From a virus (taxonomy: Duplodnaviria; Caudoviricetes): a stretch of DNA of 55,110 nt. The translations under genes were made by a program, and so were the position numbers. The notes below the pieces were generated by a model. It made no database searches. It worked only from the letters and a program-made list of their open reading frames with translations, and had not been told where the DNA came from. Shown here one piece after another: positions 1 through 55,110 of this stretch (the stretch's first letter is position 1; the number at the start of each line of letters is the position of its first letter). Location: the IMG/VR virus record IMGVR_UViG_3300018476_000016, positions 1-55,110 of that record, one strand, 5' to 3'.

Positions 1-123
1 GAATCAAAGACGAGACGGGTAGACGGAGAGAACCATGCGACATTGGTGGATCCGAGCCGCCCAGGGGGGAGGGCACCTTGTTCCGGGGGAGGGGTGGGGG
101 GTAAGGTGGGGGGATGAGGAGAG
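1..123 (+). repeat. Left terminal inverted repeat (123 bp)
   Basis: 1-123 is the exact reverse complement of 54988-55110; identity stops after ...GGGATGAGGAGAG. Confidence 0.97.
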
Positions 124-434
124 AGAGCGAAGAGAAGCTCACCCGCCAGGGGGAGGAGATGTTGTCCACCTTCCTGGCTTACGTGGACGGTTACCGCATG
201 GGCCTCCAGGACTGCCAGGGCGACCTGGACCGCGTCATGGAGGCCGAGGGTGTCGGGCTGACCGGACTACAGGTGGCAGCGGCACTGTCCGCCCGGATCG
301 CCCAGTCCGACACTGAGGCCAAGCGGACCCAGGAAGGGTTCCTTGCCCGCCGACAGTTGATGACGTCCAGGGACGACGACCAGGAGTACCGCGACGCCTA
401 CCGCGCCATGGAGATCCAGTCGGGGGACACGTGA
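114..434 (+). CDS. Hypothetical protein (start codon inside the terminal repeat)
   Basis: 106-aa ORF, high GC3, overlaps the next gene (GTGA). Confidence 0.7.
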   Translation: MRRESEEKLTRQGEEMLSTFLAYVDGYRMGLQDCQGDLDRVMEAEGVGLTGLQVAAALSARIAQSDTEAKRTQEGFLARRQLMTSRDDDQEYRDAYRAMEIQSGDT

Positions 435-823
435 TGAGGGTCCTGGTGGCCGGGTCACGCACGTGGGGTGACGAGGAGAGCGTCAACCGGGTCCTGCAAT
501 GGGCCTACGGGCTGGCGGTCGCGTCGGGCCGGTGGCAGTTCACCGTCGTGGAGGGTTGCTGCCCGACTGGCGCGGACCGCCACGCCACGAACTGGGTGAC
601 CAGGCATGCGGGCAAGTGGAACGTGGTCCCGATGAGCCTGGAGCACCACCCGCCCAAGGGTCACGGGTCGCTGTACCTGAAGCAGCGCAACGTGGGGATG
701 GCGGACTCCAGGCCGGACCTGGCGTTCGTGTTCATGAAGGGCCAGACCCCGGGCAGTATGCACATGATCGATGAGTTGGCGCTTCGTGGGGTAACCACCT
801 ATGTGGTCCCATGGACGAAGTGA
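431..823 (+). CDS. SLOG-family (YspA/DUF2493-like) protein
   Basis: MRVLVAGSRTW..., VVEGCCPTGAD, RNVGM, GSMHMI motifs typical of phage SLOG proteins. Confidence 0.8.
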   Translation: MMRVLVAGSRTWGDEESVNRVLQWAYGLAVASGRWQFTVVEGCCPTGADRHATNWVTRHAGKWNVVPMSLEHHPPKGHGSLYLKQRNVGMADSRPDLAFVFMKGQTPGSMHMIDELALRGVTTYVVPWTK

Positions 824-837
824 GAGGAGGGGCAACC

Positions 838-1083
838 ATGTCCCAGTGGACCAAGAGCACGCACAGCACCACCGACGTGACCTGCCTGGAGGTGAGTCCC
901 CGTTGGGTGAAGTCCTCGCGGTCGGCGAACCAGGGCCAGTGCGTGGAGGCGTCCAGGCCGACCGATCAGGTCGTGGCGGTCCGTGACAGCAAGGAGCAGC
1001 ACCCGGGGGGCACCGTCCTGGTGTTCACCGGCAACGAGTGGACCACCTTCGTCGAGGGTGTCAAGGGAGGCGACTTTGACTAG
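838..1083 (+). CDS. DUF397 (BldB-like) protein with duplicated N-terminal motif
   Basis: WTKSTHS..CLEV and WVKSSRS..CVEA, VAVRDSK, LVFTGNEWTTF; GAGGAG RBS. Confidence 0.9.
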   Translation: MSQWTKSTHSTTDVTCLEVSPRWVKSSRSANQGQCVEASRPTDQVVAVRDSKEQHPGGTVLVFTGNEWTTFVEGVKGGDFD

Positions 1084-1300
1084 CAAGCACACTGCCTGGG
1101 TCGACTGGGACGGTGCCGTGTGGCGTAAGTCCACGCGGTCCGGTCCGTGGACCGACAACTGTGTCGAGGTGGCGTTCGTCGAGGGCCTGATCGGCGTACG
1201 CGACAGCAAGGACTTCACCAAGGGTGTCCTCGTGTTCACCCGGGGTGAGTGGGACGCGTTCGTGGCCGGTGCCAAGGACGGGGAGTTCGACCTCGCATGA
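1076..1300 (+). CDS. DUF397 (BldB-like) protein
   Basis: WRKSTRS..NCVEVA..GVRDSK..LVFTRGEWDAFVAGAKDGEFD; TTG start after GGAGG. Confidence 0.92.
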   Translation: MTSKHTAWVDWDGAVWRKSTRSGPWTDNCVEVAFVEGLIGVRDSKDFTKGVLVFTRGEWDAFVAGAKDGEFDLA

Positions 1301-1500
1301 GTGACGGGCCATGTGGCCCGTGGGAGGGGTCGCCGGGGACCGTGTCCCTGGCGACCTTCCATTTGATGGGGCCAGACGTGTACATGTACGACCATGACGG
1401 AGAACTCAGACTCATTGCTCGTGCGCAGATACGATCGGTGGTCAACGAGTTGATTCAGAGAGGGAGGGACACCCATGGGGTGGCAGGAGGAACTACGTAA
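1297..1500 (+). CDS. Hypothetical protein
   Basis: ATGA coupling to the upstream gene. Confidence 0.5.
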   Translation: MSDGPCGPWEGSPGTVSLATFHLMGPDVYMYDHDGELRLIARAQIRSVVNELIQRGRDTHGVAGGTT

Positions 1501-1744
1501 GGAACTGGACCAACTGGATGACGTGGAGGCGTTCGTGGCGTCAGGGGAGTGGATTTCCCAGATCACCCACGAGATCCTCCCCCAGTTGTGCCGTGCCCGT
1601 CGCCTTGCGGTCGTCGGTGTCCTGGGGCGTGAGGACTGGGACGCGCAGAAGCTCGCTGACAGTGTGGGCTCCCGGCGTACCACGATCATGCGGCTGGCCG
1701 AGGACGGTCGGGCGATGATGCGCGCCGAGCAGCGTGCGGCATGA
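1475..1744 (+). CDS. Hypothetical, possible HTH DNA-binding protein
   Basis: WDAQKLADSVGSRRTTIMRL is HTH-like; GGAGG RBS. Confidence 0.55.
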   Translation: MGWQEELRKELDQLDDVEAFVASGEWISQITHEILPQLCRARRLAVVGVLGREDWDAQKLADSVGSRRTTIMRLAEDGRAMMRAEQRAA

Positions 1745-1854
1745 GCGACTGGCTGGCCGCGACCCTCGGTGTGGTGTGCGGGGCGGCGTGCCTGGCCGCA
1801 GCCGTGGTGGTGTGCGCCGTGGCCCTGTACAAGCGCTCGGGTCGGCAGAAGTGA
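1741..1854 (+). CDS. Small membrane protein
   Basis: MSDWLAATLGVVCGAACLAAAVVVCAVALYKRSGRQK read directly from the sequence; ATGA coupling. Confidence 0.55.
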   Translation: MSDWLAATLGVVCGAACLAAAVVVCAVALYKRSGRQK

Positions 1855-1855
1855 C

Positions 1856-2071
1856 ATGCCCGCCTACCGGGGCAGGGGACGGCGGTGCCCGCACTGCCAC
1901 AAGGGGCTCTACCGCACGTACCGCATAGCCCACCACGCCATGATGCGGCTACCGGTACGCGGTCGGGTGTACTGGCACCCTGAGGGTGGCGGCTACTGCA
2001 TCACCTCGATCGACTCTTCCGAGTACGACCGACGCCGGGCCGGAGCCATCGACACCCCTCCAGGTGTATAG
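1856..2071 (+). CDS. Hypothetical CxxC protein
   Basis: MPAYRGRGRRCPHCHK... Confidence 0.6.
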   Translation: MPAYRGRGRRCPHCHKGLYRTYRIAHHAMMRLPVRGRVYWHPEGGGYCITSIDSSEYDRRRAGAIDTPPGV

Positions 2072-2078
2072 TTAAGAT
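2049..2078 (+). promoter_or_regulatory. Putative sigma70/HrdB-type promoter
   Basis: TCGACA-N18-TAAGAT (overlapping TATAGT) in an AT-rich patch. Confidence 0.5.
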
Positions 2079-2153
2079 GTGACACGGGGCTCACAGCCTC
2101 CCGGGGGCGGTCGTAGACGCACAGCCAAGTCGCGGCCGACTCCTGGGTCACCA
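2079..2153 (+). ncRNA. Candidate structured leader or small RNA
   Basis: GTGAC/GTCAC closing stem, hairpin 2086-2100, 13-bp bulged stem 2101-2113/2133-2146; CACAGCC occurs twice. Confidence 0.4.
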
Positions 2154-2177
2154 TGAGGAGAGGGGAGGGGGACCTGA

Positions 2178-2420
2178 ATGCCGTCCAAGTGCACCAGGTC
2201 CAGCCAGTTGCAGCACTTCGGGTGTCCCGCGTGCCACCCACCAGGGGTGGCCGACAAGTTCCGGTCCCTGTGCCACGTCGTGGTGACCGCCACGTCACAG
2301 GACCCGTCCGACGCCATCGGTGACCGGGTCGCCAAGCCCGAGGACTGCATCGTGTGCACGTCCATGGACTCGTGCCCCGACTGCGGTCGGTGGCTGTCCT
2401 GGCGGGGTGTCACGTGCTGA
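2178..2420 (+). CDS. Cys-rich hypothetical protein
   Basis: CPAC, CIVC and CPDCG motifs. Confidence 0.6.
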   Translation: MPSKCTRSSQLQHFGCPACHPPGVADKFRSLCHVVVTATSQDPSDAIGDRVAKPEDCIVCTSMDSCPDCGRWLSWRGVTC

Positions 2421-2707
2421 GCACGGCGGAGTGGCGGCAGGCGTCCGAGGTGATCCGTGAGGCGCACAAGCGTGGCGCGGACTCGGCCGAGGACCTTGAC
2501 CGTCGCGGGATGCTGCTCACCGCACGACGCGGTAAGCAGATCCAGGCCAACACGCTGCACCGGTTCGCCGAGGAGCTACGCCAGTGGCGCCCGGACGAAC
2601 TGCTACGCAAGGTCCACACCGGGCCGTGGACGCCAGCGGAGATGCTGACCGCTGTGCACATGTTCCTGGACGAGTACATGCAGGCACTGAGCGAGGAGGA
2701 GACGTGA
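2414..2707 (+). CDS. Hypothetical protein
   Basis: Coupled ORF with phage codon bias. Confidence 0.65.
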   Translation: MLSTAEWRQASEVIREAHKRGADSAEDLDRRGMLLTARRGKQIQANTLHRFAEELRQWRPDELLRKVHTGPWTPAEMLTAVHMFLDEYMQALSEEET

Positions 2708-3270
2708 GCGCACACGACGAACTGGTCAAGTTGTACCAACTTACCCCCGAGGAGGGCCTGGACTTCCGCATTGATGATGAGGCGGTCCTGCCGGAACCGG
2801 TCGGGGACATCCGGTTGGGTGCCTGGTTCGGTGAAGCGGACCTGAAGCGGGCCATCGTGGCCCGGGTGGCCTGGCACCGGGAGCAGGACCTGCTCGTCCA
2901 GGGCACCTACCAGGAACCCTGGAGGGACGGTACCAAGTTCAAGGGATGCCTGGTCGGGTGCGCCCTGCCACTGGTCAGCGAGCACTGGATCCTTGACAGG
3001 GACCATGTCGGTGCCACGTCCCAGTGGCACGTGGTCATGGAGCGGTTCCTGAACATCCCCGTCGAGATCGGCCTGCTCCTGGACGACGTGTTCGAGGAGT
3101 CGTTCGAAGGGGACGCTCCGGACTACGCGGTGGAACTGCTCAACGCCATCCCGGTCGGCGCGGACCTGTCCCGCGAGGACCTGTGGACGGAACTGGAGCA
3201 GGAGTGGCACCGCGAGGAGCCGGACCTGCTCATCAAGGCCCTGTCCAACCTGCCCCTGGTGACGCGATGA
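2704..3270 (+). CDS. Hypothetical protein
   Basis: GAGGAG RBS, GTGA coupling; contains FKGCLVGC and AIPVGADL. Confidence 0.75.
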   Translation: MSAHDELVKLYQLTPEEGLDFRIDDEAVLPEPVGDIRLGAWFGEADLKRAIVARVAWHREQDLLVQGTYQEPWRDGTKFKGCLVGCALPLVSEHWILDRDHVGATSQWHVVMERFLNIPVEIGLLLDDVFEESFEGDAPDYAVELLNAIPVGADLSREDLWTELEQEWHREEPDLLIKALSNLPLVTR

Positions 3271-3500
3271 CGTTCCTGTGGGAGGAGACGCAGCCGCAGC
3301 CCCGCCTGTACGAGTGCGGGCACTGCGGCCGGATGACCGGCGACTACGAGGGTGGCAGTGCCCAGTACAACTGGACCCACCTGTGCCACCCGAACACGGA
3401 TACCCGCCCCGACTGCTACCGCCTGGTCAGCATGGAGCACCACCACGTCCCGTGCGACCACGACGAGTGCGTCGCCGACCGTGCCGAGCGTGGGCTGTGA
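3267..3500 (+). CDS. Cys/His-rich hypothetical protein
   Basis: ATGA coupling; CGHCG, LCH, CDHDEC. Confidence 0.65.
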   Translation: MTFLWEETQPQPRLYECGHCGRMTGDYEGGSAQYNWTHLCHPNTDTRPDCYRLVSMEHHHVPCDHDECVADRAERGL

Positions 3501-3694
3501 GGGGCTTCGTGGTCACGGCGGGCGCTGCGCTGCTCAGCGTCTTCGCCAACGGCTACCTGTTCATGCTCCTGGTCGGTCTGGTCCACAACCGGTGGCTGCC
3601 GGTCGTGCCGACCATCGGGTACTGGACCGCTACCGGGTTGGTGGCTCTGGCCACCGGCATCTGGGGGATGCCCGGGAAGGGGAAGGAGTCATGA
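3497..3694 (+). CDS. Membrane protein
   Basis: Two hydrophobic segments; coupled start. Confidence 0.65.
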   Translation: MRGFVVTAGAALLSVFANGYLFMLLVGLVHNRWLPVVPTIGYWTATGLVALATGIWGMPGKGKES

Positions 3695-3903
3695 GCAACT
3701 CAGACAAGCGGTTCGTGGCCATGTGTGTCGGGATCGCGTCCCTGGTGACCCTGGTCGTGTCCACCCTGGTCATCATCTCGGACTGGAGGACGATCCTGGT
3801 GTCGGGCGCTGGCCTGGTCATCGGGTTCCTGGTCCTCAACGGGTTCATGGCCGCGCTGGACTGGGTCAGCCACAAGGTGTGGCCATCGGAGAAGGAGCGG
3901 TGA
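3691..3903 (+). CDS. Membrane protein
   Basis: Two hydrophobic segments; AAGGAG RBS. Confidence 0.7.
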   Translation: MSNSDKRFVAMCVGIASLVTLVVSTLVIISDWRTILVSGAGLVIGFLVLNGFMAALDWVSHKVWPSEKER

Positions 3904-3904
3904 C

Positions 3905-4141
3905 ATGGTCCCGGACCTGCGCTGTGACCACTTCGAACGGTGCGGCAACTCGCGGATGGCAGTCAACGACAAGGACTACACGTACCTGGTGGCCAGGGCA
4001 GCCGGCTGGCACATCCTGGACGGGGTAACGCAGGGTGGCTCCCCGATCCTGGCCGTCCTGTGTCCCGACTGCGCTGGCAACGGACGCTACGTGCGTCCCA
4101 GGGCACCGAAGCACCTGGACGGCGAACAGCAATTGTTCTAG
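3905..4141 (+). CDS. Zn-binding hypothetical protein
   Basis: CD..C ... ARAAGWH ... LCPDC pattern. Confidence 0.7.
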   Translation: MVPDLRCDHFERCGNSRMAVNDKDYTYLVARAAGWHILDGVTQGGSPILAVLCPDCAGNGRYVRPRAPKHLDGEQQLF

Positions 4142-4169
4142 ATGTATCGATGTAATGACGGAGGGGGGA

Positions 4170-4292
4170 ATGGTGGGCGAAGACGAGGTCCCAGGCATGA
4201 TCGGGATCATCCTGGTGGTTGGCCTGACCCTCATCGGGTTCGTGTTCGGCTGCTACGAACTGTGGGACCTGCTCCACGGCAGGACCAAGTGA
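4170..4292 (+). CDS. Small membrane protein
   Basis: Single TM segment. Confidence 0.55.
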   Translation: MVGEDEVPGMIGIILVVGLTLIGFVFGCYELWDLLHGRTK

Positions 4293-4306
4293 GACGAGGG
4301 GGAAAC

Positions 4307-4420
4307 ATGGGAGGACCGATGGACGAGGAACCGAAGCCGTTGGCGTTCGGGTGTGCGGTGCTGTTCGTCCTGGCCATCTTCGTGGCCGCACTGCTCGGCG
4401 CCATCCAGTTGGCACGATGA
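4307..4420 (+). CDS. Small membrane protein
   Basis: Single TM segment; coupled to the next gene. Confidence 0.55.
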   Translation: MGGPMDEEPKPLAFGCAVLFVLAIFVAALLGAIQLAR

Positions 4421-4755
4421 TGAACAAACCCCTGCCCATGAAGGTGGTGGTCCTGTTCCTGGTCGTGTACTTCGCGGTGTTCAGCGCCCTGATGCTGGCG
4501 TGTAGCGAGGACCCGGTCTCGGTACGGCCGGTGGACAGTCCAACGGTGGCCACCACCTCGGTCGCCCCCACACCGAACGTCACGAAGGTGGCCAGGACCA
4601 AGGCACCTAAGGCCACCTCGGAACCGGACACGGACCGGCGCTACCCGACTTGCACTGAGGTCCAGGCCGCAGGGCTCGGACCGTATGTGCGCGGGAAGGA
4701 TCCCGAGTACCACTGGTACAGGGATGGCGACTCGGATGGGGTGGCCTGTGAGTGA
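4417..4755 (+). CDS. Excalibur calcium-binding domain lipoprotein
   Basis: Hydrophobic leader ending MLAC, Thr/Pro linker, YPTCTEVQAAG..P...YRDGDSDGVACE. Confidence 0.85.
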   Translation: MMNKPLPMKVVVLFLVVYFAVFSALMLACSEDPVSVRPVDSPTVATTSVAPTPNVTKVARTKAPKATSEPDTDRRYPTCTEVQAAGLGPYVRGKDPEYHWYRDGDSDGVACE

Positions 4756-5047
4756 GCGTGAACCCCGCCCCGGTGCGGAGATCCGTGCCGGGGACGGGGA
4801 CCCCCGCCACGGGACCCTGAACGGGTACTGCAACCTCAAGTGCAACTGCGGCGACTGCCGTCGCCGTTGGTCGGACTACACCACTACCGCGAAGAAGGAA
4901 CGGGTGCCACCACCACCGGGCGACGACCGCCACGGCCGGTACACCACGTACGGGAACTGGAACTGTCGCTGCGACCCGTGCACCGAAGCCCATGCCGACC
5001 TGAACGCACTGTGGCGTGAGCGTCGTCGCGCGAAGGGCGGTCGCTGA
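4748..5047 (+). CDS. Phage protein with two HG..Y....CxC..C zinc repeats
   Basis: HGTLNGYCNLKCNCGDC and HGRYTTYGNWNCRCDPC. Confidence 0.75.
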   Translation: MSEREPRPGAEIRAGDGDPRHGTLNGYCNLKCNCGDCRRRWSDYTTTAKKERVPPPPGDDRHGRYTTYGNWNCRCDPCTEAHADLNALWRERRRAKGGR

Positions 5048-5391
5048 TGTACACGGTGTACGTGGCCATCGGGAACTCCGACGACAAGCTGTCCCAGCCG
5101 CAGTGGTCCAAGTTCTGGCGGGCCGTCAACAGGTGCGTACGCGGGGAACACAACCACGTCCACTTCTCCGGGTGCTCCGACAGCAGGGAGCCGTGGCAGA
5201 ACGCCATGTGGTGCGTGGAGGTGGCGGACGCACAGACGGTCCACGGTATGAGGGAGTATCTTAACAGGGTCCGTGTGGAGTACAATCAAGACAGCATCGC
5301 ATGGACCTGCGTGCTCTCTGAGCACCTTGAGTTCATATCCGAGACGCCTGAGGAGGCAGTCAATGGCAGTGCCACAACGCAAGAACCCTGA
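5047..5391 (+). CDS. Hypothetical protein
   Basis: TVYVAIGNSDDKLSQ..W..PWQNAMW..QDSIAW; TGATG coupling. Confidence 0.75.
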   Translation: MYTVYVAIGNSDDKLSQPQWSKFWRAVNRCVRGEHNHVHFSGCSDSREPWQNAMWCVEVADAQTVHGMREYLNRVRVEYNQDSIAWTCVLSEHLEFISETPEEAVNGSATTQEP

Positions 5392-5728
5392 CGAGACCGT
5401 GGAGGTCCCGGCCGACCTGGTCGCCAAGTACCAGGAGGCCGAGGTCAACGCTTCAGCATGGGCAAAGATCCGCGACCAGTACAAGTCCCAGGTCCAGGCC
5501 CTGCTCGGGTCCGCGACCGCAGCGACCGTGGACGGTGAGCCGGTGTTCACCTACCGTCCCAGCGAGAAGTGGGCCGAGGCGCAGATCATCAAGCACTACC
5601 CGGACATGGTCCAGCACTTCATGCGCACCGAGCAGCGGGAGGTCTTCGACCTGGAGGCGTTCCGCATCCGCCACCCGCAGATCGCCGAGCAGTACCGGGT
5701 GCGCACCTTCCGGGCGGTGAACGTATGA
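5363..5728 (+). CDS. Hypothetical protein (resembles the C-terminal part of YqaJ-associated phage proteins)
   Basis: GAGG RBS; FDLEAFRIRHPQIAEQYRV..R.F motif. Confidence 0.7.
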   Translation: MAVPQRKNPDETVEVPADLVAKYQEAEVNASAWAKIRDQYKSQVQALLGSATAATVDGEPVFTYRPSEKWAEAQIIKHYPDMVQHFMRTEQREVFDLEAFRIRHPQIAEQYRVRTFRAVNV

Positions 5729-6687
5729 GCCACCACGGCATCCTGGTGTGCCTGGACAAGTCCCACCTCGAACTCGATGAGGCACTGACCCTGGCGCTTG
5801 CCCCGTTCGATGAGAACATGTCGGTCGAGCCGCACCGTGACTACGTGCAGGGTGGCCCGGCCGACTTCTGGATGACCGAGTACCTCACCAAGCAGGGCTG
5901 GGACTTCAGCGGAGGTGACCTGACCTGGCTGCGGGTGCATTCGGCCATCAAGGCCACCTCGGACCTGGACGAGGGCGGGGAGTACCTCTATGACGAGGAC
6001 ATGGACCGCATGTACGTCATGTCCACGTACAACCCGCAGTCCAAGTGGGACTGGTGGTCGATCGGTGGCCGCTGGAGCCAGGCCCTCGTCACGGTCAAGG
6101 ACCCGGACCCGACCCTGCTCATCAACGCGGTCGAGGGTGGCAACCACGGTTGGCGTCCACGCCCTCAGGCGGGTCGGCTACGTGCTGACGGTGCACGGAT
6201 GGACCAGGTGTTCTGGGACGCGATGCGGGCCGAGCGCCGTGACGACGTGGCGCGGATGTGGGACGTGTGGGTGGACCAGGTGGTCGCAAAGACGCCACCC
6301 CTGGTCCACCGTTGGTCGGACCTGGCTGACCGGGCGAAGATGGGCGACGCCACCTGGGACGAGGTGCGTGCCTTGTACAACTCCCAGCCACGGGTGGCAC
6401 GTCTGCGTGACAAGGAAGTCCTGGACGTGCTCGGCTACATGGTCAACGCTGAGGCGTACGAGTACGGCAACCGCGACGACGACCTTGAGGTCGCCTACCG
6501 TGAGGGCGGGCTCCAGTACGCCACCCTCACCAAGGAGGGTCAGTGGATGGACCCGGGTGACATGGGCTGGTTCGGCATGTCCAACGACACCCCGGACTCC
6601 CGGCACGTGTACTTCAACGAGGCCCGTCGCTACGTGGACGGCCTGGACCCCCATGACTGGGTGGTCGTCGTGGACGTGCACATCTGA
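5725..6687 (+). CDS. Conserved phage hypothetical protein
   Basis: YNPQSKWDWWSIGGRWS, GDMGWFGMS, VVVDVHI end. Confidence 0.8.
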   Translation: MSHHGILVCLDKSHLELDEALTLALAPFDENMSVEPHRDYVQGGPADFWMTEYLTKQGWDFSGGDLTWLRVHSAIKATSDLDEGGEYLYDEDMDRMYVMSTYNPQSKWDWWSIGGRWSQALVTVKDPDPTLLINAVEGGNHGWRPRPQAGRLRADGARMDQVFWDAMRAERRDDVARMWDVWVDQVVAKTPPLVHRWSDLADRAKMGDATWDEVRALYNSQPRVARLRDKEVLDVLGYMVNAEAYEYGNRDDDLEVAYREGGLQYATLTKEGQWMDPGDMGWFGMSNDTPDSRHVYFNEARRYVDGLDPHDWVVVVDVHI

Positions 6688-7202
6688 TGGAGGGGCGAGA
6701 TGCGTACGTCCCCATCCTCACCTTCACCGTCCTTGGTCGACCAGTGCCGCAGGGCTCTGTTCGCAACCTCGGGAAGGGGCGCCCGTCCATCCACGGCAAC
6801 GCTGACGACCTCATCCCCTGGCGCAACCAGGTACAGCTTGCCGCCGAACAGGCCATCCGAACTGTCCACGGGGCTGACGGTCTCCTTGACCGTCTTCTTG
6901 CCAGCGACAGCCAGCCAGTGTTCCCGGTCCTTGACGCGGTCTCAGTGGTATGCAACTTTACCTGGCCCAAGCCAACCGCAGCCCCCAAGCGACGCAAGAC
7001 CTACCCAGTGTCTCGTCCCGACTCGGACAAACTGGCACGGGCGGTCCTTGACTCGCTGGGCTTCGCGGGTGTCTACAAGGACGACAGTCAGGTCATCGAC
7101 CTGAGGTCGACCAAGTCGTACCCGAACGAGGGGCCGTGGGCGCTGCACGTGCCCGGGGTCAAGGTGACCGTGTACCGCATCGTGTGGATGGAGGAGGAGT
7201 GA
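6687..7202 (+). CDS. rusA: RusA-family Holliday junction resolvase
   Basis: GRPVPQGS, RPDSDKLARAVLDSL, YKDDSQVIDL. Confidence 0.92.
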   Translation: MEGRDAYVPILTFTVLGRPVPQGSVRNLGKGRPSIHGNADDLIPWRNQVQLAAEQAIRTVHGADGLLDRLLASDSQPVFPVLDAVSVVCNFTWPKPTAAPKRRKTYPVSRPDSDKLARAVLDSLGFAGVYKDDSQVIDLRSTKSYPNEGPWALHVPGVKVTVYRIVWMEEE

Positions 7203-7204
7203 GC

Positions 7205-7744
7205 ATGGACCAGGTGTTGTTGGAGTCCGGGCAGGTGCTCCAGGTCCACGAGAGCGCCAACTGTGTCGGGGAGTGGTGTGCGGTGCACCGTCCCCAGCCC
7301 GGACCGTGGGAGCGGTGGCCACGGCACTGGGACGCCGAGGCGGGGATCATCGAGCGGGAGTGCCCGCACGGTGTCCGGCACCCGGCGACCGAACTGTACG
7401 ACTGGTTCATTGGCCAGGGCCGTGCCGCTGACCTGGCCCACGGGTGCTGCCCGGACTGTGTGTGTGCGGCACGGGCGGGCAAGCGGCTGATGGACGGTGG
7501 CTGGGTCCTGGCCAAGCCGGACGCGAACCCCGTGCCACCTGCACAGATGGTCCTCCAGGCCCCGGACATCCCCGAAGGTCTGGGGGAGTCCACTACGTTG
7601 GAGGCTCTGTCCCTGGTCCGGGAACTCTGGCCGGACCACGGGCAGGAACAGATCATCATCAGCAAGGACCAGTGGACGCGGTTGCGCCGGGTGCTCCTGA
7701 ACTTCCCGGCGCTGTGGACGGAGGTTACGAGCAACCATGGATGA
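7205..7744 (+). CDS. Hypothetical Cys/His-rich protein
   Basis: CAVH, ERECPHGVRHP, HGCC..C.C. Confidence 0.7.
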   Translation: MDQVLLESGQVLQVHESANCVGEWCAVHRPQPGPWERWPRHWDAEAGIIERECPHGVRHPATELYDWFIGQGRAADLAHGCCPDCVCAARAGKRLMDGGWVLAKPDANPVPPAQMVLQAPDIPEGLGESTTLEALSLVRELWPDHGQEQIIISKDQWTRLRRVLLNFPALWTEVTSNHG

Positions 7745-8291
7745 GTTCTTATCCAGCCCGGTGTGGCTGTACGCGGTCCTGGTGACCGGTGGTTTCTTCG
7801 CAGGGCTGGCCGCCTGCGGGGCCGGGCACATGTACCGGCTGTGGGTCGAGGACAAGGCCAAGCCGGCCGAGGCCCTGGACCTGGAGGGCGGGTTCGGCTA
7901 CGACGAGGACCGCGATGTCACCCGCATCATGGTGGGCCTGACCGGGGAGATACCGGTGGTCGCGGGCATCGTCGTGGAGGTCGAACCGATCCTTCGCGAA
8001 CCACCTCTCGTGTTCCCGCTGGTCAACGCGACAAAGTCCGGTTCGTCCCGTTACCAGGAACTGTCGTACCTGTCGGGGGGTGGGTCAACCTACCCTTGGG
8101 CCGGTTCGTCGCCCCACAGCGCCGCGCCGCAGGGCGCAACACCCCTCCAGCGCAACGGCCCCGGTGTGCATCGCGCCCAGAACCTCGTGGACCACACGCA
8201 AGAGATCGACGTCAACGAACTCTGGAAGATGATCAATACCGAGGAGGGACTGGCCGCGTGGCAGGCGCACTGGGCAACCGCAAACGGCTGA
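7737..8291 (+). CDS. Membrane-anchored hypothetical protein
   Basis: N-terminal TM segment. Confidence 0.65.
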   Translation: MDEFLSSPVWLYAVLVTGGFFAGLAACGAGHMYRLWVEDKAKPAEALDLEGGFGYDEDRDVTRIMVGLTGEIPVVAGIVVEVEPILREPPLVFPLVNATKSGSSRYQELSYLSGGGSTYPWAGSSPHSAAPQGATPLQRNGPGVHRAQNLVDHTQEIDVNELWKMINTEEGLAAWQAHWATANG

Positions 8292-8305
8292 GGGACGGGG
8301 CCGTC

Positions 8306-8524
8306 ATGCCCCGGTCCCAGGTCGAGCAGGTCGAGTACGAGAAGCAGGTCAACTACCAGCGACGTACCCAGGCCCGCGACAACACGGCCTGGATGCGTCA
8401 GGAGTGGGCCGGCTGCGACTGGACCGACACCGAGTACGGGGAGATCCTCGCCATGCTCGGCCTGGACACTATCGACGCTGACGACCGGTACAGCACCGAG
8501 TACCTCGTGGGGAGGATGAAGTAG
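8306..8524 (+). CDS. Hypothetical protein
   Basis: ORF with phage codon bias. Confidence 0.65.
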   Translation: MPRSQVEQVEYEKQVNYQRRTQARDNTAWMRQEWAGCDWTDTEYGEILAMLGLDTIDADDRYSTEYLVGRMK

Positions 8525-8677
8525 ATGGGCAGCGACCGCAAGGACGACAAGCACGACGGTGACGCGTCGTTCTTCCCCATCGGCAACACGGACCCGTCCA
8601 AGCGTGGACGGTCCAAGTGGGAGAAGGACCCGCTACCGGCGAAGAAGGACCCCAAGCACCCGCACAGGAAGCCCTGA
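8525..8677 (+). CDS. Small charged hypothetical protein
   Basis: MGSDRKDDKH...; GGAGG RBS; ATG directly after the upstream stop. Confidence 0.55.
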   Translation: MGSDRKDDKHDGDASFFPIGNTDPSKRGRSKWEKDPLPAKKDPKHPHRKP

Positions 8678-8695
8678 CACTTGCTCATCGCGCAA

Positions 8696-8737
8696 GGCCC
8701 CGCAGAGGGGAGCCCAGGCTCCATCCTCTGCGGGGCC
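8696..8737. terminator. GC-rich hairpin
   Basis: GGCCCCGCAGAGG / CCTCTGCGGGGCC 13-bp stem. Confidence 0.5.
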
Positions 8738-8778
8738 ATCATCCTTGTCGTGTTCATCTGGCTTCTGAGGAGACTGAA

Positions 8779-9096
8779 GTGAACAGCGAGATAGTCGACT
8801 GGCTACTCGAACAGATCGCAGCGAACGAGTTCCCGGACCGGGTTGCCGTCCTCCAGGAGATCGTCCTGCTCAACGACGCCACCACGATGCGTCAGGACGG
8901 CCCGACCGTCACGGCGTTCACGGTGTCAGCCGGCAAACACGTAGAGGTGAGTTGGAACGGCTGGGTGGTGGAGACGTTGCCCTACCCCGAGTTCACGGCC
9001 AAGTACATGGTCCCGGCGCCACCGAACCGGACCCTGAGGCTCCTGGCGTCCCTGTATGACAACCGTCCCGGGTTCAAGGAGGAGTGGAAGCTGTGA
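8779..9096 (+). CDS. DUF6221-like protein
   Basis: IVDWLLEQIA ... TLRLLASLYDNRPGFKEEW. Confidence 0.75.
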   Translation: MNSEIVDWLLEQIAANEFPDRVAVLQEIVLLNDATTMRQDGPTVTAFTVSAGKHVEVSWNGWVVETLPYPEFTAKYMVPAPPNRTLRLLASLYDNRPGFKEEWKL

Positions 9097-9863
9097 ACTA
9101 CTCGTTCGATGACCAGGTCCGGGCGTGGTCGAACCCGCCCGTGGACGACGTCGGTTACATCCCGTCCGCGACCATGCTCACGTGGACCGACGACCACCTG
9201 CGTGAGGTCGTGGAGGAGATGCGCCGGGTCCGCTACTCCGAAGTGGCGTGGCGCAACTGGGAGGGCGGCTGGGTCAAGGGCCTGCGCCTGGACCAGTTGG
9301 AGGGCAAGCGGGTCCTGGAGTTCGGCTGCGGCGTCGGCCTTGAGGCCATGGAGATGTCCTCGCGGGGTGCCCATGTCGCGCTGTCGGACATCGGTGCCGA
9401 CAACCTTGCTCTGGCTGAGCGGGTCATGTGGCTGTACGGCGAGGAACCGGTCGGGGCGTGGGCCATCAACCGCGACGCGCCGTACGTGCAGCGCGTCGGT
9501 ACGGGCCTGGGGCAGGTCGGGGTGGACGTGGTCCACTGCTCCGGGGTGCTGCACCACATCCCGTACGCGAAGGACGTGGTCGACTGGTTCGCCACGATCC
9601 TGAAGCCGGGCGGGGAGGTGCACCTGATGCTGTACTCCGACCGTGGGTGGCGGCACTTCGTGGGCACGGAGCCACCGGTTGACACGGTCAACGACCCCAA
9701 CTTCAACAACTTCGTCCGTATCTTCGACCAGGTCGGCACGTACGCGGACTGGTACGACGAGGCGAAGGTCGCAGCCCTGTGCGGCGAGGGTTTCACCCTG
9801 GAGGAGTACCGCTACATCACCGTCGATGACCGCTACTGCACGGCCGTGCTCAAGCGGAAGTGA
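9093..9863 (+). CDS. Class I SAM-dependent methyltransferase
   Basis: RVLEFGCGVG, CSGVLHHIP, LKPGGEVHLMLY. Confidence 0.9.
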   Translation: MNYSFDDQVRAWSNPPVDDVGYIPSATMLTWTDDHLREVVEEMRRVRYSEVAWRNWEGGWVKGLRLDQLEGKRVLEFGCGVGLEAMEMSSRGAHVALSDIGADNLALAERVMWLYGEEPVGAWAINRDAPYVQRVGTGLGQVGVDVVHCSGVLHHIPYAKDVVDWFATILKPGGEVHLMLYSDRGWRHFVGTEPPVDTVNDPNFNNFVRIFDQVGTYADWYDEAKVAALCGEGFTLEEYRYITVDDRYCTAVLKRK

Positions 9864-9907
9864 CAGGGTACGATAGAACCACACCCCTCCCTAACGGAAG
9901 GAAGTAC

Positions 9908-10267
9908 ATGCGCAAAGTGCTCAGTATCGTCGCGGCGACTGTCGTGGGGCTGTCCGTGACCATGTTCGTGGCCAACCCCGCCTACGCTGACGCCAACTGT
10001 TCCATCGGCAAGTTCTGCCTGTGGACCGGGCAGAACGGCACCGGTACCAAGGTCGAGTACAACCCGGCCCAGGACCACTGCGTCAACCTCGCAGGTGTCA
10101 TCGTCAACAACGCCCGGTGGGGGTGGAACCGCCACACGTCGGCCACGTTCTACACCTACAACGGCACCAACGGCACCGGGGGCAGCGGCGCGTGGGGCCC
10201 GAACGGTGTGGCCGGTCCGCCGAACCTGTCGAACTACACCAACATCGAGTCGGTCTGTCGCTGGTAA
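9908..10267 (+). CDS. Secreted peptidase inhibitor I36-like (beta/gamma-crystallin fold) protein
   Basis: Signal peptide ending PAYA; CSIGKFCLWTGQNGTG, NNA..WN, YTYNG. Confidence 0.8.
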   Translation: MRKVLSIVAATVVGLSVTMFVANPAYADANCSIGKFCLWTGQNGTGTKVEYNPAQDHCVNLAGVIVNNARWGWNRHTSATFYTYNGTNGTGGSGAWGPNGVAGPPNLSNYTNIESVCRW

Positions 10268-10276
10268 GGCTCACCC

Positions 10277-10308
10277 TGTGCCCGGACGCCACCACGGGTC
10301 CGGGCACA
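10277..10308. terminator. Hairpin after the I36-like gene
   Basis: TGTGCCCGGAC / GTCCGGGCACA. Confidence 0.5.
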
Positions 10309-10327
10309 CCCATCTGAGGAGGCAAGC

Positions 10328-10531
10328 ATGGACACACCAGTGCTGTACCCGGGGGACCGCATCCACATAGCCGTCTGGGCCAGGAACCTGAGCCAGGCAG
10401 ACGAACTGAACCAGAACATCGTCCGGGAGTACGCCGCTTTCGAGGTGACCGCGTTCTTCACGACCACGGTCACCTCGGACGGGCCGCTGGAGCCGATGAG
10501 GGTCCTGGCGGTCATCCGGGCCAAGCCATGA
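10328..10531 (+). CDS. Hypothetical protein
   Basis: GAGGAGG RBS. Confidence 0.65.
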   Translation: MDTPVLYPGDRIHIAVWARNLSQADELNQNIVREYAAFEVTAFFTTTVTSDGPLEPMRVLAVIRAKP

Positions 10532-10758
10532 CCGGGGACACGGTCGAGGCCCTGCGTCTGGCCTACCAGGCCCTGACCCACATGGACCTGGAGTGCCGCT
10601 ACCACCACGGTGACTTCGGCTACCTCGGGTGGAACGGTCACCCGTACACGTCCCTGCCACGCTGTGACTCGTGCAAGCAACCGTGGCGCGTGACCCGTGC
10701 CCTTCAGGCCGTGGAACGGGCTCTCGCCACTGCACGACTGGACGCGGACCACAAGTGA
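10528..10758 (+). CDS. Hypothetical protein
   Basis: ATGA coupling; CRYH and CDSC. Confidence 0.65.
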   Translation: MTGDTVEALRLAYQALTHMDLECRYHHGDFGYLGWNGHPYTSLPRCDSCKQPWRVTRALQAVERALATARLDADHK

Positions 10759-10767
10759 CGTTAGGAT
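10739..10767 (+). promoter_or_regulatory. Putative promoter of the tRNA
   Basis: TGGACG-N17-TAGGAT just upstream of the tRNA. Confidence 0.55.
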
Positions 10768-10772
10768 GGGTG

Positions 10773-10846
10773 TGCAGCGTGGAGCAGTCCGGTAGCTCGT
10801 TGGGCTCATAACCCAGAGGTCGCCAGTTCGAATCTGGTCGCTGCCA
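10773..10846 (+). tRNA. tRNA-Met(CAT), initiator type
   Basis: Cloverleaf; anticodon arm TGGG-CTCATAA-CCCA with three G-C pairs; TTCGAATC T-loop; 1:72 mismatch; CCA not encoded. Confidence 0.95.
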
Positions 10847-10890
10847 CTGTGCAGCCGTTAGCGCGGATGTTGGTTGGTGGAGTGGCACAC

Positions 10891-10922
10891 GAACCCCCCG
10901 ATGTTGCAGCGTCGGGGGGTTC
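10891..10922 (+). terminator. Intrinsic terminator hairpin
   Basis: GAACCCCCCGATG / CGTCGGGGGGTTC followed by TTC. Confidence 0.75.
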
Positions 10923-10928
10923 TTCATG

Positions 10929-10971
10929 AACCGACCCCCGACACCCAGCCAGAAGGTGTCGGGGGTCGGTT
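10929..10971 (-). terminator. Intrinsic terminator hairpin for the convergent gene
   Basis: 17-bp perfect stem AACCGACCCCCGACACC / GGTGTCGGGGGTCGGTT. Confidence 0.75.
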
Positions 10972-10979
10972 GTCAGGGA

Positions 10980-11333
10980 CTAGGCGCGGTAGATCGAGGA
11001 GATCTGGTTGAACTGCTCCGCGCTGGTCGGTCCACCCGGGGCGCCAGGACCCCAACTGCCACTCACTCCGGTGCAGTTGGCACCGTTGTACGTGTAGAAC
11101 GTGGAAGCCGTCCGGTTGCGACCCGACTCCGCGTTGTTGTTCAGCGTGCCCGAGATGTTCAGGCAGTGGTCCACGGCGGGGAGGTACTCGCCACGGGTGC
11201 CAGTGCCGTTGCCGGTCCACAGACAGAACCGGCCACTCGTGCAGTCGCTGAGCGACGCGTTCGCTGGTGCGACCATGATGCCCAGCCCGAGGGCTGCCAT
11301 GAACGCCACAGCAAGGATCTTGACAGTACGCAT
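10980..11333 (-). CDS. Secreted peptidase inhibitor I36-like protein (paralogue of 9908-10267)
   Basis: Signal peptide ending PANA; CTSGRFCLWTGNGTG, DHCLN, NNAESGRN, TFYTYNG, GSWGP. Confidence 0.8.
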   Translation of the reverse strand: MRTVKILAVAFMAALGLGIMVAPANASLSDCTSGRFCLWTGNGTGTRGEYLPAVDHCLNISGTLNNNAESGRNRTASTFYTYNGANCTGVSGSWGPGAPGGPTSAEQFNQISSIYRA

Positions 11334-11477
11334 GTGCGTCCTTCCTTGTGGGTGTACCTCCCAGGGTAGTCAATGTGGACCCCCGTACACCACCCCTCCC
11401 CTTGGTCATGTTGACTCCATCATGTACCGTGGATTGCGAGGGAGGGGGCCCCCTCCCAAGAATGGAGGAGCACCTAC

Positions 11478-12395
11478 ATGGGTGCACTTTTCTGGACCGT
11501 AGTCATCCCAGCCTTGCTCGTCATCGGCGCCCTGGTCCTGTTCGTCAAGGCCCGCAGTGTCGCCGACGTGTGGGACATGGAGACCACCCTCGTGCCAAGG
11601 CTCATTGCGACCCTGGTGGTCGTACTCGGGCTGGCAATCGTCACCTTCAACAGCTTCACCGTGGTCCCCCCACGCAACGTGGGGGTGCTGGTGGAGTTCG
11701 GCAAGGCTGACAAGAGCCTGGAGAACGGCTGGCACATGGTGGCGCCATGGTCCTCGGTCGAGAACATCGACGGGACCGTCCAGACACAGTTGATGACCGT
11801 CACGGTCCGCCTCGCCAACCAGACCACCGCACAGGTGGACACGGTGGTGCAGTGGAACGTGGACCCCAAGTCCAACGCCAACACGTTGTGGCAGCGTTAC
11901 CGGGGCAAGAACGACGATGTCATCAAGAACATCCACGACAACGTGGTCTGGCGTCAGACCACCGTGGCGCTCAACAGCGTCTTCGCCAGCTACAACCCTC
12001 TGGTCGTCCTCACCGGCGGCACGGAGAACCGGTCCCAGGCGGACCTGGCCAAGCAGGCGGAGGCGATGCTCAAGTCCAGCGTCGACCCGGGCATCGTCAT
12101 CGACACCCTGGCCATCTCGCTGGTGCACTTCGACCCGGTCACCCAGGACAAGCTGAACGGCTACGCGCAGGCGTTGGCGGACACGCAGATCGCCACCCAG
12201 CAGAAGCTGACCGCTGACCAGCAGCGTCTGGCCAACGAGAAGCTGGCCGTCGGTTCGTCCAACGACCCGGGTGTCAAGTACCAGAACTGCCTCAACCTGA
12301 TCAAGGACCTGGCAGCCAAGACACAGCTACAGAACCTCCAGTACGGCGGGCTGATGTGCTCGACCGGGGACAACTCCATCATCGTAGGTAAGTGA
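11478..12395 (+). CDS. SPFH/band-7 (prohibitin-like) membrane protein
   Basis: Two TM segments then FTVVPPRNVGVLVEFGK..LENGWHMVAPW; C-terminal coiled coil. Confidence 0.88.
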   Translation: MGALFWTVVIPALLVIGALVLFVKARSVADVWDMETTLVPRLIATLVVVLGLAIVTFNSFTVVPPRNVGVLVEFGKADKSLENGWHMVAPWSSVENIDGTVQTQLMTVTVRLANQTTAQVDTVVQWNVDPKSNANTLWQRYRGKNDDVIKNIHDNVVWRQTTVALNSVFASYNPLVVLTGGTENRSQADLAKQAEAMLKSSVDPGIVIDTLAISLVHFDPVTQDKLNGYAQALADTQIATQQKLTADQQRLANEKLAVGSSNDPGVKYQNCLNLIKDLAAKTQLQNLQYGGLMCSTGDNSIIVGK

Positions 12396-12679
12396 TGGCC
12401 AGTTTCCCCGTGTCACGCCTAGCCGCAGTGGTGCCGGGCGGGAAGATCCACATGACACGCGCCGGTTCCGCCAAGACGCTATGCGGCAGGGTGGCTCGCT
12501 ACCCGGTGACAAATGCCACGGACCAGGACGGCAACAACGTCACCAGCATGACCGAGGACCAATTGGTTGACGGCCTGTGCAGTCAGTGTGAACAGTCCTA
12601 CGTACCCGCGTACGTGTACGTGTGGGGAGCGGTGATTGTCGCCCTGGTGGCAGTCCTGGGTGTCTGGTTGAGCAAGTAG
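12392..12679 (+). CDS. Hypothetical protein (H..LCG..CxxC, C-terminal TM)
   Basis: Coupled ORF. Confidence 0.6.
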   Translation: MMASFPVSRLAAVVPGGKIHMTRAGSAKTLCGRVARYPVTNATDQDGNNVTSMTEDQLVDGLCSQCEQSYVPAYVYVWGAVIVALVAVLGVWLSK

Positions 12680-12712
12680 TAGCATCGCGGTACACCGCGA
12701 GGATGGTGAAGA

Positions 12713-12744
12713 GCGAGGCCCCCGGCTCAGGTCGGGGGCCTCGC
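12713..12744 (+). terminator. Hairpin
   Basis: GCGAGGCCCCCGGC / GTCGGGGGCCTCGC. Confidence 0.55.
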
Positions 12745-12765
12745 CTGTTGAAGGGAAGGACGACA

Positions 12766-13182
12766 GTGACAGAGACGATCGACTGGGCCATCTCCACCAT
12801 CGGACCGGAGGAAGGTTTCCGGCCCCTGAGCCGGCTCCTGCCGGGGTTGCAGTGGGTGCGGGTGGCCCGACACACCACGGAGGCGTCAGGCGGGGTGGTG
12901 GCCAACTTCGTGGCCCCGCTCAACACCACCGTCCTACGGTGGAAGGGCCACCTGCGCACGTACGTGCCACTGCTGCGTGGCGTGGAGGACGCAGACCTCG
13001 GTGGCCCGGTCCAGTACGACCAGGTCGAGCGGGAGTGGGTCCCGGAGGGCTTCACGTGGGTCAACTGCTACCTGCTGGTGGTCCCCTACGCGGAACCAAC
13101 CGCGTCTGTGATCAAGATGCTCCCGGCGAACGTGATGGTGAAGTTCCAGACCGGCACGGCCACCTCGCTCGTCACGACCTAG
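12766..13182 (+). CDS. Hypothetical protein
   Basis: GGAAGGA RBS; last gene of the + arm. Confidence 0.65.
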   Translation: MTETIDWAISTIGPEEGFRPLSRLLPGLQWVRVARHTTEASGGVVANFVAPLNTTVLRWKGHLRTYVPLLRGVEDADLGGPVQYDQVEREWVPEGFTWVNCYLLVVPYAEPTASVIKMLPANVMVKFQTGTATSLVTT

Positions 13183-13520
13183 ACACCCTCAGGGGCCGGT
13201 TCCGTCACATGGCGGTGCCGGCCCCTGTTCGTGTGTGGGGGCAGGGTGACCCAGGTGGGGGTGGGCACCTTCAGGTAGGAGATCCCAGCCGACACGTAGC
13301 AGACGCTGGCCAGGTACATGGCCCGGTGGTGGCACCACCACTGGTCGCGGCCAGCCACCCCGAACGAGAACTGCAACCGGTTGAACGCAGCCCCGTCGAC
13401 CTGCGGTTCCCAGTACCACCACCGCTTGGAGCACTGCCGGTCCAGGCTGACCTGGACGGACTCGGTGTCCCCGTTCCACTGCCCGTCGTGGGCGAAGTGG
13501 TAGCGGCGGAAGGTGGTCAC
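13179..13520 (-). CDS. Trp-rich hypothetical protein
   Basis: GGAGG RBS; last gene of the late arm. Confidence 0.65.
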   Translation of the reverse strand: MTTFRRYHFAHDGQWNGDTESVQVSLDRQCSKRWWYWEPQVDGAAFNRLQFSFGVAGRDQWWCHHRAMYLASVCYVSAGISYLKVPTPTWVTLPPHTNRGRHRHVTEPAPEGV

Positions 13521-13849
13521 TACCGGTTCCTCCGCTCCTCCGCCAGGGACGCCACCAGCTTCGTGATCGCCTCAGTGTTCGCGGCCAGGGCGTTGGCGGT
13601 CTGGTCGGTGTGGCGTTCCAACATGTCGTGGGCACGGTTGAGGTTGCCGTTGGAGACCTCTTTGACCTGGTCGAGTTTCTGGTACACGGCCACCCCGAGC
13701 GCCCCGAGCGCAGGGACGGCGACAAGACCGGCGAGGGTCAGGATGATGGTGGGGTCCTTGTCCAGGGCGCTCAGGATGATGGCGCCAGCAACGAGGGTGA
13801 ACACCGTCCCGAGGACCAGAGCGACCTGCGGCCAGCTAACGGACTTCAT
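13520..13849 (-). CDS. Putative holin
   Basis: Two TM helices followed by KLDQVKEVSNGNL coiled coil. Confidence 0.6.
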   Translation of the reverse strand: MKSVSWPQVALVLGTVFTLVAGAIILSALDKDPTIILTLAGLVAVPALGALGVAVYQKLDQVKEVSNGNLNRAHDMLERHTDQTANALAANTEAITKLVASLAEERRNR

Positions 13850-13913
13850 GGGGTGGGACCCTTCTCCATAACGGCGGCGGATAGATCCATCGTATGGGGA
13901 ACGTGAAGGAATG

Positions 13914-14423
13914 TCAGACTGAGCCGACAATGGCGCACTGCCAAGGGGCTCTAGAGGTAACAGGGAAGTCGTCCAGGTCGCTGGATCCGATTGGAACTGC
14001 ACGACATCTCCTCAAGCCGGACATCCTGACGAGCCTCAGTAAACGCTCCTCGTTACAGGACCACAAGTGCTGGTCACCGTCCCACCGGTCCCCACCGGTA
14101 AGCGCTTCCTTGAGCGTCGTCCAGTCCAGTTTGTTGTCGAAGTGCAGCCGACCGGCGCGGTCCACGTCCGGGCCCACGATGGCGATCCTGGCCCCGGTCA
14201 CACACCGTGTCCACAGCACCATGAGTGCTGAGGCGACGATGTTCGGGGAGATGTGCTCCAGCACGTGCCCGAGGTATACTTGCTCCACATTGGACAGTTC
14301 GGTGGCCGGTGGCAGGTACAGCAAGGACCCCACCAGGTCCGGCTTCACGAACTCGTTGGTGGCCAGGTCCATGTTCACCCAACCCTCGGCCCGGAACTCA
14401 CCACACCCCACGTTCAGTCTCAT
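13914..14423 (-). CDS. SAM-dependent methyltransferase (glycan-associated type)
   Basis: MRLNVGCG....GWVNMD, YLGHVLEHI, IVGPD. Confidence 0.82.
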   Translation of the reverse strand: MRLNVGCGEFRAEGWVNMDLATNEFVKPDLVGSLLYLPPATELSNVEQVYLGHVLEHISPNIVASALMVLWTRCVTGARIAIVGPDVDRAGRLHFDNKLDWTTLKEALTGGDRWDGDQHLWSCNEERLLRLVRMSGLRRCRAVPIGSSDLDDFPVTSRAPWQCAIVGSV

Positions 14424-14782
14424 GGCGTCTCCTGCTTCCACACCGAGTCGGGTGACAGGCCCCCGTGGTTGTGTTCGTGGGTCGAGTCGATTGGCGGATG
14501 GTCATGGAACAGGACGCACTGCACGCCACTACTGGTCGACAGGCACTGCCGGAACCGGCACGACCGGCAGTCAACCAACGAGTGGTCCCGGCACTGCACC
14601 CGGGGGCGGGTGGTCAGCGTCGACAGCGGTGTCCCCTCGTGCGCCTCGCGTTCGTCCACGGCATCGGTGAACGCCCGCAGGCACCGCACGAGGTAGTCGG
14701 CCAGGACCCAGTCGGGAGTGTCCGTCCGGGTGTCGATGCTGTGCTTGTTCAGCACGGTTGCCATGTCCCGGTGCAGGCTCAC
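14420..14782 (-). CDS. Hypothetical protein
   Basis: LNKHSID...DTPDWVLADYLVRCL motif plus Cys/His tail. Confidence 0.7.
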   Translation of the reverse strand: MSLHRDMATVLNKHSIDTRTDTPDWVLADYLVRCLRAFTDAVDEREAHEGTPLSTLTTRPRVQCRDHSLVDCRSCRFRQCLSTSSGVQCVLFHDHPPIDSTHEHNHGGLSPDSVWKQETP

Positions 14783-14913
14783 GGTTGCCTCACGTAGAAG
14801 TCGTCAACGTCCGGGGTGCCGTAGCGGTAGGTGAGCGCGTACATGAGGAGCAGCAGCAGCGGGCTCAGGATCGTCCACTGCACCCAGAACGCGATCCAGT
14901 TGACCTTCCTCAT
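14779..14913 (-). CDS. Small membrane protein
   Basis: Single TM segment; coupled. Confidence 0.5.
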   Translation of the reverse strand: MRKVNWIAFWVQWTILSPLLLLLMYALTYRYGTPDVDDFYVRQP

Positions 14914-15116
14914 GTGCCCTCCCCCACGACCGGACGCCCGTAGTGCGAGGCGCATGAGGGACACATGCGGATGTACACCCACTTCTCGTTGTCCGGCTGC
15001 GGAGGGTAGCGGAGCCGGACGTACACGGAGTATTTCTTGATGACCGCGCCACACTGCCGGGCGCTGTTGCAGTCGTAGTCCCGGCTGGCGTGGTACTGGT
15101 CCCAGATCTCCCTCAC
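14910..15116 (-). CDS. Zn-binding hypothetical protein
   Basis: C....CG..I ... CPSC. Confidence 0.6.
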   Translation of the reverse strand: MREIWDQYHASRDYDCNSARQCGAVIKKYSVYVRLRYPPQPDNEKWVYIRMCPSCASHYGRPVVGEGT

Positions 15117-15307
15117 TCGTCATCCTCCCACCGTGGTTCCCGTCGGGCCGTGTGGTCGGGGCACAACTGCCGGTCGGGGTACACCGTCCAGCCCTTCGCC
15201 TTGGCCTTGTACACCCACTGCGCGTCGTAGGCGAGGAAGGTGGCACCGATGCACCGGTCCACGGTGCAGGTCACCACCACGCCACCGTTGCGTACGTCGA
15301 TGCTCAT
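15113..15307 (-). CDS. Zn-binding hypothetical protein
   Basis: C...C ... AKAKGW ... LCPDH. Confidence 0.6.
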   Translation of the reverse strand: MSIDVRNGGVVVTCTVDRCIGATFLAYDAQWVYKAKAKGWTVYPDRQLCPDHTARREPRWEDDE

Positions 15308-15308
15308 C

Positions 15309-15887
15309 TTAACTCCAACGCGTGGGGTTGCCCGACGTGTTCCCGCCGTGGTGGTGGTAGTTGAACAGGCGCTCAGGAAGGTGTGCGATCTTCGCCCCGG
15401 TGTTGTTGACCTTGCAGATGAACCAGTAGTCCTCGCCACCGTAGGCACCGTGCGGGTGGGTGTCCATGCCATCGAACCCGCCGACCCGTTGCGCCAGTTC
15501 CGTCTTCACCATCACGCAGATGCTCACGCACAGTGGGTTGTCCGGGTTCCACGGCAGCCCGAAGTGTGACGGGAACGGGTCCGAACCGCCGATCACGTCG
15601 AACCAGCCGTACACCAGGTCCGCCTGCTCGCGCTCCGCGAAGTCCTGGAGGTGCTCGATGTACTCGGGCTTCAGTTCGTCGTCGTCATCAAGGAAGCACA
15701 CCCACTCGGTGCGGGCCATCATCAGGGCGCGGGTGCGGTTGGCGGGGGCGCCCAGGTGGTCGTTGTCCACGGAGATGGCCAGCGCGGTAGCCGGCCGTGT
15801 CTGCGCCAGGACCGAGTTGACCGCCCGGCGCAGGAGGTCCTGGCGTGGCGGGATCGTGGGGATGACGACGGTGACTCCGGGGATCAT
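15309..15887 (-). CDS. Glycosyltransferase family 2 (GT-A)
   Basis: VTVVIPT..R..LLRRAVNSVLAQT, FLDDDD, GGEDYWF. Confidence 0.92.
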   Translation of the reverse strand: MIPGVTVVIPTIPPRQDLLRRAVNSVLAQTRPATALAISVDNDHLGAPANRTRALMMARTEWVCFLDDDDELKPEYIEHLQDFAEREQADLVYGWFDVIGGSDPFPSHFGLPWNPDNPLCVSICVMVKTELAQRVGGFDGMDTHPHGAYGGEDYWFICKVNNTGAKIAHLPERLFNYHHHGGNTSGNPTRWS

Positions 15888-15918
15888 GCGCGGTCCTCTA
15901 GGTAGATGAAGAAGAACA

Positions 15919-16149
15919 TCAAGCGGTCCATCCTGGACCGAGTTCGTCAATCCACACGAACCTGGTGGCACCACCGTGACCGTGTACCTGCATGGCATCG
16001 AAGAACGAGTTCCACACCACAGTGGACGGACGGTCCCCTAGCCACCGGATCACCATGGTGCCGTCCTCGAACTGGACCCCGTCAGCAACCCGCCCCTCAC
16101 CGCTCACCCCCGACACGTCCACGTCGCGTTGTAGGTAGAACCTACGCAT
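15919..16149 (-). CDS. Conserved phage hypothetical protein
   Basis: F.LQRDVDVSGVSG.G.VA.GV.F.DG..HGHGG.T. Confidence 0.8.
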   Translation of the reverse strand: MRRFYLQRDVDVSGVSGEGRVADGVQFEDGTMVIRWLGDRPSTVVWNSFFDAMQVHGHGGATRFVWIDELGPGWTA

Positions 16150-16339
16150 CGAGCTTCTCCTCTCTGGCCTTACGGTCCGACACGTAGATGGCCATACATC
16201 CCCACGAGTGGAAGTCCAGGTGCTGGCTGATGCCCGAGATCACGTAGCCCGGCTTGTGCAACTCGATACGCAAGTGGTTCACGCCCATCGGCGCATCCAT
16301 GACCGCCCTGCACCCGTCACACATGACCGCGCTACTCAC
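16142..16339 (-). CDS. Zn-binding hypothetical protein
   Basis: CDGC ... LDFHSWGC. Confidence 0.6.
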   Translation of the reverse strand: MSSAVMCDGCRAVMDAPMGVNHLRIELHKPGYVISGISQHLDFHSWGCMAIYVSDRKAREEKLDA

Positions 16340-16554
16340 GGCGACACTCCCTCGTTCTCCCCGAACCACCGCTGGATGCACGCCCACGCATGGAAGTGCA
16401 GGTCCTCGTCCAAGCTCATGACCTTCTTCGACACGGTGACCTGGTGCACCTTGTCCTGGTGCACGTTCACCTCGAACCAGTGCGTGTCGCGACCCTTCGC
16501 CCTCACTGTCACGTCACACTCCGGCCCGTCACAGTGCCACCAGTCAGCCATCAC
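16336..16554 (-). CDS. Zn-binding hypothetical protein (similar to neighbour)
   Basis: CDGPEC ... LHFHAWAC. Confidence 0.6.
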   Translation of the reverse strand: MMADWWHCDGPECDVTVRAKGRDTHWFEVNVHQDKVHQVTVSKKVMSLDEDLHFHAWACIQRWFGENEGVSP

Positions 16555-17776
16555 GGCGCCCCGGGCGCATGAACCTGACCCCGGTGACTTCCCAGCCCTG
16601 AGTGCAACCCAACACGTCGTACACGGTCGAGCCGGCTGGGAACTGGGACATCTTCTCGTCGGTCACCGGCAGGGCGAGGACATACACAGCCGGGCCCATG
16701 GGCATGTAGGTGTCGACCAGGTCCACGCGCCGTGACGGGTTGTTCTGCTTGATGAGCCGGGCGAGCATGACCCCGGGCGACCCGTCCTGGTAGTACACGC
16801 CGGGCTTGTACGCGGCACCGCACACGATGATGGGCAGGTCGAACACGCGGGCGACCATGCCGACCTCGGTGGCCATGTGGTCGAACTGGTCCAGGCGCCA
16901 CTGGGCGATGTCATCGAACACGTCGGGGGGGCCGTCCGGGCCCATAGCGTCGCACACAGCGGACATGGCAGCCATGTCGCGTGGACGGCACGCACCCCCG
17001 TCGGGCATCCCGGCCCGTGGCACCCAACCGTGGTCACGGACCAGGCGCAGGCCCATGGTGACCACGTCGATGTCCGCGTTGACATAGTCACAGAGCGGGA
17101 CAAGCGAGTTGATGTACTGGATCTTCATGAACTGGATGGCGTTGGACGCCATCTTGATGACCTCAGCCTCAGCGATGGTCGCTGGCACCAGCGGGAACAT
17201 CTTGGCGAGGAACACGCTGCGCCACAGTTCCGCGACGACCCGATGGGCTTCGTTGCTGTCCGCCCCGACCAGTAGCGCGTAAGGGTCGAGCAGGTCACGC
17301 TCAATGCTGCCGAGTGAGATGAACGACGGGGAGTACACCAAGGTGACCATGGGTCCGACCAGGTTGTCCAGGCGCTTGGCGAACGTACCGGGGGCCACAG
17401 TGGACAGGACCACCACGGTCAGTGGCTGCGCCTTCACGGCGGTCGCAGCCGTGTTGATGTCGGTGAGCGCGGACTCCAGGTACGAGTAGTCGAAGTCCTG
17501 CGGCTTCGACCACCGCGACACCTTCTCCGACGTGTCCGGTGGGGTCGGGGTAGCCACACACACGTACACCACGTCCGAGGCTGACACCAGGTGCGTAATG
17601 TCCTCCGCGAAGTCCAGGACACCACGGTGGATCGGCTCCGGGAAGGAGTCCAGGCGGTCCAGTACCTCGTCCTCAGACTGGACGTCGTAGCCAAGGACCT
17701 CGTGGCCACCGTGGTAGCGCAGCACCTGCGCCAGGACCAGGCCCACCTTGCCCAGGCCCACTACACCGATCCTCAT
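16544..17776 (-). CDS. UDP-glucose/GDP-mannose dehydrogenase family protein
   Basis: VVGLGKVG, CVATP, STVAPG, AEVIKMASNA, GGACRPRD (catalytic Cys), AYKPG. Confidence 0.92.
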   Translation of the reverse strand: MRIGVVGLGKVGLVLAQVLRYHGGHEVLGYDVQSEDEVLDRLDSFPEPIHRGVLDFAEDITHLVSASDVVYVCVATPTPPDTSEKVSRWSKPQDFDYSYLESALTDINTAATAVKAQPLTVVVLSTVAPGTFAKRLDNLVGPMVTLVYSPSFISLGSIERDLLDPYALLVGADSNEAHRVVAELWRSVFLAKMFPLVPATIAEAEVIKMASNAIQFMKIQYINSLVPLCDYVNADIDVVTMGLRLVRDHGWVPRAGMPDGGACRPRDMAAMSAVCDAMGPDGPPDVFDDIAQWRLDQFDHMATEVGMVARVFDLPIIVCGAAYKPGVYYQDGSPGVMLARLIKQNNPSRRVDLVDTYMPMGPAVYVLALPVTDEKMSQFPAGSTVYDVLGCTQGWEVTGVRFMRPGRRDG

Positions 17777-19002
17777 GCCGGGTCCTCCACTCGGGTGTCC
17801 GTGTACACGCGCACATCGGGCAGCGGGAACACCATCGCCCCACCGTCGTGCAGGAACTGCTGCTCGCGGGCCAGGAACGCGTCCTTGTGCCACCACGGCC
17901 CGACCAGCAGGGTGTCCGGTGGGTCCGCGCGCATCGTCTCCTCGCTCACGATCGGCACACCGACCGGCGAGAACCACTTACCCACCTTCTCGTCCTGGCG
18001 CTCCACGGCCTGACGGATATGCCGGTGGTCGATCCCTGCCGCCTGCCACAGGACCGCGCCACGCGTGGACGCCCCGTAGATGTCGATGCTCTGACCGAGG
18101 TCAGCGAGGTCGTTGACGAGGTCACGCAACTCTTCGATGTTGTTGCGGGCCGTGTCCGCGAACTGGAGGTACGTGCCGGGTAGGTGCAGCCCGTACTGCG
18201 CCTCCACGTCGTGGGCCTTGCCCACCGACCGGGGCTCAGGCCACTGGCTGTCCGCGTGGACCACCACAGTGCGGATGACGCCACCGTTGACGTTGGACCG
18301 CTCCACCTTGACGACCCTCAGGTTGTGGCGGTTCAGCAGGGTGGACAGGGTGTTGAGGGAGAAGTAGGTCAGGTGCTCGTGGCACACGTTGTCCACAGCC
18401 CCCTGCTGGAGCATGTCGAGCAGGTAGTTCTGCTGGATGACCCACACACCCTCGGGCGCCAGGACCGACTTGACCTCCGACACGAACCCGTTAAGGTCAT
18501 CGATGTCGTAGAACATCGAGATGGATGTGACCACATCAAAAAGACGCCCGTCACAAGCCTTCGCCGTGAAGAAATCGTCAGTGACCACATCCGCGTGCTG
18601 TTCGGCTTCTACCTTGAACTTGGTGACCGGGTCGAACCCGTGACGGTAGAAGGACTTGGGGACGAACGACAGCAGGGTCCCGTCATTACTGGCGATGTCC
18701 AGCCATGAACCGCTACGGACGTAGTCCAGACCGGTCCAGACGACACGCTTCAGGTCGTTGACGATGCCCTCGTTCACACCCGACCGGAACCCGTAGTTGT
18801 CGGTGTACAGGTTCGTGCGGTCCACGGTGTGCGCCAACTGGACCAGGCCACAACCGAGGTCGCAGCGCACCAGTTCCAGTGGCGCCGATGGCGGCTTGGA
18901 ACCGTCCGGGCGGAAGTCGGACAGGTACTGGTGGCCGAGGTCCAGGACCGTCCACAGGTCCCCTTCCCCGCACGACCGGCACCGCGTGATGGCCTCAAAC
19001 AC
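17773..19002 (-). CDS. NDP-hexose C-methyltransferase (EryBIII/TylC3-like)
   Basis: CRSCG..LDLGHQ, C..CGLVQL zinc site, DIASNDGTLL, CHEHLTYFS, YGASTRG. Confidence 0.9.
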   Translation of the reverse strand: MFEAITRCRSCGEGDLWTVLDLGHQYLSDFRPDGSKPPSAPLELVRCDLGCGLVQLAHTVDRTNLYTDNYGFRSGVNEGIVNDLKRVVWTGLDYVRSGSWLDIASNDGTLLSFVPKSFYRHGFDPVTKFKVEAEQHADVVTDDFFTAKACDGRLFDVVTSISMFYDIDDLNGFVSEVKSVLAPEGVWVIQQNYLLDMLQQGAVDNVCHEHLTYFSLNTLSTLLNRHNLRVVKVERSNVNGGVIRTVVVHADSQWPEPRSVGKAHDVEAQYGLHLPGTYLQFADTARNNIEELRDLVNDLADLGQSIDIYGASTRGAVLWQAAGIDHRHIRQAVERQDEKVGKWFSPVGVPIVSEETMRADPPDTLLVGPWWHKDAFLAREQQFLHDGGAMVFPLPDVRVYTDTRVEDPA

Positions 19003-19888
19003 AACGTCTCCAGTAGTCCAGGGTGGTGCTCAGTGTCTCCTCGAACGGTACGGTCGGCGACCATCCGGTGAGCCCACGGAACCTGGCACTGGACACGACC
19101 GGTGCGACCGCGTTCGCGGACCGGAACAGCGTCTCCGCAGAGTCAAGGACCACGGGCCCGTCCGCCATGGTCACCAGTGACGCGAGAACGGATCTCATGG
19201 TGACGGAGGTCTCCGTGCTGACATTATAGACCGCTGACGGCAGTTCGATGGCCCGCACATAGGCGTTGACCACGTCGTGTACGTCAAGGTAGGAGCGGAC
19301 CGCGTCCAGGTTCCCGTGCCGGACCGGTGCACCCGTCTTCTCCGCCAGCGCCACCCGTCGCGCGAACGCGGACACCGCATAGGTGCGCTGCTGGCCCGGA
19401 CCGGTGTGGTTCGTGGTGCGGGTGACGACCACCGGGACACCGTAGCGTTCCCCGTAGTTGAGCGCGGACAGCCCGGCAGCCAGCTTGGACACCCCGTACA
19501 GGGACGTGGGCCGGGGGCGGGTGTCCTCGGTGATGGGGCCCTCATGCCCGTCGTAGCCGTACTCCTCGGACGTACCGGTCACGAGCACCCGGGCGTCCGA
19601 GCCGGCCTGACGGATGGCCTCCATCAGGTTGACCGTACCCAGCGTGTTGATGTTGAAAGCGCGTCGGGTGTCCGAGGTCGACTCAGGCACGTAGGCCAGG
19701 GCGGCGAGGTGGTACACGTAGTCCGGTTGGACCCGGTCGATGGCACGACGGACCGAGTCGTAGTCGCGGATGTCATCGGTGGAGTCCAGGGACACGTCGA
19801 ACCCGCACACGTCATGGCCGTCACCCTCCAGGCGCCTGGACAGGTGTCGGCCAACGAACCCGTTCGACCCGGTGACCAGGACCCTCAT
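18995..19888 (-). CDS. NAD-dependent sugar epimerase/4-ketoreductase (Rmd/Gmd-like extended SDR)
   Basis: TGSNGFVG, YGVSK, NHTGPGQ, GNLDAVRSYLDVHDVV.AY. Confidence 0.9.
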   Translation of the reverse strand: MRVLVTGSNGFVGRHLSRRLEGDGHDVCGFDVSLDSTDDIRDYDSVRRAIDRVQPDYVYHLAALAYVPESTSDTRRAFNINTLGTVNLMEAIRQAGSDARVLVTGTSEEYGYDGHEGPITEDTRPRPTSLYGVSKLAAGLSALNYGERYGVPVVVTRTTNHTGPGQQRTYAVSAFARRVALAEKTGAPVRHGNLDAVRSYLDVHDVVNAYVRAIELPSAVYNVSTETSVTMRSVLASLVTMADGPVVLDSAETLFRSANAVAPVVSSARFRGLTGWSPTVPFEETLSTTLDYWRRCV

Positions 19889-20556
19889 GACTGCCCCCTC
19901 CACTGCTCCAGTGCCGCGACGACCTTCTCCACGTCCTTACCGCGCAGCGCGGACAGTTCCTCACCGTAGTAGTCATGGGTGGCGTAGTTGCCGCTCGTCT
20001 CACGGAAGATGTCGTCGTGGTTGTTGCCGGTCAGGTCTGCGCGGTCGTGGAACGCCTCCACGGCGGTCGGGTGGTAGACGCCTGCCCCCGAGGCCACGTC
20101 CGTGACCCACGTGTCGCAGTGCCGGGACAGGGAGAAGTGCCCCATCGCCTGGATGAGCAGTTTGTGGACCACGGGGAAGATGTTGTGCGGGGCCTGGTTG
20201 GTCTGCAACGACAGCGTGCCGACCGGCATGGACTCCACCACCGTGTCCCAGCCCTGGGTACGCATGACCGCGTCGTCGTTCCACAGCATCATCCAGTCAC
20301 CGCTGGCACTGTTGGCCATGAAGTTGTAGTACCGCTCGAACTGGGCGTACCCGAACCGTTCGTAGGCCATCAGGTACCGCACGCCCGGGAACTGGCGCCA
20401 CAGGTCCAGGGCGGTGTCCCCGGTCCTCGGGTCGTCGGGGTCCCCGCAGATGAGGACCTCCACGCCACCTGGCCTGTCAGCGGTGTCGTACAGCGAGGCG
20501 ACGCTGCGGATGAGCAGGTCCGACCGGTGCCGGGACGGCAGGAGCGCGGAGATCAT
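19885..20556 (-). CDS. Glycosyltransferase (GT-A/GT2-like)
   Basis: ISALLPSR.R, D.DD, WNDD, GWD, DTW. Confidence 0.82.
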   Translation of the reverse strand: MISALLPSRHRSDLLIRSVASLYDTADRPGGVEVLICGDPDDPRTGDTALDLWRQFPGVRYLMAYERFGYAQFERYYNFMANSASGDWMMLWNDDAVMRTQGWDTVVESMPVGTLSLQTNQAPHNIFPVVHKLLIQAMGHFSLSRHCDTWVTDVASGAGVYHPTAVEAFHDRADLTGNNHDDIFRETSGNYATHDYYGEELSALRGKDVEKVVAALEQWRGQS

Positions 20557-20864
20557 TCCTCGTGCTCGCATTCCTCGTAGTCCTTGGCCAGGAGTGCCTG
20601 GCGCAGTTCACGCATGACGGACCCTTGGGCCACGAACGCGATCATTATCCCGAGCCCGGCCAACCCGATCTCCCCGTCCTGGCGGAACAGGTGCCAGTAG
20701 AACGAGAACCACCCACAGGCCCACACGACGATCCGGCCAGCCATGAGGGCCCGGTCAGGACCGTCCGCCTCCCGCCACCACGTACCGATGCCCTCGTGCT
20801 CCTGGATGTACTTGCGGTCAAGCGATGACTGTGGCGCTCTTCGCTCGCCCTCGTTCGATGTCAT
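20553..20864 (-). CDS. Membrane protein
   Basis: Two TM segments. Confidence 0.55.
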   Translation of the reverse strand: MTSNEGERRAPQSSLDRKYIQEHEGIGTWWREADGPDRALMAGRIVVWACGWFSFYWHLFRQDGEIGLAGLGIMIAFVAQGSVMRELRQALLAKDYEECEHEE

Positions 20865-21903
20865 AGGCACGCTGCCAGACCTCCGCCCATCTCCACGCGT
20901 TCGTCTCGTACGTCTGGCGGAACATGTACTCACGACCAGCCTGCGCCTGTTCCTTGCGCAAGGCGTCGTCATCCATGAGCGCCTTGACCTTGGTGTACCA
21001 GTCCTTGGGGCCCTCTGCCAGGAAGCCACACCCCGAGTCCTTTGCCAGCTTACGGTACTCAGCCCTGGGGGAGGCGACCCATGGGACACCAACCGACATC
21101 ATCTCGATGCCCTTCAGCCTGGACTTGGACGCGTTGAACGCAGTGTTGTCCAGCGGCACGATACCCACGTCGAGCGTGTCCGCGACGGTCTTGGCATAGC
21201 GCTCCAGGCCCACCGAGCCGGTCATCTCTGGGCGGAACGGCAACCGGAACGCAGCCCTGCACCCCTCGTCCCCACCCACGATCCGGAACCTGTACCCGTC
21301 ATCGATGAGCTTCTTGATGGGTTGGGACACCACCTGCGGGTCGTTGGGGTGGCTCCTGGTGGTCCCGGCCCACCCGAACGCGCCGGTCTCCTGGCGGGGG
21401 AAGGTGAGGTACGCGGACGGGACGTAGTTGTCCAGGACCGCGCCCCGGCCGTGGCGGGCGTATGTCTTCTGGAGCGCGGCTGTGGATGTGGTGACCAGGG
21501 TGGCTGCTTTGCAGGACGTGTCGGAGTGGCGCCAGGAGAACGGTGTCCCGGAGTCGTGGCGGTAGATGTGGTACGCGGCGTTGTTGGGGTGGATGTTGGA
21601 CATGTCGTCGTCCATGTCCACCACGACCGCGACGCCATTCGACCGCAGGATCTGGATCATGCTGGGGATGGCGGGGAACGCTGGCCGCTGGATCACGATC
21701 ACGTCCGCGTCCTCAGGGATCACCACCGACGTGAGCCGCTGTACCCCGTTGGCGTCCGTGGTCGTCTTCGCCTCGAACCCCGTCGTCTTGCTCGGCGGGA
21801 TCACGTGGACGTTGAAACCGGCACGCTTCAGCACGTCAGCCGGCCAGATCAACCGGTAGTGGCCGCATCCATGCGAGTCCGCAGGGAGCACGTAGACCTT
21901 CAC
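20818..21903 (-). CDS. Glycosyltransferase (GT-B, GT4-like)
   Basis: GCGHYRLIWPA, VVDMDD, GWAG, DVGIVPL...FN.SKS.LK.IE. Confidence 0.9.
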   Translation of the reverse strand: MKVYVLPADSHGCGHYRLIWPADVLKRAGFNVHVIPPSKTTGFEAKTTTDANGVQRLTSVVIPEDADVIVIQRPAFPAIPSMIQILRSNGVAVVVDMDDDMSNIHPNNAAYHIYRHDSGTPFSWRHSDTSCKAATLVTTSTAALQKTYARHGRGAVLDNYVPSAYLTFPRQETGAFGWAGTTRSHPNDPQVVSQPIKKLIDDGYRFRIVGGDEGCRAAFRLPFRPEMTGSVGLERYAKTVADTLDVGIVPLDNTAFNASKSRLKGIEMMSVGVPWVASPRAEYRKLAKDSGCGFLAEGPKDWYTKVKALMDDDALRKEQAQAGREYMFRQTYETNAWRWAEVWQRAYDIERGRAKSATVIA

Positions 21904-21932
21904 TGGAACCTCCCCAGGGTGTTGTTGCGTGG

Positions 21933-22643
21933 TTACGTCAGGTCAGGCCCCAGGAACGACACGTCCAGTTGGGCACCACCATCCGTGTCGGCAAGGATCG
22001 TCAGGTTCACGCCCGCGTTCTGGATGCCACGCACACCGATGTAGTCACCCACCACCAGGTAGGCGTCCTGGGCGCAGGACACCTGGGCGGTGCCGTTCGC
22101 AGGCGCCTGGACCGACGTGCCGGCCAGCGTGTTGATGCCGGACGTGGTGCCGTTCTTGTTGATGAACACCGACCGTCGGGAGGTGGCGTTCACGTCGTAC
22201 ACGATGCGGGCACACAGGTGGTACCAGCCGTCGACCGGGACGTTCCACCGTGACGGGTTGGTGCTTGCCCCCCACCCGCCGAACGGGTCGTACTCGGCTG
22301 ACCCGAAGTCCACGAACGTGGCAGCACCAGACACCCAGGACTGGTCTGCGGTCTGACGTAGCTTGGCGACCTTCCCGCCGGGGAACGGCCCGGCGTCGTT
22401 GACCCCGATCACGAACACGGCCCCAGGAGGGATCAGGAGACAGGTGACCCGGGTGCCAATGGTCTGGGTGCCGGTGAGGAACGTGGCCTCGATCTCGGTG
22501 GCGTCCTCGTCCCCGTCCAGGATCACCTCGGTGGGTGAGGCGACGGAGGCCCGACGTATGGACCAGGTCAGTCCGAGCCGGCGGGCGTTCGAGACGAGCG
22601 CCTTCTGACCAGCAATCGCCGCTGTCAGGTCATCACCGGTCAT
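21933..22643 (-). CDS. Minor tail / receptor-binding protein
   Basis: End of the tail module; C1q-like C-terminal beta domain (VPVDGWY..GDYI). Confidence 0.7.
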   Translation of the reverse strand: MTGDDLTAAIAGQKALVSNARRLGLTWSIRRASVASPTEVILDGDEDATEIEATFLTGTQTIGTRVTCLLIPPGAVFVIGVNDAGPFPGGKVAKLRQTADQSWVSGAATFVDFGSAEYDPFGGWGASTNPSRWNVPVDGWYHLCARIVYDVNATSRRSVFINKNGTTSGINTLAGTSVQAPANGTAQVSCAQDAYLVVGDYIGVRGIQNAGVNLTILADTDGGAQLDVSFLGPDLT

Positions 22644-23698
22644 GAGTAGACCTTACGCATCGTGTGACTCATTCCGCCGCCGGCTTCCAGGTCCATGGCC
22701 CATCCGAGTTCCAGCCACTTCTCGCCCTGCCAGATGACCACATCATAAGAGTCATGGCGGGGGTCCAGCGCGGTCACGAGGCTCACCCGTTCGGCCACAG
22801 TCTGCGTGATCGCCAGCGATTGGGCCATTGCGACCGCTTGGGCGGTGTCGTTGGCCTGGAGGTCCAACACCTCAGGGACGGCGAAGCCACGGTTGGCGAT
22901 CGAGTGGGGGGCCGAGTCGGGGATGTTCGCGGTCCCGGTGACCGCAGCGGTGCCGGGACCAGCGTTGGAGATGACCACGTACTGGTTCGGTGCGGTGAGG
23001 GTGTCGTCGGTGTGCACGATCGAGTCCCGGTTGACGGCGTTACCGGCGTCGAAGTCGAAGTTGGGGACCGAGTCCGCCGGGTTGAAACTGCGGATGAACC
23101 GCAGCACCCGGTTGTTGTCGAACCACGGTGAGAACATGTCACCGGTCAGCGCCAACGCCTCCAGGACCTGTCCACGGTTGGCTCCCGGCCCCCAGTTCTG
23201 GATGGAGAACAACCCGTCCGTGGCAGCGATGACCTTGGTGTAGTCGAATGGGGCCAGGACCTCTTGGATGACCACGTTGACCAGCCGGTTACGGCCACTG
23301 ATCCCGGACGTGACCTGCTGATCGATGATGATCATTTCGTCGGTCATGGCGGCAGCCGCCAACTGCCCGTTGAGGAAGTCCTGGCGGGGGTAGTCGGTGA
23401 ACACGTACCGACCCAGTGGGTAGTCCACGCCAGCCACGGTCATGGTCACGTCGACACGGTCACTGGCCGGGTTGATGTCGGCCGCGTCGGTGACCCCCAG
23501 CGCCAGACGCAACTGCCGTTTGATCGTGCGCGTCGTGTCGTGGGTCAGGGTGGCGGTACGGATCGGGTGGATCTCCCCCAGTTGCTGGTTCGTGGCCCCG
23601 TTCATGAGGGTGAACCGGAACGACTGGGTAACCTGCCCTACGCCCGCGTACAGGTCGATGAACGTGTCAGCCAGGGCCAACTTCCGGTCAATGATCAC
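22640..23698 (-). CDS. Minor tail (hub-type) protein
   Basis: Position; YPLG.Y, PN.YVV, DPRH. Confidence 0.75.
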   Translation of the reverse strand: MIIDRKLALADTFIDLYAGVGQVTQSFRFTLMNGATNQQLGEIHPIRTATLTHDTTRTIKRQLRLALGVTDAADINPASDRVDVTMTVAGVDYPLGRYVFTDYPRQDFLNGQLAAAAMTDEMIIIDQQVTSGISGRNRLVNVVIQEVLAPFDYTKVIAATDGLFSIQNWGPGANRGQVLEALALTGDMFSPWFDNNRVLRFIRSFNPADSVPNFDFDAGNAVNRDSIVHTDDTLTAPNQYVVISNAGPGTAAVTGTANIPDSAPHSIANRGFAVPEVLDLQANDTAQAVAMAQSLAITQTVAERVSLVTALDPRHDSYDVVIWQGEKWLELGWAMDLEAGGGMSHTMRKVYS

Positions 23699-26600
23699 GG
23701 GGCCACCGCCGGGTCCACCGGGAACGGTGTGTCCGTCACCTCGGCCACGTTCACCTGCGCCATGTTCAGGTGCCCTGCGGCCACCATCCGCTTGCGGTTG
23801 CCCTGCGGCACCATGATCGTCGCGTACCAGCGGTTGCCCAGTTCGTCACGCACGCACACGTACGGCAACTGGTCCCATGCCATGTCCCGGATCGACTTGA
23901 ACCCGTTCGCCCTCGCGGCGGCAGGGATCCCCAGGGCGTTGATGAGCACGTTGCGGGAGAACGTCTCACCACCCCGCTCGACTGGACGGAACGCGGTCGG
24001 GAAGTTCTTGTCGTACATGGGCTGGAACACGGTCTGCTGACCCTCGGGCCACGCGAAGTCCTCCTGCGGGTTGCCGTCCCACGCCGACGAGTACGCCAGG
24101 ACCCTACTGCCGTCCTGGCGGTAGTTGGACGACAACATGAGCAGGCCCACGGTGGCACCGACCACGCCCGGGGCTGTGGACGTGCCCGTTACCTGCGGGG
24201 ACCACACCCCGGCGAAGTCGTACACGTTACGGGTGCGCCACCGGTAGACCGGGGGGACACCGATGCGGTACTCCCAGTCGGTGAACCCGGTGACGGCAGC
24301 CTGACTGCTCAACATGATCGTGGTGAACTGGGCGTCGACCGAGTCGTAGCGTTGCAGTTCGATGGCCCCGAAGTCGGAGGACTGGGCGGTGAAGTGGTCG
24401 AAGAACACGTTGATCACACCGCCACCGGCGTTCGTGTCCGCCGAGATGAGCGCCAACTGGTTGCCGGTCAGCAGGGAGTTGTCAGTGGCCATGACCATCC
24501 AGACCGGGGGCTCCGGCTGGGTGTCCATCCAGATACGGGCCATCACCTGGTTCCCGGACACGCGTGCCCGCATGTGGAACACCGTCGGGACAGCCCACTG
24601 GAGTCCAGGCACCGTGTAGCTGGTGACCGTGGACAGCACGCCCGCGACCCGCTTGTTGATGGAGAAGTCCACCGCACCCGTGGAGGACAGGATCACCTGC
24701 GGCCGGTAGTAGTTGTTGTTGTCGGTGCGACGCAACTGCACCCCGATGACCAGGCCCGTGGTGTCCAGGGCGTCAGCGGAGAAGTCGAACAGCACCTCCT
24801 GGTCCGGTGTGCCCACGTCGATGATCGACGCCATGGACGTGGCCGCAGCGGCCGGGTGGGAGTGGACCCCCTGCGTACCGTTGACCAGGTAGTTGGCTGC
24901 TGTGCCGTCCAGTGTCCACACCTGGCCCACATCGGTGGCGCCCCAGCTACCGGCCGCGACAGTACGGGTGAACGTGTCCAGTGACGCACCGGCCAGGAGG
25001 CCCCAGGTGATCCGTTTGTTGTCCATTGACCGTGGCACGCAGCCAGCCACCTGTGGCGGGCAGTTCGGGTCCGACACGACAAGGGCCGTGGACCCGGTGC
25101 CCACTGAGATGGTGCCTGAGGCCGGTTCGGTGGAGAAGATGACGAACGCGTCCGAGGCTGGGTCGTCGGTGGTCGCCGACACCATGGGGGCCCATCCAGG
25201 CACCCAGCCGAGGTTGACGATCGTCCCGGAGGCCGGCTCCCCGTAGGTGGCCGCACCGAGGGCGTACACGGCCGGGGTGCCCCAGTTGTTGCCCGGCACG
25301 CCAGACACCGCAATCGCCGAGGCGCCCAGCACCTCCCAGCGGTTGACAGCCATCTCCCCCGCTGCCGTCCAACGCCACTGCGGCAGGGACCCACCACCCA
25401 TCGCGGCCGGGGTCCCGAACCGTAGGGTGACTTCCTTCCACCCGTCGATGACCTCCGGGAGGGCGTCGAACTCGTTGGGGGTGATCTGTGCCGTGGAGGC
25501 CGGGAACACAGCCGACGACAGGACCAGCGGCACCGTTGTCGACCCATACCGGCGGGCCATGAACCGGACCTGGCTGTACGGGTTGGTGCCCGTGTCCACG
25601 TCGTCACGGATCTCCTGCGTGGCGGTCACGCTGCCCCACACCTCCGCGCGGGCCTGGAGGCCGTACGGGTGGGCGTCGGGGACCACGCCACCGGGCTGGT
25701 GGAGGGTGAACTGGGGGACGATGTCGGTGGGTTCAGCGGTGAACGTCTTCCCGACCACGGCCAGGTCGGTGTACGGGTACGGGACCCGGGTGAGGGTCCC
25801 GGCCACCGTGGGCAGCGGGTAGAGGTGGCGCAGCGTACTGGCCTGGATGTTCGGGTTGACCAGGTTCGGGTAGTAGCCCGACGCCAGGTGGAAGGGTCGC
25901 ATGGCGACGGTGAACGCACCCGGTCCGATGGTCGGACTGGAGGCCCTGGCCATGTTGCGGATGACGATCGAGTTCGTGGACGTCCACATCGTGGAGGACA
26001 CCGTCCCGCCGACGAGGACACGCGCCTCGTCGCAGTACAGCACCTCCAGGGCCATGTAGCCCCACTGGGTCTCCGAACTCGCCACACCACCAAGCCCGGA
26101 GGAGAAGTAGCCGACCCGGATGCCGTACCGGTTCGCTGCTGTGGCCTCGAACCGGGCCAGGTCGGCGGGGACCCACGGCAGCACCTCGCCGTTGGCGGGA
26201 CTGGTGGTGCCGTTCCAGAACGGGTTGAACCCGGGCAGCGCCACCCGGAACAGGGTCGCCCCTACCGCGCCGATGACAACGGACTGGGTGGCTGGCACGG
26301 TGGTGTCGTAGCGGGGCACCGCGTTGCCGCCACCGATGAAGTAGTTCTGTGCGTCGGAGGCCAGTTGCATGTTCAACCCGGCCTGCTGGAGCAGTTGCCG
26401 GGTGAGGATTTCCACGGCCCCGAAGTTGCGGAAAGCGTAGAGGACGTTGATACCGAGGATCCGCCGGCCGTTGAGCGCGTTGGCGAACGCGGCCCCGGAG
26501 AAGTAGGCAGTGAACCCCGGTGCCGTGCCGTAAGTGGCCCGGTACATCACAGACAGGGTGCCGGTGTCGTCAGCGTTGGAGAACGCAGAGGCGATGTTGG

Positions 26601-26931
26601 TGGCGTTGTTGAGGAAGATGTCCGCACCCGAACCTGTGGTGCTGCTGGCGTTGCAGGGGATGAGGACACGCCGGATCGGGCCCGACAGGGCTTCCTGGCC
26701 GGCCGGGTACACCTCCAGCGAGGCGGTCTGGCCGAAGTGGGTAAACCCGGTGCCCACCAACGGTTCGGGCACGTAGAAGCGGGCCTCGTTGACGGTGTAG
26801 TTGGCGGTCAGGGTGATCTGCTGGCCCCGGAAGTGGTCCGGGTTGCCCGCGACGAAGGTCTCGCTCTCCTCGCGGATCGGGACCCATTCCTGGCCGAGGA
26901 CGTGGGGACCGTACGGGTTGTAGTTGGCCAC
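23695..26931 (-). CDS. Large minor tail protein
   Basis: 1078 aa, beta-rich, follows the tape measure; DTFTRTV..SWG lectin-like module. Confidence 0.8.
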   Translation of the reverse strand: MANYNPYGPHVLGQEWVPIREESETFVAGNPDHFRGQQITLTANYTVNEARFYVPEPLVGTGFTHFGQTASLEVYPAGQEALSGPIRRVLIPCNASSTTGSGADIFLNNATNIASAFSNADDTGTLSVMYRATYGTAPGFTAYFSGAAFANALNGRRILGINVLYAFRNFGAVEILTRQLLQQAGLNMQLASDAQNYFIGGGNAVPRYDTTVPATQSVVIGAVGATLFRVALPGFNPFWNGTTSPANGEVLPWVPADLARFEATAANRYGIRVGYFSSGLGGVASSETQWGYMALEVLYCDEARVLVGGTVSSTMWTSTNSIVIRNMARASSPTIGPGAFTVAMRPFHLASGYYPNLVNPNIQASTLRHLYPLPTVAGTLTRVPYPYTDLAVVGKTFTAEPTDIVPQFTLHQPGGVVPDAHPYGLQARAEVWGSVTATQEIRDDVDTGTNPYSQVRFMARRYGSTTVPLVLSSAVFPASTAQITPNEFDALPEVIDGWKEVTLRFGTPAAMGGGSLPQWRWTAAGEMAVNRWEVLGASAIAVSGVPGNNWGTPAVYALGAATYGEPASGTIVNLGWVPGWAPMVSATTDDPASDAFVIFSTEPASGTISVGTGSTALVVSDPNCPPQVAGCVPRSMDNKRITWGLLAGASLDTFTRTVAAGSWGATDVGQVWTLDGTAANYLVNGTQGVHSHPAAAATSMASIIDVGTPDQEVLFDFSADALDTTGLVIGVQLRRTDNNNYYRPQVILSSTGAVDFSINKRVAGVLSTVTSYTVPGLQWAVPTVFHMRARVSGNQVMARIWMDTQPEPPVWMVMATDNSLLTGNQLALISADTNAGGGVINVFFDHFTAQSSDFGAIELQRYDSVDAQFTTIMLSSQAAVTGFTDWEYRIGVPPVYRWRTRNVYDFAGVWSPQVTGTSTAPGVVGATVGLLMLSSNYRQDGSRVLAYSSAWDGNPQEDFAWPEGQQTVFQPMYDKNFPTAFRPVERGGETFSRNVLINALGIPAAARANGFKSIRDMAWDQLPYVCVRDELGNRWYATIMVPQGNRKRMVAAGHLNMAQVNVAEVTDTPFPVDPAVAP

Positions 26932-26933
26932 CG

Positions 26934-28940
26934 CTACATCGTCCTAACCGCTAGTCGCATGTCCCGCATAGCGATCTGGGACTCCAGTTGCCCTGCCACA
27001 GCCCTGCCTGCCGTTGTCGCCTGAGTCTCGGTGGGCTGCTGTCCGTAGAAGTTCAGGTTGGTGTTGAACACGCTGCCGGCGACCTGTGCCGATGCCGTAC
27101 GGATGACCCCCACCTGGGACTCCATGCCGGCTGCGAGGTCCTTGACGAGTGCCTGGCCCCGGTACAAGGCATAGCCGCTGCCGGACAGCGGTCCGACCTG
27201 TGCGGGGGACCCGGGCAGCCATGCGGTGATCGAGGCGACGATCGACTTCACTTTGCTGATGAGCCAGTTCTTGCTGTTCTCGATGCCGGTACCGATGGCG
27301 TTGATGAGTCCACGCCCAGCGTTGATCCCGGCGTTCCACAGGTCCCGGGCGATGTTGGAGACGAAGGTGCCGATGCGTCCGGGTAGTTGGCGGAAGAAGT
27401 CGGCGACGGCCTCGATGGCCTTGGCGAACGCGTTGACGGCGCTGTCCTTGAACTTCTTGAAATCCTCGATGCGCCGGTTTACCCAGTCCAGGACCTTCTT
27501 GTCGAACTCGATGATCTTCCCGCCGAGGAACTCGAAGAACGCCAGGATCGCCTCGCCAGCGGCCTGGAGTCCGGCGGTGAACAGGACGAACGCGTAGATC
27601 AACCCGAAGGTCAGGTCGATGAACAGCTTGCCCCAGAAGACGAGACCCTCGAAGAACTTCTGCCCGGCCGGGGACTCCAGCAGGAAGATCAGCCGGTTGA
27701 GGCCCTCGACCAGTTCATCGATGAGCCCCTTGCCACCGGCCTTGTCCAACTGCTCCATGAACGTCTTCACGAACCCGACCAACCCATCGAACAGGTTGAA
27801 AAGGGAGTTCAGGGTCTTGACCATCGAGTCCAGCCACTCCTGGAACTTCCCCGAGGAGACCTGCTGGGACAGCCACTGCCCGAAGGACTTGAACTCCTGG
27901 TTGAACAGCCGTCCCAGCCGCTCCAGGAACGGGATCGCTGCTGTGGAGGCGGCGATCAGGCCCTTCAGGAACACGGTCAGCGACGGGGTGAACTCCCCCA
28001 GCCAGCGCAGGGTGGCCGGGATGACGGTCTCCAGGAACGTCTTGAACGTGGGCGAGGCGAAGAACAGGGCGATCTGGCGGAACAGGAACCCCAGCGAGGT
28101 CGCCAACTGGGGTAGCCCTCCACGCAGGACCGGTTCCAGGGCCTGGAAGACCTTGGTGACGCTGTTGCCGAACGCGGCGAAGAAGTTCTCCTGGAGCAGC
28201 AGTTTGATCTGCTTGAAGAAGTCCCGCACCGGGAGCAGGGACCGTACGAAGTCCTTGGCCGAGGGTGCCAGGCCGTTCATGGCGACCAGCAGTTCGTGGG
28301 CGTTCTTCGCGGCGAACGCACCCTGGATCGCTTTGCCCATCCCATCGAACGCGAGCATCAGCACACCGGCCTGGAGCCCGATGGCGCCAATGAGGGCGGG
28401 GATGGTGGCCAGGACCGCCACGAGGGCATTCGCGGCCTGCACGGCTGCCAGGATGACCCCGACGAGGCCGCCCACGGCAATGGCGAGCACGGAGATGAGG
28501 GGCGACTTGCCGCTGACGTTGAACCCGGCCCCGATGGCGTCGGACAGTCCTTCACCGATCTGGGAGAAGGGCCCCCCGGGTCGGGACAGGACGTTGAACG
28601 CTTTCTCGGTCTCCTCGCGGAACATCTCCACGAACCGGCCACCGAGGTCACGGATGCGCCCGGACCGGTCGATGCGGAACCAGTCCCCATCGATCTTGAT
28701 CTTCGCTGCCCGTGCGCCCTTCTCGAACTCCTTGATGACCCCGGGCAACTGCTTGCGGATCTCGGTACGGGTGCCCTCACCCAGGTGCTTGCCCCAGTTC
28801 TCGCCGACCTTCTCCATGAGGGCGTCGGACTGCTTGCCGATCTTGTCAAGGTCCTTGGGCAGTTCACGCCGGAACGGGTCAGTGTCCGCGTGCACCTCGA
28901 TGTAGGCATCCCCGAGCGAGTCCGCCAACGCAGCCACCAC
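26934..28940 (-). CDS. Tape measure protein
   Basis: LGDAYIEVHADT start, amphipathic helices, LPGSPA..GPLSG end. Confidence 0.88.
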   Translation of the reverse strand: MVAALADSLGDAYIEVHADTDPFRRELPKDLDKIGKQSDALMEKVGENWGKHLGEGTRTEIRKQLPGVIKEFEKGARAAKIKIDGDWFRIDRSGRIRDLGGRFVEMFREETEKAFNVLSRPGGPFSQIGEGLSDAIGAGFNVSGKSPLISVLAIAVGGLVGVILAAVQAANALVAVLATIPALIGAIGLQAGVLMLAFDGMGKAIQGAFAAKNAHELLVAMNGLAPSAKDFVRSLLPVRDFFKQIKLLLQENFFAAFGNSVTKVFQALEPVLRGGLPQLATSLGFLFRQIALFFASPTFKTFLETVIPATLRWLGEFTPSLTVFLKGLIAASTAAIPFLERLGRLFNQEFKSFGQWLSQQVSSGKFQEWLDSMVKTLNSLFNLFDGLVGFVKTFMEQLDKAGGKGLIDELVEGLNRLIFLLESPAGQKFFEGLVFWGKLFIDLTFGLIYAFVLFTAGLQAAGEAILAFFEFLGGKIIEFDKKVLDWVNRRIEDFKKFKDSAVNAFAKAIEAVADFFRQLPGRIGTFVSNIARDLWNAGINAGRGLINAIGTGIENSKNWLISKVKSIVASITAWLPGSPAQVGPLSGSGYALYRGQALVKDLAAGMESQVGVIRTASAQVAGSVFNTNLNFYGQQPTETQATTAGRAVAGQLESQIAMRDMRLAVRTM

Positions 28941-28987
28941 CCTCCGTGCATTACAGGGGGCAGGCTACATAGGAGAGGCGCTGCTGA

Positions 28988-29560
28988 TCACATCATAGAC
29001 AGGAACTGGTTCGCGTCCATCGGTTCGAGTTCGACTTCCTGGCCGGGAGGGGGCATGTCAAGCTGCATCAGGAACGAGTTGACCTTGTCGTTCTCTCCGA
29101 GCGCACGGATCAGGATCAGGGTGGCCACGTCGCACCACGCGGCCAGGCTCATCGAACCGGTCGGCACCTGGCGCAGGACGAACTCCCCGCCCACCGCGTC
29201 CCAGGAACCCTGCACCGTCTTGACCAGGCGCAACACCACCCACCACGGGCGTCCACCGGCTGTGGAGATGCAGTCCAGCGCCAACTGGGCCACCTCTTCC
29301 ACGGTGACCAGGCCGTCCATCAGGGCGTCCTCGACCACGTCCGGGTCCTCGCACAGGTCCGGGAACACCGCGTCGGTGGTGAAGTCCTCGCCCATGAGCA
29401 CCGACAACCACTCATGAGCGCTCAGGGCAGGGATGACCACCTCATGACCGGCCATGCTCACGTTGACCGGATGGCACGCCAGCGAGGCAAGCGGGTCGGT
29501 TACCAGCTTGGGGATGTTTACCGGGGGTGGCGGGTTAGCGGCGCTTGACCGGACGGCCAC
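28988..29560 (-). CDS. Tail assembly chaperone-like protein
   Basis: Directly upstream of the tape measure; GRPWW motif; start uncertain. Confidence 0.65.
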   Translation of the reverse strand: MAVRSSAANPPPPVNIPKLVTDPLASLACHPVNVSMAGHEVVIPALSAHEWLSVLMGEDFTTDAVFPDLCEDPDVVEDALMDGLVTVEEVAQLALDCISTAGGRPWWVVLRLVKTVQGSWDAVGGEFVLRQVPTGSMSLAAWCDVATLILIRALGENDKVNSFLMQLDMPPPGQEVELEPMDANQFLSMM

Positions 29561-29894
29561 GGGTGACCTTCGGCTTGGTCGGTGCCGCTGGCGCGTCGTC
29601 AGTGAACACGCTCATGATCGGCATGATCTCATCGATCTCAAGTTCGCCGGCCATCATCAGGTTGAACAGGTACTCCCGGTCATCGGTCTCCACGACCCGG
29701 TTCTCCAGCATGTCCAGCAGCCGGGCCGTGTGCTCGAAGACCGTCCGGACGTTCTCCTTCGACACCTGGCCCTCAGGCCCGACCATCTTCTCCAACCGCC
29801 GGACCTCGCGGTTGAGCAGCATGATCTGCGTGTCAGTCATCATCATGACCATGATCTCGCGGCCCTTGATGGTGATCGGCTTCTTCTCAGTCAC
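29535..29894 (-). CDS. Tail assembly chaperone
   Basis: Position and size. Confidence 0.65.
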   Translation of the reverse strand: MTEKKPITIKGREIMVMMMTDTQIMLLNREVRRLEKMVGPEGQVSKENVRTVFEHTARLLDMLENRVVETDDREYLFNLMMAGELEIDEIMPIMSVFTDDAPAAPTKPKVTRGRPVKRR

Positions 29895-30312
29895 TGATGA
29901 CCACTTTCCATCCACGCCTACGTGCCTCGGCGACCAACGGGTCGGTGAGCCAACCCTTGGACCTCTGGCCCGGGTGGTTGACTTTCCGGAACCGTACCAC
30001 GCGGCCCACCTTGCGCCAGTAGAACCGCAACGGGTACCCGGGTCCCCTGGGTCGGATCACGTGGGGAGCGGTGCCAGTGTCGGAGAACGCGGCGTAACGC
30101 AGGTCCGAGCCCACCCGGGCGTGGACCTTCAGGCCGGACGTGTATACGTGACTGGTGACCGAGGACGCCATCCGACCGGTCGTGTACGGACCGGTGGACG
30201 CGTTGATGACAGCCTCAGCGTGGATGCGGGCCACCGACTTACGCATGTAGCGGGTCGTGAGACGGTTCGCGGTGATGGCGACCTGGGCATGGTTGATGCG
30301 GATCTTCGTCAT
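29887..30312 (-). CDS. HK97 gp10-like tail completion protein
   Basis: TGRMASS, YAAF...GT.PH.IRP, V.HPG. Confidence 0.75.
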   Translation of the reverse strand: MTKIRINHAQVAITANRLTTRYMRKSVARIHAEAVINASTGPYTTGRMASSVTSHVYTSGLKVHARVGSDLRYAAFSDTGTAPHVIRPRGPGYPLRFYWRKVGRVVRFRKVNHPGQRSKGWLTDPLVAEARRRGWKVVISD

Positions 30313-30325
30313 CCCACACCTCCCG

Positions 30326-30493
30326 TCAGTGCACTTCCTCCAGGTAGCCGTTCACGATCAAGGATGCCACGAACGAGTCCACCGCCACGTGACGGACCTC
30401 CCCGCGCTCCCAGTCGTTGAACACCTTGAGCGCCCGGACGTTGGCGAACCGCAGGTCCTTGAACGGGTCCACGATGGCAGGCTTACTGGCCAT
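30326..30493 (-). CDS. Small hypothetical virion-associated protein
   Basis: TGATG coupling. Confidence 0.55.
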   Translation of the reverse strand: MASKPAIVDPFKDLRFANVRALKVFNDWERGEVRHVAVDSFVASLIVNGYLEEVH

Positions 30494-31035
30494 CAGCACG
30501 TCTCGCAGTTGGGGACCTGGGCTGCGACGACCAGCTTGCGTTCCGTGCACCCGCCCAGCACGACACCTGGGGACTGGCGGGTGATCACCATGGACATGCC
30601 GGGGAACGTGTCACCGTTGACCACGTAGCGGCGGAAGCAGCACGCGGCAGCCTGGAGCGCCTGGGCGTCATGGAAGCCCTGGATCGCGGACGCGTTCCAC
30701 TCCTCACACGAGGGCGGGAAGTTGCCGTCCCCGACCGGGACACACCGCACGATGCCCAGTTGGAACGTGATGTTCCAGGCTGCCGGCGGACAGTTGCCGT
30801 CGACCTGGCGCACGATGTCCTGCTCCGGGAACGAGGCCACCGAAGGGAACACGTCACCGAGGCTCACGTACGCGAGACCCTCGCAGCACAGGTCCTCCTC
30901 CTGGCCCATGTCGTGGGCGACCTCCGTACCGACCCGGAAACAGCAGTTCGCGGGTGGGTTCGGGTTCGCGGCGACAGCGGTGCACAGGCATCCCAGCAGC
31001 GCATCGGCGAGGAGCCGGATCTGGATGTCGCTCAT
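30493..31035 (-). CDS. Tail terminator-like protein
   Basis: Position; Cys-rich, GIVRC, GGC. Confidence 0.65.
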   Translation of the reverse strand: MSDIQIRLLADALLGCLCTAVAANPNPPANCCFRVGTEVAHDMGQEEDLCCEGLAYVSLGDVFPSVASFPEQDIVRQVDGNCPPAAWNITFQLGIVRCVPVGDGNFPPSCEEWNASAIQGFHDAQALQAAACCFRRYVVNGDTFPGMSMVITRQSPGVVLGGCTERKLVVAAQVPNCETC

Positions 31036-31829
31036 GCGATCGTCGTCATCCGTACGACCGGGTCATCCGGTGACGCTATCTTCATCGGGCTTGCCAGCCC
31101 GTACGGGTTGAAGTTCCTGATCACCTGGTCCACTGTCGGGACCCCGGTAAGCCCGGCTCTCAGTAGGTCGTCAAGTGGGACCATCTGGATCGTCACACCC
31201 TGGCGGGCCACCGACTGGACCCGCTGCGGCAAGCGGCACGCAGCCCCGGCGCAGGACTTCGCCCACTCGCAGGCCAGTTCACCGGCCGCGCGGAGCAGGA
31301 TGCCAGGAACCTCCTGGCCTTTGGTGTAGGTAACGAACAGGGTGTTGGCCCCGGTGATGTCAGCGTCCCAGTCCTGGCAGGCGGGCCAGCAGGTGCCGTC
31401 CGTGCGGACCAGCCACTGGCCGTTGTCCACGCGCCACGCGTTGACCGGGACGATGGACCCGTTCTGGCTTACCCCGGTGGGGGAGATTGCCAGGACCGGT
31501 CCGGGCAGGTACACCTGGCACGCCGGTTCGCATGAACAGATGCCCGAGCAACTGCCGAAGCAGTTACGCCACAGACCGTTGAGGATGTAGGGGCGCCATG
31601 TGCCGTCCGCCCAGTAGTAGCCGAGCGTGCCACTCTGGCAGTTCTGGTAGCAGGGACGCACTGTGCGCTCGCAGCCACCGAACCGGCGCCCGGTGGCAGC
31701 CCACACGGTGAACGCGCCGTAGTCCTTGGCAGCCTGCTGTGTGGCCGGCGACAACCCTGCCCAGAACTCGGCGTCACAGCAGGAGACATCCACCTGCCAG
31801 TTGCAGGGGAGGGTGGTGTTGGTCGCCAT
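31032..31829 (-). CDS. Head-to-tail adaptor
   Basis: ATGRRFG.C..TVRPC, CRLP..V.S..RQGV, TG...VD. Confidence 0.78.
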   Translation of the reverse strand: MATNTTLPCNWQVDVSCCDAEFWAGLSPATQQAAKDYGAFTVWAATGRRFGGCERTVRPCYQNCQSGTLGYYWADGTWRPYILNGLWRNCFGSCSGICSCEPACQVYLPGPVLAISPTGVSQNGSIVPVNAWRVDNGQWLVRTDGTCWPACQDWDADITGANTLFVTYTKGQEVPGILLRAAGELACEWAKSCAGAACRLPQRVQSVARQGVTIQMVPLDDLLRAGLTGVPTVDQVIRNFNPYGLASPMKIASPDDPVVRMTTIA

Positions 31830-31846
31830 GGCCTACCTTCCTTGCT

Positions 31847-31895
31847 CCCCCGGTCCCGCTTCATCGGGTTCCAAGCGCTGGTACGGGACCGGGGG
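31847..31895 (-). terminator. Hairpin after the major tail gene
   Basis: CCCCCGGTCCCG / CGGGACCGGGGG. Confidence 0.55.
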
Positions 31896-31909
31896 GTATG
31901 GCAGGGATG

Positions 31910-32611
31910 CTACAGGGACGTGAGTTGCGTGCAACCGCACGCCGCTGTAGGTGGTGCCAGCCGGGACAGGAACATCCGGTGGTGCTGCGTGGACAGGATC
32001 GGCGTCAGCAGCCGTATCGGTGTGTTCAGGGTGCCGGCGTTATCGGACAGGTCCACGTTGTACGGGCCGGTGCCCCACAGCGAGTTGGCCTTGGTCCGAC
32101 CGCTGTAGGTGAACGTGACCGTGTCGTTCTGCCAGGTGATGTCACCGAGTGTGCCTTCAGCGACCCACGGGAACAGGGTGTACCCGTACTCCGTGCCACC
32201 GGTACAGGCGACCGATGCCCCCGAGATCAGCGACCAGCCCTCGAACGCGAAGTTCGCGTTGGCTGCCGAGCCCTCCTGGGTGGAGAAGCCGGTGGCCCGG
32301 GTGAGCGCGGAGTCGTCCAGGACGAGCGGCTCGGCGGTGACGATGTTGAGCATCTCCGGGTCGACGTTGCAGAAGGTCAACTCCAGGTTGATCCACTTGA
32401 GGATCGGTGGGTTGGTCTCCTTCACGCAGAAGTCGCCATTGCCGTTCTTGACGAAGAACTCCTGGCGCTCCTCGTACTCCTTGGTCATGGCGATCGAGAT
32501 GATGCCACTGGAGACCACGGTCGAACAGCCGGTGACCGCCTGGCCACACGAGTTGAGTTGGGTGACCCGGACCCGGGGCACCTTCCATGGGGTGTAACAC
32601 ACCGCTGTCAT
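31910..32611 (-). CDS. Major tail protein
   Basis: RVTQLNSCG, KNGNG.FC, FCNVDP, WGTGPYNV. Confidence 0.82.
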   Translation of the reverse strand: MTAVCYTPWKVPRVRVTQLNSCGQAVTGCSTVVSSGIISIAMTKEYEERQEFFVKNGNGDFCVKETNPPILKWINLELTFCNVDPEMLNIVTAEPLVLDDSALTRATGFSTQEGSAANANFAFEGWSLISGASVACTGGTEYGYTLFPWVAEGTLGDITWQNDTVTFTYSGRTKANSLWGTGPYNVDLSDNAGTLNTPIRLLTPILSTQHHRMFLSRLAPPTAACGCTQLTSL

Positions 32612-32853
32612 GTCGCGGTCTCCTCCGTCTCGGAAGTGGGCTCCTTGCGCGACTTTCCGCGCTTCCTCGGCTCTTCAGGCGACGAGGTCTCGGACAGGGA
32701 CTGGTAACGCTCGTACCGTTTGGCGAGTTCGGCGCTGACCACCGCACCCGTGGTGGGGGTGTCGGTGGTCGTCGCCACGTCGTAGGGGTGGTCGGCCAGG
32801 TCCAGCAGGACCGCGAAGTCGACCGGCCAGATGGTCACCTTGTCGTCGCTCAT
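32608..32853 (-). CDS. Hypothetical virion protein
   Basis: Coupled ORF; LLDLADHPYDV.T. Confidence 0.65.
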   Translation of the reverse strand: MSDDKVTIWPVDFAVLLDLADHPYDVATTTDTPTTGAVVSAELAKRYERYQSLSETSSPEEPRKRGKSRKEPTSETEETAT

Positions 32854-33701
32854 TACGCACTCCCCGCCGTGGTGCAGGTCCGGGTCACCTCGACCGCGAA
32901 CACCCCACATTCGACAGTGGTGATGTACATGCGCTCGGCGATCAGCATCATCTGGTTCAGGGCCTTGTCGAACGTCTGCCGTGGTGGCGGGACGAAGACC
33001 TCGGCGTCCTGCCAGATGGCCACCCGACCGCTGGCGTACATCCACTCGGTAGTGGCTGTGGCGGCCTGACCGGTGGGCCCGGTCCCGTCGTAGCCCTGAC
33101 CGAACGCGTACGGCGTACCGAGCGGGGTCTGCTTGACCCGTCCGGCCTGGTCGATGAGGTGGTTGTTCGCAAGGTGCGCTGCCATGCCCGGTCGGGCGTG
33201 GATGATGCCCCCCACGATGCCGTTGTCGGCGAGCGCCTGCTCCAGCAGTTGTACCGCTGTCACGGGGCAGCCGGCCGAACCGAGGTTGGTGGCGTTACGG
33301 AACTGGCCGGTGATCGTGCCCAGCACGCCGGTCGATCCCTGCCACAGCCGCCGCTCCACAGCCCGCTGTTCGCGCAGCGACATGCGGGTACGGACCTTGC
33401 GCTCGGACTCCTCGAACGAGTAGCCGAGACTCCCGCACGTGTACGAGGTCATGACCGCGAACGCCTGCCCGGAGACGGCTGCCTCGTTGCCGCTGAACGT
33501 CTTCGTCCCGGTGATCGGGGGACAGTTCAGGGCAACGACGAAGACATCGTCCTCGCACGTGTCGGGGACGTAGGTGATGCCACTGGCACCCGCGTTCTGG
33601 TCCGGGAACGGCATGGGTCCCAGCGCCACGTCGAAGATGCCGTACTGGCGCTGGGGTGGCTGTGGTGTCTCAACAAGTAGAGGACCATTGATGATCGGCA
33701 C
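32853..33701 (-). CDS. Second capsid protein (pentamer-type)
   Basis: Follows the major capsid gene; E..VERRLW, TPLGT...G.GY, AERMY....C. Confidence 0.72.
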   Translation of the reverse strand: MPIINGPLLVETPQPPQRQYGIFDVALGPMPFPDQNAGASGITYVPDTCEDDVFVVALNCPPITGTKTFSGNEAAVSGQAFAVMTSYTCGSLGYSFEESERKVRTRMSLREQRAVERRLWQGSTGVLGTITGQFRNATNLGSAGCPVTAVQLLEQALADNGIVGGIIHARPGMAAHLANNHLIDQAGRVKQTPLGTPYAFGQGYDGTGPTGQAATATTEWMYASGRVAIWQDAEVFVPPPRQTFDKALNQMMLIAERMYITTVECGVFAVEVTRTCTTAGSA

Positions 33702-33725
33702 CAGCTTCTCCTTCCTGCGTAGCGG

Positions 33726-33756
33726 GTCGGGGGGCCCGGGTCACAGGCCCCCCGAC
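33726..33756 (-). terminator. Hairpin after the major capsid gene
   Basis: GTCGGGGGGCC / GGCCCCCCGAC. Confidence 0.6.
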
Positions 33757-33762
33757 GACGGC

Positions 33763-35499
33763 TTACGCGCAGACGATGGTCTGCTGGTTGCCGGTCCGGC
33801 CGCTCGGGCAGATCGGCACGGTGTAGACCCGCGACAGCGGGCACATGCGGATCATCTTCCAGCCGGTCTCCGTGAACAGGTGGGTGACCTGGTTGGTGGC
33901 CAGTTTGGTCGAGTCGTACACCGAGTTCAGCGTGATCACGTCGGAGACTGCCCGGACCCACGTACCTGCCGGGTAGACGATGAACTGGAGGGTCGACGGG
34001 AACGCGGAGATCGGCGTCGCGAGGCCCGGCATACCGGTGACGGCGCCGTTGGTCGCGAACGCGTCCTGCCAGTCGTAGACGAACTGCGGCCGGGCGCCAC
34101 GCTTCGCGAACGCGGAAGTGATCTCCGCGTCGGCGAGGGTGAGCGTGTTGGCGTAGTCGCCACCGTTGCGCCGCACCCAGTCCGCCCGCATCTGCGCGAG
34201 GATCCAGAACGGCAGCACGACCTCAAGGGTCGCCGACTGCTGCATCCGCAGCCGGTACTTGATGTCGACGGTCGCCATCTCCACGGCCGACATGACCTGG
34301 GACACGACCGAGGAGTCGGTGGACCACGGGTTCGCGGCAGTCAGGTTGACCGCAGTCGAGTCAGCGATGATCGCGGCGATCTGGAGGGCGTTGACCTGGT
34401 GCGCGGACGCGGCCATGGCACCCTTGACGAACGCTGCCGTGAACTCCGGGTAGCCCCGGATCGACAGGATGTTGCCGGTCAGGCAGAGGCCGGTGACACC
34501 GAGCCGGTCGTCCACGAAGGACGGGCACGGGATCTCCAGGCAGGTCTTGGTGGTGCCAGCGGCGACCTGGGCCTCGGTCAGGTTGAAGAAGCCCGTGGTG
34601 CCAGAAGCCGGACCGGCGAAGATCGTGCCGAAGTCCAGGCCCGTGTTGTGCCGGATGCCGCCACGCCGTGCCTGGACCTCAGGGGCGTCCAGCAGACCGT
34701 CGGTGGTGATCTGGAGACAGATCGAGTAGTCCGTCTCGGACGGGGCACACCAGCCGGCCGCTGCGACGAGGGCGTCGCCACTACCGGTGGACTCGATCTC
34801 CTTGCGGCGCATCTCGACCGCGTTCAGCAGGGACCCGCCCGGCAGCCGCTTCTCGTCAATGACGTTGAGCAGCTTGGCGTAGTCGGTGGCGTCACCGTCA
34901 ACGCTGAACTCGTCCGGGTAGTTACGGACCAGCTTCGCCACCGGGTAGTGGTTCACGACCGGGGCGGCACCGGCACCGGCACCGTGGCTGGTGAAGCCAG
35001 CCGACCGGGCCTCGAACGCCTTGGCCACGTCCAGCATGGAACCGAACTCGGAACCCGCCTCGTAGTCGGCGACGCCGGCTGCTGCGACCAGGGACGAGAA
35101 GCGCGGACGCTCGATGGTGAGCACAGCCGTCGCGGCCGGGGTGTCGCTGTTCTGGGCGAGCGTGGCAACGGAGACCTTGGTGGAGGCAACCACGGCCGCT
35201 ACCGGCTCCGGGTCGGGCTCCGCGTCAGTGGTGTCGTCCTCGCCCTCAGGGGCGGTGGCCGGGGTGTCCAGGGCTGCGAACTCCGCTGCCCGACGGTCAC
35301 GGCCGGTGACCTCTGCTGGGACGGTGACAAGGGTGAACTCGTGCAGTTCACGCAGTCGCGCGATCTGCTCGTCGGTGACGGTCTCGGGGGTAACGCTCGC
35401 CTTGAGTGCGTCGTACTCGGCCTTGGCCTCGTTCACCATGCCGCTGAGAGCGGTGACGGTGAACTGCCCCAGGTTCGAGTCTGGGATCTGGAAAGTCAT
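33763..35499 (-). CDS. Major capsid protein (hexamer-type, with N-terminal scaffold-like extension)
   Basis: LVAAAGWCAPSETDY, DAPEV..RGGI, YPAGTWV, YDS..L..N...LFTE. Confidence 0.88.
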   Translation of the reverse strand: MTFQIPDSNLGQFTVTALSGMVNEAKAEYDALKASVTPETVTDEQIARLRELHEFTLVTVPAEVTGRDRRAAEFAALDTPATAPEGEDDTTDAEPDPEPVAAVVASTKVSVATLAQNSDTPAATAVLTIERPRFSSLVAAAGVADYEAGSEFGSMLDVAKAFEARSAGFTSHGAGAGAAPVVNHYPVAKLVRNYPDEFSVDGDATDYAKLLNVIDEKRLPGGSLLNAVEMRRKEIESTGSGDALVAAAGWCAPSETDYSICLQITTDGLLDAPEVQARRGGIRHNTGLDFGTIFAGPASGTTGFFNLTEAQVAAGTTKTCLEIPCPSFVDDRLGVTGLCLTGNILSIRGYPEFTAAFVKGAMAASAHQVNALQIAAIIADSTAVNLTAANPWSTDSSVVSQVMSAVEMATVDIKYRLRMQQSATLEVVLPFWILAQMRADWVRRNGGDYANTLTLADAEITSAFAKRGARPQFVYDWQDAFATNGAVTGMPGLATPISAFPSTLQFIVYPAGTWVRAVSDVITLNSVYDSTKLATNQVTHLFTETGWKMIRMCPLSRVYTVPICPSGRTGNQQTIVCA

Positions 35500-35537
35500 G
35501 GGGATCCGGTCCTCACGCTAGGAACTTGTCGGGTTCC

Positions 35538-35598
35538 CGGCGCGGCTCTCGGCTCCAGCCACCGGCAGTGCACGGCGCGGCTCTCGGCTCGGACCACC
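35538..35598 (-). repeat. Tandem 26-nt repeat in the capsid gene leader
   Basis: 35538-35563 and 35573-35598 match at 23/26 positions. Confidence 0.9.
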
Positions 35599-35606
35599 TG
35601 ACGATC

Positions 35607-35636
35607 AAGGTACGTCCGAGCCGAGTCACATGTCAA
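35607..35636 (-). promoter_or_regulatory. Promoter of the major capsid operon
   Basis: TTGACA-N18-TACCTT on the minus strand. Confidence 0.7.
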
Positions 35637-35810
35637 CTACCCTCTGGAGTACCGGCCCCCGCCCGCCACGGTGACAGCCACCTTGGCCGCGTGCTCACCC
35701 TTGACGGTCTTGGTGGTGCCGTCCGGCAGGGTCACGGTGAAGTTCTCCTGCTCCGCTGCCTCTTTGGCCTGCTGTTCGGGGGAACTGCCCCCGCCACAGT
35801 TGCATCCCAT
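35637..35810 (-). CDS. Small MGCNCG-type phage protein
   Basis: MGCNCGG.. F.VT.PDG; GAGGAG RBS. Confidence 0.72.
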   Translation of the reverse strand: MGCNCGGGSSPEQQAKEAAEQENFTVTLPDGTTKTVKGEHAAKVAVTVAGGGRYSRG

Positions 35811-35820
35811 GATGGTCTCC

Positions 35821-35994
35821 TCACTGCTCGTTAAGGTCCCCGCCACCAGCGTCCAGGTACGCCTGGACCCACCTGCGACGTAGGGCCCGCTGCTTCACAG
35901 GGTAAGGGATCTCCGTCACGGGACGGTTGGTCCTGGCTGCCATGCGTCCCAGGGCCTGCGCCCTGGCGATGTCCTTCTCGGTGGGAACGCTCAT
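35821..35994 (-). CDS. Small Rmf/CrpP-like protein
   Basis: A...G..AA......PYP......W..AY pattern; ATGA coupling. Confidence 0.55.
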   Translation of the reverse strand: MSVPTEKDIARAQALGRMAARTNRPVTEIPYPVKQRALRRRWVQAYLDAGGGDLNEQ

Positions 35995-38945
35995 AGCTCG
36001 AAGTCCCTCCCCCGGCCCTTGCCACGTTTGGCCTCGGCCGCTTGACGGGCTGCCCGGCCACCCAACCACTGGGCCCTGAAGTCATCGTATGTCGACCGGC
36101 CACCGTGGTCGGCCCACCACTGAGCGAGTTCCGGGCTGCTGTACTTGCGGGCCCGGTCCAGGCTGGCGCCCCACAGGACCAGGGGTGAGATCCCAGCCTG
36201 CACGCCGGCACGGTTCAACAGCACCCCGTTGGTGTCCTCTTCGGCCTGGAGCCACTGGTTGTGGACGTGCTCCTTGTACATGCGTCGCAGGGCCTGCTCC
36301 CGCCGTTCACCGGGGCGCCGGTTGGCGTCGATGAGACCGAGTCGCTGGGCGTGTTCGAGGGCGGTCGGGTCCATGTCCAGGTCGGTGTAGGCACCGCCGG
36401 ACTCCAGGTGGGCATCCGCCTCGGTGTCGATGTCACGAGAGCGGGCCTCCAGCTTCTTGACACCTTCCCGGCGGGTCAGTTCCGCGTCTATGGCGTCCAG
36501 GGCGATGTCGCGCGCCGGTGACGGCGGACGGTTGAAGATCGACCGCATGGCCTTCTGGAGTTCGTCATCGGACTTCCCGGACAGCCACGTCGGGACCTCG
36601 CCCCACTGCTTCGGGGCCACCGACCCCACCTCAGGTGCCGGTCCGCCGATGCGGCCAGTCGGTTCGATGAACAGGGCGTGCTTGTCCTGGCCACCGATGT
36701 GGATGGCGGCAGCCCGCTCGCGGTCGGTGAGGACCTTTTGGTTGGACTGCGGGACGATGTTGACACTCGGGTCCCGTTCCAACCGGGTGAGGATGCGGTC
36801 CTGCTCGGCCCGCGACAACCCGGCCTTGGTCATCCGGTCGCGCAGGTCGGCGATGGACACGAAGTCCCCGCCCTTGCGCAGGTCCTCGTAAGCCTGCTTC
36901 ACCAGGTCAACCTGCTCGGTGTCACTGAGCTTCGGCTTGGTGGCCCGTGCCGGCCTGGCTGCCCCCGGCTCGGAGACCCAGAACGTCTGGATGCCCGGAC
37001 CATCCTTGATGGTGATCTCCTGGCCGTCCGGGCCTGTCCCGCTGACCCGCACCCCGCCACGGCCCTTGTACTGGATGGCCTGCTTGCGGGTGACGGTCAT
37101 GGGGGTGGCGCCGGTCTTGGTGGTCGACGCCTCCCAGGTGCCGTCCGGGCGTTGCCGGACCAGGACCGTGGTGCCCGGCTCGACCCGGCTGGCGTTCGTC
37201 TTCCCCACGGCCATGCTCGGGGTGAGCCGGGCAGGGGCAGCCTTGGCGGGCGTGGGGACTGCCACCGGGGCCTGTGGCGCGGCCTCACGCGTCGTGGCGT
37301 CCTTCTCGGCGAGCTTGTCGGCCAGGAAGTCAACGATGGCGTCCTTGGTCCGGACAGACTTGGGGATCGTCACCTTCTCGTCGCGGGCCTTGGCGCGTAG
37401 TTCCGGGACCGTCTGGTGGATGAGCCCGACACTGTCCGGCTGGACCGCCACCTCGGGTGCAAGGGAGTCGGCGTACTTGTCCAGGAACCGCTTGTGCTCC
37501 GGGGACTCGTTACGCAGGGACGACCCACGTACCGTCTGCGCTGCTTTCTTCCTTGACACACGGTGCGACTTGACCGAGTCGTCCATGAGCGCGAGCAGAC
37601 GCCGGGTCATCTGGTCCTTCGGTGGCGGCTCCCCGATCCGGGCGCCGATCTCCATGACCTGGGCGTCCAGGGCGGCACGCTCGTCGGCCTCGGCACGCAG
37701 ACGACGCTGCTCGGCAGCCACCTCCCGGGACTTGCGCTCCTGGTCCTTGTCCCTGCGGGCCTGGGAGTCCTCGCGCTGGCGACGTTCGTCGGCGAACCGG
37801 CGACGCTTCTCCCGCTCCTCGGCCTGGATCCTCAGGGCCACTTCCTCGTGGGAGGGCAACTGCCCCGGCTCCGGTGTCGGCTTGGGCTCGCCCTTGGCGG
37901 GGGCCTTCGGGGCCTCTGGCGTGGCCGCTGGCGCCGGTTCAGGGGCAGGTGTGGGTGACGCCTTGGGTGCCGGTCCCGCGACCTCAGGGGCCTTCTCAGC
38001 GGGTTGTGGCTGGTCAGCGGGCTTCGCGGTCTTGCCACCAGGGCCGATGGACTCCGCAGCGACCGGTTCGTTGCGCTCACCAGGACCGGGTCCGGCTGGG
38101 CGTCCCTGCTTCGGGCGCACCGGCCCCTGCTCAACGGTCGGTGCCTGGACCGCTGGGGCCTGTTGGGGGGCGTTGGGCGCCTGGGCTGGGGCGGGAGCGG
38201 TGACCGGGGTCTCGGGGAGTTGGAGATCCTTCTCCTCCTGGCCCTTGCGTAGCCGGGTGCCGAGTTTCTTGGTCCGCTTGTTGCCGACCGACCCTTTCTC
38301 GGTGGCCACGGCCATCACGTAGAAGCCACCCTTGCCATCCGGGGTGACCTTGGTGATGCGCAGCGGCTGCTCCCGGTCCAGGACGACCTCGCGGGTGGGG
38401 CTGTCAGCCGAGGGGACCACGGCTCTCGTGCCAGCCGGGACAGCGATGACCATCGTGATGGACGGTCCCTGCCCACCGGCCAGCGGTGTACCGATGTTCG
38501 TGGAAGAGTAGCCACGGTCGGCGACCAGCTTGCCGGTGTACTCCTCCATCCGGGCAATCGACTCAGGCTTGAGTCCGAACGCCTCGGGCCCCACCACCCG
38601 GGACAGGATGACCTGATCGGGCAGCGGGGCCATGGATGCGTCCATCGCGGCGATGTCCGGGCCAGAGTCGTCACGGGCCCGGAGTTTCGCGTTCATCTGC
38701 GGGTAGTTGGCCAGCAGCCGTTCCATGAGCTTGTTGGCCCGTGGCCCACGCTGCTTGGATGCCGCTATGCCGTTGGTGTACTTGGCCGCGTCCTCGTTGG
38801 TTGGGAACGTCTTGGGGTTGAACCCCTCCAGGAGCGTGGAGATCTTCTCGATGGCGGCACCGGACATCTTGAACGAGTTACGGAACCGGCCATGCGAGTC
38901 TCGCGGGTGTTGGAACTCCTCTCGCGTACCCCACTCCCCTGCCAT
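35991..38945 (-). CDS. Multidomain protein with N-terminal VIP2-like ADP-ribosyltransferase
   Basis: HPRDSHGRF; Y..MN.KLR, ILSRVV, DRGYSST, VPAGTRA, TREVVLDR (R-S-E); Pro/Ala linkers; C-terminal ARKYSSPELAQWW domain. Confidence 0.8.
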   Translation of the reverse strand: MAGEWGTREEFQHPRDSHGRFRNSFKMSGAAIEKISTLLEGFNPKTFPTNEDAAKYTNGIAASKQRGPRANKLMERLLANYPQMNAKLRARDDSGPDIAAMDASMAPLPDQVILSRVVGPEAFGLKPESIARMEEYTGKLVADRGYSSTNIGTPLAGGQGPSITMVIAVPAGTRAVVPSADSPTREVVLDREQPLRITKVTPDGKGGFYVMAVATEKGSVGNKRTKKLGTRLRKGQEEKDLQLPETPVTAPAPAQAPNAPQQAPAVQAPTVEQGPVRPKQGRPAGPGPGERNEPVAAESIGPGGKTAKPADQPQPAEKAPEVAGPAPKASPTPAPEPAPAATPEAPKAPAKGEPKPTPEPGQLPSHEEVALRIQAEEREKRRRFADERRQREDSQARRDKDQERKSREVAAEQRRLRAEADERAALDAQVMEIGARIGEPPPKDQMTRRLLALMDDSVKSHRVSRKKAAQTVRGSSLRNESPEHKRFLDKYADSLAPEVAVQPDSVGLIHQTVPELRAKARDEKVTIPKSVRTKDAIVDFLADKLAEKDATTREAAPQAPVAVPTPAKAAPARLTPSMAVGKTNASRVEPGTTVLVRQRPDGTWEASTTKTGATPMTVTRKQAIQYKGRGGVRVSGTGPDGQEITIKDGPGIQTFWVSEPGAARPARATKPKLSDTEQVDLVKQAYEDLRKGGDFVSIADLRDRMTKAGLSRAEQDRILTRLERDPSVNIVPQSNQKVLTDRERAAAIHIGGQDKHALFIEPTGRIGGPAPEVGSVAPKQWGEVPTWLSGKSDDELQKAMRSIFNRPPSPARDIALDAIDAELTRREGVKKLEARSRDIDTEADAHLESGGAYTDLDMDPTALEHAQRLGLIDANRRPGERREQALRRMYKEHVHNQWLQAEEDTNGVLLNRAGVQAGISPLVLWGASLDRARKYSSPELAQWWADHGGRSTYDDFRAQWLGGRAARQAAEAKRGKGRGRDFEL

Positions 38946-38947
38946 GT

Positions 38948-39787
38948 CTACTCCGGGTCGATAGCGTCAGCGCCAGCCCGTAGGGCCTCGGCTGTGGCGG
39001 CGTTGACGGTCTCCTGGTCCTCGGTGACGATCTCGTCAACCTTAGCCACGAGCGCGTTCAGCGTGGACACCACAGTGGCCAGGGTGGCGGTCACCGCGTT
39101 GACCAAGTCCTCGATGCGGTGCACATGGTCCCACGTGTCCTCCCAGGCGAACCGGGTCTGCACGTGGGTGTTGGTCAGGGCGTCCTCACGCCATGGCCGG
39201 TTGCGTACCCCGTAGTCGGGGTCCACGTCCCCCTCGTCATAGGTGAGGACCTTCCTGGCGATGCTGGTCTCGTCCATTTCCCACTCCTCCACTGTCTGGC
39301 CCATAGCGATGGAGATGTACGCCCGGCGGGCGTCCTGGCTACGGGCGTACTTGCGGTGCCATTCGCAGTGCTCATGCCACTTGTGGTCGGATGTGGCGAC
39401 CGTGTTCGTGTTGGCCCGGAAGTCCAGGCGCCTGGCGTCCCCGGACCCCGAGTAGCAGTTGACCGCGTTGAAGTATTTGCGTCGCGGGTCCGAATGGTTG
39501 TCGTAGAGCCGCTTCCAGTTCTTGTACGACTTGGCCATGTCCGATGTGGACATGGACATGTCGATGGCTGATGCGTCGCTCTTGTTGTCGTTCGGCATGT
39601 CCGGTGGCTTGTCCTGCGACCGGGTGATGGAGTAGTTGCCGGACGGGTTGTCGTTGTAGGAGATGTGGTAGCCGCTGGGGTGGTTGCCGTCGCCCTTGAT
39701 CCCGGAGCACACCGCCGACGGGTAGTCGGGCAGCGCCTCCCAGTCATCAGCGGCGTCCTGCATCACCTGCGTGGCACTGGTGCTCAC
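38948..39787 (-). CDS. Putative endolysin (Zn-peptidase, M15/LAS-like)
   Basis: GIKGD..H..GYH, ASAID, HKWHEH metal-ligand pattern; helical C-terminus. Confidence 0.65.
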   Translation of the reverse strand: MSTSATQVMQDAADDWEALPDYPSAVCSGIKGDGNHPSGYHISYNDNPSGNYSITRSQDKPPDMPNDNKSDASAIDMSMSTSDMAKSYKNWKRLYDNHSDPRRKYFNAVNCYSGSGDARRLDFRANTNTVATSDHKWHEHCEWHRKYARSQDARRAYISIAMGQTVEEWEMDETSIARKVLTYDEGDVDPDYGVRNRPWREDALTNTHVQTRFAWEDTWDHVHRIEDLVNAVTATLATVVSTLNALVAKVDEIVTEDQETVNAATAEALRAGADAIDPE

Positions 39788-40035
39788 TGGTCCGCGTCCT
39801 CGACCACACGCACGTCCAGGCGACCGTCGTCGGCGCCACGGCGCTTCACCTGGGACCAACCCTCCGCGCCACCGGCCCGCCACGTGCCAGAAGCCTCGTC
39901 GTAGGTGTACGGGGTGGCCCGGTCGTTGGACTTGTCCACCAGCCAGAACCCTTGCGCGGAACGGGACTCCGCGAACCGTCCGGTCCACGGTCCACCCTCA
40001 CACAGGTGTCGGTACAGGGGCTTGTTGTCCGTCAT
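39784..40035 (-). CDS. Hypothetical protein
   Basis: GGAGGGAG RBS; CEGGPW.G motif. Confidence 0.6.
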   Translation of the reverse strand: MTDNKPLYRHLCEGGPWTGRFAESRSAQGFWLVDKSNDRATPYTYDEASGTWRAGGAEGWSQVKRRGADDGRLDVRVVEDADQ

Positions 40036-42481
40036 CGGTGGCTCCCTCCTGGTCGGGTTGTCCGTCCCCGTCATTGTCCTCGCCCGGGGTGTCCTCAACG
40101 ATGGAGAACCTGGCGTCCAACTGTCGGGTCAGCATGGCCGGCTCGCCGTAGACCGGGTCCACACCCGGTACGGCTGGCGGTTCCTCGCCCATGGCCGCGA
40201 ACAGGTCCGCCAGTTGCCGGGCCCGCTGCCACTGGAGGATGGCCTGCTCGTCGGCCAGGATCTCCTCCAGCAGCCACGCCCGGTCCTGCTGGTCGCCGTC
40301 GGTGTCCTTGGCCACCTCGAACTCCACCTGGTGGTCGGGCTCCATGCCCTCGTGCATCACAGACCCGGCCGCTACCAGCGACATCTGCTCCCCGTCGGCG
40401 TCCATCTCGAACACGGGGAACGCCGGGACGTTCACTGCCAGTGCTGCCGTGAGTTCGAGGTTGCCGTCCACGCGACGCCAGTCCCCGGACAGTGGGGAGC
40501 GACGCAGTTTGGCGACCTTCTTGGCATCCGCTTCGGGGACGACGGCACCGGCCACCCAGATGCCGAACTCGTCCTCGCCGGCCCGGACCACAGCAACCTC
40601 GTCGCCGGTGTTGTCGTAGTGGATGGCCGCTGCGGCGTAGCGCAGGTTGGTCCCGGCGTGACGGGTGTCCATGACGATCTTGCCGACGCGGATGCTGTCA
40701 CCCTCAGCCGTGAACACCTCACCCAAGTGGAACGGGGCGTAACCCTTGCGGGAGCGGGGTGCCAGGACGCAGGCGTTCATCGTCACGTCACGGTGGCACT
40801 CGTTCCAAGCGGCCAGGTGCCCGAACACCCGACCGCTCGGGTCCACCGACAGTGGGGTCTTGCTGGACAGTTGTGGGTCATCGAACCACTTGCGGGGTGG
40901 CGCGACCGGGAACTGCCTCGTGGTCCGCACAGCGTACTCGTAGTCGTCCATGCTCATGTCCTGTCGCTCGGTGTCCACGACCACCCCGTAGCGCTTGAGG
41001 GCAGCCGCGATCCGACCCTTGATGGCCTTGAGTTCGTCAGGGCTGTACTCGGCCGCGTTGTCGGCCTGGTTGATGTAGGACCAGGCGGCACGGCAGTGCT
41101 CCTCCGAGTCCAAGGGGTAGCGCTTCTTCCCGTCGTCCTGGTAGCCGGGATCCGCGTACTTCACGTCCCCGTATGGCTCTTTGGGGTCGGCCGCGTAGTC
41201 GACACTCATGCCCTGCTCCCTCGCGGTGACTGCTGCCGGGCTGTCCCATGGTGCCCGGATGGACGAGTCGTTGAACGCGGACGCCATCTCAGGGTAGATC
41301 TCCGAGATGACCCCGCGCAGTGCCGCCTTGTCCCTGTCCGGCACGTTGGGCAGCCCGCCGTGCGCCCCGGACAGCAGGGCGGCAGCCGCATAGATGGCGT
41401 GGTAGACCATGGTCAACCGGCCGTTGATGATGTCCCCGACCGGGAGCCGGTAGCTGGTCACGTCGGTCTCGGGCAGCCGGTCGTCACGCCACATGAACGC
41501 CTGGCGCAGTTTGGCAACGTCCTGGCCACCGCTGGACCATGCGGTGATCCGCTTGACCGCGTCATCGTTGTCGAACACGGCCTCACGTACAGCTAGTGGG
41601 AGCCCGTGCCACCCGGACGGGTTGACCGTGAACGCCTGGCCAGGAACCTCTTCCACTGCGGCCTCGCCACATCCGCAGTCTGGTGTGCCTGGGTCCATGT
41701 CCAGAGCAGAGTGATCCATGTCTGGGTCGTCGTCGGGCCACTCCCCCTCGGTCAGGTTGACCAGTCGCATACCGTCGAACGCGGCGATCCGCACGAGTGT
41801 GGCCCCACCCACGGTGAACAGGGTGATGTGTTCGTCGCCGGTCTCCGGGTTGATGGTGACCCGCATCCGACCGCCCGGGTCCACACTGGCCCCGGCCACA
41901 CCCTGCTCAACGAGGTAGCGGGCCTCGGTCACCTCGGGGACAATGGACGCGTCCAACCAGTCGCCCCAACCCCACATGAACTCCTGGCCCGTGTGGTCGG
42001 GACCGACACCCACACCGAGGATCCGGCCCACGGTGACCGCACCCGCGTGACCGTTGGCGTCCACGCGACGGTGGGCCAGGGGCAGTGGCAGGACCCGGTG
42101 GTCCAGGGCGCCGTGCTCGAAGATGCGCGACCGGCCTGGCTCCCCGGTGGGACGGTTGATGGGCGCAAGGGGCCCTGCCCACAGGTCGTCACCGAGGACC
42201 TGCTGGGATGCCAACAGCACCTGTGCGGCGGCAACGAGGGCCTCGGATGGTGCCTCCATGGCGTGCTCGGCGCTGCCGTGGCCGGGAGGCCCACCTGTGG
42301 CCTTGGTGTGCAGGATGTTGCACAGGCCCTCAGGGTTGGTGGGGAAGTACTTGCGCAGCGCCCGGACACAGCGCTTGAAGTCGCCGGGCATGTTCCACCG
42401 GATCTTGGCGGCACCCTTACCGGTGAGCCAGAAACGCATTAGAGCCAATGGCATGCCCCGGGCCGGGTTCGGGTCGACCAT
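39998..42481 (-). CDS. Capsid maturation protease-like multidomain protein
   Basis: Position after MuF; GAAKIRW..GDF.RC, DUF6582-like YADPGYQDDGKKRYPLD, GRVFGHLA.W..CH, SGDWR. Confidence 0.78.
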   Translation of the reverse strand: MVDPNPARGMPLALMRFWLTGKGAAKIRWNMPGDFKRCVRALRKYFPTNPEGLCNILHTKATGGPPGHGSAEHAMEAPSEALVAAAQVLLASQQVLGDDLWAGPLAPINRPTGEPGRSRIFEHGALDHRVLPLPLAHRRVDANGHAGAVTVGRILGVGVGPDHTGQEFMWGWGDWLDASIVPEVTEARYLVEQGVAGASVDPGGRMRVTINPETGDEHITLFTVGGATLVRIAAFDGMRLVNLTEGEWPDDDPDMDHSALDMDPGTPDCGCGEAAVEEVPGQAFTVNPSGWHGLPLAVREAVFDNDDAVKRITAWSSGGQDVAKLRQAFMWRDDRLPETDVTSYRLPVGDIINGRLTMVYHAIYAAAALLSGAHGGLPNVPDRDKAALRGVISEIYPEMASAFNDSSIRAPWDSPAAVTAREQGMSVDYAADPKEPYGDVKYADPGYQDDGKKRYPLDSEEHCRAAWSYINQADNAAEYSPDELKAIKGRIAAALKRYGVVVDTERQDMSMDDYEYAVRTTRQFPVAPPRKWFDDPQLSSKTPLSVDPSGRVFGHLAAWNECHRDVTMNACVLAPRSRKGYAPFHLGEVFTAEGDSIRVGKIVMDTRHAGTNLRYAAAAIHYDNTGDEVAVVRAGEDEFGIWVAGAVVPEADAKKVAKLRRSPLSGDWRRVDGNLELTAALAVNVPAFPVFEMDADGEQMSLVAAGSVMHEGMEPDHQVEFEVAKDTDGDQQDRAWLLEEILADEQAILQWQRARQLADLFAAMGEEPPAVPGVDPVYGEPAMLTRQLDARFSIVEDTPGEDNDGDGQPDQEGATDDGQQAPVPTPV

Positions 42482-43212
42482 CAGCGTCCCCTCTCCTCGT
42501 TCACGATCACCAGGTCACAGCGGCAGCCGCACACCTCGTCAGCAGGTCCCATTGGATCACCCGGATAAAGAATCCCATAGCCACCGACGTTGAACAGTTC
42601 CGTCAACCCGAGCACCTGACCATCGACATGGCGATGGGTGGCCCGCACCCGCTTGTCCTTCTCCGTGTCCCACCTTTTTCTCAAAAGGCGACCGGTCACG
42701 CGGGACTGCTCCATCCCGGCACCCAGGGTCCCTGCCCCATATGCCCGAGTTGTCTCAGTCACGGCGATATTTCTACTTCTCCCCGGCCAGTTCGGCGACC
42801 CGGTCCACGTGAGCACGTCGTCCACGGCGGCAGCGGTAGCCTCGATGTCACCACCCCCGTTGACGGAGTCGATGATCGCCTCGAACACGAGGTTGTACAC
42901 CTCGTCAGGGATGTTGACGAGGAAGTTGCGGGTCTGGGCCAACTGGGAGATGACGAACGCATGACGACTGACGACCGGGACATCGGTAGCCTCGGACCAG
43001 GCTTGGAACGCTATCTTGCCGATCTCGCTGAGGATCGTGGAGTCAACGTCCGTGGTCCAGGCGTCCTGGACCTGGTACACGCCGCTTGGGTCCGGTTGCA
43101 GCCGATGCTGGACCCAGGGACGCATTACAGCCTCACGAGCCACCTGGAGCCAGGACCGCAGGGACCGGCTGACGACCTGGTACAGGTTGTCTTCCGCGCT
43201 GTCCCTACCCAT
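42481..43212 (-). CDS. MuF-like minor head protein
   Basis: IAVTETTRA, K.W...D.RVR.TH...GQ, YPGDP.GP..EV..CRC. Confidence 0.88.
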   Translation of the reverse strand: MGRDSAEDNLYQVVSRSLRSWLQVAREAVMRPWVQHRLQPDPSGVYQVQDAWTTDVDSTILSEIGKIAFQAWSEATDVPVVSRHAFVISQLAQTRNFLVNIPDEVYNLVFEAIIDSVNGGGDIEATAAAVDDVLTWTGSPNWPGRSRNIAVTETTRAYGAGTLGAGMEQSRVTGRLLRKRWDTEKDKRVRATHRHVDGQVLGLTELFNVGGYGILYPGDPMGPADEVCGCRCDLVIVNEERGR

Positions 43213-45121
43213 GGTCCAACAGTCCTCTGTCCCGAAGTTCGATACCTAGTCTCTCGGGTAGGTGAGGCAGTCCCGCCACAAGGAGTTTGACGCAGTAGTC
43301 GTCCAGCGTCTGGCGTAGCTCCTCATGGTCGACGGTCAGGTTGACCGCGTCAGCGACGAGGGCGAACTGGCCCCACGCGCCGGCCAGGACCCTCTGCGCC
43401 CGGTCCACACCGCCGACGGGGATGACGGTGTGCAGGTCGTGGTGCGGGGTGTCCTTGAACTGGCCGCGTGTGGCCGGGGTGAGCAGACGCTTCCCAGCCA
43501 CCTCCAGGGCACGCAGGACGGTGGCGTTGGCGATGCCGAACGTGGTCATGGCACTTGCCACGGACGCGGACGCGGTCACCCCTGCTGGCTGTACGGGTCC
43601 CCCGGGGGCGTTCTGGGCGGTTGACGGTTCCAGCGGTATCGGGCCACCCGGGGTGGGGGCGATCCCGGTCGGCGGGGCCGGTGGCGGGGGCGGACCGGCC
43701 CCGGGTGTGCCGGGCGGTAGGGCTGGGGTGACGACAGCATCGGCGGGGAGCATCTCCTCGGTGACGCCTGCGAGTTGCCGGACAGCAGGCATCTGGATCA
43801 TGGCGGGGTCGCGGAGCATGAGTTCCTTGATGAACCGCATGACCGTCTCTTTGTCGTCCGGCGCGGCCGTGATGGCGTAGTCACCGGCCAGGAGCACCTC
43901 GGCAGCCGACACGACACCCTTGTCGTACAACTCCAGGGTGTCCTTGAGCCGTTGCGGGCGCACAGTGAGTGGAGCGGTGTCGAAGTGGAACACGTACCGG
44001 TCCGGGTCGACCTTCATCGACTTGAGGGCCGGCTTCAGGTAGGCCGTGGTGAGCGCGTCACAGATGCGGGTCATCAGCGGTTCGATGTGGACCTTGATCT
44101 GTCCCTCAACGATCTGCCACGCACCCCAGTGGTTGGCCTCGGCCGCACCAGTCAGGATCGACGGGTCGATGTCCATGGCGAGGGCGAACCGCCGGATGGC
44201 CTCCGAGCGCAGGTCCAGGGCCTGGCGGGACAGTTCGGAGGTGAACTGGATCAGGTCGATCTTCCCCAGCGCCTCGATGGGCATCTCCACGAACGTGGGC
44301 ACCACACCTGCGGCCGTGCCGTCCCCGCGCAGGGACGCCGCACCGGTCCGCATGAGCTTGGTGGTCAGCGCCTCGGCCCCGGTCAGGTTGTCGTCCTCCT
44401 CGGGGAAGGAGATCTCCTTGGGGATCGGCATGAGACCAGCGGAGATGAGCCGGGAGTCGATCTGGGCGAACACGTACCGGGTCAACCGTTCGATCTCGAA
44501 CAGCATCGGCATGGCAGCCCGGGTCGGGGAGTCGGCCCAGTGCATGCGACGCGGGTGCGGCGTCCAGATACGGATGATCACGTCGTTGTCCGGGTCCAGG
44601 GTCTCCTTCTGCCCGTCCGGCCACACGATGGAGACGTTCTGGCCCCACCGCTTCAACTCCGAGCAGGAGACAACCATCCACTCGTCATTGTCGGGGTCGT
44701 CCGTGCCCCGGCCGACGATGTAAGCGTCCCCGGCGATGGTCAGGTTGATGCCGAGCATCCGCAGGGCCTCGGCCTTGGACGGCGGGGAACCGAACAGGGT
44801 GTCAGCGAGCCCGGCGACCTTCTTCTTCGTGGTCTCCTGTTGGATGCGACCGTTGTCGTCCACATCGGCCACGTAGATCCGCACCCGGGAGCACGCGGAC
44901 CCGATCCAGTTGGCCACGAACCGCAGTTCGCCGATCAGGTCGTAGAGACGCCACGCCTCCTGCTGCCAGGAGTCGTCCCCGAAGCGGTAGGTGCGCCACC
45001 CTTGACCGTCGAGCTTGTTGGTCAGCCTGGCCGCTGAGGCGACCAGGCTCTTGGGGGTGGCGTGGATGTCAGGGGCGCTGGGGGCTGATTCGATGGCCTT
45101 GTGCCGCCCGAAGCGTGGCAT
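43205..45121 (-). CDS. Portal protein
   Basis: WQQEAW.LYD.IGEL, W.PHPR..ADSP, ANHW.AW; follows the terminase. Confidence 0.85.
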   Translation of the reverse strand: MPRFGRHKAIESAPSAPDIHATPKSLVASAARLTNKLDGQGWRTYRFGDDSWQQEAWRLYDLIGELRFVANWIGSACSRVRIYVADVDDNGRIQQETTKKKVAGLADTLFGSPPSKAEALRMLGINLTIAGDAYIVGRGTDDPDNDEWMVVSCSELKRWGQNVSIVWPDGQKETLDPDNDVIIRIWTPHPRRMHWADSPTRAAMPMLFEIERLTRYVFAQIDSRLISAGLMPIPKEISFPEEDDNLTGAEALTTKLMRTGAASLRGDGTAAGVVPTFVEMPIEALGKIDLIQFTSELSRQALDLRSEAIRRFALAMDIDPSILTGAAEANHWGAWQIVEGQIKVHIEPLMTRICDALTTAYLKPALKSMKVDPDRYVFHFDTAPLTVRPQRLKDTLELYDKGVVSAAEVLLAGDYAITAAPDDKETVMRFIKELMLRDPAMIQMPAVRQLAGVTEEMLPADAVVTPALPPGTPGAGPPPPPAPPTGIAPTPGGPIPLEPSTAQNAPGGPVQPAGVTASASVASAMTTFGIANATVLRALEVAGKRLLTPATRGQFKDTPHHDLHTVIPVGGVDRAQRVLAGAWGQFALVADAVNLTVDHEELRQTLDDYCVKLLVAGLPHLPERLGIELRDRGLLDHG

Positions 45122-45125
45122 TCAA

Positions 45126-45446
45126 TCACTCCTTTGACACAAGGAACCCGGTCACGTAGGACGCTGCGGGGACGGAGAGGACAGCCAGGAGCCAGGAGCC
45201 CCCGGCCAGGAGCACAGTGGCGGGCATGACCAGGAGTGCGACCCACATGGATGAGCACCAGTCACAGTGGACCAGGTACACCTGCCACGACTCCTCATGC
45301 CACCTCCTGACAACTAACTGCCGCAAACGCACTGTCAACTGGTCGGTCGTCACCAGCCGGGTGAGCCTGGTGACTGCCAACATTGCCATGATCACTGTAA
45401 GAACGAACACTGTGCCCCCTATACCGTAATTGACCAAGGTGTGCAA
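45126..45446 (-). CDS. DUF1360-like membrane protein
   Basis: RLTRLVTTD, YLVHCDWCSSMW; start uncertain. Confidence 0.7.
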   Translation of the reverse strand: MHTLVNYGIGGTVFVLTVIMAMLAVTRLTRLVTTDQLTVRLRQLVVRRWHEESWQVYLVHCDWCSSMWVALLVMPATVLLAGGSWLLAVLSVPAASYVTGFLVSKE

Positions 45447-45449
45447 GGT

Positions 45450-46880
45450 CTACCCGAGTAGCTTGGACAGGTCGTAGAAGGACTGGTTGAGGCCCAGGTC
45501 GTACTGGCTCGGGTCGGCGATGCGCATCTCACGCTTCTCGCCCAGTATGAGTTGCAGGCAGGCATGGACCATGGCGTCCATGCGGTCCGGGGACTCCCGG
45601 GTCGACTGGGGGTCGTACAGGACCATCTGGTCCTCAAGTTCGGGGAACTCGCCTACCATGTGCAGTCTTCCCTGCTCACCGCGCATGGCGACCGGCTCGG
45701 CCCGCGTCTTCTTGCCGTGGGAGGCGTGGACCGGCTTCATCGGCGGGGTGGTGTTGCGGGGGAAGGTCCCCTGGTCGACCATCTCCAGGTACGCGTCCTG
45801 GAGGACCTCCTGTAGGTACCGCTTGCCGAGGTTCTCCTCATAGGCCAGCATGTCCGCGCCGAACTCTGCCACGGCCCGCCACGCGGCCAGGGCTGCCTGG
45901 CGACCCGACCCGGCGATGGTGCGGTCGGCCAGGACGTACAGGTGCCCGTCGGCTGCGCGGCACGCCACCACGATGCCGGTCTCCGCGTCGTTGCCGGTCA
46001 GGTTGGGGTCCATGCCCACCACGGTGGACACGATGGCGTCGGGAACATCGGTGACCCGGTTCTTGAGGATGTCGGATCGGTTGAACAGGCCACCACCGGA
46101 CAGTTCGATCAACTTGCCGTACAGTTCCTGCTCCCCGAGCAGGGTGCCGTGGTAGCGCTTCTTCAGTTCGTTGAGCACGTGCGCGGACAGGTTCGTGGAG
46201 TTGTCGAACGTGGACCCGGTAATGACATGTACTGTCCCGTCATCACGTGTCAGCCACTCCTGTAGCAACTTGATGGGCTTGGGGGTGGTGGTGACGAACG
46301 CCCGTGGGTGGTCCCCGATGAGGTCGGCACGCAGGGACGGCATCAGCCCCTCGTACCAGGTGGCGTCCGGCTTGACCCACTTGGCGATCTCGTCGCAGAG
46401 GATCCCGGCTGCGTTGTAGCCACGTCCGGTGTCCTCGTCGTCCGCACCCTCCAGGTAGATCTTCTGGCCGTCCGGGAACAGGAACATGGGCCGGGGGGTC
46501 TGCTTGTACCGGTGGTCGATGCGACGACGGATGAGGACGTTGCGGATGCCCGAGGGACCGTCGGCGTTGATGGTCCGGGCGTCGGACAGGGTGTCGGCCA
46601 CCACGAGCCACTCGGTGGGGATCCCGTGCCGGTCGAAGGGGTGCTGCTGGACCCTCTCCACGATCCACTCGGAACCTGACCTTGACTTCCCGGCACCGCG
46701 CCCGGCCATGTACAGGTAGATGAGTTCCGGGCCAGAGGTGGGACGCTGTTCGGGGCGTGCGGTGAACCACCACTCGCCCCGGTTCATCTCCTCGATGACC
46801 TGCTCAGGCAGGGATGCCAGCAACGCAAGCCGCTCCTGGCGTGGCAGGATGGCGATCTGCTGTGCGATGGACAGTCCCAT
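45450..46880 (-). CDS. Terminase large subunit
   Basis: Walker A AGRGAGKS, Walker B LCDE, TTTP, nuclease VGMDP and SPDRMDA. Confidence 0.95.
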   Translation of the reverse strand: MGLSIAQQIAILPRQERLALLASLPEQVIEEMNRGEWWFTARPEQRPTSGPELIYLYMAGRGAGKSRSGSEWIVERVQQHPFDRHGIPTEWLVVADTLSDARTINADGPSGIRNVLIRRRIDHRYKQTPRPMFLFPDGQKIYLEGADDEDTGRGYNAAGILCDEIAKWVKPDATWYEGLMPSLRADLIGDHPRAFVTTTPKPIKLLQEWLTRDDGTVHVITGSTFDNSTNLSAHVLNELKKRYHGTLLGEQELYGKLIELSGGGLFNRSDILKNRVTDVPDAIVSTVVGMDPNLTGNDAETGIVVACRAADGHLYVLADRTIAGSGRQAALAAWRAVAEFGADMLAYEENLGKRYLQEVLQDAYLEMVDQGTFPRNTTPPMKPVHASHGKKTRAEPVAMRGEQGRLHMVGEFPELEDQMVLYDPQSTRESPDRMDAMVHACLQLILGEKREMRIADPSQYDLGLNQSFYDLSKLLG

Positions 46881-46902
46881 GGAAGATCAATGTACTCGAC
46901 CC

Positions 46903-46933
46903 TTGCGGACCGGGGGGAGGGTGTGCTTATAAT
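46903..46933 (+). promoter_or_regulatory. Strong rightward promoter divergent from the terminase
   Basis: TTGCGG-N19-TATAAT. Confidence 0.6.
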
Positions 46934-46939
46934 TGGGGG

Positions 46940-47123
46940 GCCAGGCACCGTCGATGACACGCTCAGCAGCTACGTCACACGGTGGGCCTGGCACCTAACT
47001 TGATACTCGCAGGGCACGACCTTGGGCCTGCACGCTGTTTGCTGATCCCTTCCGGCGTGTTGGCTGATGAGGGGAGCCCTGCGAAGGACCCCCTCGGAGT
47101 TGCCGCTCTGAGGGGGTCCTTTT
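46940..47123 (+). ncRNA. Candidate ~185-nt structured small RNA
   Basis: Promoter, two long stem-loops (46940-46992, 47007-47084), intrinsic terminator; no credible ORF. Confidence 0.6.
47084..47123 (+). terminator. Rho-independent terminator
   Basis: AAGGACCCCCTCGGAG / CTCTGAGGGGGTCCTT followed by TTAT. Confidence 0.8.
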
Positions 47124-47153
47124 ATGTCGGAGGGTAGGGATAGCGTGGTCAAC

Positions 47154-47561
47154 ATGGTGGACAGCGAGACGGACCCGGTCGTCCTGGGGCGCAGTGTCGT
47201 GGTCAACGGAGCCCTGGGGGAGTTGCGCAGCACCCTGAAGTGGTCGTGCAACGCGATGGCTGAGGCCCTGGCCGTGTCACCCATCACCTACGGCAAGTGG
47301 GAGCGGCGCCCAGACACGAGGCTGTGGACTGGGACGGCCAGGCGTGTGGGGGACTTCTACCGCCGTGCCGCCCAGGAATTAGTGGATGTTGAACTCATCG
47401 ATGAGTTTACACCTTTCTATAAGGTGGCCATGTACCTGGGTGTGCCGCAGGAGATGCTGGTCAAGGGCTACCGGCAGGGCCGGTACGAGGGGGAGGACTG
47501 GGGAGTGCTGGGACTGTGGATGCACCGTGACGACCTGGCCGAGTTGACCGGTCGCCGATGA
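47154..47561 (+). CDS. XRE-type HTH DNA-binding protein
   Basis: LR..LKWS...MAEALAVSPITYGKWE; second HTH-like segment VAMYLGVP. Confidence 0.78.
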   Translation: MVDSETDPVVLGRSVVVNGALGELRSTLKWSCNAMAEALAVSPITYGKWERRPDTRLWTGTARRVGDFYRRAAQELVDVELIDEFTPFYKVAMYLGVPQEMLVKGYRQGRYEGEDWGVLGLWMHRDDLAELTGRR

Positions 47562-48400
47562 GCAAGAGACCCCTCACGTGTGTGGCCTGCGGGGAGCCGC
47601 TGGTCCAGTACGACCCGAACGTGTTCGTCCACCCGGCCTGCGACCCGTTCAACGTGGCCGACGAGTCCGAGGCGGACTGGGTCAAGGCCGAGATGACCAA
47701 GATCATCAAGTGGGCGGACTCCCACTCGCCTCGCTCGTTGCAGACCAACCTGGGACCATCCGAGCTTGGCAGTCCCTGCGACCGGCGCCTGGGCTACCGG
47801 ATGGCTGGGACGCCAGAGTGCAACAACAACCGTGACCCGTGGGCGGCGATCGTGGGCACGGCGATCCACAAGTGGTTGGAGGACGCCACCAACCGGTGGT
47901 GCACGGCCCACGCCAACACGGACTGGGTGACGGAGAAGGGCATCGAGATCTCCGAGGTCGTGTCCTCGCACCCGGACCTGTTCAACGTCCCCAAGGGCAT
48001 GGTGATCGACCACAAGAGTGTGAGCGCGGACCGGATGAAGGAGGTCCGCAAGGACGGCCCACCGATCGGCCACCAGGTCCAGGTGCACACGTACGGGTAC
48101 GCGTACGAGAGGCTCGGGTACAAGGTCAACACGGTGGGCCTGGCGTTCTACCCCCGGTCAGGGTGGTTGCGGCACATGTTCGTGTGGACGGCACCGTACG
48201 ACCGGAACGTTGCCGAACGTGCCCTTGCCAGACCTCCCTCCGTTGCGGCACAATTGGTGGGCCTAGGGGTGCTGGACAACCCGCACCGCTGGGAGCAGGT
48301 CCCCGCCGTCCCGGGCAACGACTGCGGGTGGTGTCCGTGGTACAACCCCAACAGGACCGCCGAGCAGGGAGCGAGTGAGCAGGGATGTCCAGGGACATGA
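47558..48400 (+). CDS. Cas4-like/RecB PD-(D/E)xK exonuclease
   Basis: LGPSELG.PC.R, GTAIH, PD...IDHK, QVHTYG, C.WCPW. Confidence 0.88.
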   Translation: MSKRPLTCVACGEPLVQYDPNVFVHPACDPFNVADESEADWVKAEMTKIIKWADSHSPRSLQTNLGPSELGSPCDRRLGYRMAGTPECNNNRDPWAAIVGTAIHKWLEDATNRWCTAHANTDWVTEKGIEISEVVSSHPDLFNVPKGMVIDHKSVSADRMKEVRKDGPPIGHQVQVHTYGYAYERLGYKVNTVGLAFYPRSGWLRHMFVWTAPYDRNVAERALARPPSVAAQLVGLGVLDNPHRWEQVPAVPGNDCGWCPWYNPNRTAEQGASEQGCPGT

Positions 48401-48528
48401 GGTTCGTCTGCAAGGGCTGCGCCAAGGAAGAACATGACGGAAAGCCGGAAGAGTGCCAAGGAGGGACGTGGTGTACGTGTCAGCACAGGTTGCCACGACC
48501 AAGGTCAGGCAACTCGACTACCCCCTGA
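48397..48528 (+). CDS. Small Cys-rich protein
   Basis: MRFVCKGC...C...WCTCQH read from the sequence; ATGA coupling. Confidence 0.55.
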   Translation: MRFVCKGCAKEEHDGKPEECQGGTWCTCQHRLPRPRSGNSTTP

Positions 48529-48950
48529 CCGACAAGGACAGACTGCGCATCCAGGGATACATCCAGAAGCACCCTCACGGATGCTGGATGTGGACCGGTA
48601 CCAAGTGCGCCAAGGGCTACGGGGTAATGAATCTCAGGATGGTCCAGTGGAAAGCCCATCGACTGGTATGCATGATGATGGGGGTGCCCCTTCCTGTCGA
48701 CAAGGTATTGGATCACATCTGCCGGAAAAGGTCGTGCGTCAACCCGGACCACCTACGACCAGTCACCTTGGTCGAGAACGTAATGCTTGGCAATTCCTTC
48801 GCTGCGGTTAATGCACGCAAGAAGCAGTGCCCCAAAGGCCACCCCTACAAGAACAGGGGAGGAATGAGGACCGGACGTTACTGTCCGATCTGCAACAAGC
48901 CGAAGAAGACCAGTGACAGTGACAACGAGCAAGGGAGCAGTGAACAGTGA
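48453..48950 (+). CDS. HNH homing endonuclease
   Basis: GCWMWTG..GYG, AHR, DHIC....CVNPDHL.....EN, CPKGHPY; atypical codon usage; start uncertain. Confidence 0.92.
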   Translation: MPRRDVVYVSAQVATTKVRQLDYPLTDKDRLRIQGYIQKHPHGCWMWTGTKCAKGYGVMNLRMVQWKAHRLVCMMMGVPLPVDKVLDHICRKRSCVNPDHLRPVTLVENVMLGNSFAAVNARKKQCPKGHPYKNRGGMRTGRYCPICNKPKKTSDSDNEQGSSEQ

Positions 48951-49636
48951 GCGACGACTTCATGGGCGGAGGCAGTGCCCCGTCGGTGCCGTTCGAGCAG
49001 GTGGGTGACACGGTGACCGGGATCATCACCAGCCCCCCGGAGAAGCGGGTCCAGACCGACGAGGACGGGAACCCGAAGACGTTCAAGAGTGGCGACGTCA
49101 AGTACATGTGGATGGTCCGCATCCAGACGAGCCTGCGTAACCCTCAGGACCCGTTCGACACGGGCGAGCGTGGGCTGTTCCTGAAGTGGAAGTCCCTCGA
49201 AGCGGTCCAGACTGCGGTCCGGGCGTCGGGGGCGAAGAGCCTCCAGGTCGGTGGCACCCTCACCCTGACCTTGGCCGGGTTCGGTCAGCGGGCCAGCGCC
49301 ATGTACAGCCCGCCGAAGCTGTGGACGGCGCACTACACCCCGGCGCCGGACAACTTCCTCGGCGACCCGCAACCGGCACAGCAGTACGCGCAGCCGCAGT
49401 ACCAGCAGCAGGGGTACGCACCGCAGTACGCGGACCCGCAGCAGTACACGCAGCCGCGTCCCACGCCGTACCCGGACCCGTCACAGCCGACCCCGGCACC
49501 ACGCCCGCAGCCGCAGCCGGTGCCGGTCCAGGCTGGCCCTGACACGCGGACGGTGTTGGAGAAGTTGGCGGCACAGAACCAGGAGTACCCGCGCACGCCC
49601 CCACTGGCGCCGCAGCAGGACACTCCGCCGTTTTAA
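48947..49636 (+). CDS. ssDNA-binding protein-like
   Basis: F...GD.V.G.I N-terminal domain, Q/P/Y-rich linker, DTPPF tail. Confidence 0.65.
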   Translation: MSDDFMGGGSAPSVPFEQVGDTVTGIITSPPEKRVQTDEDGNPKTFKSGDVKYMWMVRIQTSLRNPQDPFDTGERGLFLKWKSLEAVQTAVRASGAKSLQVGGTLTLTLAGFGQRASAMYSPPKLWTAHYTPAPDNFLGDPQPAQQYAQPQYQQQGYAPQYADPQQYTQPRPTPYPDPSQPTPAPRPQPQPVPVQAGPDTRTVLEKLAAQNQEYPRTPPLAPQQDTPPF

Positions 49637-49651
49637 TAGACGGTGGTGAAC

Positions 49652-49689
49652 GTGAGGCCCGGACCGGGGGAGAACGGTCCGGGCCTCAC
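49652..49689 (+). terminator. Hairpin
   Basis: GTGAGGCCCGGACCG / CGGTCCGGGCCTCAC 15-bp stem. Confidence 0.6.
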
Positions 49690-49844
49690 CGCTACGGGGC
49701 GGTCGACACTGGGCCGTTCAGGGTGGATGATGGGGACTCCGGACAGGGACCCCCAAGCCTCCCCGGAAAAGCGAGAGCCCCCCGCGCCAACAGGGGGCAT
49801 CTCAGATGTTCAACTTCAATGGCGATCAACCAGGAAGGGATCTA

Positions 49845-52340
49845 ATGTCAAACGTATCAGATGCCGCCGCGAAATGGCACTCCGCTGGCGTGTCCACCAT
49901 CCCGATCATCCAGGGCGGCTCCAAGAAGCCCCTGGTCCGGTGGGCCGAGTACCAGACCCGCATCCCTGAACTGGGAGAACTCGACCGTTGGTTCGGCAAC
50001 GGCAAGGAGTACGGGCTGGCCGTCATCTGCGGTTCGATCTCCGGGAACCTGGAGATGGTCGAACTGGAGGCTGAGGCCAACAACGGCGCCACCCTGGACC
50101 GCCTGGACGTGGCCATGCGCGAGGCCGGTATCGAGGACCTGTGGACCGAACTGACCGTGGGCCAGTACGCCTACCTGGAGTCCTCGCCGTCGGGTGGACT
50201 GCACATCCTGTACCGGGTCAACGACCACGCGGTGCCGGGGAACACGAAGATAGCGTGGCGCGAGGCGACCGCCGTCGAACTGGCTGTCAACCCGCTGGAG
50301 AGGTTCAAGGTCCTCGTGGAGACCCGTGGTGAGGGCGGTTACGTGATCGTGGCCCCGACCACCGGCCTGTGCCACCCGACCGGCAAGCCGTGGGAACTGG
50401 CCACCGGCACCTACGGTGAGGTCCCGTACATCACGTGGGACCAGCGTGAGGCATTGATGCGGGTGTTCTGTGAGACACTGGACGAGTCTCCTCAGACACC
50501 AGCCCCACTGCCCGATGCGGTCGCTACCTCCCCAGGCCAGCTAGCCCCGCGCAGTGGGGCTGGTCTGTCCCCGGGTGACGAGTTCGAAGCCAGCACCGAC
50601 TGGGCGCAGATCCTGGAGCCGCACGGGTGGCAGTTGGAGTCCCAGCACGGGTTCACCCGCAACTGGACCCGACCGGGCAAGGAGCGCAGGGACGGGGCGT
50701 CGGCGACGACCGGCCGGGCCAGTGACCGGGACCGGTTGTACGTGTTCTCCACGTCCACGCAGTTCCGCTCCGAGACCCCGTACACCAAGTTCGGTGCCTA
50801 CGCCCTGCTCAACCATGGCGGGGACCACTCCGCTGCGGCCAGGACGTTGGCCCGACTCGGGTTCGGCGAGCGTCCCGTAGCAGACATGGACGCGTTCATT
50901 GCCACGTCAACAGTTGCCACCACAACCACTGACGTGGCAGTTGTTGAGCAGTCAACTAGCGTCGCGCCTGAACCCACGTTCACGTTGACGGAACGCGGCA
51001 ACGCGGAGCGTCTGTGGCACCAGGTGAAGGGCCGCTACCACTGGGTTGGCGATGCCAAGGCGTACTACGCGTGGGATGGCAAGGTGTGGGGCGAGGACTC
51101 CTCCGGGGCGATCAACCGTGAGCACCGGGCGATGCTGGACCGGATGACCGCTACAGCCCGGGTCACCAACGACGAGGACCTGGCGAAGTGGACCATCGGC
51201 TCGTGCAGTGAGCGCCGCGAGACGGCAGCCCTGAAGATGATGCGGTCCACTGAGGGTGTGGCCAGGTCGCAACGCGACTTTGACGCCCACAGCGACCTGG
51301 TGAACGTGCGCAACGGGATGCTCAACCTGAGGACTGGGCAACTGTCTGCGCATGACCCGTCGCTGATGATGACTCGCATCCTCGACGCCGAGTACCGTCC
51401 GGGCGCGCAGGCCCCCATGTTCCAGGCGTTCCTGGAGAAGGTGCTACCGGACCCGGAGCTACGGGCGTACGTGCAGCGGTGTGTGGCGTACAGCCTGTAC
51501 GGGCAGCCGAACGAGCGGGCCATCTTCATGGCGTACGGGCCGAAGTCGACGGGCAAGTCGACGTTCATGGAGATCATCGGCCAGGTGCTGGGGTCGTACG
51601 CGGCAACCGCGCCGGCCGGGACGTTCAAGCAGGCCCGCCACGACAAGGGGCCCTCGGCCGACCTTCACATGTTGCGGGGCAAGCGGTTCGTGGCGACGTC
51701 GGAGTCCAGCGACTCCGCGCAGTTCGACGAGGACCTGATCAAGCGGATCACGGGTGGGGACACGCTCACCTCCCGGGCCCTGTACCAGGACCACCAGACG
51801 TGGCGCCCGGAGTGTTCGGTGTGGCTGGCCACCAACTTCCCGCCCCGGTTCAACTCCGACGACGACGCGATCTGGGACCGGGCGAAGCTGATCCCGTTCA
51901 CTACGCAGATCGACGTGACGGACCGGGTGCCCGGACTGTCCAGGCTCATCGTGGAGGGCGAGGCGGCGGGCGTGCTCAACTGGGTCATGGAGGGCATGAC
52001 CGCCTACCTGGCCCACGGGTTGGGTGAGCCGTCCCAGGTGACGCAGGCGGCTGTGGCGCACCGTGACTCGACCGACCCGGTGATCCGGTTCCTGGACGAG
52101 CGAGCGGCGACCGGGGTGGTCGTGGTGGAGGACGGCGCCATCGTCTCACTGAGCAACCTGTACCCGGCATTCAAGGCGTGGTCCGAGGAGAGCGGTGTGC
52201 GGGCCCTGTCGCAGATGCGGTTCCGTGACCGGTTGGCGTCATCGGGTCGCGGGCTGCGGGTGGCTGGGGTCATGGTGAGTGGGGTGCGGATCAACTCCCG
52301 GGCCGGGTTCCTGGGGACCATGATCCCCGACATTGAATGA
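49845..52340 (+). CDS. Primase-polymerase (PrimPol) / D5-type SF3 helicase
   Basis: KKP...W..YQ, SPSGGLH, ETRGEGGYVIVAP; GPKSTGKST, ITGGD.L..R, TNF.P. Confidence 0.92.
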   Translation: MSNVSDAAAKWHSAGVSTIPIIQGGSKKPLVRWAEYQTRIPELGELDRWFGNGKEYGLAVICGSISGNLEMVELEAEANNGATLDRLDVAMREAGIEDLWTELTVGQYAYLESSPSGGLHILYRVNDHAVPGNTKIAWREATAVELAVNPLERFKVLVETRGEGGYVIVAPTTGLCHPTGKPWELATGTYGEVPYITWDQREALMRVFCETLDESPQTPAPLPDAVATSPGQLAPRSGAGLSPGDEFEASTDWAQILEPHGWQLESQHGFTRNWTRPGKERRDGASATTGRASDRDRLYVFSTSTQFRSETPYTKFGAYALLNHGGDHSAAARTLARLGFGERPVADMDAFIATSTVATTTTDVAVVEQSTSVAPEPTFTLTERGNAERLWHQVKGRYHWVGDAKAYYAWDGKVWGEDSSGAINREHRAMLDRMTATARVTNDEDLAKWTIGSCSERRETAALKMMRSTEGVARSQRDFDAHSDLVNVRNGMLNLRTGQLSAHDPSLMMTRILDAEYRPGAQAPMFQAFLEKVLPDPELRAYVQRCVAYSLYGQPNERAIFMAYGPKSTGKSTFMEIIGQVLGSYAATAPAGTFKQARHDKGPSADLHMLRGKRFVATSESSDSAQFDEDLIKRITGGDTLTSRALYQDHQTWRPECSVWLATNFPPRFNSDDDAIWDRAKLIPFTTQIDVTDRVPGLSRLIVEGEAAGVLNWVMEGMTAYLAHGLGEPSQVTQAAVAHRDSTDPVIRFLDERAATGVVVVEDGAIVSLSNLYPAFKAWSEESGVRALSQMRFRDRLASSGRGLRVAGVMVSGVRINSRAGFLGTMIPDIE

Positions 52341-52350
52341 TCTTGTAACT

Positions 52351-52397
52351 ACTACACCGTGAAGATGCTGTTGCGCGTGGCATCTTCACGGTGTAGT
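52351..52397. promoter_or_regulatory. Perfect 18-bp inverted repeat
   Basis: ACTACACCGTGAAGATGC-N11-GCATCTTCACGGTGTAGT. Confidence 0.8.
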
Positions 52398-52456
52398 GTG
52401 GGATCATGCAAGGGGGGAGGGTTCCCCCAGGGATCAACAGAAGGGACCAGTGCTCC

Positions 52457-53308
52457 ATGAAGCTGCGCATAAGCCATGTCCTGGTGCGCAACGAACAGTA
52501 TTTGTCGCCAGGCGACGACCTGGCAGACCTCACCGACTCCATCCGTAAGGACGGCATGAACCTGCCCATCCTGGTGGACGCCGACAACTGTGTCATCGAC
52601 GGCTACCGCAGGCTCCAGGCGGCAATGCTCCTGGGCTGGGAGGAAGTGGAAGTGGTCCAGCCCCTGGACTACGACGAGGTCTGTCGGCACCTGTTCAACG
52701 CCAACGTCGAGTGCACGGATTTCGCCGAGCCGTACACGCCACGCCGGGTGTACGCGGTCATCCGTGGGGTGCAGCCCTACATCGACCAGCGCGTCCACCA
52801 GGCCAAGAAAGCGTACAAGGGGACCCCGCGCAAGGGACCCAAGGTGAAGGTACGGGCCACACCGGTCCGACGGATGTTGCGGGACGCGTTGGGGGTGCCC
52901 TCGGAAGGCTACCTCCAGGCGGTGGTCAGGGTGTTCGACCAGGCAAGACTGCCGGGACCGTACCAGGAACTGGCCAAGCGAGCCCGTGACCAGGTCGTCT
53001 TCGATGGCCGGTCGGTGTACTCGGTGCACAACGAACTCCATGAGCAGATCAAGCAACACGCCAGGATGATCATGGACAAGGAGGGGCAGGCAAGGATCCT
53101 GGCCAACTCGGTCCCCCTGCTGCGCAACATCATCAACGCCCTTGGCCAGGTGGGGGAGATCCACGCTGACGTGGACAGGAGTGACGCGCAGGAGTGGAAG
53201 GGGGCCCTGACGGAGTACCGCAAGGCCCTGCACCTGGCCCAGATGAAGTTGGACCGGCACCTGAACGGCCCGCGCATCAAGAACAGGAACAAGAGCACCG
53301 ACAACTGA
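52457..53308 (+). CDS. ParB/Srx N-terminal domain protein
   Basis: L.DSIRKDGMNLPILVD....IDGYRRL.A...LG. Confidence 0.85.
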   Translation: MKLRISHVLVRNEQYLSPGDDLADLTDSIRKDGMNLPILVDADNCVIDGYRRLQAAMLLGWEEVEVVQPLDYDEVCRHLFNANVECTDFAEPYTPRRVYAVIRGVQPYIDQRVHQAKKAYKGTPRKGPKVKVRATPVRRMLRDALGVPSEGYLQAVVRVFDQARLPGPYQELAKRARDQVVFDGRSVYSVHNELHEQIKQHARMIMDKEGQARILANSVPLLRNIINALGQVGEIHADVDRSDAQEWKGALTEYRKALHLAQMKLDRHLNGPRIKNRNKSTDN

Positions 53309-53332
53309 CAGCCGACTGAGGAGACGCAAGGA

Positions 53333-54139
53333 ATGACGAACACCGAGCAGTACAAGTTCACTGAGGACATCATCGAGGTCGCGAACCTCGGCACGGACCT
53401 GCGGGTCCAGCGGCCACTGAACATGGCCAAGGTCAACAAGATCCTCCACTCGTTCAACCCGTCCGGCATGGGTGTGGTGAGCGTGTCCAAGCGGGACGCC
53501 GTCACGTTCATCATCATCGACGGTCAGCACCGTGTGGAGGCACTGCGGCGTCACACCGACAACGGTGTCGTCCTGTGCCACGTGTACGAGGGCCTCACCA
53601 TCGAGCAGGAAGCCGAACTGTTCCTGCTGCTCAACAACACCACCAAGCCGCGCAGCATCGACAAGTTCATGGTGGAGGTCACCTCTGGGCACCCCGAGGC
53701 GGTCGCCATCGACAACCTCGTCCGCGCCCGGCAGTACCGCATCAGTCACATCGCCGGACCGGCCACCATCAACGCCATCAACTCCCTGCGGGCCATCTAC
53801 AAACTGTCCGTGGAGAAGGAGGCCGACCCGGACCTGATCAGCATGAGCCTGCTCGTGGTCAACCGGGCCTGGGGCATCCAGGAGAGCGCCTCACGGGGCG
53901 TCATCCTGGAGGGCATCGCCCAGCTGTACGGCGAGTACGGCTCCCGGGTCGACACCGAGACCCTGATCCGCAAGCTGATGGAGTTCCCGGGCGGTCCGCA
54001 CGGGCTGTGGGACCAGGCCCACACGTACAGCAAGCTGGACCGGTCCCGGATGCCGATGGCCGTCGCCAAGACGATCGTCGCCGAGTACAACAAGGGACGG
54101 CGGGTCAACACCCTCGAACCGTGGCGTCGTACCCACTGA
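53333..54139 (+). CDS. DUF6551/DGQHR-type ParB-superfamily protein
   Basis: VQRPL, IIDGQHR, EQEAELF..LN. Confidence 0.82.
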   Translation: MTNTEQYKFTEDIIEVANLGTDLRVQRPLNMAKVNKILHSFNPSGMGVVSVSKRDAVTFIIIDGQHRVEALRRHTDNGVVLCHVYEGLTIEQEAELFLLLNNTTKPRSIDKFMVEVTSGHPEAVAIDNLVRARQYRISHIAGPATINAINSLRAIYKLSVEKEADPDLISMSLLVVNRAWGIQESASRGVILEGIAQLYGEYGSRVDTETLIRKLMEFPGGPHGLWDQAHTYSKLDRSRMPMAVAKTIVAEYNKGRRVNTLEPWRRTH

Positions 54140-54152
54140 CCCCACACGCAAT

Positions 54153-54184
54153 GCAGGCCCGGACCGTCGCTGGTCCGGGCCTGC
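54153..54184. terminator. Bidirectional hairpin between convergent genes
   Basis: GCAGGCCCGGACC / GGTCCGGGCCTGC. Confidence 0.7.
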
Positions 54185-54225
54185 CGCGTTTCCCTCAGTT
54201 GCCCCCCTCACGAGGCACCCTGATG

Positions 54226-54573
54226 TTATGTCATCTCGCACTCGGGGCACCACTGCGGTTGCGGCGGCTGGTGTGAGGCGTGCGGTCGCGGGTAGCGCTG
54301 CTTGCCCAACCGCACCCAGTAGTCCCCGCCGACAACCATCCCGTCCCACTGCTGCGGGGCGCCCTGGGCGGCGAGGAAGCACTGCACCATCGCGGGGCAG
54401 TGCTCCAGGCACAGGTGCTTGCCCATCTCGTGCCAGCACAGGTCCGGGCACTTCTCGGTGGCATGGTCGTCCACCCACAGGCCGGGGGCGTAGCGGGCGC
54501 ACGGGACATCACCCGTGACACCAGGCGCAACGCCCTGAGCGCGTTTGTGAGCCTCCAGAATCGCCTTACCCAT
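54226..54573 (-). CDS. WhiB-like transcription factor (divergent)
   Basis: C.....LW ... K.LC...CP...QC ... GMVVGG. Confidence 0.6.
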   Translation of the reverse strand: MGKAILEAHKRAQGVAPGVTGDVPCARYAPGLWVDDHATEKCPDLCWHEMGKHLCLEHCPAMVQCFLAAQGAPQQWDGMVVGGDYWVRLGKQRYPRPHASHQPPQPQWCPECEMT

Positions 54574-54638
54574 ACCTCACCTACCCCCTGCCGGGTTTCG
54601 TGGCCCTACGGCCACGGCGCGCGGGCGCAATCGCTATC

Positions 54639-54899
54639 TCAGGCATTCTTGGCCCGTCTCCTCTTGGCAATCCGCTCCCGGAAGTCGGCAACCTTGGTGT
54701 GGTCCGTGGGCCACCGCCAGATGCCACCGTCCTCCACGAGACCCTTGGTGCTGGGATCCAGGCAGTGTCCGTGCTCGCGGTGCAGGTCGAAGCCTGAAGC
54801 GCCGCCGAACAGCCGACAGCACGTGGGGCACAGCGCCTGTGACGGGGTCGGGGACCTGCCACAGCGTCTCATGCCAGGTAATGGTGCCTGGTCGGTCAT
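54639..54899 (-). CDS. Phage FDxHR zinc-binding protein
   Basis: C..C.R.FGG..GFDLHR...CLDP; GAGGAG RBS. Confidence 0.75.
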   Translation of the reverse strand: MTDQAPLPGMRRCGRSPTPSQALCPTCCRLFGGASGFDLHREHGHCLDPSTKGLVEDGGIWRWPTDHTKVADFRERIAKRRRAKNA

Positions 54900-54907
54900 C
54901 TTACTCC

Positions 54908-54997
54908 TCATTTCCCACTCACTCTGACCACGGTGGCGACGTAGCAGCCCACGAGGACCACTGCCACCAACAGCATCAGTACGAAGACTCTCCTCAT
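54908..54997 (-). CDS. Small membrane peptide starting inside the right terminal repeat
   Basis: MRRVFVLMLLVAVVLVGCYVATVVRVSGK; uses the mirror image of ATG 114. Confidence 0.5.
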   Translation of the reverse strand: MRRVFVLMLLVAVVLVGCYVATVVRVSGK

Positions 54998-55110
54998 CCC
55001 CCCACCTTACCCCCCACCCCTCCCCCGGAACAAGGTGCCCTCCCCCCTGGGCGGCTCGGATCCACCAATGTCGCATGGTTCTCTCCGTCTACCCGTCTCG
55101 TCTTTGATTC
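54988..55110 (-). repeat. Right terminal inverted repeat (123 bp)
   Basis: Exact reverse complement of 1-123. Confidence 0.97.

Follow-up and report, generated by a model that had tools for sequence, protein, structure and literature searches.

A phage record that begins and ends with the same sequence in opposite orientations raises the question of whether those ends are the ends of a DNA molecule. The record examined here is the window, by which we mean the whole stretch of 55,110 nt that was analyzed; in IMG/VR it is a metagenome-assembled contig of the class "inverted terminal repeats" (ITR) with a completeness of 100. Positions 1-123 (+) are the 100% reverse complement of positions 54988-55110 (−), just as the original prediction, made from the sequence alone, had claimed in describing perfect 123-bp inverted ends. 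The 123-nt pair stands alone, there being no other exact repeat of at least 21 nt within the 55,110-nt window, and chance is therefore excluded as its source.

The repeated sequence includes a start codon. An ATG at 114-116 and its mirror image at 54995-54997 both lie within the 123-nt repeat, and each starts an inward-reading frame, so that the same ATG (114 and 54997) opens frames at both ends, as predicted. On the left this is a gene of 106 aa (114..434, +; GC3 0.87), whose ATG and first three codons lie within the repeat and whose product has no Pfam or PHROG match. On the right it is an ORF for a 29-aa hydrophobic peptide (54908..54997, −; GC3 0.77), which has its start codon and first three codons in common with 114..434. 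Small hydrophobic peptides are also found at the position of the first right-side ORF in relatives of this phage (designated here by G numbers), namely, G002, G007, and G009. At least four runs of G lie directly upstream of the shared ATG (window 65-113; mirror 54998-55046), and a G-rich pattern precedes the shared ATG in the compared relatives except G003; to judge from the sequence, these runs could form a G-quadruplex in the leader. A candidate start-associated motif, GGGAGGGGT, was considered and set aside as not convincing (5 matches against 1.5 expected, with 3 of 100 shuffles reaching 5).

Both ends of the window run on into a single contig

Scanning metagenome contigs with window positions 1-40 yielded one contig besides the window itself, L005, of 1701 nt. 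L005 ends in 123 nt identical to window 1-123, which on the opposite strand are also the final 123 nt of the window; beyond these 123 nt, sequence comparison found nothing common to L005 and the window. L005 adds 1578 nt past both window ends, the same sequence at each. Positions 1 and 55110 are thus the ends of an assembled contig, and the sequence runs on past both. An overlap that stops exactly at a contig end is the pattern of adjacent contigs in a de Bruijn graph.

L005 is present, whole or in part, in 11 public runs, four of which were compared with it, as contigs only. In run X1, L005 is one unbroken contig of 1701 nt with a depth of 22.5 and without a variant bubble at k=31. A contig of 6316 nt (depth 10.1) overlaps L005 1-30 by both its ends, in opposite orientations, and L005 1672-1701 is overlapped by two contigs, one of 10158 nt (depth 13.1) and one of 9440 nt (depth 12.8). 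In whole-contig means, the depth of L005 is therefore about twice that of its single-copy neighbors (22.5 against 10.1, 12.8, and 13.1), the depths of the latter matching imperfectly (10.1 against ~13). X1 does not count as independent of the IMG/VR record, because it may be the source sample. The 10158-nt and 9440-nt contigs, which putatively lead from the repeat into the two ends of the window, break at ~10.2 and ~9.4 kb, where the window has no repeat of at least 21 nt; the breaks may be due to coverage, to strain variants, or to k-mers that other organisms have in common. Related variants of L005 occur in X2 and X4 (95-99% alike) and in X5 (two pieces 95-99% and one 90-95% alike), and a contig of X2 stops at the same inner boundary, L005 1701.

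Because the large region and a small one each meet L005 at both of their ends, we read L005 as a two-copy inverted repeat. The resulting map is quadripartite. Its large region, of 54,864 bp, is the window without the 123-nt tip at either end; there follow the 1,701-bp repeat, a small segment of ~6.26 kb, and the same repeat again, inverted and identical in sequence. The lengths sum to a circle of ~64.5 kb (54,864 + 2 × 1,701 + ~6,256), which may stand for a circularly permuted or terminally redundant molecule. According to this reading, to which we assign a probability of about 90%, the "inverted termini" are the overlap that an assembler leaves at a collapsed repeat. The evidence for a second full copy consists of graph topology, depth, and end overlaps; the small segment of this phage itself (6.3 kb) is known by its length, its depth, and its 30-nt overlaps, its content being taken from relatives. 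The outermost part of the repeat, L005 1-40, had no match in the viral contig collection. The window is then ~85% of the genome, as against the 100% of its label.

These results bear directly on the two accounts that the original prediction had offered. The first, an undescribed linear-end or replication strategy, does not hold, since both ends enter L005 and L005 joins both ends of the 6.3-kb segment. The fallback, in which the assembly broke at the segment between two copies of a divergent cassette, is correct in essentials, for the repeat supplies the leader, ribosome-binding region, and start codon for two genes. The very outcome that the prediction had named as fatal to linear ends was obtained at the level of contigs: both ends extend into one connecting sequence, which gives a circular map with an internal inverted repeat. 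Its remark that no terminal-protein or protelomerase gene is recognizable agrees with ORF and six-frame scans (in which the protein-primed polymerase control gave no match), and this missing end-replication machinery needs no explaining, because the contig ends are not real DNA ends.

Gene content and probable host

The window is a siphovirus-type tailed-phage genome. In keeping with the description of it as that of a terminase-encoding tailed phage, it encodes a terminase large subunit (TerL) of T4 type (Terminase_6; 45450..46880, −), which is 63-83% identical to those of its relatives, and a portal protein (43205..45121, −; PF04860 at 24.5 bits, below the curated cutoff of 39.1). The remaining virion genes recognized are those for a MuF-like protein (42481..43212, −; PF04233), the major head protein (33763..35499, −; phrog_777, E 1e-123), a head-tail adaptor (31032-31829), the major tail protein (31910-32611), and the tape measure protein (26934..28940, −; phrog_305, E 1.6e-54). 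Replication is represented by a PrimPol/D5-type helicase protein (49806..52340, +; PF09250, PF08706, PF19263, and PF03288), and there are two candidate recombination functions, a PD-(D/E)XK exonuclease (47558..48400, +; phrog_1674, E 1e-63) and a RusA-like Holliday junction resolvase (6687..7202, +; phrog_140, E 1e-21). Close to the ends of the window lie genes for a SLOG/YspA-like protein of 130 aa (431..823, +; PF10686, E 5e-8; phrog_289), a DUF397 protein of 90 aa (811..1083, +; PF04149, E 2e-22), and a phage FDXHR zinc-binding protein of 86 aa (54639..54899, −; PF24071, E 2.4e-8). An HNH endonuclease and two ParB-like proteins are also encoded, together with a single tRNA-Met (10773-10847), the gene for which is bracketed by an imperfect inverted repeat (10012-10200 against 11047-11229; 71% over 189 nt).

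Three further features of the window deserve mention. A 984-aa protein of the head module (35991-38945, −) has an ADP-ribosyltransferase exoenzyme domain (PF03496, E 2.8e-6), and the MuF-like gene (42481-43212, −) lies ~3.5 kb away in the same module; judged by sequence, the pair looks like virion-associated enzymatic cargo. A block after the tail genes (15309-21903, −) encodes three glycosyltransferases, a UDP-glucose dehydrogenase-like protein, a nucleotide-sugar epimerase, and a C-methyltransferase, and may serve the modification of virion or host-surface glycans. Divergent from TerL there is a gene for a 145-aa protein (47124-47561, +) with a weak helix-turn-helix match, which was kept in 6/6 relatives tested (37-56% identity).

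Megablast of both window halves returned no close relative in culture, and in tblastn TerL is at most 37% identical to that of any cultured phage. The GC content of the window is ~65%. The DUF397 genes and the distant TerL matches, which are mostly to actinophages, suggest an actinobacterial host.

The repeat and the genes that it carries

Read from the small region inwards, L005 consists of ~595 nt of noncoding DNA with short direct repeats; ORF1, of 107 aa (L005 596-919), which reads towards the large region; ORF2, of 113 aa (L005 1277-936), on the opposite strand; an AT-richer leader of ~420 nt (GC ~50% over L005 1301-1500); and, at the inner end, the G-rich stretch and ATG that are the first 123 nt of the window. 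The window thus holds the innermost 123 nt of each copy, 1..123 (+) with its ATG at 114-116 and 54988..55110 (−) with its ATG at 54997-54995. ORF2 has no confirmed relatives in the viral contig collection, and a second small gene stands beside ORF1 in the repeats of some members of the clade.

The inner edge of the repeat falls 0-22 nt past the shared ATG in 6/7 genomes, the exception being G003, where it lies inside an ORF. An inner edge placed just past a start codon means that two different genes use one leader, one ribosome-binding region, and one ATG, and in the compared genomes one of the two genes that use the shared start is often that of a small hydrophobic peptide. In G002 the outer edge falls, on either side, at the stop codon of the last gene of the small region. 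In the relatives, small-region genes read outwards from the middle and on through the repeats, in the direction of ORF1, to enter the large region at both ends.

ORF1 has 106 homologs with an invariant DPRF-EAGIRV core, to which no source assigns a function (where a name is given, which is seldom, it is hypothetical protein), and between genomes ORF1 is only 45-57% identical. A total of 21 of 29 homologs match phrog_645, labeled "RNase E," which is the sole family match of ORF1; there is no match in Pfam. A profile search against the PDB gave a designed helical protein as its best match (E 0.39). The predicted structure is that of a confident helical protein (pLDDT 88), for which Foldseek found nothing in the PDB at E ≤ 0.001 and a wide structure comparison (VIA) found generic helical hairpins (best Z 5.9). 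When the ORF1 profile was run against 185,579 species genomes, there was one weak match, in a Terriglobia metagenome-assembled genome (L141 10001-10153; 35% over 57 residues, E 9e-5), which is uninformative about the host and yields no complete copy. Most ORF1 homologs (84/104 with data) are on contigs shorter than 3 kb, but since that collection consists mainly of short contigs, we set this aside as too weak a sign that the repeat collapses.

Just upstream of ORF1 lies a partly palindromic element of 23 nt, GTGCATGTTKATATGCATSTTTG (L005 548-570), which shows little or no variation among six aligned relatives amid otherwise diverged noncoding DNA. It is also present in the repeats of G002, G003, G005, G008, and locus L115, and it is absent from the 55-kb window even when 3 mismatches are allowed. 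It is a candidate promoter, operator, or packaging site. Rfam had no match in L005, and a promoter scan of L005 gave one weak sigma-70-like site against 0.4 expected, which we do not count as evidence.

Could the repeat be a packaging module, in which ORF1 is the small terminase subunit (TerS), pac lies in the noncoding part of the repeat, and packaging starts from two inverted sites? Searches with Pfam and PHROGs recognized no TerS gene beside TerL, the ORF upstream of TerL on its strand (46970-47287) is not conserved in 6 relatives, and there is the conserved 23-nt element upstream of ORF1. Moreover, the viral structures in BFVD that the ORF1 model resembles most include proteins annotated as TerS (ranks 1, 5, and 17; E 0.07-0.8, the best being 0.069). 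These matches are all nonsignificant, however, with TM scores of 0.35-0.45, and the PDB gave generic helical hairpins; in addition, ORF1 lacks a sequence match to any phage record in tblastn, its only family is the one labeled "RNase E," and ~9 kb of DNA, including oppositely oriented genes, separates it from TerL. The identification of ORF1 as TerS is only a lead from a structural model, and we regard a packaging role for the repeat as unlikely.

The same arrangement in related phages

TerL relatives at 63-83% identity comprise 77 loci, and 12/15 of the relatives examined show a like signature at their contig ends. In each of three of them, G002, G004, and G014, a single contig holds the large region, the repeat, and the small region, with inverted copies of both repeat boundaries at its ends. 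G002 (63,230 bp) is made up of a large region (97-57160), a repeat of 1353 bp (57161-58513), and a small region of 4606 bp (58514-63119); its left end (1-96) is an inverted copy of 57161-57256, and its right end (63120-63230) is an inverted copy of 58403-58513, so that the second repeat copy is represented by its two edges alone, at the contig ends. In G004 (59,237 bp), with a large region at 5886-59119, a repeat of 1526 bp, and a small region of 4256 bp, the left end (1-103) is the inverse of 4360-4462 and the right end (59120-59237) is the inverse of 5768-5885. In G014 (64,011 bp), with a repeat of 1172 bp and a small region of 5616 bp, the corresponding pairs are 1-121 with 57155-57275 and 63943-64011 with 58258-58326. 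An inverted copy of the inner boundary is found at one contig end in G001, G003, G008, G013, and G016, and one of the outer boundary is found at a contig end in G011 and G015.

In all, 12/15 relatives, which come from separate assemblies (the count of 15 leaves out G010), have a contig end that matches a repeat boundary at 100% in inverted orientation; a comparison confined to the ends and repeat regions found no such match in G005, G006, and G012. None of the 15 long relatives has two ORF1 matches on one contig, and no contig in the collections searched carries both repeat copies, as expected because short reads cannot span the repeat. The CheckV completeness values of the relatives (84-100%) correspond by arithmetic to full lengths of 62-66 kb, in accord with the 64.5 kb of the map.

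These relatives also bear on the possibility that the graph is chimeric, two or more co-occurring strains or phages sharing a 1.7-kb module that is present once in each. The samples are complex soil and sediment metagenomes, variants of the repeat that are 90-99% alike occur in other runs, and the single-copy depths in X1 differ somewhat (10.1 and ~13), all of which would suit a mixture. What a single-copy genome cannot give is the attachment of both ends of both regions to the module in opposite orientations. The topology recurs, moreover, in 12/15 relatives of different assemblies, including three (G002, G004, and G014) in which both boundaries are at the ends of a contig, and at k=31 L005 forms one contig free of variant bubbles. 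We therefore consider a chimera very unlikely and retain the two-copy inverted repeat.

The small region and inversion

The segment between the two copies differs greatly from one relative to the next. Among five small-region proteins of G002, one has homologs in 2/11 relatives' stretches, one has a homolog in 1/11, and three have none. Not one of the 10 small-region proteins of G002 and G004 has a Pfam or PHROG match, and none resembles a tail fiber.

A phage segment of a few kilobases flanked by inverted repeats brings to mind a programmed switch, in which a site-specific invertase, as for the G segment of Mu or the C segment of P1, alternates the expression of the small-segment genes. The gene for a GYD-repeat protein in the small segment indeed adjoins opposite ends of the large region in the G002 and G004 contigs, but this difference in orientation could equally be the choice of the assembler. 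Six-frame scans of the window and four near-complete relatives, which covered the small segments of the relatives, found no serine recombinase of the resolvase family (PF00239; 0/5 records, with the control matching 12/14 genomes) and no tyrosine recombinase (PF00589; 0/5, controls positive). The 10 unmatched proteins just described include nothing like a tail fiber, and the repeats are not short crossover sites but 1.2-1.7 kb of ordinary genes and leaders. Finally, because the small-segment genes read outwards on both sides, inversion would leave expression as it is. A dedicated switch is accordingly quite improbable, and like the packaging role, it ranks among the less likely rivals of the four-part map with a two-copy repeat.

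Why the ends are exactly 123 nt

The inverted ends are exactly 123 nt long in 3/3 ITR-classed records of the clade, the window, G007 (53,216 bp), and G009 (55,457 bp), and the end sequences of G007 and G009 differ from those of the window despite the common length. A biological terminal repeat would not hold an exact length while its sequence diverges, and the k of an assembler would, so that 123 nt is best understood as a signature of k. A MEGAHIT setting given in a JGI paper is --k-list 23,43,63,83,103,123, and we infer that the assembler of the window used k=123. G007 and G009 are likewise labeled ITR and 100% complete, and they lack ORF1; they are probably large-region fragments too.

We can now dismiss the reading that the ends are true physical termini, of a linear molecule of 55.1 kb with 123-bp ITRs or of ~58.3 kb with 1.7-kb ITRs, maintained by protein priming, hairpin telomeres, or another mechanism: perfect inverted ends, the IMG/VR class of ITR with 100% completeness, and the lack of identified cos, pac, or direct-repeat ends and of a recognized TerS beside TerL are what can be said for it, and it is essentially excluded by the continuation of the sequence past both window ends, by the far end of L005, which is not a tip but joins both ends of the 6316-nt contig, by single contigs of relatives that pass from the repeat into the small segment, by a length equal to the assembler k in 3/3 ITR records, by a depth of 22.5 where two linear molecules sharing the repeat predict ~46 (arithmetic), and by the absence of serine and tyrosine recombinases from the six-frame scans of the five records. 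No fold-back structure was seen at the window ends, which continue into L005. No protein-primed family B DNA polymerase was found among the ~50 window ORFs scanned with Pfam or PHROGs, and a scan for PF03175 matched 0/5 records, its control also matching no genome.

The label "inverted terminal repeats, 100% complete" is thus wrong for the window and, by the signature, for at least two relatives (G007 and G009). According to the CheckV authors, completeness was above 90% in only 33.2% of the ITR contigs for which it could be estimated, and the MetaVR paper treats ITR records as putatively complete. The window and, probably, G007 and G009 are ~85% fragments that lack a repeat and a 4- to 6-kb segment. 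Where inverted ends have the length of the assembler k, they should be taken to mark an internal inverted repeat that has collapsed and not linear ends or a complete genome.

A possible role for the repeat

The repeat is real, and it is conserved in an uncultured, probably actinobacterial, siphovirus clade. Within each genome it collapses in assembly, and it shows no bubble at k=31, yet ORF1 is only 45-57% identical between genomes; we infer that homologous recombination or gene conversion probably maintains the identity of the two copies. The RusA-like resolvase and the PD-(D/E)XK exonuclease that the phage encodes would be possible means for such recombination. Recombination between the inverted copies would, in addition, turn the small segment around, so that two isomers would arise, as they do in plastids.

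The repeat is probably a duplicated expression cassette, in which the same leader and start codon would serve two operons, and the duplication would double the dose of ORF1. From a midpoint in the hypervariable small segment, two divergent early transcription units would proceed outwards, each into one end of the large region. If the copies recombine, the phage would exist as two isomers and would possess a built-in site for the exchange of a hypervariable block of early genes.

A further-reaching reading, which we hold to be less likely than not, is that of a whole clade of uncultured soil and sediment actinophages with a plastid-like four-part genome. Homogenized repeats of 1.2-1.7 kb, pinned to the shared start codon of two operons, would bracket a hypervariable accessory segment of 4-6 kb; the repeat would be a cassette for expression (or packaging) present in duplicate, the segment would flip, and co-infecting relatives could swap it by double crossover in the conserved flanks.

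Comparison with known systems

A limited literature search, based on the parts of papers that were available, found no precedent for kilobase-scale, sequence-identical inverted repeats conserved across a phage clade. It returned papers on plastids, mitochondria, and herpesviruses in place of any on phages with large internal inverted repeats or inverted duplications; a paper on a Microbacterium phage concerns, in its available text, 18-bp motifs only.

At the level of database records, the window belongs with the false-ITR contigs produced by repeat collapse in the ITR class of CheckV and IMG/VR. It shares with them a first k-mer that is the reverse complement of the last, an end repeat of length k, and a repeat neighbor of double depth. 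Unlike other contigs of this kind, its cause is explicit, a real internal inverted repeat of 1.7 kb that recurs across a phage clade. The likeness to the protein-primed phages phi29 and PRD1 and to the protelomerase phage N15 is confined to the look of inverted record ends. Here, in contrast to those phages, the ends are not physical, and the replication genes are those for a PrimPol/D5 helicase, an exonuclease, and RusA.

The genomes of the tailed phages Mu and P1 contain invertible segments of a few kilobases, G and C, respectively, with inverted repeats at both sides. The present phages differ in that no invertase of the Gin/Cin type was found in the records scanned and no tail-fiber genes were found in the relatives' segments; their repeats are longer and hold whole genes, and inversion would not switch expression.

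A parallel can be drawn with plastid genomes, in which two identical inverted copies part a large and a small single-copy region (LSC-IR-SSC-IR) and collapse in short-read assemblies. The corresponding arrangement was found in run X1 and in G002, G004, and G014, where one and the same repeat adjoins either end of each single-copy region, in opposite orientations at the two ends. As in plastids, in which flip-flop recombination takes place, the copies are alike within a genome and diverge between genomes. The two systems differ in scale and content, the plastid repeat being ~20-25 kb with rRNA genes and the phage repeat 1.2-1.7 kb without them. In the phages, unlike in plastids, the inner edge of the repeat is fixed at a start codon, and the two isomers are a prediction.

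What the first reader, a model, noticed from the sequence alone, without database searches (positions are those of the whole stretch)
46903..47123. Stand-alone ~185-nt structured RNA transcribed back-to-back with the terminase
Seen: a TATAAT promoter; stem-loop 1 (GCCAGGC-ACCGT...ACGGT-GG-GCCTGGC with inner TGAC/GTCA); stem-loop 2 (TCGCAGGGC...GCCCTGCGA with inner CACGCTG/CGGCGTG, whose loop TCCCTTC can also pair with downstream GAGGGGA); then a U-tailed terminator. The next gene seems to have its own leaderless -10 (TAGCGT-N7-ATG). I do not recognise the family. Inference: an abundant phage sRNA (protein decoy or anti-defence) or an attenuator. More speculatively a packaging-associated RNA, given the inverted ends and the absence of a recognisable small terminase.
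Basis: partly seen in the sequence, partly recalled or inferred. Interest (0 to 1): 0.75.

Follow-up and report, generated by a model that had tools for sequence, protein, structure and literature searches.

The report
Orphan small RNA gene beside terminase
An uncultured soil phage carries what looks like a ~185-base non-coding RNA gene with its own promoter and terminator, in a slot where related phages carry tRNAs or other small RNAs; what this RNA does is unknown.

Summary
The described features are all present at 46903-47123: a TATAAT box, two stem-loops and a strong U-tailed hairpin. No Rfam family matches. About 160 related phage contigs show that this divergent terminase/early-gene spacer is a variable cargo slot of about 0 to 2,700 nt. 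Its frame is conserved. A G-rich+TANNNT promoter motif (P1) comes first, then variable cargo, then a homologous terminator with compensatory changes. The terminator runs into a fixed TGTCN-N11-TANNNT promoter motif for the next gene. Between P1 and the terminator, relatives carry nothing, two tRNA-Leu genes or other hairpin RNAs. Nine carry, on the other strand, a covarying scaffold RNA with tRNA-like inserts. The window's cargo (SL1+SL2) therefore sits in a unit that is very probably transcribed and ends before the next gene's own promoter. SL2 and the terminator favour the + strand (G·U pairs). They are invariant in four near-identical environmental contigs whose flanking genes differ at about 6% of third codon positions. 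SL1 is replaced wholesale in those contigs. SL2 has no homologue outside this lineage, so covariation cannot be tested, and no RNA data exist. Most likely it is an accessory stand-alone phage sRNA of unknown function. A packaging RNA is rejected; a lambda-6S-like terminated leader remains a rival.

The parts
46885..46894 (-). TerL promoter-like -10 (TACATT) plus GATC, 8 nt before the TerL start codon (46880-46878); TerL appears leaderless
   Evidence: The same TAnnnTGATCAc+ATG/GTG arrangement is seen by eye in most of the 67 relatives' TerL upstream sequences listed.
46903..46933 (+). P1: G-rich box GGGGGGAGGG (46912-46921) and TATAAT (46928-46933); predicted start about 46940
   Evidence: the same G-rich+TANNNT motif stands 6 nt before leaderless ATGs in both terminal repeats (85-107 and its mirror). 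By eye it also precedes the scaffold-RNA genes and the tRNA cassette of L034. Identical in L051 and conserved in L003. No canonical -35.
46940..46992 (+). SL1, the 5' stem-loop; a hypervariable module
   Evidence: Replaced by a different, 13-nt longer sequence in L051 and in contigs of runs X2, X3, X6. Other hairpins occupy this place in L003 and L044. No strand preference (-25.5 on +, -29.6 on -).
46992..47006 (+). Linker CACCTAACTTGATAC; possible second promoter P2 (-10 TAACTT 46996-47001, start about 47008 at the base of SL2)
   Evidence: Resembles TerL promoters of relatives such as cacctaacatgatcgc. A 16-nt match is also in L044. Invariant in L051, X2, X3, X4, X6. Promoter activity is inferred only.
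47007..47084 (+). SL2, a long irregular hairpin with the C/U-rich apical loop UUUGCUGAUCCCUUC (47038-47052)
   Evidence: It has 4 G.U pairs on the + strand and none on the - strand, -41.1 against -32.1 kcal/mol. No difference in four environmental contigs. No homologue elsewhere.
47085..47123 (+). Intrinsic terminator: 16-bp hairpin plus UUUUAU
   Evidence: 2 G.U pairs, + strand only. Homologous hairpin+T-run in 17 relatives: 10 consensus pairs, 7 with compensatory double changes.
47125..47156 (+). Promoter motif of the next gene (TGTCG-N11-TAGCGT, 47125-47146) and its start ATG 47154 (alternative GTG 47145)
   Evidence: TGTCN-N11-TANNNT within 160 nt of orfX in 32 of 51 spacers; 0 with spacers of 8, 9, 10, 12 or 13 nt, 1 each with 14 and 15. 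26 of 51 have a T-run directly before it. One search gives the start-codon context in relatives.
49833..49842 (+). Lead only: GGAAGGGAUC, Shine-Dalgarno region of the primase-helicase gene (ATG 49845), perfectly complementary to SL2 loop bases 47044-47053
   Evidence: the only sense-strand complement of 10 nt or more to the loop in the genome. Shuffle test p about 0.06. Relatives without SL2 have similar ribosome-binding sites.

Best explanation
The segment is an autonomous small-RNA transcription unit, an 'RNA moron', in a phage of a probable actinobacterial host. A G-rich+TANNNT promoter (P1) lies back-to-back with the leaderless terminase promoter and starts an RNA at about 46940. The RNA consists of a variable 5' hairpin (SL1), a linker that may itself be a second promoter giving a ~116-nt co-terminal RNA, an invariant long hairpin (SL2) with a C/U-rich loop, and a strong intrinsic terminator ending at about 47123. 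The next gene (an HTH protein) then starts from its own conserved promoter motif. The promoter-terminator frame is ancestral in this phage family and works as an expression slot for RNA cargo; SL1+SL2 is this lineage's private cargo. I take the RNA to be a non-essential, trans-acting RNA: a base-pairing regulator using the SL2 loop, for example on the primase-helicase ribosome-binding site, or a protein decoy. Shown: the structure, its strand bias, the conserved frame, the terminator covariation, the RNA cargo in relatives, and the invariance of SL2. Inferred: transcription, the RNA's ends, early timing, and any trans action.
For: Structure is stronger than chance. SL2 and the terminator carry 6 G.U pairs that exist only on the + strand, which is 9 and 5 kcal/mol more stable there; this argues for RNA rather than a DNA palindrome. 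P1 matches the motif that precedes leaderless ORFs in both terminal repeats and, by eye, the scaffold-RNA and tRNA cassettes of relatives. A looser form of the motif lies within 120 nt of the TerL start in 14 of 51 spacers. The terminator is homologous across the window and 17 relatives, with 7 of 10 pairs showing compensatory changes. It is followed by TGTCN-N11-TANNNT in 32 of 51 spacers with a strictly fixed spacer, so the downstream gene has its own promoter. In L032/L034/L035 two tRNA-Leu genes lie on the same strand between the TerL start and the terminator, so this interval is expressed as RNA in relatives. The spacer varies from about 0 to 2,700 nt in 50 distinct relatives, which marks the cargo as accessory. 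In contigs of four runs from four studies, positions 46991-47122 show no substitution. X2 differs from the window at 11 TerL positions in 481 nt, 10 of them third codon positions by my arithmetic. At that rate about 7 changes would be expected in 132 neutral bases. The segment is non-coding: the SL1 swap changes length by 13 nt, and the small ORFs are not kept.
Against: No RNA run holds the phage, so no transcript, end or abundance is shown. SL2 has no homologue outside its own lineage, so there is no covariation for the core of the claim. Its invariance could reflect recent shared ancestry or recombination, since the neighbouring SL1 was clearly exchanged. The SL1 variant of L051 folds no better than shuffles (z -1.2, 23/200), as does the L003 5' region (z -1.3). 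The consensus promoter/terminator scan flagged nothing here. Relatives such as L061, L122 and L142 have the promoter-terminator frame with only a ~35-nt hairpin, so the frame may have a role of its own and the RNA may be a by-product. Target prediction is weak (p about 0.06; no top rank).
Confidence: 0.55

Rival explanations
1. Terminated leader of an antitermination-controlled operon, like lambda PR'-6S RNA-tR' (recalled). P1 fires constitutively and stops at the terminator unless a phage factor, or the RNA itself as in HK022 put (recalled), makes RNA polymerase read through into the HTH/nuclease/primase operon. The ~185-nt RNA is then a cis element or a by-product.
For: The promoter-terminator pair just upstream of the early operon is conserved even where the cargo is only a ~35-nt hairpin (L061, L122, L142). 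Terminator homology and covariation. Two stem-loops between a promoter and a terminator resemble put in outline.
Against: The downstream gene keeps its own fixed-spacing promoter motif immediately after the terminator. The cargo differs completely among relatives and includes tRNA genes, and SL1 is swapped between near-identical phages. Both are odd for a cis-acting recognition RNA. I saw no convincing antiterminator pairing; the only alternative is a 6-bp GAGGGG/CCCCUC helix against a 16-bp terminator (read).
Confidence: 0.2
2. No function for the RNA. SL1 and SL2 are hairpin filler or recombination debris trapped between an old promoter and an insulating terminator that protects the early promoter from upstream transcription.
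For: SL2 is an orphan. SL1 is freely replaceable. The SL1 3' arm shares 16 identical bases with the nuclease gene at 48129-48144, which looks like a recombination scar. The slot is highly plastic.
Against: There are zero substitutions in 132 nt of linker, SL2 and terminator in four contigs, while flanking third codon positions differ at about 6%. G.U pairs are placed so that only the + strand RNA folds fully. SL2 begins exactly where a transcript from the linker motif would start.
Confidence: 0.12
3. A DNA-level site (replication origin, packaging site or operator set) whose inverted repeats only look like RNA hairpins.
For: It lies between divergent promoters next to the terminase gene. SL1 folds slightly better on the - strand, and the - strand overall has z -5.6.
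Against: It is absent from most relatives, so it is not an essential cis site. SL2 and the terminator need G.U pairs, which are mismatches in DNA. It has no repeats or iterons, and it is not repeated elsewhere in the genome except for one 16-mer.
Confidence: 0.04
4. A packaging RNA like phi29 pRNA, bound to the portal.
For: Only position next to TerL, a size of about 185 nt, and a genome with inverted terminal repeats.
Against: TerL has both Terminase_6N and the nuclease domain Terminase_6C, unlike the phi29 ATPase (recalled). 15 of 50 relatives with 63-77% identical TerL have 100 nt or less here, and none outside the lineage has SL2. No Rfam family matches at E<=10.
Confidence: 0.01

Closest known systems
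Phage 'morons': independent transcription units inserted between conserved genes (PMC3594210; abstract seen in the search listing)
   Same: It has its own promoter motif and its own terminator. It is inserted between two conserved genes, and it is present in some relatives and absent or different in others.
   Different: The cargo is a non-coding RNA, not a protein gene. The promoter-terminator frame itself is conserved and only the insert varies.
[quoted passage not shown]
   Same: An actinobacteriophage setting. A non-coding stretch directly downstream of an early promoter and upstream of early genes. No conserved ORF, and function unknown.
   Different: No sequence similarity: blastn against 50,697 phage records found nothing. 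Those RNAs have RNA-seq and Northern support and come from a ~500-nt region at a genome end. Here nothing is shown at the RNA level.
Lambda PR' 6S RNA with Q antitermination, and HK022 put RNA (both recalled, no call)
   Same: A promoter, a short structured RNA of about 190 nt and a strong terminator placed in front of an operon. put consists of two stem-loops.
   Different: The operon here is the early/replication one and keeps its own promoter motif. No Q-like or qut-like feature was tested, and the cargo is not conserved among relatives.
Antisense immunity RNAs P1/P7 c4 and P4 CI (recalled, no call)
   Same: A small stable RNA encoded upstream in the same direction as its target, with loops pairing to a ribosome-binding site. 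Here the SL2 loop is complementary to the primase-helicase Shine-Dalgarno region over 10 nt.
   Different: There is a single 10-nt match of marginal significance, no second target site, and no evidence of processing.
Scaffold RNA with tRNA or permuted tRNA-like inserts in the same slot of 9 relatives; weakly YrlA-like (Rfam RF02553, 16.2 bits against a gathering score of 69. Chen et al. 2014, PMC4201824, passages read)
   Same: The same intergenic slot, the same G-rich+TANNNT promoter type, a terminator, and a modular build with a swappable internal part.
   Different: It lies on the opposite strand. It has clear covariation (8 of 23 pairs) and tRNA-like modules. It is not present in the window. 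No Ro60/TROVE gene in the window or in four relatives.

Membership tests
Any Rfam 15 family | Covariance-model score at or above the family's gathering score | tested here: not met
   Whole window at gathering thresholds: only tRNA at 10773-10846. Region 46700-47400 at E<=10: ctRNA_pGA1 at 22.2 bits (gathering 45), aligned to the terminator hairpin only, and sR40 at 13.5 bits.
phi29-type packaging RNA (pRNA) | Match to the described pRNA family, if the Rfam library holds one (its name and presence are recalled, not checked) | tested here: not met
   No match of any family at E<=10 other than the two listed.
phi29-type packaging RNA (pRNA) | An essential part of the packaging motor, hence conserved wherever the motor is conserved | tested here: not met
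   15 of 50 relatives have 100 nt or less in the spacer. SL2 occurs only in the window's own lineage.
phi29-type packaging RNA (pRNA) | Works with a packaging ATPase that lacks a nuclease domain, on protein-primed DNA (recalled) | tested here: not met
   TerL has Terminase_6N (E 7e-17) and Terminase_6C (E 5e-6). The genome does have inverted terminal repeats. A terminal protein or B-family polymerase was not sought.
Intrinsic (Rho-independent) terminator | G+C-rich hairpin directly followed by a U-run on the transcribed strand | tested here: met
   16 pairs, a 4-nt loop, then UUUUAU; -32.3 kcal/mol, z -7.5; top of the genome-wide scan. The simple consensus scan did not list it.
Intrinsic (Rho-independent) terminator | The structure, rather than the sequence, is kept in relatives | tested here: met
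   18 sequences, 10 consensus pairs, 7 with compensatory double changes; T-run and TGTC conserved. The MAFFT alignment is rough, and 1 to 6 sequences per pair are broken or gapped.
Moron (autonomous accessory transcription unit) | Own promoter and own terminator between genes that are adjacent in relatives | tested here: inconclusive
   Promoter motif, terminator and patchy presence are all seen in sequence. Promoter activity is not testable here, and no RNA data exist.
Actinobacterial 6C-type sRNA (C-rich loops) | Match to the Rfam 6C model, if held (recalled); two hairpins with C-rich loops | tested here: not met
   No such hit. Only the SL2 loop is C/U-rich (GAUCCCUUCC).
Cis-acting transcription attenuator or riboswitch | An alternative antiterminator helix competing with the terminator, and a downstream gene that depends on read-through | tested here: not met
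   The only alternative is a 6-bp helix, read by eye. The downstream gene keeps the family's TGTCN-N11-TANNNT motif. No riboswitch family matches.
YrlA / bacterial Y RNA (considered for the relatives' scaffold RNA, not for the window's RNA) | Model score; a tRNA-like module; a neighbouring or co-resident Ro60 (TROVE) gene | tested here: not met
   16.2 bits against a gathering score of 69. tRNA-like modules are present. No TROVE match in the window or in 4 relatives' records that are 91-100% complete.

The most novel reading that the evidence does not exclude
The conserved promoter-terminator frame beside the terminase gene is a plug-in expression slot in which a family of soil actinophages swaps RNA cargo: tRNAs, permuted tRNA-like scaffold RNAs and orphan hairpin RNAs such as SL1+SL2. 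The wholesale replacement of SL1 between otherwise 98% identical phages would then reflect diversifying selection on an RNA decoy or specificity module aimed at host defences that target tRNA or other RNA.
Probability: 0.15. Interest if true: 0.75.

Novelty: new member of a known kind. Interest (0 to 1): 0.45.

Why it matters
Phage-encoded small RNAs are known mainly from a few model phages, and almost none from uncultured soil actinophages. If this RNA is real, it adds an unclassified RNA. More usefully, it points to a defined genomic slot, with a conserved promoter, terminator and downstream promoter, where this phage family keeps exchangeable RNA genes. That makes RNA cargo predictable from position and gives a compact cassette (46881-47160) that can be tested in a laboratory actinobacterium without culturing the phage. 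If the RNA is only a terminated leader, the value shifts to the unusual fixed-spacing promoter architecture.

Tried and rejected
- RNA evidence: no RNA holder was listed for the phage. Only DNA contigs could be laid, so expression is untested.
- Homologue collection for covariation of SL2 found nothing beyond the window's own lineage:
  - blastn 'distant' against phages and plasmids: no match.
  - blastn, word size 7, against 183 fetched loci: only L051/L090/L143 (one contig) and the promoter part of L003/L105.
  - Exact-pattern scans of IMG/VR: chance matches apart from the contigs of L051, L044 and L003.
  - A covariance model of SL2 over 91 sources / 550 kb and over 9 pattern hits: nothing else above E=1 except the reverse strand of the same element.
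- TerL searches gave 77 IMG/VR loci, 80 metagenome loci and 5 distant genome loci in sphingomonads at 28-38% identity. No prophage relative was found, so no host genome could be searched.
- Target search: duplex scans of the SL1 loop, linker, SL2 loop and SL2 bulge against both strands gave no outlier at a gene start. The 10-nt loop/primase-RBS match is marginal.
- The L003 cargo has no second copy or antisense partner in its own genome.
- The SL1-type hairpins are not dispersed repeats.
- A hammerhead-like CUGAUGAG at 47063-47070 was considered and dropped: no Rfam hit and no GAAA or stem II.
- Small ORFs 46890-47003, 46982-47137 and the 14-codon ATG 46954 were rejected as coding: no SD, a frame broken by the SL1 swap, and one runs through the terminator.
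- Ro60/TROVE was sought and not found.
- Supplementary files of the papers were not available. Those of PMC4201824 list phage YrlA RNAs and could bear on the scaffold RNA.

Full report
**What the window is.**

The window is a complete 55,110-bp virus record, 65.6% G+C, with ~120-bp inverted terminal repeats.

- Genes on the - strand from 46880 leftward are structural. They begin with a two-domain large terminase (45450-46880), followed by a DUF1360 protein and the portal.
- Genes on the + strand to the right are an HTH-like protein ('orfX'), a PD-(D/E)XK nuclease, an HNH endonuclease, an unassigned protein and a PrimPol-D5 primase-helicase.
- Portal and primase find their best relatives among actinobacteriophages, so the host is probably an actinobacterium.
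- The finding occupies the 243-nt divergent spacer 46881-47123.

**Observation.**

- The + strand RNA 46935-47125 folds at -106 kcal/mol, z -6.4.
- By part: SL1 z -3.0, SL2 z -3.1, terminator z -7.5.
- Genome-wide, the candidate ranks 5th of 2,390 windows of 184 nt by raw energy, despite a lower G+C than those above it.
- Its terminator is the strongest hairpin followed by a run of 4 or more T.
- The simple consensus scan flagged neither a promoter nor a terminator here.
- The reverse strand also folds well (z -5.6).
- However, SL2 and the terminator contain 4 and 2 G.U pairs on the + strand and none on the - strand. They are 9 and 5 kcal/mol more stable on the + strand. SL1 shows no such bias.
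- Rfam has nothing: only a tRNA-Met elsewhere at gathering thresholds, and a sub-threshold ctRNA_pGA1 alignment to the terminator hairpin.

**Relatives.**

TerL searches returned 77 IMG/VR loci, 80 metagenome loci and 5 distant genome loci. TerL and orfX are divergent neighbours in 50 distinct spacers, whose length runs from about 0 to about 2,700 nt. Fifteen of the 50 are 100 nt or less. The spacer is therefore a cargo slot. Its frame is nevertheless conserved:

- **(i) TerL promoter.** TerL is preceded by TAnnnTGATCAc directly before ATG or GTG, that is, a leaderless promoter (in the window TACATT at 46894-46889).
- **(ii) P1 motif.** Next to it, pointing the other way, is a G-rich box followed by TANNNT. 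In the window this is P1 (46912-46933).
  - The same motif stands 6 nt before leaderless ATGs in both terminal repeats.
  - By eye it also precedes the scaffold-RNA genes of relatives and the tRNA cassette of L034.
  - A looser form lies within 120 nt of the TerL start in 14 of 51 spacers.
- **(iii) Terminator.** A terminator hairpin with a T-run precedes orfX. Across the window and 17 relatives it has 10 consensus pairs, 7 of them with compensatory double changes.
- **(iv) orfX promoter motif.** The T-run merges into TGTCN-N11-TANNNT. This motif is present within 160 nt of orfX in 32 of 51 spacers. The count is 0 for spacers of 8, 9, 10, 12 or 13 nt.
  - The window's copy is 47125-47146, followed by ATG 47154.
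  - A start at GTG 47145 behind an SD-like G-run is an alternative I could not exclude.

**What sits between P1 and the terminator in relatives.**

- Only a ~35-nt hairpin in L061, L122 and L142.
- Two tRNA-Leu genes on the orfX strand in L032, L034 and L035.
- A ~330-nt multi-hairpin RNA behind a P1 that is 90% identical in L003, the closest distinct relative at 83% TerL identity.
- ORFs in some others, for example L043/L046 and L044.
- ARAGORN finds a tRNA in 6 of the 50 spacers.
- Nine of the 50 carry, on the TerL strand, a scaffold RNA. Its 5' and 3' arms enclose a tRNA, a circularly permuted tRNA-like module, or a short hairpin. RNAalifold on 8 sequences gives 23 pairs, 8 of them with compensatory double changes.

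The interval is therefore an RNA-gene slot in this family. The window's SL1+SL2 lies exactly where relatives keep genes that must be transcribed.

**The window's own cargo.**

SL2 has no homologue outside its lineage. This holds for phage and plasmid collections, 183 loci, a covariance model over 550 kb and pattern scans. The one related contig is L051, whose TerL is 99% identical but interrupted by an intein. It is identical from the linker to the terminator and in P1, but SL1 is replaced by a different sequence 13 nt longer.

Contigs from four DNA runs of four studies show the same picture:

- All differences within the spacer fall in 46939-46990.
- There are none in 46881-46938 or in 46991-47122.
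- X2 differs from the window at 11 TerL positions in 481 nt, 10 of them third codon positions by my arithmetic, and at 8 positions in the orfX and next-gene part.
- At about 6% per neutral site, about 7 changes would be expected in the 132-nt linker, SL2 and terminator. None is seen.
- This suggests purifying selection, although a recent exchange of the segment could give the same picture.

SL1 behaves as a swappable module, and the evidence for structure in it is mixed:

- The window version has z -3.0 and the L044 version z -4.3.
- The L051 version has z -1.2 and the L003 5' region z -1.3.

The linker CACCTAACTTGATAC resembles TerL-type promoters of relatives and recurs in L044. It may be a second promoter that starts an RNA at the base of SL2.

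**Mechanism.**

The best-supported reading is an autonomous, accessory RNA unit. Its function rests on inference.

- The SL2 apical loop (GAUCCCUUCC) is C/U-rich.
- Its only sense-strand complement of 10 nt or more in the genome is the Shine-Dalgarno region of the primase-helicase gene, 2 nt before ATG 49845.
- A shuffle test over 257 generously defined start windows gives p about 0.06.
- Relatives without SL2 have similar ribosome-binding sites.
- A wider duplex scan did not rank this site highly.

This is a lead, not a result.

**Rivals.**

- **Lambda-6S-like terminated leader.** It is favoured by the conservation of the bare promoter-terminator frame. It is disfavoured by the downstream gene's own promoter motif and by the unrelated cargo in relatives.
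- **Non-functional filler.** It is favoured by the orphan status of SL2 and the plasticity of the slot. It is disfavoured by the invariance of SL2 and the strand-specific G.U pairs.
- **DNA-level site.** It is disfavoured because most relatives lack the element and because SL2 and the terminator need G.U pairs.
- **pRNA-like packaging RNA.** It is effectively excluded: TerL has a nuclease domain, many relatives lack any such RNA, and no Rfam family matches.

**Comparison with the known.**

The unit works like a moron (PMC3594210, abstract in the listing), but with RNA cargo. Its closest biological precedent is the set of abundant early non-coding RNAs of cluster A mycobacteriophages (PMC5712189, passages read). 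It shares no sequence with them. It is not a member of any Rfam family. I rate it a new member of a known kind, a phage stand-alone sRNA candidate, with moderate interest. The conserved slot and the scaffold RNA of relatives are the more unusual observations.

Noticed in passing
L009:2718-2871, L173:784-937, L004:943-1091, L162:750-853, L154:1742-1895, L017:2853-2935, L107:1601-1735, L008:314-448, L005:2739-2878 (all + strand of the locus, the TerL strand): A modular scaffold RNA in the same slot of 9 of 50 relatives. Conserved arms (5' GUUCAGGUCCCAGCCGAUGGGUGCUUACACGC ... UCAGCCUCCAUCACUCGGGUCCUGAAC 3') enclose a 19-90-nt module: an ordinary tRNA, a circularly permuted tRNA-like (T arm, closed acceptor stem, D arm, anticodon arm) or a short hairpin. 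It has 23 consensus pairs, 8 with compensatory changes. The only Rfam hit is a weak YrlA match (16 bits), and these phages have no Ro60 gene. It is not in the window.
   Followed up: partly
window 47125-47146 and the orfX-proximal 160 nt of 31 relatives' spacers: A promoter-like motif TGTCN-N11-TANNNT with a strictly fixed 11-nt spacer (32 of 51 spacers; 0 at 8, 9, 10, 12 or 13 nt). This is far shorter than the 17-bp sigma-70 spacing, and the motif is usually fused to the T-run of the preceding terminator. It may be a phage-specific promoter class or an operator-promoter unit.
   Followed up: partly
window 1-122 and 54989-55110; also the record of L003 (G003): ~120-bp inverted terminal repeats, each carrying the G-rich+TAAGGT motif 6 nt before an inward-facing leaderless ATG. 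A relative's complete record is also classed as having inverted terminal repeats. The genome encodes ParB-like and PrimPol-D5 proteins. No terminal protein or B-family polymerase was looked for.
   Followed up: no
L051:1810-2637 (also L061, L067 and the metagenome copies L143, L144, L151, L160, L161): The TerL of the near-identical phage is interrupted in frame by 276 codons at GILC|DEIAKW (the Walker B region). The insert has Cys at the N-terminal splice junction, ends ...VHN and is followed by Cys: an intein. The window's TerL lacks it.
   Followed up: partly
window 48129-48144 and 46977-46992: A 16-nt exact direct repeat (19 of 20 with one indel) between the 3' arm of SL1 and the coding sequence of the PD-(D/E)XK nuclease gene (BLAST E 0.01). 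It may be a recombination scar or chance. The L003 cargo has no such repeat in its own genome.
   Followed up: partly
window 10773-10975: tRNA-Met(CAT) is followed by two strong hairpins (10893-10925 and 10931-10975). They look like convergent terminators between the tRNA and the - strand ORF that ends near 10980.
   Followed up: partly
window 9870-9891 (- strand) and 11380-11460: Further copies of the G-rich/C-rich box next to TANNNT in short intergenic regions (GGGAGGGGTGTGGTTCTATCGT on the - strand at 9891-9870; CCCCTCCCC and GGGAGGGGG around 11390-11450). The box appears to be a general promoter-associated element of this phage.
   Followed up: no
window 49730-49770: A hairpin plus TTTT, oriented for the - strand (-23.9 kcal/mol), lies in the spacer just upstream of the primase-helicase gene although both neighbouring genes are on the + strand. 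Its role is unexplained.
   Followed up: no
L009, about 2540-2640 (- strand of the locus), and L005, about 2580-2660: Besides the scaffold RNA, these relatives appear to have a short + (orfX-strand) unit: a TAGACT -10 box, one or two hairpins, and the conserved terminator. The P1-to-terminator unit may therefore coexist with TerL-strand cargo.
   Followed up: no
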